From Geobacter sulfurreducens PCA (lineage in GTDB: Bacteria; Desulfobacterota; Desulfuromonadia; Geobacterales; Geobacteraceae): DNA of 32,000 nucleotides. The notes beneath the pieces are model-generated. The model was not told where the DNA came from. It did not search any database and saw only the letters and a program-made list of their open reading frames with translations. Shown piece after piece: positions 1-32,000 of the stretch. The stretch lies in NCBI RefSeq assembly GCF_000007985.2, contig NC_002939.5, forward strand, positions 3,420,001 to 3,452,000, read 5' to 3'. Every line of letters starts with the position of its first letter. Positions within the stretch are counted from its first letter, which is position 1. The position numbers and the translations under genes were made by a program.

Positions 1-121
1 CGGCGGCAAGGGCGAGGGGGGCGGCGGACGCGCAGGCGGACGCGGCGGCCAGGAGAGCGGCTTCGGCGGCCCCTCCTATGACGAGCCGGCGTTCAACCCG
101 GACGACGATATTCCGTTTTAG
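1..121 (+). CDS. ssb: single-stranded DNA-binding protein, C-terminal end (partial, runs off the 5' edge)
   Basis: Frame starting at nt 2 reads GGKGEGGGGRAGGRGGQESGFGGPSYDEPAFNPDDDIPF*. This is a Gly-rich linker plus the acidic DDDIPF tip diagnostic of bacterial SSB. Stop TAG at 119-121. Confidence 0.8.
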   Translation, partial: GGKGEGGGGRAGGRGGQESGFGGPSYDEPAFNPDDDIPF

Positions 122-149
122 TACATCCTGCTTTTTTCTACGCACCCAC

Positions 150-184
150 GAGCCGCGGCGTCTCTGCACCGCGGCTCTTTTTTT
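150..184 (+). terminator. intrinsic terminator after ssb
   Basis: GAGCCGCGG (150-158) pairs perfectly with CCGCGGCTC (169-177), with a 10-nt loop. A run of 7 T follows directly (178-184). Confidence 0.75.
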
Positions 185-867
185 CATTCGCGGCGCGATG
201 CCCGTTCGAACTTGTACCCCACCCCGTACACTGAATGGATCAGATCCTCGCCGGGAGCGACATCCGCGATCTTTTTCCGCAGTTTTTTGATGTGGCTGTC
301 GATGGTACGGTCGGCAACCACCCGCTCGTCGGGGTAGATGCGGTCCATGAGTTGCTGGCGGCTGTAGATCCTGCCGGGGCTGGCCGCCAGGAACTGGAGA
401 AGCTTGAACTCGACGGCGGTCAAATCCAGTTCGTGACCGTCAAGGGCGGCACGGTAGCATGCCCCGTCCATGACGAGACCGGCCAGTGCCGTTGTCTGAC
501 CCGGTCCGCTACGGCGCAGGACCGCCTTCACCCGCGCCACCACCTCGCGGGGACTGAAGGGCTTGCAGATGTAGTCGTCCGCCCCCAGTTCAAGGCCGAG
601 CAGGCGGTCGATCTCCTCGATCCGCGCCGTGATCATGATGATCGGCACACTGGAAAAGACGCGGACATCCTTGCAGATCTCCAGGCCATCGCGGCCCGGC
701 AGCATCAGGTCGAGCAGAACGAGGTCCGGTGCATGTTCGCGCACCCACGGCGCAGCCTCGGCACCTCCCGCCAGACAACAGACGTCAAATCCCGCCAATC
801 GCAGATAATCGCGCAGCAGGGTGGCAATCTTCTCCTCGTCCTCCACAATGAGAATCGTTCCGGTCAT
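184..867 (-). CDS. OmpR/PhoB-family response regulator, BaeR-like
   Basis: 227-aa ORF. It has a receiver domain (ILIVEDE..., DLVLLDLMLPGRDG, KPF) and a winged-helix output (TIDSHIKKLRKK, YGVGYKF). The segment IEEIDRLLGLELGADDYICKPFSPREVVARVKAVLRR closely resembles E. coli BaeR as I recall it. Its ATG overlaps the kinase stop (ATGA at 864-867). Confidence 0.9.
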   Translation of the reverse strand: MTGTILIVEDEEKIATLLRDYLRLAGFDVCCLAGGAEAAPWVREHAPDLVLLDLMLPGRDGLEICKDVRVFSSVPIIMITARIEEIDRLLGLELGADDYICKPFSPREVVARVKAVLRRSGPGQTTALAGLVMDGACYRAALDGHELDLTAVEFKLLQFLAASPGRIYSRQQLMDRIYPDERVVADRTIDSHIKKLRKKIADVAPGEDLIHSVYGVGYKFERASRRE

Positions 868-2303
868 GGCTGATGCTCCCCGACCGGCAGCGTCACGGCA
901 ATCCAGACCCCGCCCAGGGGCGAGTAACGGGCCGTGATGGTGCCGTTGTGAGCCTCGACAATGTTCCGGCAGATCGCCAGGCCGAGCCCCGCGCCGCCCC
1001 TGGCCCGACTACGGGAGCCCTCAACCCGGTAAAGCCGCTCGAAGAGCATCCCGAGGGCTTCTTCCGGCACCCCGGGCACCGAATCCTGCAGGTCGACGGT
1101 CACTGCCCCGTCATGGCACGTGAGCCGAACGAGCAACTCGCCGCCGATATCGGTGTATTTGAGAACATTGTCCAGCAGGTTGACGAAGAGTTGCTGCAAT
1201 CGCTCGGCATCGCCGAACACCGTGATTGGCTGCCGGACGGATATCTCCTCGCGGACGGCAATCCCCTTGCCGGCGAATTCGGCACGGTAGCTGACCAGTG
1301 CGCCGACCAGTACCCTCCCCAAGTCCAGCGGCTCTTTCCGGTAGGCGAGCGCGCCGATGTCGGTGAGGGAAAGCTGGTAAAGATCGTCCACCAACCGATT
1401 CAGGCGCAGGACCTCCCCATGGAGGGAGCGGATGGAATCCGGCGACGGTTGTCGGACGCCATCCTGGATCGCTTCTATTTCGCCCCGGAGCACGGCAAGC
1501 GGAGTACGGAGCTCGTGCGAAATGTCCGCCACCCACTGCCTCCGTGCCTGCTCGTTCTTCTCCAAGGTGAGGGCCAGGGCATTGAAGTCGCGGGCCAGGT
1601 GTCCCAGTTCGTCCGACGACGCCACGGGGATCCTGGTGTCGAACCGGCCGGCCGCAAGCTGACCGGTGGCCCCGGCCAGATCCCGGATGGGGCGCACGAG
1701 CCGCTTCGCGACCAGAAGCGACAGGCCGGCCGCGAGACAGACCACCACTCCCGCCACCAGGGCCACGGCCAGTTTCTGTTCCCGGATGAACCGGAGTTGG
1801 TGTGCCTCGGAGAGCTTGCGGCGGGGGGCGAGCCCCAGGTACCCCGCAACCGCCCCCTTGTAACGCAGGGCTTTCAGCTCCGCCACGTCGCCGGAAAAGT
1901 CGACGGGCAGCACATGCTCCCGGCGTGCGTCGAGAATGAGGAGACGCTCCGTCAGGTGATGAACCATGCGTTCGGGCGGCGGAGGCGGCCGCATCCCATC
2001 GCCGGGGAGCGGCCCGGGCGGCCCGGGTTCGAACGGCATTTCCTCCCGTGCGGGTAGCGACTCCGCCACGAGTCTGGCCAGCATGGCCGGCTCACGGCGC
2101 AGGAAATCCCAGTTTCCTGCAGCAGCGAATCGCTTTTCCAGCTCCGCTGCCAGCCGGTCAATCTGACGCTGCTCCATGGCGTTGACATAGCGGAGAAACC
2201 CGCGGTCAACACTCCACGTCATGATGACGACCATGCTGATTACCGCCATCACGGCGGCTGCCAGCATGGCCAGGAACAGCCGATGGGTAATGCCGATCTT
2301 CAT
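864..2303 (-). CDS. sensor histidine kinase (2 TM, periplasmic loop, HAMP, HisKA, HATPase_c), BaeS-like
   Basis: H-box ADISHELRTPLAVL, N-box LLDNVLKYT and G-boxes DSVPGVP / GGAGLGLAICR are present. I chose the start at the internal ATG 2303 (MKIGITHRLFLAMLAAAV..., which begins TM1) rather than the ORF-track start at 2414. The kinase is translationally coupled to the regulator. Confidence 0.88.
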   Translation of the reverse strand: MKIGITHRLFLAMLAAAVMAVISMVVIMTWSVDRGFLRYVNAMEQRQIDRLAAELEKRFAAAGNWDFLRREPAMLARLVAESLPAREEMPFEPGPPGPLPGDGMRPPPPPERMVHHLTERLLILDARREHVLPVDFSGDVAELKALRYKGAVAGYLGLAPRRKLSEAHQLRFIREQKLAVALVAGVVVCLAAGLSLLVAKRLVRPIRDLAGATGQLAAGRFDTRIPVASSDELGHLARDFNALALTLEKNEQARRQWVADISHELRTPLAVLRGEIEAIQDGVRQPSPDSIRSLHGEVLRLNRLVDDLYQLSLTDIGALAYRKEPLDLGRVLVGALVSYRAEFAGKGIAVREEISVRQPITVFGDAERLQQLFVNLLDNVLKYTDIGGELLVRLTCHDGAVTVDLQDSVPGVPEEALGMLFERLYRVEGSRSRARGGAGLGLAICRNIVEAHNGTITARYSPLGGVWIAVTLPVGEHQP

Positions 2304-2410
2304 GGTCCTCGTCCTTGTGCCCGGCGAAACGCTCTCGTGAATGTTGTACCACATCCACCGGGGGTAGAGAGACCGGTATGACAAGCGCCCGGCACTTTTC
2401 CTCATTTCTT

Positions 2411-2428
2411 CCACATTGCGGCCACATT
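2411..2428 (+). promoter_or_regulatory. tandem direct repeat CCACATT-N4-CCACATT, candidate response-regulator box at the -35 position of the spy-like gene
   Basis: CCACATT occurs at 2411-2417 and 2422-2428, an 11-bp period (one helical turn). This lies 7 nt upstream of a TATTAC -10-like hexamer (2436-2441). A third near-copy, CCACATC, is at 2349-2355. Confidence 0.4.
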
Positions 2429-2482
2429 CCCGCGCTATTACTCGGACAGTACGGCAACATCACACAGGAAAGGAGAATCACC

Positions 2483-2959
2483 ATGAAAAAGCAGCTGTGC
2501 ATGATCGCGCTGGTGGGGGCGACGGCATTCGGGACGACGGGCACCTCGTGGTCGCTGGACGGCCCACCGCCACCGGAGCCGCCCCCCATGGGCAAAGGAC
2601 AGGAACACTTTCTGGAGCGGATGGCGAGCGTCCTCAAACTCACCGACGCTCAACAGGCACAGATCGAAGCCCTTATTTCGACCGATGCGGAACAGAATGC
2701 GCCCCTGCACCGGCAGCTGGCGGAAAATGAACGAGCGCTCCGGGAGGCGACGACTGCGGCGAGCTTGGATGAGGCGACGGTACGAGCCCTTGCCGCAACA
2801 AAGGGAAACCTTATGACTGAAATGATTGTCTCCCGCGCAAAGCTCAGAAATGCCATCAACGCCATCCTGACCGCCGAGCAACGCGAACTGGCAGACCGGC
2901 TCGATCCGTTGAAGTACGGCCCGCCGCGACCCCGCCCCGACCGTCCCGGCATGGAGTGA
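2483..2959 (+). CDS. periplasmic Spy/CpxP-family (LTXXQ-motif) stress chaperone-like protein
   Basis: Start ATG 2483 is preceded by AGGAGA (2471-2476). Signal peptide is MKKQLCMIALVGATAFG. Two LTXXQ motifs are present (LTDAQQ, LTAEQR) in a helical Gln/Ala/Glu-rich body. The gene is divergent from the BaeSR-like pair. Confidence 0.8.
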   Translation: MKKQLCMIALVGATAFGTTGTSWSLDGPPPPEPPPMGKGQEHFLERMASVLKLTDAQQAQIEALISTDAEQNAPLHRQLAENERALREATTAASLDEATVRALAATKGNLMTEMIVSRAKLRNAINAILTAEQRELADRLDPLKYGPPRPRPDRPGME

Positions 2960-3027
2960 ACGACGGCTACCCGATAATGAACAGGGGGCCACGCCGCGCT
3001 TCCCCCATTTCGCAAAGGAGACAGACC

Positions 3028-3492
3028 ATGGTAGACAGCATTGGCGGAACCGGGATCAGCATGGGCCACATGAGCGGCATGAAGCGACCCGACCCGAAGG
3101 AGATGTTCAAGAAGGTGGATACCGATGGCGACGGGGCAGTGTCCCAGACGGAACTGCAGGCGATGGTCGAGAAGATGCAGGAGCGGACCGGCCAATCGAT
3201 CAACGTGGAGGAGAGTTTCACCAATGCCGACAGCGACGGCAGCGGCTCCCTCAGCGAAGAGGAACTGAAGGGATTCAGGGAGAGCATGCGGCCGCCCCAC
3301 GAGCGGGAGGCCATGATGGGTGGCGAACCGATGGATGAAAGCGCCACCGCCCTCAAGGACGCCCTCCAGTCGTACCTGGCGAACGCCGACGATCAATCCA
3401 TCGCTGAGCTGATCAGCTTCCTGAAGGGAGCATCGGACTCGGACAGCAGCAGTTCTTCCACATCAACGTCGCTGCTAAGCATCACAACCTGA
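3028..3492 (+). CDS. EF-hand calcium-binding domain protein
   Basis: Start ATG 3028 follows AAGGAG (3015-3020). There are two canonical 12-residue EF loops: DTDGDGAVSQTE (3118-3153) and DSDGSGSLSEEE (3229-3264). The C-terminal tail is Ser-rich. I see no obvious signal peptide. Confidence 0.8.
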   Translation: MVDSIGGTGISMGHMSGMKRPDPKEMFKKVDTDGDGAVSQTELQAMVEKMQERTGQSINVEESFTNADSDGSGSLSEEELKGFRESMRPPHEREAMMGGEPMDESATALKDALQSYLANADDQSIAELISFLKGASDSDSSSSSTSTSLLSITT

Positions 3493-3515
3493 CGCACCAT
3501 ATCCTCCCCGGCTTC

Positions 3516-3560
3516 AAACGGCTAAACCCTGCTCCCTCGGGCGGGGTTTAGCCGTTTTTG
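3516..3560 (+). terminator. intrinsic terminator after the EF-hand gene (stem overlaps the 3' end of the convergent MBL gene)
   Basis: AAACGGCTAAACCC (3516-3529) pairs perfectly with GGGTTTAGCCGTTT (3544-3557). The T run continues to 3559. Confidence 0.65.
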
Positions 3561-4637
3561 CCTCTCTGGCTTCAGCTGCAACCAGCGCAGGCCGCCCGTG
3601 GCCTCGTCCATGCTCACCGGTTCGCCCATCAGCGGAGTTAAGACCGGAATGCCCCGGGCAATGCCCAGGGCGGCTATTCTGTCAAAAGGCTCCCGCCAGG
3701 GGTGCATGGAGAGATCAAAGGTGCCGTTGTGGATCGGGAGCAGGCTCTTGCCTTTCAGGTCGAGATGCGCCTGGATGCTCTCTTCCGGGTGCATGTGGAC
3801 GTTCGGCCAGCGTGCATTGTAGGCACCTGCTTCCAACAAGGTCAGGTCAAAGGGGCCATATTGATCGCCGATCTGCTTGAAGCCGTCGAAATAGCCGGTG
3901 TCACCACTGAAGAACAGGCGCCGGCCAGGGGCAAGGATTACCCATGAAGCCCACTGGGTAAGATTTTTGCCGAAGAAACCGCGTCCGGAGAAGTGTTGCG
4001 CAGGGGTGGCAACAAAGCGGACACCGCCGACGTCGATTCCCTGCCACCAGTCCAGTTGCCGCACCTTTGCCGCCGGCACACCCCAGTCGGCAAGGATGTC
4101 CCCCACCCCGAGCGGCGTCAGGAAATACTCCGTTTTTCCCGCCAGCTTCATGATGGAATCGTGGTCCAGATGGTCGTAATGGTCGTGGGAGATGATTACC
4201 GCCCTGATCGGCGGGAGCTCGTCGATACTGATGGGGGGCGGGTGGAACCGTTCCGGCCCGGCAAACCGTACGGGTGATGCCCGGTCCGAAAACATTGGGT
4301 CGGTTATCCAGAATGCGTCATTAAGCTTCATCAGGACGGTTGAGTGTCCAAGACGGTACACCGTGTTGTTCGGGGCACTCATCAACTGCGCTCCGATCAC
4401 TGTCTGTACCGGGATTTTCCCGGAAGGGCGCGTGTCTGCAGGTTTGTTGAAAAAGAAATCCCACATGACGCGGGCCAGCTCAAGCGGTCCGCCTGTTGTC
4501 ACCTCGACCGGACGTTTCAGGTCACTCGCGAGCGAGAGAGATGACCGGGTCCTGGCGGAACTGGTTTTATTGAACAATGTGGATGCCATAACGATGACGA
4601 CTCCTGCGATCAGGGTATAGAGTATGATTCGTTTCAT
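3522..4637 (-). CDS. MBL-fold metallo-hydrolase (NAPE-PLD-like / Lactamase_B_2 type), membrane-anchored or secreted
   Basis: Contains the HDHYDHLD metal motif and downstream His/Asp ligands. The N-terminal hydrophobic anchor is MKRIILYTLIAGVVIVMAS. I chose the start at ATG 4637 rather than the ORF-track start at 4727. Confidence 0.8.
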   Translation of the reverse strand: MKRIILYTLIAGVVIVMASTLFNKTSSARTRSSLSLASDLKRPVEVTTGGPLELARVMWDFFFNKPADTRPSGKIPVQTVIGAQLMSAPNNTVYRLGHSTVLMKLNDAFWITDPMFSDRASPVRFAGPERFHPPPISIDELPPIRAVIISHDHYDHLDHDSIMKLAGKTEYFLTPLGVGDILADWGVPAAKVRQLDWWQGIDVGGVRFVATPAQHFSGRGFFGKNLTQWASWVILAPGRRLFFSGDTGYFDGFKQIGDQYGPFDLTLLEAGAYNARWPNVHMHPEESIQAHLDLKGKSLLPIHNGTFDLSMHPWREPFDRIAALGIARGIPVLTPLMGEPVSMDEATGGLRWLQLKPERQKRLNPARGSRV

Positions 4638-4660
4638 CGGTTCCCGCCTGCTTGATCGGA

Positions 4661-5032
4661 TCAGATGAAATCCAGCCCGAGTTCTTTCAGCTTTGCGCTC
4701 CCGGGTTTCGTGATGTCCGGGTCCCACCCCCGATCCGTGTAGTACCGGGTGAGCATGGCATCAAAGCTGTCCCGGTCGAGCACCGCCCCCTTCTTCGGGC
4801 CAATGGTGAAGGCATCCTCGAAAAAGCGGTCGGGTATGAAGATGAGTGGGTTCTCCGGAGAAAGCGGGTTGACCCCCGGCTTTTTCAGCCGGTCCCAGAG
4901 GATTTTCATGCCGAGCCCCTGCCCGCCGACGAATCGGTCCAAGTCCGCAGGGGGAACCGCCACCTTTTCAATCTTCCCGGTGGAGAGATTTATGTTCAGA
5001 ATTACGCCATGATATCCCGGTTTCCCGCTCAT
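4661..5032 (-). pseudogene. aldehyde:ferredoxin oxidoreductase (tungsten AOR family) remnant with a large in-frame internal deletion
   Basis: The ORF is 123 aa. Residues 1 to about 66 (GYHGVILNINLSTGKIEKV...FVGGQGLGMKILWD...NPLSPENPLIF) match the AOR N-terminal domain. The remainder (GAVLDRDSFDAMLTRYYTDRGWD...KLKELGL) matches the extreme AOR C-terminus. The roughly 450-aa pterin/Fe-S core expected in 600-aa AORs is absent. A strong AGGAGG RBS and an ATGA overlap with the upstream Fe-S gene are retained. Confidence 0.65.
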
Positions 5033-5478
5033 CTTGAACCTCCTAAATCAGCCGTCCCGTACCAGTTCCGGCTTAACTCGGCCGCAATTTTTTCAGGCCC
5101 GAAGCCGTAGAATTTCCGGTCGGGTCGAACCTCCACATACGAAAGCGCGCCGAAAGGGCACCGTTTGACACATTGCGGGTCGCCGCCGCAGAGCGTGCAC
5201 ATCCGCTCCGGCTTTCCCGTGGCGGGGTTGGGGATAATCACCCCGGTCCTCTGCGCAGCGCACGCCGTGGCGCAACTCCGGCAGCCGGTACATTTCGCGT
5301 AATCCACCAGAACCATCTTCAGGACGGGGTCTCCGGAAAGGGCCCAGGCCGCAGCGTTGATGCCGAACTGGCCGAAGAGGACAAGCCCCCCTCCAAGCCC
5401 GACGCTTTTTATGAAATCCCGCCGGGTGAGGGCTGTTCGTTCATCGCCCTCCTGAGCCTCGATCTGCTCCATCTCCAT
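5029..5478 (-). CDS. Tat-exported 4Fe-4S ferredoxin-type protein (AOR partner-like), unusually short
   Basis: Twin-arginine signal TRRDFIKSVGLGGG. Cys groups are CTGCRSCATAC and CTLCGGDPQCVKRCP. GGAGG RBS precedes ATG 5478. Confidence 0.75.
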   Translation of the reverse strand: MEMEQIEAQEGDERTALTRRDFIKSVGLGGGLVLFGQFGINAAAWALSGDPVLKMVLVDYAKCTGCRSCATACAAQRTGVIIPNPATGKPERMCTLCGGDPQCVKRCPFGALSYVEVRPDRKFYGFGPEKIAAELSRNWYGTADLGGSR

Positions 5479-5535
5479 ACCAACCTCCGTCAGGGCCGGA
5501 CCGGCATCCCGGTCCGCCCTTCGGTTGCGTCGCCA

Positions 5536-6594
5536 TTACCCTTTCAGCGACGCCATATCGATGGAAAAGCGATACTTCACATCCGACTTGAGCAGCCGCT
5601 CGTAGGCCTCATTGATCTTCTGAATCGGGATGACCTCCACATCGGCGGTGATGTTGTGCTGGCCGCAGAAGTCGAGCATCTCCTGGGTCTCGGCGATGCC
5701 GCCGATGATCGACCCGGAAAGGCTGCGGCGGCCGAACAGGAGAGCGAAGGCGGATACCTCCAGCGGCTTCTCCGGCGCGCCAACCAGGGTGATGGTGCCG
5801 TCGCGGCCGAGCATGTTGAGGTAGGCGTTGATGTCATGGTCGGCGGCGATGGTGTCGAGGATGAAGTCGAACGTGCCGGCGTGCTGCTGCATCTCTTCCG
5901 CATTGGTGGAAACGATGACCTCGTGGGCACCGAGACGAAGGGCATCCTCCTTCTTGCCCGGAGAGGTGGTGAAAACCACCACCTGGGCACCGAACGCACG
6001 GGCGAACTTGACCCCCATGTGCCCCAGTCCGCCGAGGCCGACGACACCGGCCTTCTTCCCCCTGATGTCGCCCCAGCGGCGAATCGGCGAGTAGGTGGTG
6101 ATGCCGGCGCAGAGCAGCGGCGCGACTCCGGCCAGGTCGAGGGTGGCGGGGACATGCAGCACGAAGCGCTCATCGACCACGATGCTCTCGGAGTAGCCGC
6201 CGTAGGTGACCGGCGCTGCCTGGTGCTTGTCCGGCGAGTTGTAGGTGAAGGTGGCGTCTGGGCAGAACTGCTCCAGGTTCGACTGGCAACTCGGGCAGGT
6301 GTGATCCGAGTCGACCAGGCAGCCGACGCCGGCAAGATCGCCCGGTTTGAATTTCGTGACAGCGGAACCGACCCTGGTAATCCGGCCGACGATCTCGTGC
6401 CCCGGCACGCAGGGGTAGACCGTGGGCATGACGCTGTTCCACTCGTCCCGCACCGTGTGGAGATCCGAGTGGCAGACGCCGCAGAAGAGGATCTCGATCT
6501 GCACGTCGCGCTCGGTCGTCTCGCGGCGGGGAATGGTGTCGAGGGCCAGCGGCGAAGCGGCGCTGGCGGCAGAATAGGCTCTGGCTTTGTACAT
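5536..6594 (-). CDS. Zn-dependent NAD(P)-alcohol dehydrogenase, YahK / cinnamyl-ADH type
   Basis: Contains GVCHSDLH, PCVPGHEIVG, structural-Zn cysteines CPSCQSNLEQFC and a GLGGLGHMG Rossmann motif. AAGGAG RBS is present. Confidence 0.9.
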   Translation of the reverse strand: MYKARAYSAASAASPLALDTIPRRETTERDVQIEILFCGVCHSDLHTVRDEWNSVMPTVYPCVPGHEIVGRITRVGSAVTKFKPGDLAGVGCLVDSDHTCPSCQSNLEQFCPDATFTYNSPDKHQAAPVTYGGYSESIVVDERFVLHVPATLDLAGVAPLLCAGITTYSPIRRWGDIRGKKAGVVGLGGLGHMGVKFARAFGAQVVVFTTSPGKKEDALRLGAHEVIVSTNAEEMQQHAGTFDFILDTIAADHDINAYLNMLGRDGTITLVGAPEKPLEVSAFALLFGRRSLSGSIIGGIAETQEMLDFCGQHNITADVEVIPIQKINEAYERLLKSDVKYRFSIDMASLKG

Positions 6595-6630
6595 GGCTGA
6601 TTCTCCTTGGCGGTTTGTTTTTACACTGCC

Positions 6631-6698
6631 TTGCCCCTCACCCCGGCCCTCTGGGTCTTCTCGCCTCGCCCGTTGGGGAGAGGGACGATGAGGGGCAA
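6631..6698. repeat. nested imperfect palindrome, REP-like extragenic element
   Basis: Outer arms TTGCCCCTCA (6631-6640) and TGAGGGGCAA (6689-6698) are perfect. Inner arms are CCCTCT and AGAGGG. The element sits between the AKR stop and the ADH start. Confidence 0.5.
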
Positions 6699-6703
6699 CA
6701 TGA

Positions 6704-7720
<1,017 letters not shown>

Positions 7721-7875
7721 TCACCCGCGTTCCCTTTCGGGTGGTTAAAACGTACCCCAGGCGAGGCGAGGGACGGTAGACCGATCCTGCCTGATTCTTG
7801 CCTGATCGCGCGACGGCTCGACAAAGGGGTTGAAGAAAGAAGGGAAGGTCCGTAGGATGATACGCGGAGGTAGCG

Positions 7876-8814
7876 ATGCAACATAGGGATGACACTGATC
7901 GGATCGAGTGCTGCGAGTTGACAGCCGCGCTGGAAGGACTGGTAGCGAGAATTGCCCGATGGACCGAGACGGAGGAACGGGTCACCACCGCGGTGCCGGG
8001 CTTGTTCCTCTTTCGGAAGGAACATCCAACCGAGCCGATGAGCGGCATGTACGAGCCGAGCATCTGTCTGGTCGCGCAGGGGGCGAAGCGGGTGCTGCTC
8101 GGGGACGACACATATGTGTATGACGCCCGCAATTACCTGATCACCTCGGTGCACCTGCCGACGGTCGTGCAGATCACTGAGGCAAGTCCCGAGCAGCCAT
8201 ATCTGGGACTCAGCATGCGGCTCGACCAGCGGGAGATCTCGCAGCTGATGGTTGACAGCAATCTGCCGCCCCCTCCGCCACAGCAATCGACCCGCGGGAT
8301 GGCGACCAGCGACGTGACGCTGCCGCTGCTCTCCGCCTTTCATCGCCTCATCGACCTGCTCGGCGAGGAAAAGGACATCCCGATCCTCGCGCCGATCATC
8401 CAGCGCGAGATCATCTACCGGCTGCTCGTCGGCGACCAGGGGGCCCGGCTGCGCCAGATCGCCTCGGCCGGAAGCCAGAGCCAGCAGATCGCCCGGGCCA
8501 TCGAATGGCTGAAGGGAAACTTCACCCAGCCGCTCCGGATCGACGATCTCGCCGAGCAGGCCCGCATGAGCAGCTCGACCTTTCATCATCACTTCCGCTC
8601 GATGACCGCGCTGAGCCCCCTCCAGTACCAAAAGCACCTGCGACTGAACGAGGCACGGCGCCTGATGCTTACCGAGCGGTTCGATGCCGCTACCGCGGCA
8701 TTCCAGGTCGGCTATGAGAGCCCTTCGCAGTTCAGCCGCGAATACAGCCGGCTGTTCGGAGCGCCCCCGCTGCGGGACATCGCGAGACTGCGTCAAAGTC
8801 CGGTCGCTGAATAG
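7876..8814 (+). CDS. AraC-family transcriptional regulator (AraC_N-type sensing domain plus HTH_18)
   Basis: C-terminal double HTH (MSSSTFHHHFRSMTALSPLQYQKHLRLNEARRLM...GYESPSQFSREYSRLFGAPP). GGAGG lies 5 nt before ATG 7876. The gene is divergent from the AKR gene. Confidence 0.9.
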   Translation: MQHRDDTDRIECCELTAALEGLVARIARWTETEERVTTAVPGLFLFRKEHPTEPMSGMYEPSICLVAQGAKRVLLGDDTYVYDARNYLITSVHLPTVVQITEASPEQPYLGLSMRLDQREISQLMVDSNLPPPPPQQSTRGMATSDVTLPLLSAFHRLIDLLGEEKDIPILAPIIQREIIYRLLVGDQGARLRQIASAGSQSQQIARAIEWLKGNFTQPLRIDDLAEQARMSSSTFHHHFRSMTALSPLQYQKHLRLNEARRLMLTERFDAATAAFQVGYESPSQFSREYSRLFGAPPLRDIARLRQSPVAE

Positions 8815-8926
8815 CCTGATCACCGCCAGGGGGCAGATCCGCCACGGTGTCGATGCTCCGGGTCAGTGGCGAACGATAAATCGGCCGGAGCCTTTTCGGA
8901 TCAATGGTCTGCCCCCCAAAAAGCGC

Positions 8927-8955
8927 TTGCAAATCACCGGGTGGAACCGCATAGT
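8927..8955 (+). promoter_or_regulatory. candidate sigma70-type promoter for the AhpD-like/MATE unit
   Basis: TTGCAA (8927-8932), 17-nt spacer, CATAGT (8950-8955). Found by eye only. Confidence 0.3.
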
Positions 8956-8998
8956 TCCCATGCTCGGACATGAGGTTCACGGAAAAGGAGCGATGGCC

Positions 8999-9256
8999 AT
9001 GAAAATCCGTAAAAAGATTCTCGATTTCGAGTACGAAGAGGTCCTCGATGCCCGGACGCGGGAACTGATCCGGGTCGGCTGCGCCGTGGCAGTGGGGTGT
9101 CCTACCTGACTGAAGAAACACTTCGCGGCCGCGAAGGAGGCCGGCGCCACGGACGCCGAGCTAAAGGAGGCCCTGGCCTACGGGATCATCGCACCATCCG
9201 GGCGGGCCAAGAATTTCGTTCTGAACATGGCCGGGGAACTGGAACTCGGTGACTGA
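8999..9256 (+). CDS. AhpD-like (carboxymuconolactone decarboxylase family) protein with in-frame TGA, probable selenoprotein (C-P-T-Sec redox motif)
   Basis: Translation is M(A)MKIRKKILDFEYEEVLDARTRELIRVGCAVAVGCPT-[TGA 9107-9109]-LKKHFAAAKEAGATDAELKEALAYGIIAPSGRAKNFVLNMAGELELGD*. The same frame stays open for 48 more codons to TGA 9254-9256. The TGA sits exactly at the second Cys of the AhpD CxxCxxxH motif. AAGGAG (8985-8990) is 8 nt from ATG 8999; ATG 8993 is an alternative start. Confidence 0.72.
9107..9136 (+). promoter_or_regulatory. UGA plus bacterial SECIS-like hairpin
   Basis: UGA (9107-9109), 11-nt spacer, then CUUCGC-GGCC-GCGAAG (9121-9136). This is a perfect 6-bp stem with a 4-nt loop beginning GG. 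The loop starts 17 nt after the UGA. Confidence 0.6.
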
Positions 9257-9278
9257 CAGGGAGGCTTAAGAAGAACGG

Positions 9279-10637
9279 ATGGCGAAGAGAGGGTTCAGGG
9301 CACGGTACGCAAGGGAACGGAGCAAACGCGCCTCCATCCGCCGCAACGTTATGAACCTGTCGCTGCCGGTACTCCTGTCCTCGCTCTTCCAGCGGCTCGT
9401 GGCCATCGTCGACATCTTTCTCGTGGGGGGGCTGGGAGCCGCGGCCATTGCCGCCACGGGACTCGGCCAGCTTCTCGTGTTCGTGACGATGACCGTGTTC
9501 TGGGGGCTTGCCACCGGCACCACGGTAGTGATCGCCCACCTCCGGGGGGCGGGACAGCGCCGGGAAGCGCGGCGGGCGGCCTTTGCGGCGAGTCTCGCCT
9601 GCGCCGGCATGACGGCGGCGGCCTCCGCGCTCGGCTGGTTCTTCAGCGACGACCTGGCCGCGTTCCTCGGTGCCCGGGACGACGTGCTCCACCTGGCAGC
9701 CGGCTATACCCGGCTGGTCTTCCTCTATCTTGCCTTTACCACTGGCCTCAACATCCTTTCGGCCATCATGCACGGCATCGGCAACACCCGCACGCCCATG
9801 CAGGCCATTATCTTGGTCAACATTCTCCACGTGCTCATCGCCTGGCCCCTCATCTACGGCAAGCTCGGTCTCCCCGCCATGGGGGTCACCGGCGCGGCCA
9901 TCGCCATCAATGCTTCCGAGGCCATCGGCTTTCTCTACCTGCTGGTGCAAGCCCTGAGGCTGGACTACATCCGCATCGGCCGACCCGACACGGGACTCAT
10001 GGGCCGCATCTGGCGAGTGGGGTGGCCCGTGGCCCTGGAGCGAATTGCCCAGCAGGGGGGACAGCTCTTCTACTCGAAATTCATCATCGGCTACGGCACC
10101 GCCGCCTACGCAGCTCACCAGATCGGACTCTCCATCGAATCCCTGTCCTTCATGCCGGGTGCGGGCATGGGGATCGCCGCCGCCACCCTCATGGGACAGG
10201 CCCTGGGGGCAAAAAAATACCGCCGGGCGCGGATCAGCCATCGTGAGGCCCTGCGCCTGGCGGTTATTGTCATGGGGACCATGGCGGCCGTCTTCCTGAC
10301 AGTACCCGGGCCGCTCATCGGGCTCTTCACCCGGGACCCGGCGGTCATCGAAAACGGCATTGTGTTCCTGCGGCTGGTGGCCTTCGCCCAAGTGCCGTTG
10401 GCCCTCTCCTTCGTCTATGCCGGGAGCCTGCGCGGCACCGGCGACACCTTCTACGTCTTCCTGGTCACCCTCGGCGTCATGTGGGGGGTGCGGGTCTTTC
10501 TCTCATGGGTGGCGTCCGACTGGTGCCACCTTTCCCTCTACGCCGTCTGGGGCGTCTTCGTCATCGACTGGTACGTGCGAGCCGCCGCCTTCTGGTGGCG
10601 GTACCGCCAGCGGGACCTGCACGCGGTCATCATCTGA
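9279..10637 (+). CDS. MATE-family efflux transporter
   Basis: 452 aa and polytopic. The N-terminal motif LSLPVLLSSLFQRLVAIVDIFLVGGLG and the two-fold repeat architecture are typical of NorM/DinF-type MATE proteins. The exact start is uncertain because the RBS is weak. Confidence 0.85.
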   Translation: MAKRGFRARYARERSKRASIRRNVMNLSLPVLLSSLFQRLVAIVDIFLVGGLGAAAIAATGLGQLLVFVTMTVFWGLATGTTVVIAHLRGAGQRREARRAAFAASLACAGMTAAASALGWFFSDDLAAFLGARDDVLHLAAGYTRLVFLYLAFTTGLNILSAIMHGIGNTRTPMQAIILVNILHVLIAWPLIYGKLGLPAMGVTGAAIAINASEAIGFLYLLVQALRLDYIRIGRPDTGLMGRIWRVGWPVALERIAQQGGQLFYSKFIIGYGTAAYAAHQIGLSIESLSFMPGAGMGIAAATLMGQALGAKKYRRARISHREALRLAVIVMGTMAAVFLTVPGPLIGLFTRDPAVIENGIVFLRLVAFAQVPLALSFVYAGSLRGTGDTFYVFLVTLGVMWGVRVFLSWVASDWCHLSLYAVWGVFVIDWYVRAAAFWWRYRQRDLHAVII

Positions 10638-10683
10638 ACCGAAGCGGGCGCGGCTTCGACATCGTGAAGGCCCGCCCCGTTCC

Positions 10684-11346
10684 CTACTTCTGCACCCACC
10701 TGCCGTTCTGGAGCTGTATCCACCACCCCGGCCGGGCCTCCTCCCGCCTGGTGTCGGCATAGGTCGCCGCCGCCTTGGGGAGCACCTGACTGAGGGCCTG
10801 CTTGGATTCCTTCTGTTTGTTGAGCCTGATGATCGCCCGGGCCATGCCGGTGATGACGGTCTTACGGTTGTCGTTCTCGGCCTTGACCACCGCGTCGTCG
10901 CCGGGAGCCGCCTTTGCCGCGTCCCTCATGGTCACGAGCCCCTGGTTGGTCTCACCCACGACCCCCTGGCTCCGGAGCTGGTCGAGCTTGGGCAGGCGTG
11001 CCCGCATCTCGTCATAGGCCTTGAGCACCTCAGGCATGCTGGACAGTTCCACGGCCAACTGATCCGCATAATCGTCAGCCGCCCAGGCTTCGGTCACCAG
11101 CGACAGGGACGGCAGACTGTTCCACAGGCGGCTCTGGGGCTTGTCCGCCGGCGGCTGCCCCTCGGCCGGTTTCTGGTCGGGCGCGGGCTTCTGCTCCCCC
11201 TCCCGTCCAAGGAGCATATCGTCCAGCGACTTGTAAGCCTCTTTGACGGCCTTTTCGGGGAAATACACATTGACGGTAATGATGGCGCAGGCGGCCAGAA
11301 GGCCGCAGAGCCCCATCAGGGTTCCGGCGAAGAGCTTCCTGATCAT
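10684..11346 (-). CDS. lipoprotein with C-terminal YdbL (DUF1318) domain and an N-terminal YnbE-like module
   Basis: Lipobox LLAAC. A Pro/Gln-rich linker follows. The C-terminal part LDQLRSQGVVGETNQGLV...VKAENDNRKTV...ARPGWWIQLQNGRWVQK resembles the YdbL family. It lies immediately downstream of the YdbH-like gene. Confidence 0.7.
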   Translation of the reverse strand: MIRKLFAGTLMGLCGLLAACAIITVNVYFPEKAVKEAYKSLDDMLLGREGEQKPAPDQKPAEGQPPADKPQSRLWNSLPSLSLVTEAWAADDYADQLAVELSSMPEVLKAYDEMRARLPKLDQLRSQGVVGETNQGLVTMRDAAKAAPGDDAVVKAENDNRKTVITGMARAIIRLNKQKESKQALSQVLPKAAATYADTRREEARPGWWIQLQNGRWVQK

Positions 11347-11425
11347 CGCTTCCTCCTTGCTGATTAGCTACCGTGCACTATATCACATGAAGCCCCAATT
11401 GGAAGGACTGCGCCGGCGAGTGGCA

Positions 11426-14400
11426 TCAGTCGCGCCACTGAAACTCCATCTCCACCGGCTTTTCGGCCGGTGCCGGCTCCCCGGCCACCGCCTTGCCGCG
11501 GGTGGCCGCCTCCTTGATGGCTCCGAACAGGTGCGTCAGGGCAATCCGGTTCTGGACCGGGGCGACCGAAACGCTCAGGTCCTTGATGCCGAAGATATTC
11601 GTATGGGCCAGGTCCAGGGTCGTGAAGGTGAGATACCCGTTCTCCAGGTAGGCGCTGACTTCGCCCCGATCGTAGGGACGGTCGTCGCGAAAAAAGAAGC
11701 CGCGCAGCTTTTTTCCTGCCAGGCGCTGGAGGAATTCACGGGAAAGAAGCATGCGCTCGCGAGTCGACTCCCGAGCCCAGAGGTCGGTGAAGCCGGTGAG
11801 CCCGTCCATCCCGGCCCCTTGGCCGTGGAGGCTGAGCAGGCCGTCGACCCGGCCGGAAACGTATCCGCGGATCTTGGGGACTGCATCGCAGAGTCGCGCA
11901 AGGCTCAGGTCGTAAACCAGAATATCGCCTCCGTAGACGATGCCTCCCCGGGCCGTCACGAACCCTCTCCCCAGAAGTTGTCCCTCGTAGAGCCCTGACC
12001 GGAGCGAGCTGATCTCCAAGGTGCCGTTGGCGGCCCGCAGCCCCAGGGTCGTCTCTCCCAGCTCCAGGGGACCGAAGCGGATCTTCCCCACGGTGAGAGT
12101 ATGATCCCCGGGGCCCTGTTGCCGGAGCATTTCCTGCAGGCGGGCAAAATTCTCCCGACTGAAACTCAGCTCCTGGCGGGGGCGCTTGGCCGCTTCGGCA
12201 GCCGTCCGGAGCGAGAAGGGAATCGTCCCGCCGATCCCGCTGACATTGAGTTTCTGGGACGGAAAATCTAAGCGGACCCCGGAGAGCGTCGCAGTCCCGT
12301 CTACCATCCCGGCTTTTCCCGCCAACGCCACCTCGGCAGCGACGGCCACATCTCCCTCCAGGGTCGCCTCCTGCACCGGCCGCGGCAGGACATTGATCAG
12401 GGGGTCCACCAGGGACGTGAGAGAGGTACGCGGCAGCGTTACGGAAAATGTCCCTGTCCGCTCCGGCGAACGGAACCGATCCATGCTTCCCGCAATCCGA
12501 ACGGAGGCCCCTTCTCCCAGAACGGCCACCGCCTCGCGCAGGTCGAGCCGCTCCCCGGCCACCCGGGCCGCCACCCGGGCTTCCGCACCGGACAGGAGCC
12601 GCTTACCCCCCGCTCCGTCCAGGGCTATGCCGGATGCCCGTGCTTCGAGCCCGCAGTGCAGCCCTGCTCCCCCCGCAAAGCCGCCGTCAACACTGATGGT
12701 GGCCTCCCCCCCGGCCACTGCGGGAATCCGGCCGGTGGCGGGCATTAGTGGAGCGATGGCCGCCAGCTTCGCCTGCCGAAGCGAACCGGAGAACCGAAGA
12801 TCCTCCAGCGGGGACCGTGCGGGAAAATCGATCCGGGCACTAAGTGCCCCCCCCAGCAGATGCCCTCCCACCACCGCTTCCCCCTTCTCCCGGCCGAGCG
12901 TGAACCTAACCGAGGGCGCGCCGATGGGTTTCCCCTGCAACGTCAGGTGCGCCGCCGCCCCGCTCCCTTCCACTTCCGGCCAGCCCGGCGTGCCCCCATG
13001 ATAGGTTCCCCGGATGGATGCATTGATTCCTCCGGCCCCTCCTGTTCCGTGAGTCACTGCTCCCTCCGTCACCTCCAGGGTAAAGGGGCGGACTGTCCCT
13101 GCCGGCGCGTCCGGCAGCCGGACCACCACCAGCCGGGCCGTACCGGCTGAGGGGCCAAAGCGAAAACGGGGGGCGTCAAGCATCAGTGAACGGCCGTCAA
13201 GCCTGAACGGAGCCGCCAACTCTCCCTGACGGCCGCCGTAGGAGGCGTCGTCGAGCAGAAGTGTGCCGGCGGCAGACGCGGCGCCCTGGCGCCAGGCAAA
13301 ACGGGCGCGCAAGTCACCCTTCCCGAGAGTGGCCGGCTTTCCCTTGATCGACAGGGCTGCGCCGTTCACCGCCGCAGCGAGTTCGCCGACAAAAGGACCG
13401 CGAACGCCGCCCGCCAGATCCAGGGAAAGCGCAGCGGTGCCGCGCTCGGGGCGCAGGCCGTAGGGTTCCAACCGAGTGGCGGCAAGCATGAGGGACGAGG
13501 AAGGTACCCGCAAAGAGAGCTGGAGTGGCTGCGCCGCCGTCGGCCTGAATCGCCCGCCCCCCTCCAACGGGATACCCATGACCCGGCAGGACATGCCGGC
13601 AACCCGTGCCTCCGTCGGCTTAAAGTGCGAGGACACCTCCGCCTCGAACGGAATGCGGAGTCCATCGACCATGACGTCTCCTGCCGTCCGGGGCGAGAGC
13701 AACTGGCCGGACAGGCGCCATCCCCTTGCCGCAGGGGATACGGAAACCGTCCCGTCGACGTCCCGGGCGACGACCCTCGCGCCCATTGCAATGGTCCCGC
13801 CACTCAGTGTCACAGCACCGTCAACGCTGGTTACCCCCCGTGCGCGGTCGCCGACAACCCGTATTCCCCGCGTCCGGAGCATCCCCGCCGTGACGATACG
13901 CGTGCCGGACGCCGGCAGGAAACGTCCCAACCGGGCCAGATCCACCTCGTCAAGAGTCAAACGGGCGTCAAAGCGCCCCTTGCGCCTTACTTGTTCCATG
14001 GTCCCCGTCAACCGGGCCGCGACGAGATCGCTCAGAACCAGATCCAGGCGGTCGAGCACAGCACGGTCCGCCTGCATGTCATAGGAAACCGCTGCCTGGA
14101 GATTGCCGCCCAGCGGAATCCTCTGTCCCCGGGCCATAAGCACACCATTCTGCACCGCGCCGCCCCCGTCAATACGGATCATGCCCTCCCGCAGCTGAGC
14201 CCGTACAGCCAAGGAACCGTGGGCTCCGGCGAGGTCTAGGGCCCGGCCGCTGCTCCGCTGCGAAAAGGATGCGAGGGTAATAGACGGGGCGGAGAGGGTA
14301 AGATCAAAGGCGGGGCGGGCCCCCATGCGACCCCGTCCCGCCAGGCTGAACCGGTTTCCGGCGGCGTCGGCAAAAGCGAGTTCAAGCCGGGAGTCGGTCG

Positions 14401-14953
14401 TCCCCTGCGTTGACAGGTCGCGCAGATTCAGATCGATCCCTTCCATGCGATGGCCTTCGACCGCCAGGCTACCCCGGCGCACCACAACCTCTCCGATGCG
14501 GGTATCCGGGGCAGGCTTTTTCCCCTTCATTCCCGTTGCCAGGCGCGCCAGGTTCCAGGTACCGGACCGATCTCGCACCAAGGTAAGGCGTACCCCGTCC
14601 AGAATGATGCGGTGCAGGGTCCGCTCCCCGCGGATGAGGGCTCCCCAGCGGGGGACAACGGTAACGGCATCAGCTGCGGCGAGGACGCCTGCGGGGAACC
14701 CCGCAGGGTTGCCGATGGCAATGCCTCTGACGGCAATGCCCATGCCCGAGGTATGGAGCGCGGTAATGGTAACGGGACAGCCAAGGGTTCGGGAAAGCAG
14801 GCGGGACAGGTGACGTGTGGCCAGGGGAGACGCCAGATAGAGCTTAACCAGGATCAAGATCAGGAGACAGAGGAGAAGCACCGCGACCACCGCCATTGCC
14901 ATGCGGCGACCGCCCCGGCGTTGTGGTGTCTCCATCTGGTCAGAATGCGGCAT
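11426..14953 (-). CDS. YdbH-like AsmA-family intermembrane lipid-transport protein
   Basis: 1175 aa with a single N-terminal TM (MAMAVVAVLLLCLLILILV) and a long beta-rich repetitive body. The C-terminal block (YEGQLLGRGF...SGRVDGLLSLHG...YLENGYLTFTTLDL...IKDLSVSV) resembles the YdbH C-terminal domain. GGAGGGAGA RBS precedes ATG 14953. Confidence 0.75.
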   Translation of the reverse strand: MPHSDQMETPQRRGGRRMAMAVVAVLLLCLLILILVKLYLASPLATRHLSRLLSRTLGCPVTITALHTSGMGIAVRGIAIGNPAGFPAGVLAAADAVTVVPRWGALIRGERTLHRIILDGVRLTLVRDRSGTWNLARLATGMKGKKPAPDTRIGEVVVRRGSLAVEGHRMEGIDLNLRDLSTQGTTDSRLELAFADAAGNRFSLAGRGRMGARPAFDLTLSAPSITLASFSQRSSGRALDLAGAHGSLAVRAQLREGMIRIDGGGAVQNGVLMARGQRIPLGGNLQAAVSYDMQADRAVLDRLDLVLSDLVAARLTGTMEQVRRKGRFDARLTLDEVDLARLGRFLPASGTRIVTAGMLRTRGIRVVGDRARGVTSVDGAVTLSGGTIAMGARVVARDVDGTVSVSPAARGWRLSGQLLSPRTAGDVMVDGLRIPFEAEVSSHFKPTEARVAGMSCRVMGIPLEGGGRFRPTAAQPLQLSLRVPSSSLMLAATRLEPYGLRPERGTAALSLDLAGGVRGPFVGELAAAVNGAALSIKGKPATLGKGDLRARFAWRQGAASAAGTLLLDDASYGGRQGELAAPFRLDGRSLMLDAPRFRFGPSAGTARLVVVRLPDAPAGTVRPFTLEVTEGAVTHGTGGAGGINASIRGTYHGGTPGWPEVEGSGAAAHLTLQGKPIGAPSVRFTLGREKGEAVVGGHLLGGALSARIDFPARSPLEDLRFSGSLRQAKLAAIAPLMPATGRIPAVAGGEATISVDGGFAGGAGLHCGLEARASGIALDGAGGKRLLSGAEARVAARVAGERLDLREAVAVLGEGASVRIAGSMDRFRSPERTGTFSVTLPRTSLTSLVDPLINVLPRPVQEATLEGDVAVAAEVALAGKAGMVDGTATLSGVRLDFPSQKLNVSGIGGTIPFSLRTAAEAAKRPRQELSFSRENFARLQEMLRQQGPGDHTLTVGKIRFGPLELGETTLGLRAANGTLEISSLRSGLYEGQLLGRGFVTARGGIVYGGDILVYDLSLARLCDAVPKIRGYVSGRVDGLLSLHGQGAGMDGLTGFTDLWARESTRERMLLSREFLQRLAGKKLRGFFFRDDRPYDRGEVSAYLENGYLTFTTLDLAHTNIFGIKDLSVSVAPVQNRIALTHLFGAIKEAATRGKAVAGEPAPAEKPVEMEFQWRD

Positions 14954-14976
14954 TGGACTGTCTCCCTCCGAAGGAG

Positions 14977-15005
14977 ACTGTAACCGGTAAGCACTGCCCT
15001 GGCAA
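14977..15005 (-). promoter_or_regulatory. candidate promoter of the ydbH-like operon
   Basis: Minus strand reads TTGCCA (15005-15000), 17 nt, TACAGT (14982-14977). The inverted repeat CTGCCCT/AGGGCAG overlaps the -35. Confidence 0.35.
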
Positions 15006-15111
15006 GGGAGGGCAGGAAAAAGAGGGGTGCAAAAACGACGGTGCGATTGAGGTCCGGTCGAAGACGGCGTGACGACGGGCGCGCTCCCGAACCATCCGTT
15101 ATGAATTCGTT

Positions 15112-15146
15112 TAAAATGAAAAAGCCCCGCAATAAGGGGGCTTTTT
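15112..15146 (-). terminator. intrinsic terminator after hup (A/T-flanked, potentially bidirectional)
   Basis: Minus strand reads GCCCC-cttattgc-GGGGC followed by TTTTTCATTTT. On the plus strand the GCCCC (15124-15128) / GGGGC (15137-15141) stem is flanked by an A5 run and a T5 run. Confidence 0.7.
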
Positions 15147-15198
15147 CATCCTTTGTGAAGGGAGAACCCGTACCGTCTGGAATGACGGTGTACCGCCG

Positions 15199-15483
15199 CT
15201 ACTTCTTCTTGCCGGCAACCGCGTCCTTGAGGGCCTTGCCCGGACGGAACTTGGGAACCTTGGCGGCAGCGATCTTGATCTCCTTGCCGGTCTGGGGGTT
15301 ACGGCCGGTGCGCGCCTTGCGGGTGGACACCTCGAAGCTACCGAAACCGACCAGGGTCACTTTGTCACCCTTCTTAAGGGCGTCGCTGACGGCGCTGATA
15401 ACGGCGCCAACGGCCTTGTCTGCGGCCGCCTTGGTCAGGTTGGCAGATTTCGCTACGGCATCCACAAGTTCAGCTTTGGTCAT
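15199..15483 (-). CDS. hup: HU-family nucleoid-associated DNA-binding protein
   Basis: [25 protein letters not shown]...[47 protein letters not shown] 15483 lies 7 nt after AAGGAGG. The ORF-track start at 15489 is a TTG two codons upstream. Confidence 0.95.
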
Positions 15484-15517
15484 GGTCAACCCTCCTTTGT
15501 TGGTAATTCTGGCAGAT

Positions 15518-15545
15518 ACTATAGACAGAAATTTCCACTTTGCAA
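15518..15545 (-). promoter_or_regulatory. candidate strong promoter of hup
   Basis: Minus strand reads TTGCAA (15545-15540), 16 nt, TATAGT (15523-15518). An A/T-rich UP-like tract lies upstream (15546-15590). Confidence 0.5.
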
Positions 15546-15678
15546 GGGATTTATTTTCGTCAACTTCATTTTTTTATCGGCGGAAACCCTTACCGTATCA
15601 GGTTTTTTGGCCACCTGACGTCCGCAACTCCAGCACTGGCGCGAACTCTACATATTAACATGCTGATATCACAAGTAT

Positions 15679-18132
15679 TTATGGCACACCATCCTCGGAG
15701 GATTCACCATCGTAAGCGGTCGGTTCGGTGCCCGCAATGAAGCACTCCTGCACGGCGCCGTCGCTTCCCTCCCGGGCCAGCCGACCGGTGCGGGGATTGA
15801 TGGTGGCAAAAGTAACGTTGGGAGGCGTCTCGAAGTCGCGGGAAGGAATCCCGGCCACCGCCCGCCGCATGAATTCGGTCCAGATGGGAGCCGCAGCCTG
15901 TCCGCCCGATCCGCCGGCCCCCAGGGAGCGCTCCTGATCGTAGCCGACCCAGACTCCGGCCACCAGTTGGGGGATGTACCCCACGAACCATGCATCTTTC
16001 ATATCGTTGGTGGTTCCGGTCTTGCCGGCCACCGGCCGGCCGACGGCCCTGGCGCGCTGTCCGGTACCGCTCTGGACAACGCTTTCCATGAGATTGGTCA
16101 TGATGTAGGCGGTTTCAGGCGCAATCACCGGCACCGCCGTTGACGCCGAGTCCCCGGCCGTGGCCGGAGGGGCGGGCGACGCCTCGAGGGGAGACGATTC
16201 GGCCGACGTCATGACGGAGAATCTGGGAATGACCGGCGGTGCTGTTTCCTCAAGAGTCCGCCCTTCCGCATCCTCGACCCTGGTGACGAAGTAGGGGGTG
16301 GTCCGATACCCGCCCGAAGCGAACACCGCGTAGGCAGAGGTCAGCTCAAGAGGGGTAAGACTGGAAGAGCCCAGGGCCAGGGTCAGGTTGGCCGAAAGGG
16401 GAGACGTTATGCCCAGCTTCTTGGCGTACTCGATGGCATAGTCCACGCCGATCTGCTCCAGGATCTTGACGCTCACCACGTTGATGGAGTTGGTGAGGGC
16501 CTCCCGCATGGTCACGTTGCCCCGGTAGATGTTGTCGTAGTTTTTGGGTTTCCAGGCCTTTTCCTTGCCGCTTTCATACTCCACCGGCGAGTCGTCGAAG
16601 ATGGTGGCAGGGGTAATCCCCTTGTCCAGGGCGGCGGCATAGATAAGCGGCTTGAACGCGGAGCCGGGATTACGCTTTGCCTGCAATGCCCGGTTGAACT
16701 GGCTTTTGCGGAAGTCGTACCCCCCGACCATCGCCTTGACCGCGCCGGAGAGGGGATCCAGCGCCACCACTGCCGCCTGGGCCTCGGGTTCCTGATCAAG
16801 GGCAAAGACAGCCCCTTTCTTGTCCGCGTCGGGGGTAACGACCGATACGAGGATCACGCTGCCGAGCGACAGGAATTTACCCTTCACCTCCTGCTTGCCC
16901 CAGGCGTTCACCAACTGCACCTTGCCGGCCCAGGCCATATTCTTGCGCGAGAGAGTGCCGGTGCGGTCACCGACCCGTACGGTCACGTCCCCCCGGACGG
17001 GGTCCACGGCGGTGACCACCCCCTGGTAGGTGGCTCCCTGCTTGAGAGAAACAGTATCGATGCCGTCTTCCACCTTATCGCAGACTGCAGCCACCGCAGC
17101 CTCGGCCAGATAGGCCGTTGCGCCGCGGAATCCCTGCCGCTTGTCCACGTTCTTGAGACCGTTCACCACCGCCTCATAGGCCGCCTTCTGCATCTCGGCG
17201 TTCATGGTGGTGTAAATCCGCAACCCTTCCTTGTAAAGCTGCTCCTCACCGTAGCGGTCTTCCAAGGCGATCCGGATATGCTCCAGGAAATAGGCGGACT
17301 GTTCGCTGTTGACCTTCTTCATGGACTGGATGACGATGGGAGTGGCCCGGGCATGATCCGCCTCGGCCTGGGTGACGTAGCCTTCCTTTACCATCCGTTC
17401 AAGGACATAGGCCTGGCGTTCCCGCGCCCGGTCAAGATGCTTGATGGGAGAATAGGCGTTGGGGGCCTTGGGCAAGCCTGCGAGCATTGCCATTTCGGCC
17501 AGGTTCAGTTGCTCGACGTTCTTGCCGAAGTAGGTCTCCGCCGCCACCTGGACGCCGTACGAACCGGCGCCAAGATAAATCTGGTTCAGATATATATAGA
17601 GGATATCGTCCTTGGAAAGCCGCTCCTCCATCCGTTTGGCGAGAACCGCCTCCTTGAGTTTGCGGGTGTAGCTCTTCTCGGGGGTAAGGAGCATTGACTT
17701 GGCCACTTGCTGGGTAATGGTCGATGCCCCCTCTTTTTTGCGCAGGGAGATGAGGTTTTTAACCGCGGCCCGGACAATGCCCACGTAATCCAGACCCTTG
17801 TGCTGGTAGAAGTTGGAATCCTCGGCCGAGACAAAAGCCTGGACGAGCCGGCGAGGCAGCTTCTCCACCGGCACCACCGTCCGCCGTTCCAGATAGAACT
17901 CTCCCACCAGGCTCCCATCGTCGCCGAAAACCTGGGAAACGATGGGAGGCTTGTAATCGGCCAACCGGTCCACTTTCGGGAGGGTCGCCATGAGGTAGAA
18001 CAGATATCCCCCCAGCGCGAGCAGGGCTGCCACCGCAAGACATATCGATGTTATAGCAACAATTTTCAATGGACTTTTGCCCCGTCGACGGTTTATGTTC
18101 CGGGGACCGGGGTTCTGCCTACCAACTGTCAT
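15679..18132 (-). CDS. mrcA: class A penicillin-binding protein 1A (glycosyltransferase plus transpeptidase)
   Basis: GT51 motifs SAEDSNFYQHKGLD and GASTITQQVAK are present. Transpeptidase motifs are SAFKP, SIN and KTGTTND. N-terminal TM anchor. Confidence 0.93.
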   Translation of the reverse strand: MTVGRQNPGPRNINRRRGKSPLKIVAITSICLAVAALLALGGYLFYLMATLPKVDRLADYKPPIVSQVFGDDGSLVGEFYLERRTVVPVEKLPRRLVQAFVSAEDSNFYQHKGLDYVGIVRAAVKNLISLRKKEGASTITQQVAKSMLLTPEKSYTRKLKEAVLAKRMEERLSKDDILYIYLNQIYLGAGSYGVQVAAETYFGKNVEQLNLAEMAMLAGLPKAPNAYSPIKHLDRARERQAYVLERMVKEGYVTQAEADHARATPIVIQSMKKVNSEQSAYFLEHIRIALEDRYGEEQLYKEGLRIYTTMNAEMQKAAYEAVVNGLKNVDKRQGFRGATAYLAEAAVAAVCDKVEDGIDTVSLKQGATYQGVVTAVDPVRGDVTVRVGDRTGTLSRKNMAWAGKVQLVNAWGKQEVKGKFLSLGSVILVSVVTPDADKKGAVFALDQEPEAQAAVVALDPLSGAVKAMVGGYDFRKSQFNRALQAKRNPGSAFKPLIYAAALDKGITPATIFDDSPVEYESGKEKAWKPKNYDNIYRGNVTMREALTNSINVVSVKILEQIGVDYAIEYAKKLGITSPLSANLTLALGSSSLTPLELTSAYAVFASGGYRTTPYFVTRVEDAEGRTLEETAPPVIPRFSVMTSAESSPLEASPAPPATAGDSASTAVPVIAPETAYIMTNLMESVVQSGTGQRARAVGRPVAGKTGTTNDMKDAWFVGYIPQLVAGVWVGYDQERSLGAGGSGGQAAAPIWTEFMRRAVAGIPSRDFETPPNVTFATINPRTGRLAREGSDGAVQECFIAGTEPTAYDGESSEDGVP

Positions 18133-18245
18133 CGAGCGCCACCAAATTCCCTGATTTGAAGATGTTGAACCCGTAACGTGTCACCTTAGCGCAGAGGCGT
18201 CGAACAGTTCAAGAAGATTATGGTAAAGGAGGATGAACAGGAGCC

Positions 18246-19274
18246 ATGAGCAAAAAACTCACGTTTCAGCACTCCCTGGCCGTATGTATCGGCATTCTGG
18301 CAGGAGCCGCCGTCCTCGGCGCAACGGCCCACGCGGCGGAAATCGTCCCCTTCAGAACCATAAACATGAGCCCTCTGGCACTCATCCACCCCGCCCCCGC
18401 GGCCGGAAGCGCCCGGTTGCTCGCACCGCGGGAGACAGAGGTAACGCTTATTGCCGATGCCGCCAACAACTTCGCCATCGACAGCAACGCCAACGAATCG
18501 GTCCACCTGGACGGCGAAACCTACCGCGTGGCGCTGGACCTTCGTTACGGCGTGGCCCCCTGGTTCGAGGCGGGCATCCAGGTTCCCTTCATCGGCGCAT
18601 CAGGCGGGGCTCTGGACAGCTTTGTGGAAGGGTTCCACAAGGTGTTCGACTTCAACAACGGCGGCCGGGACAAGTATCCACAGGACGAGCTGCTCTTCAG
18701 CTATCATCGCGATGGCACAGAACGGCTCCACTACGACGACGGCGGCTTCGGCATCGGCGACGTCAGACTCAATGCGGCGGTACGGCTTCATGAGGGGACA
18801 GGGGAATCGCGGACGTCGCTGGCCCTGCGCGGATCGCTCAAGCTTCCGACAGGGGAGAGCAGCAGGCTGAGGGGAAGCGGCGGGACTGACTTCGCCCTCT
18901 GGCTCACGGGCAGCACTGACCTGCCGGTGGGGGAATGGGGGCACCTTACCTTTTTCGGTGCCGGTGGGGGGATGGTAATGGGTGATGGGGACGTGCTGGC
19001 CGACCAGCAACGGAACGCGGCGGGATTCGGCACCCTCGGCTTCGGCTGGAGCCCCGCTTCCTGGATCGCCCTCAAGGTCCAGGGAGATTGGCACTCCGCC
19101 TTTTACGGCACATCGGGTCTCCGGGAGCTGGGCAGCGACACCATCACCATCACCAGCGGCGGCACCATCGCCTTTTCGGACCGGACCGCCCTTGACATCG
19201 GGGTGGCGGAGGACGCAAGTGTCAAGACGGCGCCGGACGTGGTGTTCCATCTGGCACTGTCACACCGGTTCTGA
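18246..19274 (+). CDS. outer-membrane beta-barrel-like protein, tentatively DUF3187 family
   Basis: Signal peptide ends AHAAE. Alternating beta-strand pattern, and the C-terminus ends ...HLALSHRF (aromatic terminal residue typical of OMPs). The family assignment is from memory of DUF3187-like motifs and was not verified. Confidence 0.6.
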   Translation: MSKKLTFQHSLAVCIGILAGAAVLGATAHAAEIVPFRTINMSPLALIHPAPAAGSARLLAPRETEVTLIADAANNFAIDSNANESVHLDGETYRVALDLRYGVAPWFEAGIQVPFIGASGGALDSFVEGFHKVFDFNNGGRDKYPQDELLFSYHRDGTERLHYDDGGFGIGDVRLNAAVRLHEGTGESRTSLALRGSLKLPTGESSRLRGSGGTDFALWLTGSTDLPVGEWGHLTFFGAGGGMVMGDGDVLADQQRNAAGFGTLGFGWSPASWIALKVQGDWHSAFYGTSGLRELGSDTITITSGGTIAFSDRTALDIGVAEDASVKTAPDVVFHLALSHRF

Positions 19275-19277
19275 ACC

Positions 19278-19760
19278 TCAGGGGGCCTTGCGCCGCTCCT
19301 CCCGGATCATGTCGACGGCAAGGAGCGCCACCCCCACGCAGATGGCCGAATCGGCCACATTGAACGCGGGCCAGTGATACGTCTTCCAGTAGACGTCCAG
19401 GAAATCGATCACCTCGCCGAGCCTGACCCGGTCGATGAGGTTGCCGAGGGCGCCCGAGAAGATGAGCGCGAGCGCGGCGGCCGCCAGGTGCTGGTCGTCC
19501 CGAAGCTTGCGGAACGTAACAGCTATCACCCCTAGGGCCACCACCGAAACCAGGATGAAGAAGGGGAGCCGGTAGGAAAAATCCGCCAGAAAGCTGAACG
19601 CGGCCCCCCGATTCCGCAGGTAGGTGATGCTGAACAATCCGTCGATAACAGGAATCGACTGGTAAAGATCCATGGTGCGGTCGATGAGGACCTTCGTCGC
19701 CTGGTCGAGAACGAGGGAGCCCAGCACCACTGCATTGAAGATGCGATAGGTCGGCTTCAT
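19278..19760 (-). CDS. lspA: lipoprotein signal peptidase II
   Basis: Contains NRGAAFS, GNLIDR and FNVADSAI motifs, and sits immediately downstream of ileS in the conserved ileS-lspA arrangement. I chose the start at ATG 19760 (MKPTYRIF...). Confidence 0.92.
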   Translation of the reverse strand: MKPTYRIFNAVVLGSLVLDQATKVLIDRTMDLYQSIPVIDGLFSITYLRNRGAAFSFLADFSYRLPFFILVSVVALGVIAVTFRKLRDDQHLAAAALALIFSGALGNLIDRVRLGEVIDFLDVYWKTYHWPAFNVADSAICVGVALLAVDMIREERRKAP

Positions 19761-19765
19761 ACAGG

Positions 19766-22537
19766 CTACTTGACCGCCGCTGCGCACTTGGGGCACAGGG
19801 TCGGATGCTCGCTGTCGCCGCCGATCTCCTCGTCGTAGTGCCAGCAGCGCTCACACTTCTCGCCAGGCGCGGCACTGACCCCGATCCTCAGCCCGCTTAC
19901 CCCTTCCGCTGCCGGGTAGTCGCCGGCCCCCTCCTCCACCAGATCCACCCGTGAAACGATGAAAATCGTGGACAGTTCTCCGGCATACTCCTGCAGGAAC
20001 GACAGCAGCCCAGGCTCGGCCGCCAGCGTCACTGCCGCGTCCAGGGAGTGACCGATGGTCTTCTGCACCCGGGCCTGCTCCAGGGCCTTGGACACATCGC
20101 CCCGCACCGCCATGATCCGGGCCCACCGCTCCACCAGGGATTCATCCTTCCACTCGGGGCGGAACTCGGGGAAGGTTGCCAGGTGGACGCTGGATTCGGA
20201 CCGCTTCGGCATGTACCCCCACACCTCGTCGGCCGTAAAGGAGAGAACCGGGGCCATGAGCGTGACTAGGGATTCGAGCACCAGGTACATGACGCTCTGG
20301 GCGCTGCGGCGCTCCGGGGCATCCTTTCTGCTCGTGTAGCGCTCCTTGATGATGTCCAGATAGAAGGCGCTCATCTCCACGGTGCAGAAGCCGTTCACCG
20401 CGTGGTAGAGAATATGGAACTCGTACTCGTTGTAGGCTGCGGCGACCTTTTCCTTCAGCACCTCAAGCTGGTGCAGGGCCCACCGGTCCAGTTCGGTCAT
20501 CCGGTCGTAGGGGACCATGTCCACGTCTGGATCGAAGTCGTTCAGGTTCCCCAGCAGGTAGCGGCAGGTATTGCGGATCCGGCGGTAGGCCTCGGCCAGG
20601 CGGGTAAGGATTTCCTGTGAAATCCTGACGTCGTCCCGGTAGTCCTGGGCGGCCACCCAGAGACGGAGGATCTCGGCGCCGTATTTCTTGATCACTTCCT
20701 CCGGGGCCACCACGTTCCCCACCGACTTGCTCATCTTCCGGCCGGAGCCGTCCACCACGAAGCCGTGGGTGAGCACCTCACGGTACGGCGCAACCCCGCG
20801 GGTGCCGACGGAAGCCAGAAGCGACGAATGGAACCAGCCCCGGTGCTGATCGCTCCCCTCCAGATACATGTTGGCCGGCGAGCCCAGTTCGGGGCGGTTT
20901 TCCAGAACCGCGGCGTGGGAAACGCCGGAGTCGAACCAGACGTCCAGAATGTCCATTTCCTTTTCGAAAGCGCTCTTGCCGCACTGGGGGCAGACAGTCC
21001 CCGGTGGGAGAAGCTCGGCGGCCTCCTTCTCGTACCAGAGGTCGGCCCCCCCCGCCATGAAGAGATCGGCCACGTGATGCATGGTCTTGCCGTCGGCCAG
21101 GATTTCGCCGCACTCGGTGCAGTAGAAGGCGGTGATGGGTACACCCCAGGAACGCTGGCGGGAGATGCACCAGTCGGGACGGTTCTCGATCATGCCGTGA
21201 ATCCGCTCCCGCCCCCACTTGGGCACCCAGGATACCCGGTCGATCTCCGTGAGGGCCTTCTGCCGCAGGTCGTTCTTCTCCATGGAGATGAACCACTGCT
21301 CCGTGGCCCGGAAGATGATCGGCTTCTTGCACCGCCAGCAGTGGGGGTAGGAGTGCTCCACGCTCCCCTGGCCCACCAGCGCACCCACTTCCCGGAGCTT
21401 CTCCATGACTGCGGCATTGGCGTCAAACACGAACATGCCGCCGAAGAATTCCAGGCTCTGGATATAGCGGCCCCGGTTGTCAACCGGGTTATAGATATCG
21501 AGCCCCTCCACCAGGGCCAGTTCGTAGTCTTCCTGGCCGTGGCCGGGCGCGGTGTGGACGCAGCCGGTACCCGCGTCCAGGGTCACGTGCTCACCCAGCA
21601 GAACGATGGAATCCCGGTCGTAGAAGGGGTGTTTGCACCGCTTCCGGTACAGGATATCCGCCCGGAAGGTGGCGATCACATCCCCTTGCACGCCAGTGGC
21701 GGCCATGAAGGCGTCCTTCAGTCCCTCGGCCACCACGAGCACCTCGCCGCCGGTCTCCAAGGCCACGTAGTCCAGCTCCGGATGGAGGGCAACGGCCAGG
21801 TTGGCGGGAATAGTCCAGGGAGTGGTGGTCCAGATGACCAGCGACACCCTCTTTCCGGCCAGGGCCGGCACGGCGCCGCCGATATCGTCCTGGAGGAGGA
21901 ACTTCACATAGATGGAGGGAGAAGTCTTGTCGGCATACTCCACCTCGGCCTCCGCCAGGGCCGTGACGCAGGAGGAGCACCAGTGGACCGGCTTTTTCCC
22001 CTTGTAGAGGCCGCCGTTCTCGGCAAAGCGGGCCAGTTCCCGGGCGGTGATTCCCTCGTAATCGTAACTCATGGTGAGGTAGGGACGATCCCAGTCGCCC
22101 AGGACCCCGAGCCGCTCGAATTCCGCCCGCTGGACATGTACGAACTTTTCGGCATACTCCCGGCATTGCTTGCGCATCTGGAGCTTGGTGGTCTCGTGCT
22201 TTTTCGACCCCAGGTTCTTCTCCACCTGGAGCTCGATGGGCAGGCCGTGGCAGTCCCAGCCCGGCACATAGGGGGCGTCGAACCCCTGCATCCGCTTGCT
22301 CTTGAGGATGATATCCTTGAGGATCTTGTTGAGGGCGTGGCCGATGTGGATATGGCCGTTGGCGTAGGGAGGCCCGTCGTGGAGGACGTACCGCGGCTTG
22401 CCCTTGCCCGCTTTGGCGATCGTGCCGTACAGGTCGCCCTGCTGCCACGCGGCGAGGATCTCCGGCTCCCGCTGGGGAAGGTTGGCCTTCATGGGGAAAT
22501 CGGTGACCGGCAGGTTGAGGGTGCTCTTGTAATCCAT
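19766..22537 (-). CDS. ileS: isoleucine--tRNA ligase (type 1, with C-terminal Zn finger)
   Basis: Begins MDYKSTLNLP. Contains HIGH (PYANGHIHIGHA), KMSKS and C-terminal CERCWHY...CPKC. I chose the start at ATG 22537 with a GGAGGA RBS rather than the ORF-track start at 22618. Confidence 0.96.
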   Translation of the reverse strand: MDYKSTLNLPVTDFPMKANLPQREPEILAAWQQGDLYGTIAKAGKGKPRYVLHDGPPYANGHIHIGHALNKILKDIILKSKRMQGFDAPYVPGWDCHGLPIELQVEKNLGSKKHETTKLQMRKQCREYAEKFVHVQRAEFERLGVLGDWDRPYLTMSYDYEGITARELARFAENGGLYKGKKPVHWCSSCVTALAEAEVEYADKTSPSIYVKFLLQDDIGGAVPALAGKRVSLVIWTTTPWTIPANLAVALHPELDYVALETGGEVLVVAEGLKDAFMAATGVQGDVIATFRADILYRKRCKHPFYDRDSIVLLGEHVTLDAGTGCVHTAPGHGQEDYELALVEGLDIYNPVDNRGRYIQSLEFFGGMFVFDANAAVMEKLREVGALVGQGSVEHSYPHCWRCKKPIIFRATEQWFISMEKNDLRQKALTEIDRVSWVPKWGRERIHGMIENRPDWCISRQRSWGVPITAFYCTECGEILADGKTMHHVADLFMAGGADLWYEKEAAELLPPGTVCPQCGKSAFEKEMDILDVWFDSGVSHAAVLENRPELGSPANMYLEGSDQHRGWFHSSLLASVGTRGVAPYREVLTHGFVVDGSGRKMSKSVGNVVAPEEVIKKYGAEILRLWVAAQDYRDDVRISQEILTRLAEAYRRIRNTCRYLLGNLNDFDPDVDMVPYDRMTELDRWALHQLEVLKEKVAAAYNEYEFHILYHAVNGFCTVEMSAFYLDIIKERYTSRKDAPERRSAQSVMYLVLESLVTLMAPVLSFTADEVWGYMPKRSESSVHLATFPEFRPEWKDESLVERWARIMAVRGDVSKALEQARVQKTIGHSLDAAVTLAAEPGLLSFLQEYAGELSTIFIVSRVDLVEEGAGDYPAAEGVSGLRIGVSAAPGEKCERCWHYDEEIGGDSEHPTLCPKCAAAVK

Positions 22538-22656
22538 TGGTTCCTCCACGTTCGGATATGCGCGCCCCGCCACGGCGGGAAAACGTCTAACGCTACTCAC
22601 AAACCGTCGAAAAGTCAAGCATTGGTACCGGAGAACGAAACCATGCGGCCGTGCCG

Positions 22657-22685
22657 TTGACCGCAGGGAGTAGTGAAGATAGAAT
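22657..22685 (+). promoter_or_regulatory. candidate promoter of the cytochrome gene
   Basis: TTGACC (22657-22662), 17 nt, TAGAAT (22680-22685). Confidence 0.45.
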
Positions 22686-22739
22686 GGTGATACCTGTCGC
22701 TGCTTTACTGTTTTGTGCGGTATGGATGGAGGTTAGCGA

Positions 22740-24515
22740 ATGCTTAGACTGTTGGCGGGGAATATCGCGCTGGCTGCCCTCGCGGTCGCGGCAACCGGTG
22801 GAACGGCGACTGCTGCCACGCCTCCCGCCGCCGGATCGGGATGCGTCGGCTGCCACGGCAACCCCTCGATCATGAAAAAGCTGGGCTATCCCCACTTCAC
22901 CGTCACCCCTCAAGAGGTCAGGGCCCAGACCGGCATGCCGGCCGACTGCCACCTCTGCCACGGCGGGAGCCCCGATGCCAAAGAGAAAGACAAGGCCCAT
23001 GCCGGCATGGGACGGCTCGTGGCAGTGCGGAAAAAGGGGCTCACCGGAGAGACGGTCGAGCGAAAGCACCCCCTTTCCCTGGGCAGCAACCCCATGGAGC
23101 GGATCAAGCTCATGACCGACAAGGCCGGAACCGCCGCGCCGGACCAGAGCGTAAGCATCATCCTGTGGCAGGACAAGCGCACCGACACCCTGTCTCAGGA
23201 CTTCGGGCGCATGGAGAAGAGTTGCGGAGCCTGCCACGCGCGGCAGTTTGCCGAGTTCACCAGGAGCACCATGGCCCGTAACGGCAAACAAAGCGCCTAC
23301 CGCACCTGGACGGACCGGGAGCGGGGCCCCCACAACTGCGGGGCTTGGTTCGGCGACAACCATGAAGCCATCGCCGCAAATACGGCGGCCCCCTTCGATC
23401 GGGCCACCAACGCACTCAACCAGCGCCAGTGCAATACCTGCCACGTGGGATGTCTCGACTGCCACTACGACCCTCAACCAGCGGACCCCGCCGACCCGAA
23501 AAAGGGAATGCACGGCTTCCGCAGAACTCCCCCGCCCGAAAGCTGCTACGGCGGAGGCAGGGGGCAGACCTGCCACGCGGGGCCCGAGGAACGGCGGCGC
23601 GGGGCGGGATATTTCGGCGGCGTCTATGCCAACCCGGAGGGGGCGCCCCCTGATGTTCATCTGCAGGCAAAGGTCGCCTGCCTCGACTGCCACGAGTCGA
23701 GCCGCAACGGCAACGGGCTGACCCACGCCATGGTGAAGCGCCAGGCGGCCTGCGACCGGTGCCACGGGGCAATCGTGGCCAGTCACGGGACATCCGTTCA
23801 TCGTACCCTTACCTGCGAGGCCTGCCACGTGCGGAATGTGGGCGGCTACCAGGGGACCTACTGGGGGCCGGGAATCCTGGGGGGAATCGGCACGCCGTTC
23901 TTCAAGTACAAGGAATACTATGGGATCATGGACGATCCGATCCTGATCCGCAACCAGAAAGGGCGGTGGATTCCGGTAAAGCCTTACCCCATGGCCGTGA
24001 TGAACGTGAAGGACGCCGGACTCAAACCCGGCCTCCACTGGCGCTGGCCCGCCACGCTGCCCGATCTGGAGCGGACCGACGATGCCTACGGCTACGTGGG
24101 CCTCGTGGGTGGCCTGCCGGAAAACAACAAGGCGCTCCTCTGGATCCAGATGGACAAGGTCTCTCACAAGTACGGCCCGCCCCGGCCGTGCGACTCGTGC
24201 CACGGTGCTGCCGACGGCGCCCAGCGCCGGGAGGTGGACTGGGATTTTACCGATGCCGGAGCCCTTCCTTTCAGCGGCAGCCATACGGTGGTGGCCGATG
24301 CCAGGGGGCTCGCCATCCACAACATATCGACACAGGAGCGGATCGAGACGACCGCGGGCACGACCGTCTCCAGCTTTGCACCCTGGTTCTACCTGAAGAA
24401 CGCGTGGACCATTCCGGGCGATTTCTCCCTGCCGACCATCGGGGATCGTACCCGGTACGAGCGGTTCAAGGACAACCGCGACGTCGCCCGTAACGCCGGT
24501 ATAATTCACCGCTGA
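22740..24515 (+). CDS. secreted multihaem c-type cytochrome (9 CXXCH, plus one possible CX8CH)
   Basis: Signal peptide MLRLLAGNIALAALAVAATGG. CXXCH motifs are CVGCH, CHLCH, CGACH, CNTCH, CLDCH, CLDCH, CDRCH, CEACH and CDSCH. An atypical CYGGGRGQTCH is at 23544-23576. GGAGG RBS is present. Confidence 0.9.
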   Translation: MLRLLAGNIALAALAVAATGGTATAATPPAAGSGCVGCHGNPSIMKKLGYPHFTVTPQEVRAQTGMPADCHLCHGGSPDAKEKDKAHAGMGRLVAVRKKGLTGETVERKHPLSLGSNPMERIKLMTDKAGTAAPDQSVSIILWQDKRTDTLSQDFGRMEKSCGACHARQFAEFTRSTMARNGKQSAYRTWTDRERGPHNCGAWFGDNHEAIAANTAAPFDRATNALNQRQCNTCHVGCLDCHYDPQPADPADPKKGMHGFRRTPPPESCYGGGRGQTCHAGPEERRRGAGYFGGVYANPEGAPPDVHLQAKVACLDCHESSRNGNGLTHAMVKRQAACDRCHGAIVASHGTSVHRTLTCEACHVRNVGGYQGTYWGPGILGGIGTPFFKYKEYYGIMDDPILIRNQKGRWIPVKPYPMAVMNVKDAGLKPGLHWRWPATLPDLERTDDAYGYVGLVGGLPENNKALLWIQMDKVSHKYGPPRPCDSCHGAADGAQRREVDWDFTDAGALPFSGSHTVVADARGLAIHNISTQERIETTAGTTVSSFAPWFYLKNAWTIPGDFSLPTIGDRTRYERFKDNRDVARNAGIIHR

Positions 24516-24543
24516 CCGCCACGAGAGGGTCAACGAGGACTCC

Positions 24544-25998
24544 ATGACCACACCGACACCAATTCGCATGCTGATTCTTGAAGATTCCGAGGACGATCTC
24601 CTTCTGCTGCTGCGCGAAGTGCGCCGCGGGGGAATCGATCCCGCCTACGAGCGCGCCGACAGTGCCGCAGGGCTTCGCCGAGCCCTTGATGCCGGGGAAT
24701 GGGACGTCATTGTTTCGGATTACAACATGCCCCAGTTCGGGGCGCTCCCCGCCCTGGACATCGTAAAAGAGCGGGGCCTCGACGTTCCGTTCATCATCGT
24801 GTCGGGCAAGATCGGCGAGGATCTGGCCGTTGCCGCCATGAAAGCGGGCGCCCACGACTACCTCATGAAGGGCAACCTTTCCCGCCTCGTCCCCGCCATC
24901 GAGCGGGAACTGCGCGAGGCTGACGAACGCCGGCGCCGGCGCCAGGCCGAAGAGGCCATGCACGCCCAGTTCAACCAGATCAGTACCATCTTCGACTCTC
25001 TCAACGCCCTGGTCTACGTTGTCGACATGAACTCCTACGAGCTGCTCTACCTGAACAAGTTCGGCGCCCAGCTCTTCGGAGAAGCATGGGAAGGCCGGAC
25101 CTGCCACGACGTGCTCCATGGTGGCCGGTCCACCCCCTGCGACTTCTGCACCAACGACAAACTGATCATGGACGGCAAAGCGCTCCCCCCCTACATCTGG
25201 GAGTACCAGAACAGCATCAGCAGCCGCTGGTACCAATGCATCGACAAGGCCATCCGCTGGACCGACGGACGCATGGTCCGGATGGAGATTGCCATCGACA
25301 TCACCGAGCGCAAAGAGATGGAGCGGATGAAGGACGAAATGATCTCGGCAGTCAGCCACGAGATGCATACCCCCCTCACCGCCATGATGGGCTTTACGGA
25401 GTTTCTGCTGGAGAACGAGGTGGACCGGGACCTGCAGAAAAATTACCTGAAGACCATCTACCGGGAGACCGAGCGGCTCAACGAGCTCATCACCAACTTC
25501 CTGCAGCTCCAGCGGCTCAAGGCGAGCATGGTCAAGTTCCGGATAACGCCTGTTGCCGTCGGACTGCTGGTGGCGGATGTCGTCTCGCTCTACGCCGCCG
25601 CCTCCAAGAAGCACCGGATTGTAGTCGAATGCCCTCCCGACCTGCCGCCGGTACGGGGGAACGAGGAGCAGCTCTACCAAGCCATTTCCAACCTGGTGTC
25701 CAACGCCATCAAGTACTCCCCCGACGGGGGCGACGTGACCATCGGCGCCAGCGCCGCCGCCGACATCGTAACGCTCTGGGTCAGGGACCAAGGGATAGGA
25801 ATCTCTCCCGAATTCCAGGAAAAGATCTTCGAGCGCTTCTTCCGGGTCGACAACAGCGACCGGCGCAAGGTGGGCGGGGCAGGCCTGGGCCTGACCCTCG
25901 TACGGGAAATCGTGGCCACCCACGGCGGCCGGAGCTGGGTGGAGAGCTCGCCGGGCAAAGGAAGCACCTTCTTCATCTCCCTGCCGGCCATGACGTGA
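24544..25998 (+). CDS. hybrid signalling protein: receiver, PAS, HisKA and HATPase_c histidine kinase
   Basis: The REC domain has MLILEDSEDD...VIVSDYNMP...K. The PAS region ends ...IDITERK. H-box is SAVSHEMHTPLTAM, N-box is NLVSNAIKYS, and G-boxes are DQGIGI / GGAGLGLTLV. No TM segments, so it is cytoplasmic. Confidence 0.9.
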   Translation: MTTPTPIRMLILEDSEDDLLLLLREVRRGGIDPAYERADSAAGLRRALDAGEWDVIVSDYNMPQFGALPALDIVKERGLDVPFIIVSGKIGEDLAVAAMKAGAHDYLMKGNLSRLVPAIERELREADERRRRRQAEEAMHAQFNQISTIFDSLNALVYVVDMNSYELLYLNKFGAQLFGEAWEGRTCHDVLHGGRSTPCDFCTNDKLIMDGKALPPYIWEYQNSISSRWYQCIDKAIRWTDGRMVRMEIAIDITERKEMERMKDEMISAVSHEMHTPLTAMMGFTEFLLENEVDRDLQKNYLKTIYRETERLNELITNFLQLQRLKASMVKFRITPVAVGLLVADVVSLYAAASKKHRIVVECPPDLPPVRGNEEQLYQAISNLVSNAIKYSPDGGDVTIGASAAADIVTLWVRDQGIGISPEFQEKIFERFFRVDNSDRRKVGGAGLGLTLVREIVATHGGRSWVESSPGKGSTFFISLPAMT

Positions 25999-26005
25999 AC
26001 CGGCG

Positions 26006-26854
26006 TCAGTGTGACAGCCAGAGGTAGTCGGCGTCCTCCACGGAGATCGCCCCGTTCTGAACCACCGGATCGGGAAGAACCACCCTGCTGGCGAGACCGG
26101 GCTTTTCCCGGTCGACCTGGACCGGCATCCCCCCCCGCACAGCATGCCCGCTGCCGGTGATGACCACAACGGTCCGGCCGGGATTGTTTTTCAGATACTC
26201 GACCAGGTGATAGGCCATTGACTTGTTCCAGAGCATCTGGGCCTCGCAGAAGTTCTTGAAAGTCTTGGCGCTGGTATCGTGATCCGAGTAGGAACGCCGG
26301 ATCATGGCCATGTACGCATCATCCACGTCACAGGTGATACTGGGGGGGAGCTTGCGGCGCTCCTCGCGCGACAGGGACTCGAACCCCTGGCGGGCAACCT
26401 TGCGGGTTACCTCCCGGGGGACATTGAGGCCAACGAGGGGGATGCGCCTGTCCCGGGCAAACAGCAGGATGTCGCCGTACAGGGCCCAGGGGAAGTTCCA
26501 GTTTTTCAGGTAGATCTGTTGAAACAACGCCGGATCGGTTTTCCCTGCCACCCAGCGGTCCAGCTCCTCCTGGCTTTCGTACGTGAACATCTCCATGGCA
26601 ATGGCCAGCGGCACGCCGGCCCGATGGAGCTCACGGACAATCCTGAGCTGAAGGTCATGGTGATAGGGATTGTCGTGAGTCTCCCCCACATAGATCACCT
26701 TGCCCGCCTTTAGATCCCGCAGCATCTCCTCGAAGCTGATCTCCTTGCGATCCTTGATCCGCACGATCAGATCATGACTGAAGCAGGTACGTGCCACCAC
26801 CGCAGTGAGGGCCAGCACCAGCGCAATGCCGGCGAATGTTCCCAATCGCTTCAT
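26006..26854 (-). CDS. ChaN-like (haem-binding uptake / Tiki superfamily) protein, membrane-anchored or secreted
   Basis: VIYVGETHDNPYHHDLQLRI...AIAMEMF...GSGH pattern of the ChaN family. I chose the start at ATG 26854 (MKRLGTFAGIALVLAL) with a GGGAGGA RBS. Confidence 0.7.
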   Translation of the reverse strand: MKRLGTFAGIALVLALTAVVARTCFSHDLIVRIKDRKEISFEEMLRDLKAGKVIYVGETHDNPYHHDLQLRIVRELHRAGVPLAIAMEMFTYESQEELDRWVAGKTDPALFQQIYLKNWNFPWALYGDILLFARDRRIPLVGLNVPREVTRKVARQGFESLSREERRKLPPSITCDVDDAYMAMIRRSYSDHDTSAKTFKNFCEAQMLWNKSMAYHLVEYLKNNPGRTVVVITGSGHAVRGGMPVQVDREKPGLASRVVLPDPVVQNGAISVEDADYLWLSH

Positions 26855-26882
26855 GCTTCCTCCCGAATGACGTCGCGTCATC

Positions 26883-28955
26883 CTATCTGTCAACCTGCCG
26901 GTCAAACGTTACCACGCTGGTTTCGCTGAGCGCCGGGGGAGTTTCCTTCACCCGGTTGTCCCCGCCCGAAAAAACGAGCACCCCGTAGCGCCCGTAATGG
27001 GTGATCTTGAGGGCTGCCGCACCGGCGGCAGCCGGGGAGAGGGAATGAAGGAACGCCGTTACCCGGCCCGGCGCGTCGGGCCGGTTGGCGACCGCGAAGA
27101 GCATGTCGCCGGCTCCGGCATATGTCGTGCCGTCCACGACAAAGGTGCCGGCAGACGCTGAAACGCCGTGGGGCAGCGGCGACCGGATACCAGTCGTCCC
27201 GGGAACGCCGCAAAAAAGAATGTCGCGACCGGCCAGGGCCGCGGCATTGAGCTGGTCCTGCCGGATCAGCGGAGCCTCCGCCTGGCCGAGAGAGCGGAGA
27301 AGAAGCGCCAGAGTATCCCTGTCAGCACCGCAGCCGGGCGACGTCACGACCGTCAGGGCCATGCTCCCCTTGATCCTGTTCACCGTTGCCGGGAGTTCCT
27401 CCGGTGATAGAAGTCGAAAGGTATCCGCCTCGGGATCGAGCGTAACCCGCTCGGGCGGCCCGCTCACATCGACCGTAAAGGCAGTTCGCCCCCTCGTTGG
27501 CTCCACCAGAATGTCCCGGGACGTGCCGCCGGCGTCCACCCGCACCCGCACCCGCCCAGGAAACGCATCACCCACCTGCCGGACCACCCCGCTCACGAGC
27601 CAGCCATCCCCGCCCTGCCGCCGCTCCACATCGGTCAGGGCGAGTCGGGGACCGCCGGTCCGTTCAAGCCACGGGTTCATGAACGAAACCATGTCGCGGC
27701 CAGAGGCGCGGGAAAAGGCCAGGGCGAAATCGTCCCAGGATGCCGCCTTGAACCGGAACTCACGAAAAACCTGCCTGAGGGCGCCGAAAAAGGCATCGTC
27801 ACCAATTTCCCGGCGGACCATGTGAAACAGCATGGATCCCTTGCCGTAGCCGATGGTGCGGGAGGCCGGATCGACCCGTCCCATGAACCGCCGTAGCGGG
27901 AAATCCTCTCCTGGGGACACCAGCGAGGCATAGTCGGCCAGGAGGCGGTAGCGGTAGTCACGCCCATCCCGGGCCGACTTCCGCTCTTCCAGCAAGTAGT
28001 CCGCCAGGTAGGTGACGAGTCCCTCGGACCAGTTGCCCTTCTCGTAGGCCACCAGCACGCCGTTGCCCCACCAGCAGTGAGCAATCTCATGGGGGAGGCT
28101 CGTATGGACGATGAAGGGAAGCCGGATGACCGTGCCGCCGATGAGGGTGTAGGACGGGAAACCGTAACCGGTGGGGAAGAAGTTCTCCACCACGGCGAAT
28201 TTCTCAAAGGGATAGGGGCCGAATTTCTCCGCGTAGAACCGGAGGTAGCCGGCGGACGCCTCAAGATAGCGGTCGGCGAGCACCGCGTTTTCAGGGTAGA
28301 GGTAGGTGTAGAGAGGGATGCCGTCCACGTTCCGCTCGGCAACCACGTAGGAGCCCGCCGACAGCGACAGGGCCTCGGCGGGATGTTCCTCCTCCCAGAC
28401 CGAGGTGGTGACGCCGCCGGCCGTTTCCCTGACAGCGCGCCGACCGGCGGTCACGGCCTCGATGCCCGCGGGAGCCTCGACGGTAACGATGCGGCGGCCC
28501 GGCGGAGCCGCCGGTTCCGGATACCAGCCCGCGCCGCTGCCGAGATAAGTCCCCCGCTCGGCAACCACGGCGTTCACCCCGTAAGAGGGGTCCTCCGTCA
28601 CGACCGGCCGCTCCGGGGCCGGATCATTGAATATACAGCGGTAGGCAACCGTCACCCGTCGCTCGCCGGTGCCCGCGGACAGATTCAGCCGGAGCGTCCC
28701 CCCCTCCCTGCGGAAAGGGATGTCGCGGCCGTCCAGGCGCACGGCTTCGAGCCTGGCCGCGCCGTTGAGGGCAAGGCTGAACTCCCCGGCAGCACCGGGG
28801 GCGAGATACAGGGTGCTTTCACCGACGACGAGATGCTGCGGCGGCACGAGCCGCACGGCAATCTCCTGCCGGACGACGCGCACTTCTCCCCGTGCCGAAC
28901 AGGCGACAAGGAGCATGGCGACCAGAATGGCCGAAAGGGCGATGTAAGGTTTCAT
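26883..28955 (-). CDS. M1-family zinc metallopeptidase (aminopeptidase N-like), probable lipoprotein
   Basis: HEIAHCWWGN...WSEGLVTY (HEXXH plus a distal Glu). Lipobox LLVAC. I chose ATG 28955 (MKPYIAL...) over the TTG at 28964. No clear SD. Confidence 0.82.
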   Translation of the reverse strand: MKPYIALSAILVAMLLVACSARGEVRVVRQEIAVRLVPPQHLVVGESTLYLAPGAAGEFSLALNGAARLEAVRLDGRDIPFRREGGTLRLNLSAGTGERRVTVAYRCIFNDPAPERPVVTEDPSYGVNAVVAERGTYLGSGAGWYPEPAAPPGRRIVTVEAPAGIEAVTAGRRAVRETAGGVTTSVWEEEHPAEALSLSAGSYVVAERNVDGIPLYTYLYPENAVLADRYLEASAGYLRFYAEKFGPYPFEKFAVVENFFPTGYGFPSYTLIGGTVIRLPFIVHTSLPHEIAHCWWGNGVLVAYEKGNWSEGLVTYLADYLLEERKSARDGRDYRYRLLADYASLVSPGEDFPLRRFMGRVDPASRTIGYGKGSMLFHMVRREIGDDAFFGALRQVFREFRFKAASWDDFALAFSRASGRDMVSFMNPWLERTGGPRLALTDVERRQGGDGWLVSGVVRQVGDAFPGRVRVRVDAGGTSRDILVEPTRGRTAFTVDVSGPPERVTLDPEADTFRLLSPEELPATVNRIKGSMALTVVTSPGCGADRDTLALLLRSLGQAEAPLIRQDQLNAAALAGRDILFCGVPGTTGIRSPLPHGVSASAGTFVVDGTTYAGAGDMLFAVANRPDAPGRVTAFLHSLSPAAAGAAALKITHYGRYGVLVFSGGDNRVKETPPALSETSVVTFDRQVDR

Positions 28956-29006
28956 GGTCAACAACTATACCATCAAACCGGCCGATACCAAGGGCTGCCC
29001 CGGAAG

Positions 29007-29041
29007 CCCGCCCCGCCGCATGACCGGAACCGCGGGGCGGG
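29007..29041. other. GC-rich perfect hairpin between the hypothetical gene and the peptidase gene, with no U-tract
   Basis: CCCGCCCCGC (29007-29016) pairs with GCGGGGCGGG (29032-29041). The loop is 15 nt. Confidence 0.5.
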
Positions 29042-29062
29042 GAGACATTCCTCCCGGATCAG

Positions 29063-29539
29063 CTACGGTCCGGCGTTCCCCTCCTGCTTCACATAGCGGT
29101 ACGTTGCCCGTTTTTCACCTGCCAGGGCAAGGATATCAGCCCGCGACGCCTTCCAGACGCCGTCCTCCCGAACGAGGCGGATGGCCCGCGTCACGTGATT
29201 GGTGCCGCCCGGTCCTCCCTCCAGGCCGAAGCTGGCCCGGACGGAGACGGAATCAGTGCCGCGCACCATCACCCGAACCTCCTGCATCTTCTCCCAGCAG
29301 CACGCCGGTCGGCGCGAGGCTCCGGCAAGGCGGCGCGCAAATGCTTCGCGACTCCCGCCCCCGGTGATGCTCGTCCGTTCGTAGAGGGCATCGTAGTTAC
29401 CGTCGCGCCAGAGATCGAGGATCGACTCCAGGGCCAGCCGTACCTCTGATTCGGCAACCGGCGTCGCCTGCCGAGCCGCGAAGGCGTGAGTTGTCGCGAG
29501 CACGGCCGTCAGAAACAGAGTCAGTCGAATGAGCGTCAT
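29063..29539 (-). CDS. secreted hypothetical protein
   Basis: Signal peptide MTLIRLTLFLTAVLATTHAFAA. GGAGGG RBS. GC3-rich codon usage. I recognise no family. Confidence 0.6.
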   Translation of the reverse strand: MTLIRLTLFLTAVLATTHAFAARQATPVAESEVRLALESILDLWRDGNYDALYERTSITGGGSREAFARRLAGASRRPACCWEKMQEVRVMVRGTDSVSVRASFGLEGGPGGTNHVTRAIRLVREDGVWKASRADILALAGEKRATYRYVKQEGNAGP

Positions 29540-29638
29540 GAAATCCCTCCATGGATTAATGTGCTCTCACCATAGCGAATCTCCCGCCCCCCCGCAAGCC
29601 CTTTCCCGACCCGGCATGGGACAGGCGGCCACGCATCG

Positions 29639-30658
29639 TTACAGTCGCCTGTCCACGGACGCCGCCACGAGCCGCAACTTTGCCATAAGCGCGTCGAATT
29701 TCTTCGGCTTGAGCGACTGGGGCCCATCGGACGACGCACGCTCGGGATCGGGATGCACCTCGATCATGAGCCCGTCCGCGCCGGCGGCAACAGCTGCCAG
29801 GGCCATGGGTGCCACATAGTGATAGTTTCCGGTGCCGTGGGAAGGATCGGCAATGACCGGCAGATGGGTCATCTGCTTCAACACCGGAATGGCCGAGAGA
29901 TCCAGCGTGTTGCGGGTGGCGGTCTCGAAGGTGCGGATACCGCGTTCGCAGAGGATAACCGACTGATTCCCTTCACTCATGACATACTCGGCGCTCATGA
30001 GGAACTCCTGGATGGTCATGGACATGCCCCGCTTGAGGAGCACCGGGCGCCGAAGCTGCCCCACCTTCTTGAGCAGGGCAAAGTTCTGGGCATTGCGGGC
30101 TCCGATCTGGAGAATGTCGGAGTACTCGGACACCAGTTCGGCCGTCTCGGGATTGACCACCTCGGTCACGATGGGGAGACCCGTCTCCTCGCGCGCCTTG
30201 GCCAGCAGCTTGAGCCCTTCCTCTTCGAGTCCCTGGAAGGAGTAGGGAGAGGTGCGCGGCTTGAACGCTCCGCCCCGAAGCACCTGGGCGCCGGCCGCCT
30301 TTACCGCCCTGGCCGTCTCGATAATCATGGCCTCTCCCTCGACCGAACAGGGACCGGCCATGACAATGACTTCAGGGCCGCCGATGACCACGGTATCCGT
30401 AATGGCGACAACACTCGGTTCGGGCTTCACCTCCCTTGATGCCAGCTTGTACGGCTTCAGGATCGGCACCACGCTCTCCACGCCGTGCATGGATTCGACG
30501 CCCTGAAGGACCAACTTGCCCCGCTCGTCCCCCACGGCCCCGATCACGTCCCGCGTGGTGCCATGGATGACATGGGGCTTGTAGCCCAGCTCCCTGATCC
30601 GCCTGATTACCTCGTCCCGGTCTTTTTTTGCCGCTCCCGCTTTCATGACGATGATCAT
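29639..30658 (-). CDS. aroG: 3-deoxy-7-phosphoheptulonate (DAHP) synthase, type I-beta with N-terminal ACT/ferredoxin-like regulatory domain
   Basis: The catalytic core has GPCSVE...[16 protein letters not shown]...ADPSHG motifs. About 70 N-terminal residues ([26 protein letters not shown]...) resemble the Thermotoga-type regulatory domain. I chose ATG 30658 with a GGGAGGAAG RBS rather than the ORF-track start at 30688. Confidence 0.9.
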
Positions 30659-30680
30659 CCCTTCCTCCCGTGGTGTCCCG

Positions 30681-30714
30681 AAAGACAAAAGGCCGGAGGA
30701 TTTCTCCCCCGGCC
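30681..30714 (-). terminator. intrinsic terminator T2 in the DAHP-synthase leader
   Basis: Minus strand reads GGCCGGGGGA (30714-30705), GAAA loop, UCCUCCGGCC (30700-30691). This is 10 bp including one G-U pair. UUUUGUCUUU follows (30690-30681). Confidence 0.7.
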
Positions 30715-30739
30715 CAGTGGTGCTGCAGTATTGGTCTTG

Positions 30740-30780
30740 AAAACTGAAAAGCCGGGGGTGGTTTCCTGTCCACCCTCGGC
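30740..30780 (-). terminator. intrinsic terminator T1 (attenuator) in the DAHP-synthase leader
   Basis: Minus strand reads GCCGAGGGUGG (30780-30770), 8-nt loop, CCACCCCCGGC (30761-30751). This gives 10 of 11 pairs, with one A-C mismatch. UUUUCAGUUUU follows (30750-30740). Confidence 0.75.
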
Positions 30781-30810
30781 TTCCGGTTTAGTGTATGGTG
30801 TGTGCTTCCC

Positions 30811-30903
30811 CTACGACAAACCCCTACCCTGGGCAGACGGCCTAAAATAAAAGCCGTACCAAAAGTAAAAGCTCTCGTAGAAGTAGAAGCCCGAATTCAT
30901 CAT
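30811..30903 (-). CDS. aromatic-rich leader peptide (30 aa) of a putative DAHP-synthase attenuator
   Basis: ATG ATG AAT TCG GGC TTC TAC TTC TAC GAG AGC TTT TAC TTT TGG TAC GGC TTT TAT TTT AGG CCG TCT GCC CAG GGT AGG GGT TTG TCG TAG translates to MMNSGFYFYESFYFWYGFYFRPSAQGRGLS*. It is below the length cut-off of the ORF track. It lies 31 nt upstream of T1 and on the same strand as aroG. Confidence 0.8.
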   Translation of the reverse strand: MMNSGFYFYESFYFWYGFYFRPSAQGRGLS

Positions 30904-30910
30904 GAATCGT

Positions 30911-30940
30911 ATAGTTGCCGATCCGGCAGGACATTGTCAA
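30911..30940 (-). promoter_or_regulatory. candidate promoter of the leader/aroG transcript
   Basis: Minus strand reads a perfect TTGACA (30940-30935), 18 nt, then AACTAT (30916-30911). Only 7 nt separate the -10 from the leader ATG. Confidence 0.4.
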
Positions 30941-31143
30941 GCATTAATTCGTAATGGATACGCCATTGGTTCGATTTCTGCTTTATTCTTTCCAGGTGCC
31001 TCGTCGCAACGGGACATTAACGCATTTTCAACCACTTAACCACGCACAGCCGAACAAGACACTCACGACTGAGACCATGCCGAGGCAACCGGTGGTTATA
31101 GTTTAGGCACCCGTGACGGCCCGGCAGGAAGGAGCATCCAGAC

Positions 31144-31578
31144 ATGAGAACAGCTCAATCGGGCGACATCGTCTTCATTCACTACATCGGTACCCTGGAC
31201 AACGGCAGAATCTTCGACAGCACCACCGACGAGGCGCCACTGCGCTTCACCATTGGCAAAAACGAAATCTTTCCCGCCCTGGAGCGCCAAATCATCGGCA
31301 TGCGGCCGGGCGAGGCCAGGAACATCCTGATCGCCGCCGCAGACGCCTATGGTCCGCGCCGGGCGGAAAACATGCTGACCCTGGGGCGGGACTCCTTCCC
31401 CGCGGACCGTCCCATCTCGGTTGGTCAGAAACTGCGCCTTGAGTTCAACGGCAGCGCCGAGCGGGTCATGCTTGTGGTGGAGGTGACCGACGCCCATGTG
31501 GTTCTGGATGGTAATCATCCCCTGGCCGGTTGCGACCTGACCTTTGCGCTCCGGCTCGACGGAATCGAAAACGCCTGA
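31144..31578 (+). CDS. FKBP-type peptidyl-prolyl cis-trans isomerase, SlyD/FkpB-like with insert-in-flap domain
   Basis: GDIVFIHYIGTLDNGRIFDST...PLRFTIGKNEIFPALERQIIGMRPGE...LDGNHPLAG...LTFALRL. GGAAGGAG RBS is present. Confidence 0.88.
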   Translation: MRTAQSGDIVFIHYIGTLDNGRIFDSTTDEAPLRFTIGKNEIFPALERQIIGMRPGEARNILIAAADAYGPRRAENMLTLGRDSFPADRPISVGQKLRLEFNGSAERVMLVVEVTDAHVVLDGNHPLAGCDLTFALRLDGIENA

Positions 31579-31672
31579 GCGGGCTATGGTCCGGCAACGG
31601 TGACCGCTCGATTAATTCGTTGCCCGCCGTCGGCAGCTGTGTTAACTGTTTCACCGGAACAAGGAGAAGACG

Positions 31673-32000
31673 ATGGGAGCTCTACGCTGCGTCGTCGGCC
31701 CTGAATCGGTGAGAATGCTGCAGTTGGGGCATCCCTGGATCATAGCCGACGCCTATACGAAAAAGTGGCCCGCCGGCTCGGCCGGCGATCTGGTGGAACT
31801 GGTGGATGCCTCGGGGCGTTTTCTCGCAACGGCCCTGCTGGACCCGGGCGAGCGCATTGTGGCGCGGGTACTGGGAGGGAAAGGACTCCGCCTTGGAGAA
31901 AGGTGGCTGGCACAACGGTTGGAAGACGCCCTGGAGCTGCGGCGGTCCCATGTCCCCCTTGAGGAGACCGATGCCTACCGGCTTGTGAACGGCGAAGGGG
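31673..32000 (+). CDS. class I SAM-dependent rRNA methyltransferase, RlmI-like (N-terminal PUA region; partial, runs off the 3' edge)
   Basis: My own translation from ATG 31673 (AAGGAGA RBS) is MGALRCVVGPESVRMLQLGHPWIIADAYTKKWPAGSAGDLVELVDASGRFLATALLDPGERIVARVL...DAYRLVNGEG. The frame is open to the window end. The GHPW and DAYRL(V)NGEGD signatures fit the RlmI/RlmK N-terminus. Confidence 0.7.
   Translation, partial: MGALRCVVGPESVRMLQLGHPWIIADAYTKKWPAGSAGDLVELVDASGRFLATALLDPGERIVARVLGGKGLRLGERWLAQRLEDALELRRSHVPLEETDAYRLVNGEG

Follow-up and report, generated by a model that had tools for sequence, protein, structure and literature searches.

GSU3128 of Geobacter sulfurreducens, a probable AhpD-like selenoprotein with a predicted SECIS hairpin

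A small open reading frame on the forward strand of the Geobacter sulfurreducens genome encodes the beginning of an AhpD-like domain and then runs into a TGA, at the column where the domain should carry the second cysteine of its CxxC motif. The question raised by this locus is whether the TGA ends the protein or is read as selenocysteine (Sec). We examined it within a window of 32,000 nt, the whole stretch of DNA that was analysed. Translated from 8993, the frame gives MAMKIRKKILDFEYEEVLDARTRELIRVGCAVAVGCPT and then meets the TGA at 9107-9109; downstream of this codon there are exactly 48 sense codons, LKKHFAAAKEAGATDAELKEALAYGIIAPSGRAKNFVLNMAGELELGD, followed by a terminal TGA at 9254-9256. 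The in-frame TGA and the 48 stop-free codons had been described in a first-pass annotation of the sequence, and our translation reproduced both at the same coordinates. We hold it very probable that 8999-9256 is GSU3128, an AhpD-like selenoprotein whose UGA is recoded through a downstream SECIS hairpin.

Reading frame and start site

The elements of the gene and of its upstream region, as far as the reading frame requires them, are as follows.

8999..9256, + strand: selenoprotein coding sequence (GSU3128 family, 'distant AhpD homolog'), 85 residues, MKIRKK...GCPT-U-LKKH...ELELGD, stop TGA 9254-9256
9107..9109, + strand: in-frame TGA, predicted Sec codon; TGA at this column in 85/85 loci, Cys in P0011 and in PDB homologues
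9098..9121, + strand: active-site motif C-P-T-U-L-K-K-H (Cys36, Sec39, His43), aligning to CxxCxxxH of CMD/AhpD structures
8984..8990, + strand: ribosome-binding site AAAGGAG, 8 nt 5' of ATG 8999, as read from the sequence
8927..8955, + strand: promoter-like element TTGCAA (8927-8932)-N17-CATAGT (8950-8955), proposed from conservation

The first-pass annotation had begun the gene at 8993, giving an 87-residue version that opens with MAMKIRKK. Several lines of evidence favour ATG 8999, six nucleotides further on, as most likely the true translation start. Neither ATG 8993 nor ATG 8960, a further candidate upstream, is conserved in strain KN400, where ATG 8999 is; the AAAGGAG lies at a suitable spacing from ATG 8999; in the KN400 record (CP002031) an 85-residue gene is annotated with its start at the position corresponding to 8999; and the alignment with the NF041047 family profile begins at residue 3 of the 87-residue version. 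The ribosome-binding-site sequence GGAAAGGAG is kept in relatives.

Further upstream, the block at 8927-8955 is kept in close relatives (the window, KN400 and the loci L005-L008) although the sequences on either side of it diverge, which suggests a putative promoter. Two other loci, L011 and L012, have TTGACA-N17-CATAGC at the equivalent site. The element matches the consensus at 8/12 positions, which places it under the threshold of the promoter scan, and the sigma-70 scan returned no promoter above threshold.

Four of the nine confident genes in the window end normally in TGA, the selenoprotein gene itself being one of them. Since TGA is otherwise a normal stop in these genes, the TGA at 9107 must get its meaning from its context.

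Family membership, active site and conservation of the TGA

Read-through of the TGA had been proposed to restore a complete AhpD-core domain, and profile searches with the full-length conceptual protein bear this out. The read-through product matched the NCBIfam model NF041047, 'GSU3128 family (seleno)protein', with 168.1 bits (cut-off 110, E = 3.2e-50), residues 3-84 of the 87-residue version aligning to profile positions 1-83 of 84, that is, from end to end. With Cys placed at the TGA, Pfam CMD (PF02627) was matched with 54.4 bits against a cut-off of 23 (1.3e-14), and the AhpD core domain TIGR00778 with 42.7 bits against a cut-off of 27.8. All three models were thus matched above their cut-offs. 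The truncated 38-residue peptide by itself reached Pfam CMD at 6e-4, under the family cut-off, so that the threshold is passed only with the read-through product.

A CxxCxxxH signature with Sec in place of the second Cys had likewise been suggested, and the homologues agree with it. The solved structures 7y4r (RclX), 3bey, 2ouw and 5dik all have the second Cys of CxxCxxxH at the TGA column, and P0011, a metagenomic homologue, has a true Cys there (CSECMRHH). In alignment A2 neither Cys36 nor His43 varies. Among the solved structures 7y4r is nearest in sequence (E = 7e-9), with the CxxC motifs aligned. Structure prediction was carried out on P0011, the natural Cys homologue (73% identical). The AlphaFold model of P0011 has a pLDDT of 78 and five helices, and nearly all of its matches in the PDB are CMD/AhpD structures with a TM-score of about 0.6; the Foldseek E-values are 7e-3 or weaker, which we attribute to the small size of the domain. 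In this model of the homologue the predicted fold is all-helical and AhpD-like.

Judged by its sequence, GSU3128 belongs to the carboxymuconolactone-decarboxylase/AhpD superfamily, as a minimal protein of one domain. With the AhpD/CMD superfamily as represented by Mycobacterium tuberculosis AhpD (MtAhpD) it shares the helical CMD core and the CxxCxxxH motif, in which the second Cys is replaced by Sec. The two differ in size, GSU3128 being a single minimal domain of 85 residues whereas the matched MtAhpD chains have about 170, and their similarity is too low for a sequence-level match, with only weak matches at the level of the fold (E of about 1). No ahpC or lipoamide-system gene was seen adjoining the gene in the window.

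Conservation of the TGA was assessed at 85 loci: the window itself, four near-identical loci, and 80 genomes of Geobacterales or Desulfuromonadales with one locus each. These 80, all of them members of the two orders, were the best 80 of the 201 relatives found in a scan of one genome per species. TGA occupies the column in 85/85 loci, and the frame stays open for 44 to 60 further codons. Past the TGA, residues G+12, A+13, E+17, A+23, Y+24, G+25, P+29 and G+31 are invariant in 81/81 sequences, each being encoded by two to four synonymous codons. Invariant residues with varying synonymous codons point to purifying selection on the protein downstream of the TGA. A lack of conservation in the 48 downstream codons had been named as something that would count against the selenoprotein; the frame is instead kept in every one of the loci compared.

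The protein search gave 13 apparently full-length homologues, 12 of which are recorded with Trp (W) at the column and one, P0011, with Cys. Dozens of fragments also came up, with ...GCPT, ...GCPA or ...GCPD as their last residues or MKKHF as their first. The DNA encoding P0008, one of the W entries, has TGA at that position, so we regard the W as a translation artefact. Among the best 80 of the 201 relatives all have TGA, and the metagenomic P0011 is the single Cys form seen. Together with the four structures, these counts answer a further point raised in the first pass, namely whether homologues align Cys or Sec at this column.

The 12 database entries with W would fit a selenium-free read-through of UGA, in which a near-cognate tRNA inserts Trp, Cys or Arg or the code is altered, with the hairpin downstream being merely stimulatory. 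Hairpins that stimulate stop-codon read-through exist in other systems. We nevertheless consider such decoding very improbable here. The W entries are artefacts, as the DNA of P0008 indicates, and an altered code is difficult to reconcile with the use of TGA as terminator in the window genes, GSU3128 included. The column is that of the redox-active CxxC Cys in the homologues, a classic Cys/Sec pairing, and the loop and spacing of the hairpin fit the rules for a SelB-type SECIS. The published material also credits the organism with SelA, SelB and seven other selenoproteins (PMC1794560). Decoding of the UGA as Sec remains the preferred reading, and it directs attention to the RNA hairpin.

The hairpin downstream of the TGA

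9121..9136, + strand: predicted SECIS hairpin CUUCGC-GGCC-GCGAAG, stem 9121-9126/9131-9136, loop GGCC 9127-9130

The hairpin begins 11 nt after the TGA (9110-9120 lying between) and its loop begins 17 nt after the TGA. The bSECIS model allows a loop of 3-9 nt, a stem of 4-16 bp, a G at loop position 1 or 2, and a distance of 16-37 nt from UGA to loop (PMC13188914). With a loop of 4 nt that opens with GG, a stem of 6 bp and a spacing of 17 nt, the window hairpin falls within all four limits. The bacterial SECIS geometry that had been claimed for it is therefore sound, and the codon freezing and covariation described below agree with it.

Folding energies are less telling. When the first 60 nt, counted from the UGA, are folded, the minimum-free-energy structure contains the hairpin; its -21.6 kcal/mol include a second hairpin, which is not conserved. 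The z-score against shuffled sequences is -1.96. The isolated 16-nt hairpin has -7.1 kcal/mol, to be set beside a cut-off of -7.5 in the published model that may refer to a different span of sequence. In a 45-nt segment the hairpin is absent from the minimum-free-energy fold, RNAfold favouring another helix. That helix (columns 5-9 with 15-19 of the segment) was considered and rejected: in the 81-sequence alignment 85% of its cells pair, with no covariation and no better than shuffled controls. Rfam searches of the whole window under gathering thresholds, and of 9050-9220 with permissive E-values, returned no SECIS or other RNA family; as no bacterial SECIS family was matched, we treat this null as uninformative rather than negative. 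Since the thermodynamics alone are unremarkable, the case for the hairpin rests on comparative evidence, which lies well outside what chance would produce.

This evidence comes in the first place from codon use. Synonymous-codon entropy lies between 0.4 and 2.0 bits through the gene and comes close to zero only over codons +4 to +9 after the TGA, where the values are 0.00, 0.00, 0.61, 0.14, 0.10 and 0.00 bits. The codons CAC TTC GCG GTC GCG AAG are nearly fixed at these positions (81/81, 79/79, 72/81, 52/53, 80/81 and 80/80), and the amino acids they encode use mixed codons elsewhere in the gene. Phe offers a direct comparison: at +5 its codon is TTC in 79/79 cases, whereas at +36 there are 35 TTC against 46 TTT. 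The frozen block of 18 nt coincides with the hairpin.

The pairing itself is equally well kept. In the 81-sequence alignment (78 distinct sequences) the six stem pairs show standard pairing in 99.6% of cells. One locus, L058, has a double change in the stem from U-A to C-G, made by way of a Phe-to-Leu and a Lys-to-Arg substitution. Loop positions 1 and 4, which form the loop-closing pair, covary (G-C 68, C-G 5, A-U 4, G-U 1), and both shuffled and slid controls score far below the pairing of the real hairpin. The consensus loop of the family is GGUC (52/81 sequences), against GGCC in the window, and GGGC and AGGU occur in other species. What the family conserves, on the + strand and at a fixed distance from the TGA, is the stem together with a G as second nucleotide of the loop. 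The comparison over 80 species offers a clean in-silico view of a bacterial SECIS inside a coding sequence; its six synonymously frozen codons, GGUC-type loop and covarying closing pair could guide SECIS models for the Desulfuromonadota.

Set against the fdhF-type SECIS of Escherichia coli, the hairpin shows both likeness and difference. In the minimal E. coli element the upper stem-loop begins 11 nt after the UGA (PMC8659212), and the window hairpin shares this 11-nt offset, the small apical loop and the G at the position of SelB contact. The E. coli element has G23 and U24 in its loop and a bulged U17 in the 5' arm; the window loop has the G, but C in place of the U, and the bulged U is absent from the stem in every aligned family sequence. 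Unlike the fdhF-type SECIS, the window hairpin also lacks a long lower stem that would extend back to the UGA. By analogy, the GSU3128 hairpin would work like the E. coli element but belong to a different sub-type.

A perfect DNA palindrome such as CTTCGCGGCCGCGAAG, as found in the window, might owe its presence to a role at the DNA level or on the minus strand, for instance in protein binding or in transcription termination on that strand, and have nothing to do with recoding. The terminator scan does flag the minus strand here, with a T-rich tail following. No minus-strand gene converges on 9121-9136, and most species have GGUC, GGGC or AGGU as the loop, which leaves the DNA palindrome imperfect. 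The conserved feature, moreover, is the stem with its second-position loop G, on the + strand and at a constant distance from the conserved TGA. The minus-strand terminator call on the hairpin was rejected as a palindrome artefact, and we give a DNA-level or minus-strand role very little weight.

Least probable of all is that the TGA is a true stop, leaving a degenerate gene or a pair of small ORFs, 36 and 48 codons long and independent of each other: gene callers do yield both halves separately, often beginning the C-terminal half at a Leu codon, and the truncated peptide retains its weak CMD match, but the TGA and the open frame persist in 85/85 loci across the order with purifying selection on both sides, a pseudogene would gather frameshifts and other stops, the halves are recognisable as a domain only when joined, and a conserved RNA hairpin stands at the SECIS position.

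For the selenoprotein reading we infer the following course of decoding. During translation the UGA at 9107-9109 would be decoded as selenocysteine instead of stop. The mRNA hairpin at 9121-9136, with its G-rich tetraloop, would act as the SECIS and recruit SelB, together with GTP and Sec-tRNA(Sec), to the ribosome. At the second TGA, 49 codons further on and with no such hairpin beside it, termination would take place. The predicted product has the active site Cys36-Pro-Thr-Sec39-x-x-x-His43, with Sec in place of the second CxxC Cys of the AhpD type.

Earlier description, possible function and gene neighbourhood

The finding is correct and is already known. The first-pass annotation had placed the gene in a known prokaryotic selenoprotein family, which was right but understated, as the exact protein was published in 2006. 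Zhang et al. listed a 'distant AhpD homolog' among eight G. sulfurreducens selenoproteins (Table 3, PMC1794560), and supplementary file 4 of that study gives the G. sulfurreducens sequence as MLGHEVHGKGAMAMKIRKK...GCPTULKKHF...ELELGD, with U included (PMC1794560). This sequence agrees residue for residue with what the window encodes from ATG 8960 onwards, the U falling at the TGA. The mature region is the same in the two models; they differ in the start, the 2006 ATG 8960 lying 13 codons further upstream, where it is unconserved and falls within the putative promoter and transcription-start region. SelD and FdhA also appear in Table 3 among the G. sulfurreducens selenoproteins (PMC1794560). 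Supplementary file 3, described as containing SelA, SelB, SelD and YbbB, has four G. sulfurreducens entries, two of which are SelA- and SelB-type sequences; its description implies that the other two are SelD and YbbB (PMC1794560). A 2026 review catalogues NF041047 with a CxxU motif. A full-text search of the literature by name was empty, and no 75Se labelling, mass spectrometry or activity assay for GSU3128 was found.

With an identical selenoprotein published in 2006 and a curated family model in existence, there is nothing new in the identification itself, and its value as a discovery is small: protein, Sec codon and family were all published in that year, and the NCBI pipeline has a dedicated model. 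The expectation that the gene would be mis-annotated holds in part. Naive ORF callers do truncate it and leave split fragments; curated annotation does not, as seen from the 85-residue gene of KN400 and the NCBIfam model. The warning applies above all to large metagenomic protein collections, where the gene is mostly found split in two or carries a false Trp in place of Sec, and whose users will in consequence mis-count the GSU3128 family.

The position of the Sec, at the second Cys of an AhpD CxxC motif, makes it most likely, by analogy, that GSU3128 is a selenol/thiol oxidoreductase. It may detoxify a peroxide or other oxidant, or reduce another peroxidase, through cycling of an intramolecular Se-S bond. 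A possible parallel is RclX of Pseudomonas aeruginosa (7y4r), an AhpD-like protein that is induced by the AraC-type regulator RclR and is needed for resistance to HOCl and HOSCN (PMC7950407). Both are small CMD proteins of the CxxC type, and the window gene also adjoins a gene for an AraC-family regulator. RclX, however, has Cys where GSU3128 has Sec, and the AraC protein in the window is not an RclR orthologue. An RclR/RclX-type pairing with this AraC protein was considered and rejected: it scores 34.9 bits against the RclR model NF040475, for which the cut-off is 400, matching in the HTH only, and the adjacency is strain-specific.

The genes on either side of GSU3128 are these.

7876..8814, + strand: AraC-family regulator gene (AraC_N and HTH_18), context only and not a conserved partner
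9279..10637, + strand: MATE-family efflux transporter gene (Pfam MatE 2.7e-59, TIGR00797), 22 nt downstream of GSU3128

The terminator scan found no + strand terminator between the selenoprotein gene and the MATE gene, and in G. sulfurreducens the two are probably co-transcribed. The MATE protein is 100% identical to one in G. sulfurreducens KN400 (CP002031). Among the best 80 of the 201 relatives, one per species, the next gene downstream is an orthologous MATE gene in 32. In other species the family gene stands after glnE, facing DUF116, fmt and def, upstream of an MFS transporter gene (in at least one species) or of a short-chain dehydrogenase gene, or downstream of a gene for an amine-oxidase-type flavoprotein. 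No partner protein was conserved across the family in the neighbourhoods of these best 80 of 201 relatives.

The AraC gene is found at this place only in the window and in L003, a near-identical contig; in KN400, L005 and L007 its place is taken by a divergent MarR gene. It lies within a strain-variable segment at 122-8915, an island of about 8.8 kb that is replaced by unrelated genes in KN400. GSU3128 had been seen as the head of a redox or xenobiotic response unit with the MATE exporter and the AraC regulator. The exporter is indeed its neighbour here, though in only 32 of the 80 species, while the regulator belongs to the variable island and gives way to MarR elsewhere. As the AraC gene is absent in the other relatives, such a unit describes the local gene order and not the family as a whole.

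The GSU3128 family may be an essentially obligate selenoprotein of the Geobacterales/Desulfuromonadales, and its repeated placement upstream of an exporter may mark an undescribed two-step system: an oxidised or electrophilic small molecule would first be reduced, or changed in some other way, by the selenol enzyme and then be pumped out by the MATE (or MFS) exporter. The two-step idea takes its lead from gene adjacency, with MATE in the 32 of 80 species and MFS in at least one other, and we think this whole picture unlikely.

No tRNA-Sec gene was found within the 32,000-nt window; for the selenocysteine machinery of the genome we rely on the published record. ARAGORN reported a 'tmRNA*' at 20372-21005, a call that was dismissed, as it lies inside the gene for isoleucyl-tRNA synthetase and is without Rfam support.

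Strain-variable island and its right-hand border

Comparison of the window with G. sulfurreducens strain KN400 showed that approximately 8.8 kb (122-8915) is swapped for an unrelated segment of ~9.3 kb in that strain, the two versions encoding the following products.

Gene content of the two versions of the island
Window version, 122-8915: response regulator, histidine kinase, EF-hand protein, metallo-beta-lactamase-fold protein, Zn-ADH, aldo-keto reductase and AraC
KN400 version, ~9.3 kb: DsbB, DsbA, arylsulfotransferase, histidine kinase with response regulator, SDR and MarR

On its right-hand side, the divergence between the two strains extends over 8999-9103, into the gene for the AhpD-like selenoprotein. 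Within the 108 nt of this gene that precede the in-frame TGA there are seven mismatches to KN400, nearly all of them synonymous and the last at 9103; the two sequences agree throughout 9107-16000. This places the recombination junction just 5' of the Sec codon and of the SECIS block, which is ultra-conserved.

Other ORFs and RNA calls

Inside the island, a product called at 5123-5494 of L003, a near-identical locus, and equivalent to approximately 4573-4944 of the window (minus strand), has only 123 residues and matches both AFOR_N and AFOR_C. A small ORF resembling a 4Fe-4S ferredoxin adjoins it, and the gene appears to be a remnant, or a mis-called version, of an aldehyde:ferredoxin oxidoreductase gene.

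Several long ORFs (658, 567 and 205 residues) at 22593-26169 (minus strand) and 15041-15658 (plus strand) gave no Pfam match at 1e-5, and may be either genuine genes or shadow ORFs that reflect the high GC content. ARAGORN called a permuted 'tmRNA*' of 634 nt at 20372-21005 (minus strand); this call falls within the isoleucyl-tRNA synthetase ORF (19766-22618, minus strand), matches no tmRNA family in Rfam and is almost certainly spurious.

Selenoprotein homologues and a possible SECIS variant

In gene calls from public metagenomes, Trp stands in place of Sec in the apparently full-length homologues P0001-P0010, P0012 and P0013 and at locus L085 (3001-3255), presumably as a result of TGA being translated under an alternative code. 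Many further database entries are N- or C-terminal halves. Uncurated protein collections systematically misrepresent the family.

In one lineage, represented by a metagenome-assembled genome (Deltaproteobacteria BP5.bin119; L080, 1788-1832), HYALAK replaces HFAVAK and the usual stem is broken. RNAfold predicts in its place a hairpin 3 nt further downstream, CGCCUU-GGCA-AAGGCG, with a loop beginning with G, and the SECIS of this lineage may have been replaced by sliding.

Follow-up and report, generated by a model that had tools for sequence, protein, structure and literature searches.

A probable leader-peptide attenuator upstream of the DAHP synthase gene aroG-2 in Geobacter sulfurreducens and its relatives

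Results

The aroG-2 locus

The window, by which we mean the whole 32,000-nucleotide stretch of Geobacter sulfurreducens PCA DNA analyzed here in silico, carries on its minus strand the aroG-2 gene (GSU3142), which encodes a type I-beta DAHP synthase. A first-pass annotation, made from the letters of this DNA, had described the product as a DAHP synthase with an N-terminal regulatory domain. Pfam agreed, assigning PF00793 together with an N-terminal ferredoxin-like regulatory domain (PF18152). The product is identical to G. sulfurreducens AAR36533.1, named GSU3142/aroG-2 in the literature, and is one of three DAHP synthase isoenzymes in this organism, the genes of the other two being GSU2291 and GSU3333. 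Published RNA-seq data found aroG-2 about 10-fold up in two biofilm mutants, with GSU3141 behaving likewise; aroG-2 is up in a csrA mutant. The gene is thus strongly regulated in vivo, which bears on attenuation indirectly.

The region 5' of aroG-2 contains a short open reading frame (ORF) dominated by aromatic codons, candidate promoter elements, and two intrinsic terminators, T1 and T2, both lying between the ORF and the gene (Table 1). We refer to the pairing segments of the leader RNA as 1 to 6, T1 being 3:4 and T2 being 5:6.

Table 1. Coordinates of the features of the aroG-2 leader region within the window.
Feature	Position	Strand	Basis or remark
aroG-2 (GSU3142), type I-beta DAHP synthase	29639..30658	-	PF00793 and PF18152; putative regulated gene
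Shine-Dalgarno sequence GGGAGG of the DAHP synthase gene	30664..30669	-	window sequence
Terminator T2	30680..30715	-	11-bp hairpin 30715-30690, -22.2 kcal/mol; tail UUUGUCUUUC
Segment 5 GGCCGGGGG, T2 5' arm, predicted partner of segment 4	30706..30714	-	folds, comparisons
Terminator T1	30739..30783	-	hairpin 30783-30748, -22.4 kcal/mol; U-rich tail UCAGUUUUC
Segment 4 CCCCCGGCU, T1 3' arm, predicted to pair with segment 5	30750..30758	-	duplex energy, comparisons
Segment 3 GCCGAGGGUGGAC, antiterminator 3' strand and T1 5' arm	30768..30780	-	folds, covariation
1:2 hairpin, putative anti-antiterminator, possibly a pause hairpin	30804..30890	-	MFE folds
Leader ORF MMNSGFYFYESFYFWYGFYFRPSAQGRGLS	30811..30903	-	30 codons and TAG; without Shine-Dalgarno sequence
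Segment 2 core GUCUGCCCAGGGU, antiterminator 5' strand	30826..30838	-	folds, covariation
Putative regulatory codon run	30844..30888	-	Phe 6, Tyr 5 and Trp 1 (12/15 codons)
Weak -10-like hexamer AACTAT	30911..30916	-	18-nt spacer; proposed from conserved spacing
-35 hexamer TTGACA of the predicted leader promoter	30935..30940	-	conserved spacing to leader ATG

The leader ORF and its aromatic codons

The ORF had been proposed in the first-pass annotation, and its position and peptide proved right to the base, as did the codon tally of the aromatic run. Phe is encoded by two TTC and four TTT codons, Tyr by four TAC and one TAT, and Trp by a single TGG. When all six frames of the 32 kb were scanned in windows of 15 codons, a stop-free stretch with 12 aromatic codons was found at the leader locus only, and the eight top-ranked windows (9-12 aromatic codons) all fell there; at least seven aromatic codons were reached by only 15 of approximately 48,000 windows. 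The five A/T-ending codons of the run had been suspected to be disfavored. TTT and TAT are indeed in the minority among the 17 long ORFs of the window (TTT:TTC = 50:194; TAT:TAC = 61:158), and the five are therefore atypical. They sit in nucleotides that are conserved among orthologues.

The leader ORF of G. sulfurreducens has never been annotated before. Six representative leader peptides gave no NCBIfam or Pfam match at E <= 10, and a look-up of four leader sequences, including that of the window, among about 15 billion collected proteins found none of them.

Promoter and translation start

The sequence TTGAC begins 35-39 nt, mostly 36-37 nt, 5' of the leader ATG in 29/29 Geobacteraceae and Thermodesulfovibrio loci, the window's own being one of them, and none of these 29 has a Shine-Dalgarno sequence before the leader ATG. 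The accompanying AACTAT agrees with the consensus at 3/6 positions, and a promoter scan made no call at this promoter. From the spacing, we predict that transcription starts at the A of the leader ATG or 1 nt upstream of it, so that the leader would be translated from a leaderless mRNA; it is on this spacing that we consider the mRNA to be probably leaderless. Lineages without the 35-39 nt spacing carry Shine-Dalgarno-like motifs instead, and every lineage examined has one or the other start signal. The leader ORF thus appears to have a usable translation start and is co-oriented with aroG-2, its translation being a prediction.

Conservation of the element

An aromatic mini-ORF with a terminator 17-53 nt beyond it was found 5' of the orthologous DAHP synthase gene in 47/80 species-representative genomes and in 69/72 metagenome loci of a second clade (clade B), with compensatory changes in the stems, which the first-pass annotation had asked to look for. 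For the comparisons below, set A comprises 48 loci and clade B the 72 metagenome loci. The element occurs in Geobacteraceae, Desulfuromonadales, Thermodesulfovibrio, Rokubacteria/Methylomirabilota, and a Syntrophaceae-related metagenome group. The aromatic class of the codons is kept while Phe, Tyr, and Trp interchange, the composition is specific to the lineage, and the peptide sequence is not conserved. A comparison of aromatic content between reading frames is partly circular, as the ORF was picked by that very content, and serves as description only. At 47 + 69 related loci, the run forms a cluster of codons for the end products of the pathway.

This pattern bears on the possibility that the mini-ORF is untranslated and that the RNA acts through the same alternative folds as a switch binding a ligand, a tRNA, or a protein (riboswitch, T-box-like element, or CsrA target). 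Its first listing was merely as a conserved RNA element or possible riboswitch, the core of the antiterminator, GUCUGCCC/GGGCAGAC, shows RNA-level conservation from phylum to phylum, and the window leader lacks a Shine-Dalgarno sequence; moreover, the csrA mutation raises aroG-2, and GGA motifs are present in the T1 loop and at the Shine-Dalgarno sequence. However, only the in-frame aromatic codons, with their free interchange, the ATG, and the stop codon are kept 5' of segment 2, and a ligand pocket would not tolerate such changes. Start signals accompany the ORF in every lineage examined, no Rfam family, T-box included, matches the RNA, and the GGA of the T1 loop is not conserved among orthologues. 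We thus regard an untranslated switch as very unlikely. CsrA as a direct regulator was considered separately and rejected on the same lack of conservation of the T1-loop GGA.

Another reading would make the ORF a gene for a functional small hydrophobic protein, or the locus a stand-alone small RNA gene, unrelated to the control of aroG-2. It has its own predicted promoter and two terminators, which would yield an RNA of 160-220 nt. However, the peptide is not conserved, and the promoter scan found no separate promoter for aroG-2. The leader ORF always lies directly upstream of a co-oriented DAHP synthase gene, at more than 110 loci in several phyla, and its 3' end can pair with the 5' arm of T1, with covariation. 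An unrelated gene is therefore exceedingly improbable in our estimation.

If the ORF is translated and controls aroG-2, the sensor could still be the nascent peptide, arresting the ribosome in a TnaC-like manner in response to free aromatic amino acids rather than to tRNA charging. Geobacteraceae leaders do share a near-invariant Trp codon and the motif F-x-F-W-x-G-F-x-F-R-P-S-A. Outside this family, however, the motif is lost, and leaders contain GFFGYYFSY, NYWFSYYYFGG, or NWWWSFFF instead; its R-P-S-A part varies exactly as the RNA pairing needs, other frames being read elsewhere. Furthermore, arrest upon an abundant amino acid would induce a biosynthetic gene at the wrong time. Such a peptide sensor strikes us as extremely unlikely, and we proceed with the leader as a predicted sensor of tRNA charging.

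Two serial terminators

The first-pass annotation had placed T1 31 nt past the stop codon. A hairpin with a U-tract is present there, but its stem begins 27 nt and its GC core 30 nt after the stop codon. Across lineages, the T1 stem is kept with different sequences (CCGGGG, CCACGG, CCGCGG, CCAUGG). The single-terminator scheme drawn at that time was incomplete, since a second conserved terminator, T2, must be bypassed as well. In whole-window scans, T2 heads the terminator-like hits and has the longest stem of any of them. It is conserved in 24/48 set-A loci under strict criteria and in 68/72 clade-B loci, where both sides have changed at 9/14 pairs. The RNA terminated at T1 is predicted to be approximately 158-163 nt long and that terminated at T2 approximately 215-223 nt. 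A second leader ORF between T1 and T2 was rejected, the interval in the window having no ATG.

The 1:2 hairpin and the 2:3 antiterminator

Two alternative pairings had been drawn by eye, ACGGC with GCCGU and CCGUCUGCCC with GGGUGGACAGG, and a hand check against the sequence found the coordinates of all four strands correct. For the 1:2 pairing, the positions of ACGGC/GCCGU stand, but the hairpin in MFE folds is far larger, with the aromatic codons forming its 5' half and segment 2 and the stop codon lying inside its 3' half. The leader RNA folds much more stably than shuffled sequences (z = -5.1), and in 45/48 loci segment 2 pairs with sequence 5' of it in transcripts that do not yet include segment 3. 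The folds thus point to a 1:2 hairpin with the putative regulatory codons in its 5' strand.

The 2:3 pairing as drawn by eye has an energy of -21.2 kcal/mol in the window, with two G-U pairs and one bulge. Taken alone it is not unusual, as 11% of random 60-nt windows pair equally well with segment 3, and the claim therefore rests on comparative covariation. The 2:3 duplex is found in 48/48 loci at -15 to -41 kcal/mol and has a mean of -22.9 kcal/mol in clade B; in each locus 2:3 and T1 have comparable energies, and RNAalifold picks 2:3 as the consensus structure. Among the Geobacteraceae, Desulfuromonadales, and Thermodesulfovibrio loci, 2:3 is 97.5% paired with 4/8 pairs changed on both sides, a covariation score that none of 500 shuffles reached, and control pairings slid out of register are 38-62% paired. 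Clade B gives 90.9% paired and both-side changes at 6/15 pairs. The compensatory changes bear out the proposal that segment 2 can pair alternatively with the 5' arm and loop of T1. Moreover, GUCUGCCC is read as P-S-A, R-L-P, or V-C-P, depending on the lineage, and its use in three frames places the conservation at the RNA level. The 2:3 pairing is therefore a strong candidate for an antiterminator of which one strand belongs to the terminator and the other could be covered by a ribosome.

Folding with a ribosome mask

Full-length equilibrium folds with a sliding ribosome mask kept T1 in every case and hence could not discriminate between ribosome positions, so we used shortened transcripts that end ahead of segment 4, the 3' arm of T1, with the ribosome footprint masked. 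When the A site was placed at codons 4-17, the window RNA formed 2:3 with 11-13 pairs for every ribosome position except two. The pairing was absent when there was no ribosome or when the ribosome stood at codon 18 or beyond or at the stop codon. Mask folds of the 48 set-A loci also behaved as the attenuator model requires, and a footprint on the codons just past the aromatic run removed 2:3 in the window and in most of these loci. In many orthologues, 2:3 forms in the shortened transcripts even without a ribosome, beating 1:2 at equilibrium; direct masking of segment 2 by the ribosome may outweigh 1:2 in those. Taken together with the covariation, the mutually exclusive 2:3 and T1 structures of comparable energy support the earlier suggestion that a stalled ribosome frees segment 2 and prevents T1.

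A possible relay from T1 to T2

Complementarity between the 3' arm of T1 and the 5' arm of T2 suggests a relay in which the hairpins 1:2, 3:4, and 5:6 would alternate with the pairings 2:3 and 4:5. In the window, the 4:5 duplex has -21.9 kcal/mol, and only 0.07% of random windows pair as well. When 2:3 was enforced in transcripts that had yet to reach the 3' arm of T2, the MFE fold contained 4:5 in 86/87 loci. In clade B, 4:5 is 95% paired, with both-side changes at only 2/11 pairs; this covariation is thin because the stem cores that T1 and T2 have in common (CCGGGG, CCAUGG) show hardly any variation inside a clade. The complete T2 is approximately 10 kcal/mol better than 4:5 in the window. 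As T1 is never lost at equilibrium and the complete T2 is favored over 4:5, both switches must be kinetic.

These observations can be accommodated in a different way, with the attenuator being real but T2 not gated by the leader. T2 would then be a constitutive, partly efficient terminator or a 5' stabilizing or processing hairpin, and 4:5 a side effect of the duplication of T1 that gave rise to T2. The thermodynamic preference for the complete T2 and the sparse true covariation of 4:5 fit this reading, as do the poor U tract of T2 in several Geobacteraceae (e.g., CUGUUUGUGG) and the absence of T2 from Rokubacteria and some Desulfuromonadales among the orthologue loci, where it is evidently dispensable. 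A plain duplication, however, would make 4:5 and its mirror pairing 3:6 equally strong, whereas 4:5 is the stronger in 24/24 and 56/63 loci. Cognate 4:5 pairs also outdo permuted ones (0/5000 permutations), although these tests are inflated by the relatedness of the loci, and the stems of T1 and T2 change together between lineages (CCGGGG, CCAUGG, CCGCGG). In addition, an efficient unconditional T2 so close to the start codon (30-45 nt), leaving no space for a promoter behind it, would silence the gene. We consider an ungated T2 somewhat improbable but a serious possibility. The gated relay is a proposition on which we find ourselves evenly divided: a leaderless leader would gate both T1 and T2 through six segments, and the device would represent one ancient RNA family sharing the GUCUGCCC/GGGCAGAC core, which type I-beta DAHP synthase genes would have carried along, by inheritance or transfer, in lineages bearing the labels of several phyla, with the composition of the leader tuned by lineage (Phe only, Phe and Trp, Phe, Tyr, and Trp, or Tyr-rich).

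Discussion

Proposed mechanism

With good confidence, we propose that aroG-2 is controlled by ribosome-mediated, leader-peptide transcription attenuation and very probably is switched on only when Phe, Tyr, or Trp runs short. Such control would depend on translation of the leader, on kinetic coupling between ribosome and polymerase, and on a response to tRNA charging. Transcription would begin at or beside the A of the leader AUG, and the 30-codon leader would be translated leaderless. With charged Phe-, Tyr-, and Trp-tRNAs at hand, the ribosome would pass the aromatic codons onto segment 2 (R-P-S-A...), or, alternatively, would depart and allow the large 1:2 hairpin to re-form. Segment 2 would be unavailable either way, T1 (3:4) would form, and transcription would stop after about 160 nt; polymerases leaking past T1 would encounter T2 (5:6).

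If any one of the three charged tRNAs were scarce, the ribosome would stall in segment 1 with its A site at about codons 4-17. The stall would leave segment 2 (GUCUGCCC...) free for base pairing with the 5' arm of T1 as it emerges, and the resulting 2:3 would block T1. The unpaired segment 4 (CCCCCGGCU) could then capture segment 5 (GGCCGGGGG) once it is made and thereby delay T2, which is the least certain step. Polymerase would then read into aroG-2 and probably into GSU3141 too.

Comparison with known systems

The first-pass annotation knew of no mixed aromatic leader on a DAHP synthase gene in this lineage, but such leaders do have a precedent. Corynebacterium glutamicum aroR-aroF has a Phe-Tyr-Phe leader before a DAHP synthase gene, the read-through of which rises under Phe limitation (Neshat et al. 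2014, cited in PMC11802643, PMC4046766, PMC3890552). We liken the two systems by function, as described in these papers. The aroR leader belongs to another phylum and has three regulatory codons and no Trp, compared with 12/15 aromatic codons in G. sulfurreducens, and the relevant portions of the cited reviews mention no second terminator. Corynebacterial leader peptides are also reported to be made without a ribosome-binding site (Morbach 2000, as cited in part of that literature).

The pheA (pheL), pheST, and trp leaders of enterobacteria follow the same four-segment logic, with regulatory codons in segment 1 and the pairings 2:3 and 3:4. They sense one amino acid, are led by a Shine-Dalgarno sequence, have a single terminator, and precede terminal-branch genes, and their covariance models do not match the aroG-2 leader. 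The DAHP synthase genes of Escherichia coli are under the repressors TyrR and TrpR. The attenuator of the his operon in Salmonella and E. coli is a six-segment relay in which A:B, C:D, and E:F alternate with B:C and D:E, and its last hairpin alone is a terminator. In silico, the aroG-2 leader likewise appears as three successive hairpins with two alternative pairings between them, a domino of re-pairing with the same topology. Unlike the his attenuator, it has U tracts after both 3:4 and 5:6, thus placing two serial terminators behind one leader.

Serial terminators that tighten the control of one operon are also found in tandem riboswitches and T-boxes, each of which has its own terminator, as in the tandem THI elements of Desulfovibrio (PMC545781). 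In those cases there is one sensor per terminator, whereas the aroG-2 region has one leader ORF and neither an ORF nor an aptamer between T1 and T2.

No leader family was found by an Rfam cmscan of 30500-31200 at E <= 10, and eleven other loci gave no match at gathering thresholds; the T-box model matched neither the window nor these loci. The first-pass annotation had left this check to be made, and the region thus falls outside the known leader families of Rfam. The best hit, BSR0739 (E = 0.006, 24 bits compared with a gathering score of 191), amounts to an alignment of the two terminator hairpins, and a Moco hit is the T2 stem; both were discarded.

The DNA itself has been listed before. 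Aklujkar et al. (2009, PMC2700814) described GSUR082/Gmet_R0069 as a 'predicted short RNA element', noted its conservation 5' of orthologous genes from several Geobacteraceae, and wrote that it 'may participate in regulation'. GSUR082 is the aroG-2 leader DNA, matched by its position 5' of GSU3142 and not by coordinates. That article gives no mechanism, ORF, terminators, or alternative pairings, and uses neither 'leader' nor 'attenuat-'. Nor does it describe an occurrence outside Geobacteraceae, whereas leaders of the aroG-2 type are more widely distributed. Our literature searches found no earlier description of an aroG-2 attenuator, although a prior report is possible. The mechanism is classical, and the aroG-2 leader is a new and widely conserved example of it.

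For G. sulfurreducens, a model electroactive bacterium, the proposed attenuator offers a testable mechanism for an element that has been listed unexplained since 2009. It would extend classical ribosome-mediated attenuation beyond enterobacteria and actinobacteria to lineages labelled as several phyla, and would place the entry step of the shikimate pathway under a leader that monitors the charging of Phe-, Tyr-, and Trp-tRNAs together. The more than 110 examples collected make the element a candidate for a new RNA family. Should the two-terminator relay hold true, it would be a simple way to cut leakiness while retaining inducibility, and would provide a compact aromatic-responsive part for the engineering of Geobacter and its relatives.

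Leader ORF and its codon run

The proposal that a ribosome-mediated attenuator sensing Phe, Tyr and Trp precedes the DAHP synthase gene rests on a short ORF, which we confirmed (table below). We counted aromatic codons in every 15-codon window free of stops, in all six frames of the 32 kb (~48,000 windows). Only the leader run contained 12 aromatic codons; the top eight windows (9-12 aromatic codons) all lay at this locus, and at least seven occurred in just 15 windows. A/T-ending codons are indeed disfavoured elsewhere, as the first-pass annotation had suspected: TTT:TTC is 50:194 and TAT:TAC 61:158 in 17 long ORFs of the window, and the leader has 4 TTT to 2 TTC and 1 TAT to 4 TAC. TTT also outnumbers TTC (178:107) in the leaders of 48 orthologue loci from our genome scan (set A), GC-rich genomes with TTC-preferring genes included. 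The U runs of the leaders form G-U pairs with the G-rich 3' half of the 1:2 hairpin; they may also heighten the dependence of Phe decoding on charging, through wobble with tRNA-Phe GAA. Six representative leader peptides matched no NCBIfam or Pfam model, and four leader sequences, including that of the window, were not found among ~15 billion predicted proteins.

The gene product is identical to G. sulfurreducens AAR36533.1, encoded by GSU3142, which is aroG-2 in the literature. The N-terminal regulatory domain expected of this DAHP synthase was recognized by Pfam.

Features of the aroG-2 leader region (window coordinates)
Feature	Position	Strand	Remarks
-35 TTGACA	30940-30935	minus	read from sequence
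AACTAT (-10-like)	30916-30911	minus	read from sequence; after an 18-nt spacer; 7 nt on to ATGATG...
Leader ORF	30903-30811	minus	start ATGATG... at 30903; encodes MMNSGFYFYESFYFWYGFYFRPSAQGRGLS
Aromatic codon run	30888-30844	minus	15 codons: 6 Phe, 5 Tyr, 1 Trp
1:2 hairpin	30890-30804	minus	5' half, aromatic codons; 3' half, segment 2 and stop codon
T1 hairpin	30783-30748	minus	-22.4 kcal/mol; tail UCAGUUUUC
T2 hairpin	30715-30690	minus	11-bp stem, -22.2 kcal/mol; tail UUUGUCUUUC
Shine-Dalgarno GGGAGG of aroG-2	30669-30664	minus	read from sequence
aroG-2	30658-29639	minus	Pfam DAHP_synth_1; N-terminal ferredoxin-like regulatory domain PF18152
FKBP-type isomerase	31144-31578	plus	upstream neighbour, divergent

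Folding of the leader RNA

We number the pairing strands 1 to 6: segment 1 on the side of the aromatic run, segment 2 the 5' strand of the antiterminator (2:3), segments 3 and 4 the arms of terminator T1, and segments 5 and 6 those of terminator T2. The coordinates first assigned to ACGGC, GCCGU, CCGUCUGCCC and GGGUGGACAGG were all correct. The minimum-energy fold of the leader RNA (-102.8 kcal/mol, z = -5.1 versus shuffled controls) consists of three hairpins, 1:2, T1 and T2. The 1:2 hairpin thus exists, but it is larger than the ACGGC/GCCGU pairing originally drawn. T1 persisted in equilibrium folds of the full leader whatever the masked ribosome position, so that any control must be kinetic, as it is in classical attenuators.

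We therefore cut the transcript just 5' of the T1 3' arm and masked the ribosome footprint codon by codon. On the cut transcript of the window, segment 2 was held by 1:2 when no ribosome was present. An A site at codons 4-17 (bar two positions) let 2:3 form, with 11-13 pairs between 30838-30826 and 30780-30768; no 2:3 appeared when the A site lay at the stop codon or from codon 18 on. This modelled behaviour is what an attenuator requires. The 2:3 duplex of the window (-21.2 kcal/mol, two G-U pairs, one bulge) was, however, equalled by 11% of random 60-nt windows, and in such GC-rich sequence it proves nothing alone.

Conservation among orthologous loci

A genome scan with the DAHP synthase, one genome per species, gave 80 loci at 60-86% protein identity. 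In 47 of these, the ~190-290 nt preceding the DAHP synthase gene held an ATG mini-ORF with a run of 15 codons of which 6-12 are aromatic, and a terminator hairpin followed 17-53 nt on; in two loci, in which T1 escaped the scan, the gap was 91-93 nt. By record names, the 47 loci belong to Geobacteraceae, Desulfuromonadales, Thermodesulfovibrio, Rokubacteria/Methylomirabilota and several Thermodesulfobacteriota/Syntrophaceae. We also scanned metagenomes with the DAHP synthase of a Syntrophaceae MAG and obtained a second group, clade B, in which 69 of 72 usable loci had leader and T1, and 68 also T2. The predicted conservation of mini-ORF and terminator was accordingly found in both surveys.

Upstream of segment 2, the codon class was kept and the peptide was not: the aromatic stretch is SGFYFYESFYFWYGFYF in the window and, in other leaders, NRFYIAFSFYFWFGFYF, GFFGYYFSY in Methylomirabilota, NYWFSYYYFGG in clade B, NWWWSFFF in Thermodesulfovibrio and FFWFGFFGFF in Desulfuromonadales. 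Translation of the strand GUCUGCCC gives P-S-A in Geobacteraceae, R-L-P in Methylomirabilota and L033, and V-C-P in clade B and Rokubacteria, so that all three frames are used. From segment 2 on, what is conserved is the RNA. Where segment 2 changes its amino acids, the T1 partner strand changes with it: UCUGCC/GGCAGA, UCUGCC/GGUGGA (through G-U pairs), UCCACC/GGUGGA, UCUAUC/GAUAGA and CAUCGACCCG/CGGGUUGAUG.

RNAalifold returned the antiterminator as the consensus structure of 35 sequences, with 2:3 97.5% paired and both sides changed in 4 of 8 pairs; none of 500 shuffles reached its covariation score, and slid controls were 38-62% paired. In the 64-sequence alignment of clade B, 2:3 was 90.9% paired (both-side changes in 6 of 15 pairs), and T1 and T2 88% each (6/16 and 9/14). 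The 2:3 duplex amounts to -15 to -41 kcal/mol per locus, similar to T1. Before segment 3 exists, segment 2 is paired upstream, as 1:2, in 45 of 48 loci; a ribosome mask along the aromatic run permits 2:3 in nearly all 48, and a mask over the next 5-10 codons blocks it in most. In many orthologues 2:3 prevails at the same transcript length without a ribosome too; in those, direct cover of segment 2 by a ribosome that has not stalled is probably more important than 1:2.

In L029-L033 (Desulfuromonadales), L027/L028 (Thermodesulfovibrio) and L081-L160 (clade B), ~130-290 nt separate the leader from the DAHP synthase start. Leader composition is specific to the lineage: Desulfuromonadales have 7-10 Phe, 0-1 Tyr and 1-2 Trp, L028 has three Trp in a row plus Phe, clade-B leaders are Tyr-rich, and L056, L059 and L064 lack Trp. 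This suggests that the isoenzyme serves other branches, or has other allosteric specificities, in each lineage.

A second terminator and a possible relay

T2, which played no part in the scheme of the first-pass annotation, has the longest stem among the terminator-like hits of the whole window and lies 32 nt past T1 and 21 nt ahead of the Shine-Dalgarno sequence. The interval between T1 and T2 contains no ATG, and the space downstream of T2 is too small for a promoter; an efficient unconditional T2 would therefore silence aroG-2. The divergent isomerase gene cannot be the one that T1 and T2 terminate.

Segment 4 (CCCCCGGCU, 30758-30750, in the T1 3' arm) is complementary to segment 5 (GGCCGGGGG, 30714-30706, in the T2 5' arm). 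The 4:5 duplex of the window (-21.9 kcal/mol) was matched by 0.07% of random 14-nt windows, and with 2:3 held, it is the minimum-energy pairing once the T2 5' arm emerges. T2 is ~10 kcal/mol better once its 3' arm is made, so 4:5 could only delay it; a delay lasting for the passage of the polymerase across the U tract would suffice. Across loci, where every test of 4:5 is inflated by relatedness, enforcing 2:3 placed 4:5 (median 12 pairs) in the minimum-energy fold of 24/24 set-A and 62/63 clade-B loci, the mirror pairing 3:6 was weaker than 4:5 in 24/24 and 56/63, and cognate clade-B pairs gave -18.08 against -16.93 +/- 0.24 when permuted (0/5000 permutations). In the clade-B alignment 4:5 was 95% paired, with both-side changes in just 2 of 11 pairs. 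T1 and T2 share a stem core, CCGGGG in Geobacteraceae, CCAUGG in clade B and CCGCGG in L062. We regard the 4:5 relay as evenly poised, or leaning slightly towards being real.

In locus L087, an A bulged in the T1 3' arm (CACCGUGG; CACCAUGG in most clade-B loci) pairs with U in the 4:5 duplex (GGCCAUGGUG). Nearly all clade-B sequences that have column 149 pair it with column 188. The T2 5' arm thus complements segment 4 better than T1's own 5' arm does. In the Geomonas-type loci L002:2757-3003 and L012:2763-3003, T1 is degenerate and its outer GCCGG/CCGGC stem lost (-9.9 kcal/mol in L002, undetected in L012). Their T2 is intact, and their segment 4, now CCUCCCCCUUA, keeps its pairing with UAAGGG...GGGGGA at T2. 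The role of main regulated terminator may have passed to T2 in these species.

Predicted start of leader transcription and translation

No Shine-Dalgarno sequence precedes the leader ORF of the window. The distance from the first base of a perfect or near-perfect TTGACA to the leader ATG is 35-39 nt (mostly 36-37) in each of the 29 loci from Geobacteraceae and Thermodesulfovibrio, and a -10-like element ends 7-8 nt ahead of the ATG. This spacing puts the transcription start on or beside the A of AUG, from which we infer a leaderless mRNA in these two groups. Rokubacteria have a similar spacing; Desulfuromonadales and many clade-B loci do not, and carry SD-like motifs before the ATG. The AACTAT of the window fits 3 of 6 consensus positions and was not called in a promoter scan of the window. 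For Corynebacterium ilvB, synthesis of a leader peptide in the absence of a ribosome-binding site is documented.

Neighbouring genes and CsrA

A 158-aa ORF (29063-29539, minus strand), whose N-terminus resembles a signal peptide and which matches nothing in Pfam, starts 99 nt after the aroG-2 stop with no terminator in between. It appears to be GSU3141 and probably belongs to the attenuator-controlled operon. In published RNA-seq, GSU3142 and the adjacent GSU3141 rise together ~10-fold in csrA and gsu1771 mutant biofilms, which indicates strong regulation of aroG-2 and probable cotranscription and says nothing on the attenuation mechanism. Further on, a 693-aa ORF (26883-28964, minus strand) contains HEIAHCWWGN...WSEG, resembling the zinc-binding motif HExxH-(18)-E of M1-type metallopeptidases, and is preceded by a promoter-like TTGGTA-16-TATAGT with TG (28991-28964).

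GGA motifs in the T1 loop (ACAGGAAA, 30763-30770) and the Shine-Dalgarno region (GGGAGGAAG, 30661-30669) have a layout typical of CsrA sites, and aroG-2 is ~3.6-fold up in a csrA mutant by RT-qPCR (PMC11934962). As the loop GGA is not conserved among orthologues, direct CsrA control is doubtful.

Relation to known attenuators

The his attenuator alternates A:B, C:D and E:F with B:C and D:E. The relay proposed for the aroG-2 leader would have the same topology, except that its middle hairpin, T1, is itself a terminator. A cmscan against Rfam matched no leader family, either for the window region at E <= 10 or for 11 other loci at gathering thresholds. The Brucella sRNA BSR0739 aligned at 30679-30815 (minus strand; E = 0.006, 24 bits against a gathering threshold of 191), limited to the two terminator hairpins, which indicates chance or architecture-level likeness rather than homology.

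A 'conserved nucleotide sequence 5' of aroG-2' was described as a 'predicted short RNA element' (GSUR082 / Gmet_R0069) in several Geobacteraceae that 'may participate in regulation', with no mechanism given; neither 'leader' nor 'attenuat-' occurs in that paper (Aklujkar et al., 2009). The comparative studies of Rodionov (2004), Naville and Gautheret (2010) and Seliverstov (2005) do not mention the element. As first supposed, a mixed aromatic leader on a DAHP synthase gene is not known from the Geobacter lineage, but one is known elsewhere: the Phe-Tyr-Phe leader aroR, which precedes the DAHP synthase gene aroF of C. glutamicum, is the nearest precedent in function.

The attenuator interpretation is thus supported, with amendments: the 1:2 hairpin is larger, the start is probably leaderless, a second terminator is present and a relay is probable. 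The aroG-2 leader belongs to no curated leader family; it has all the defining features of trp-, phe- and his-type attenuators that can be tested in silico, and would work as they do. That one leader gates two terminators, in an ancient RNA family spread over lineages labelled as several phyla, is a reading for which we see an even chance.
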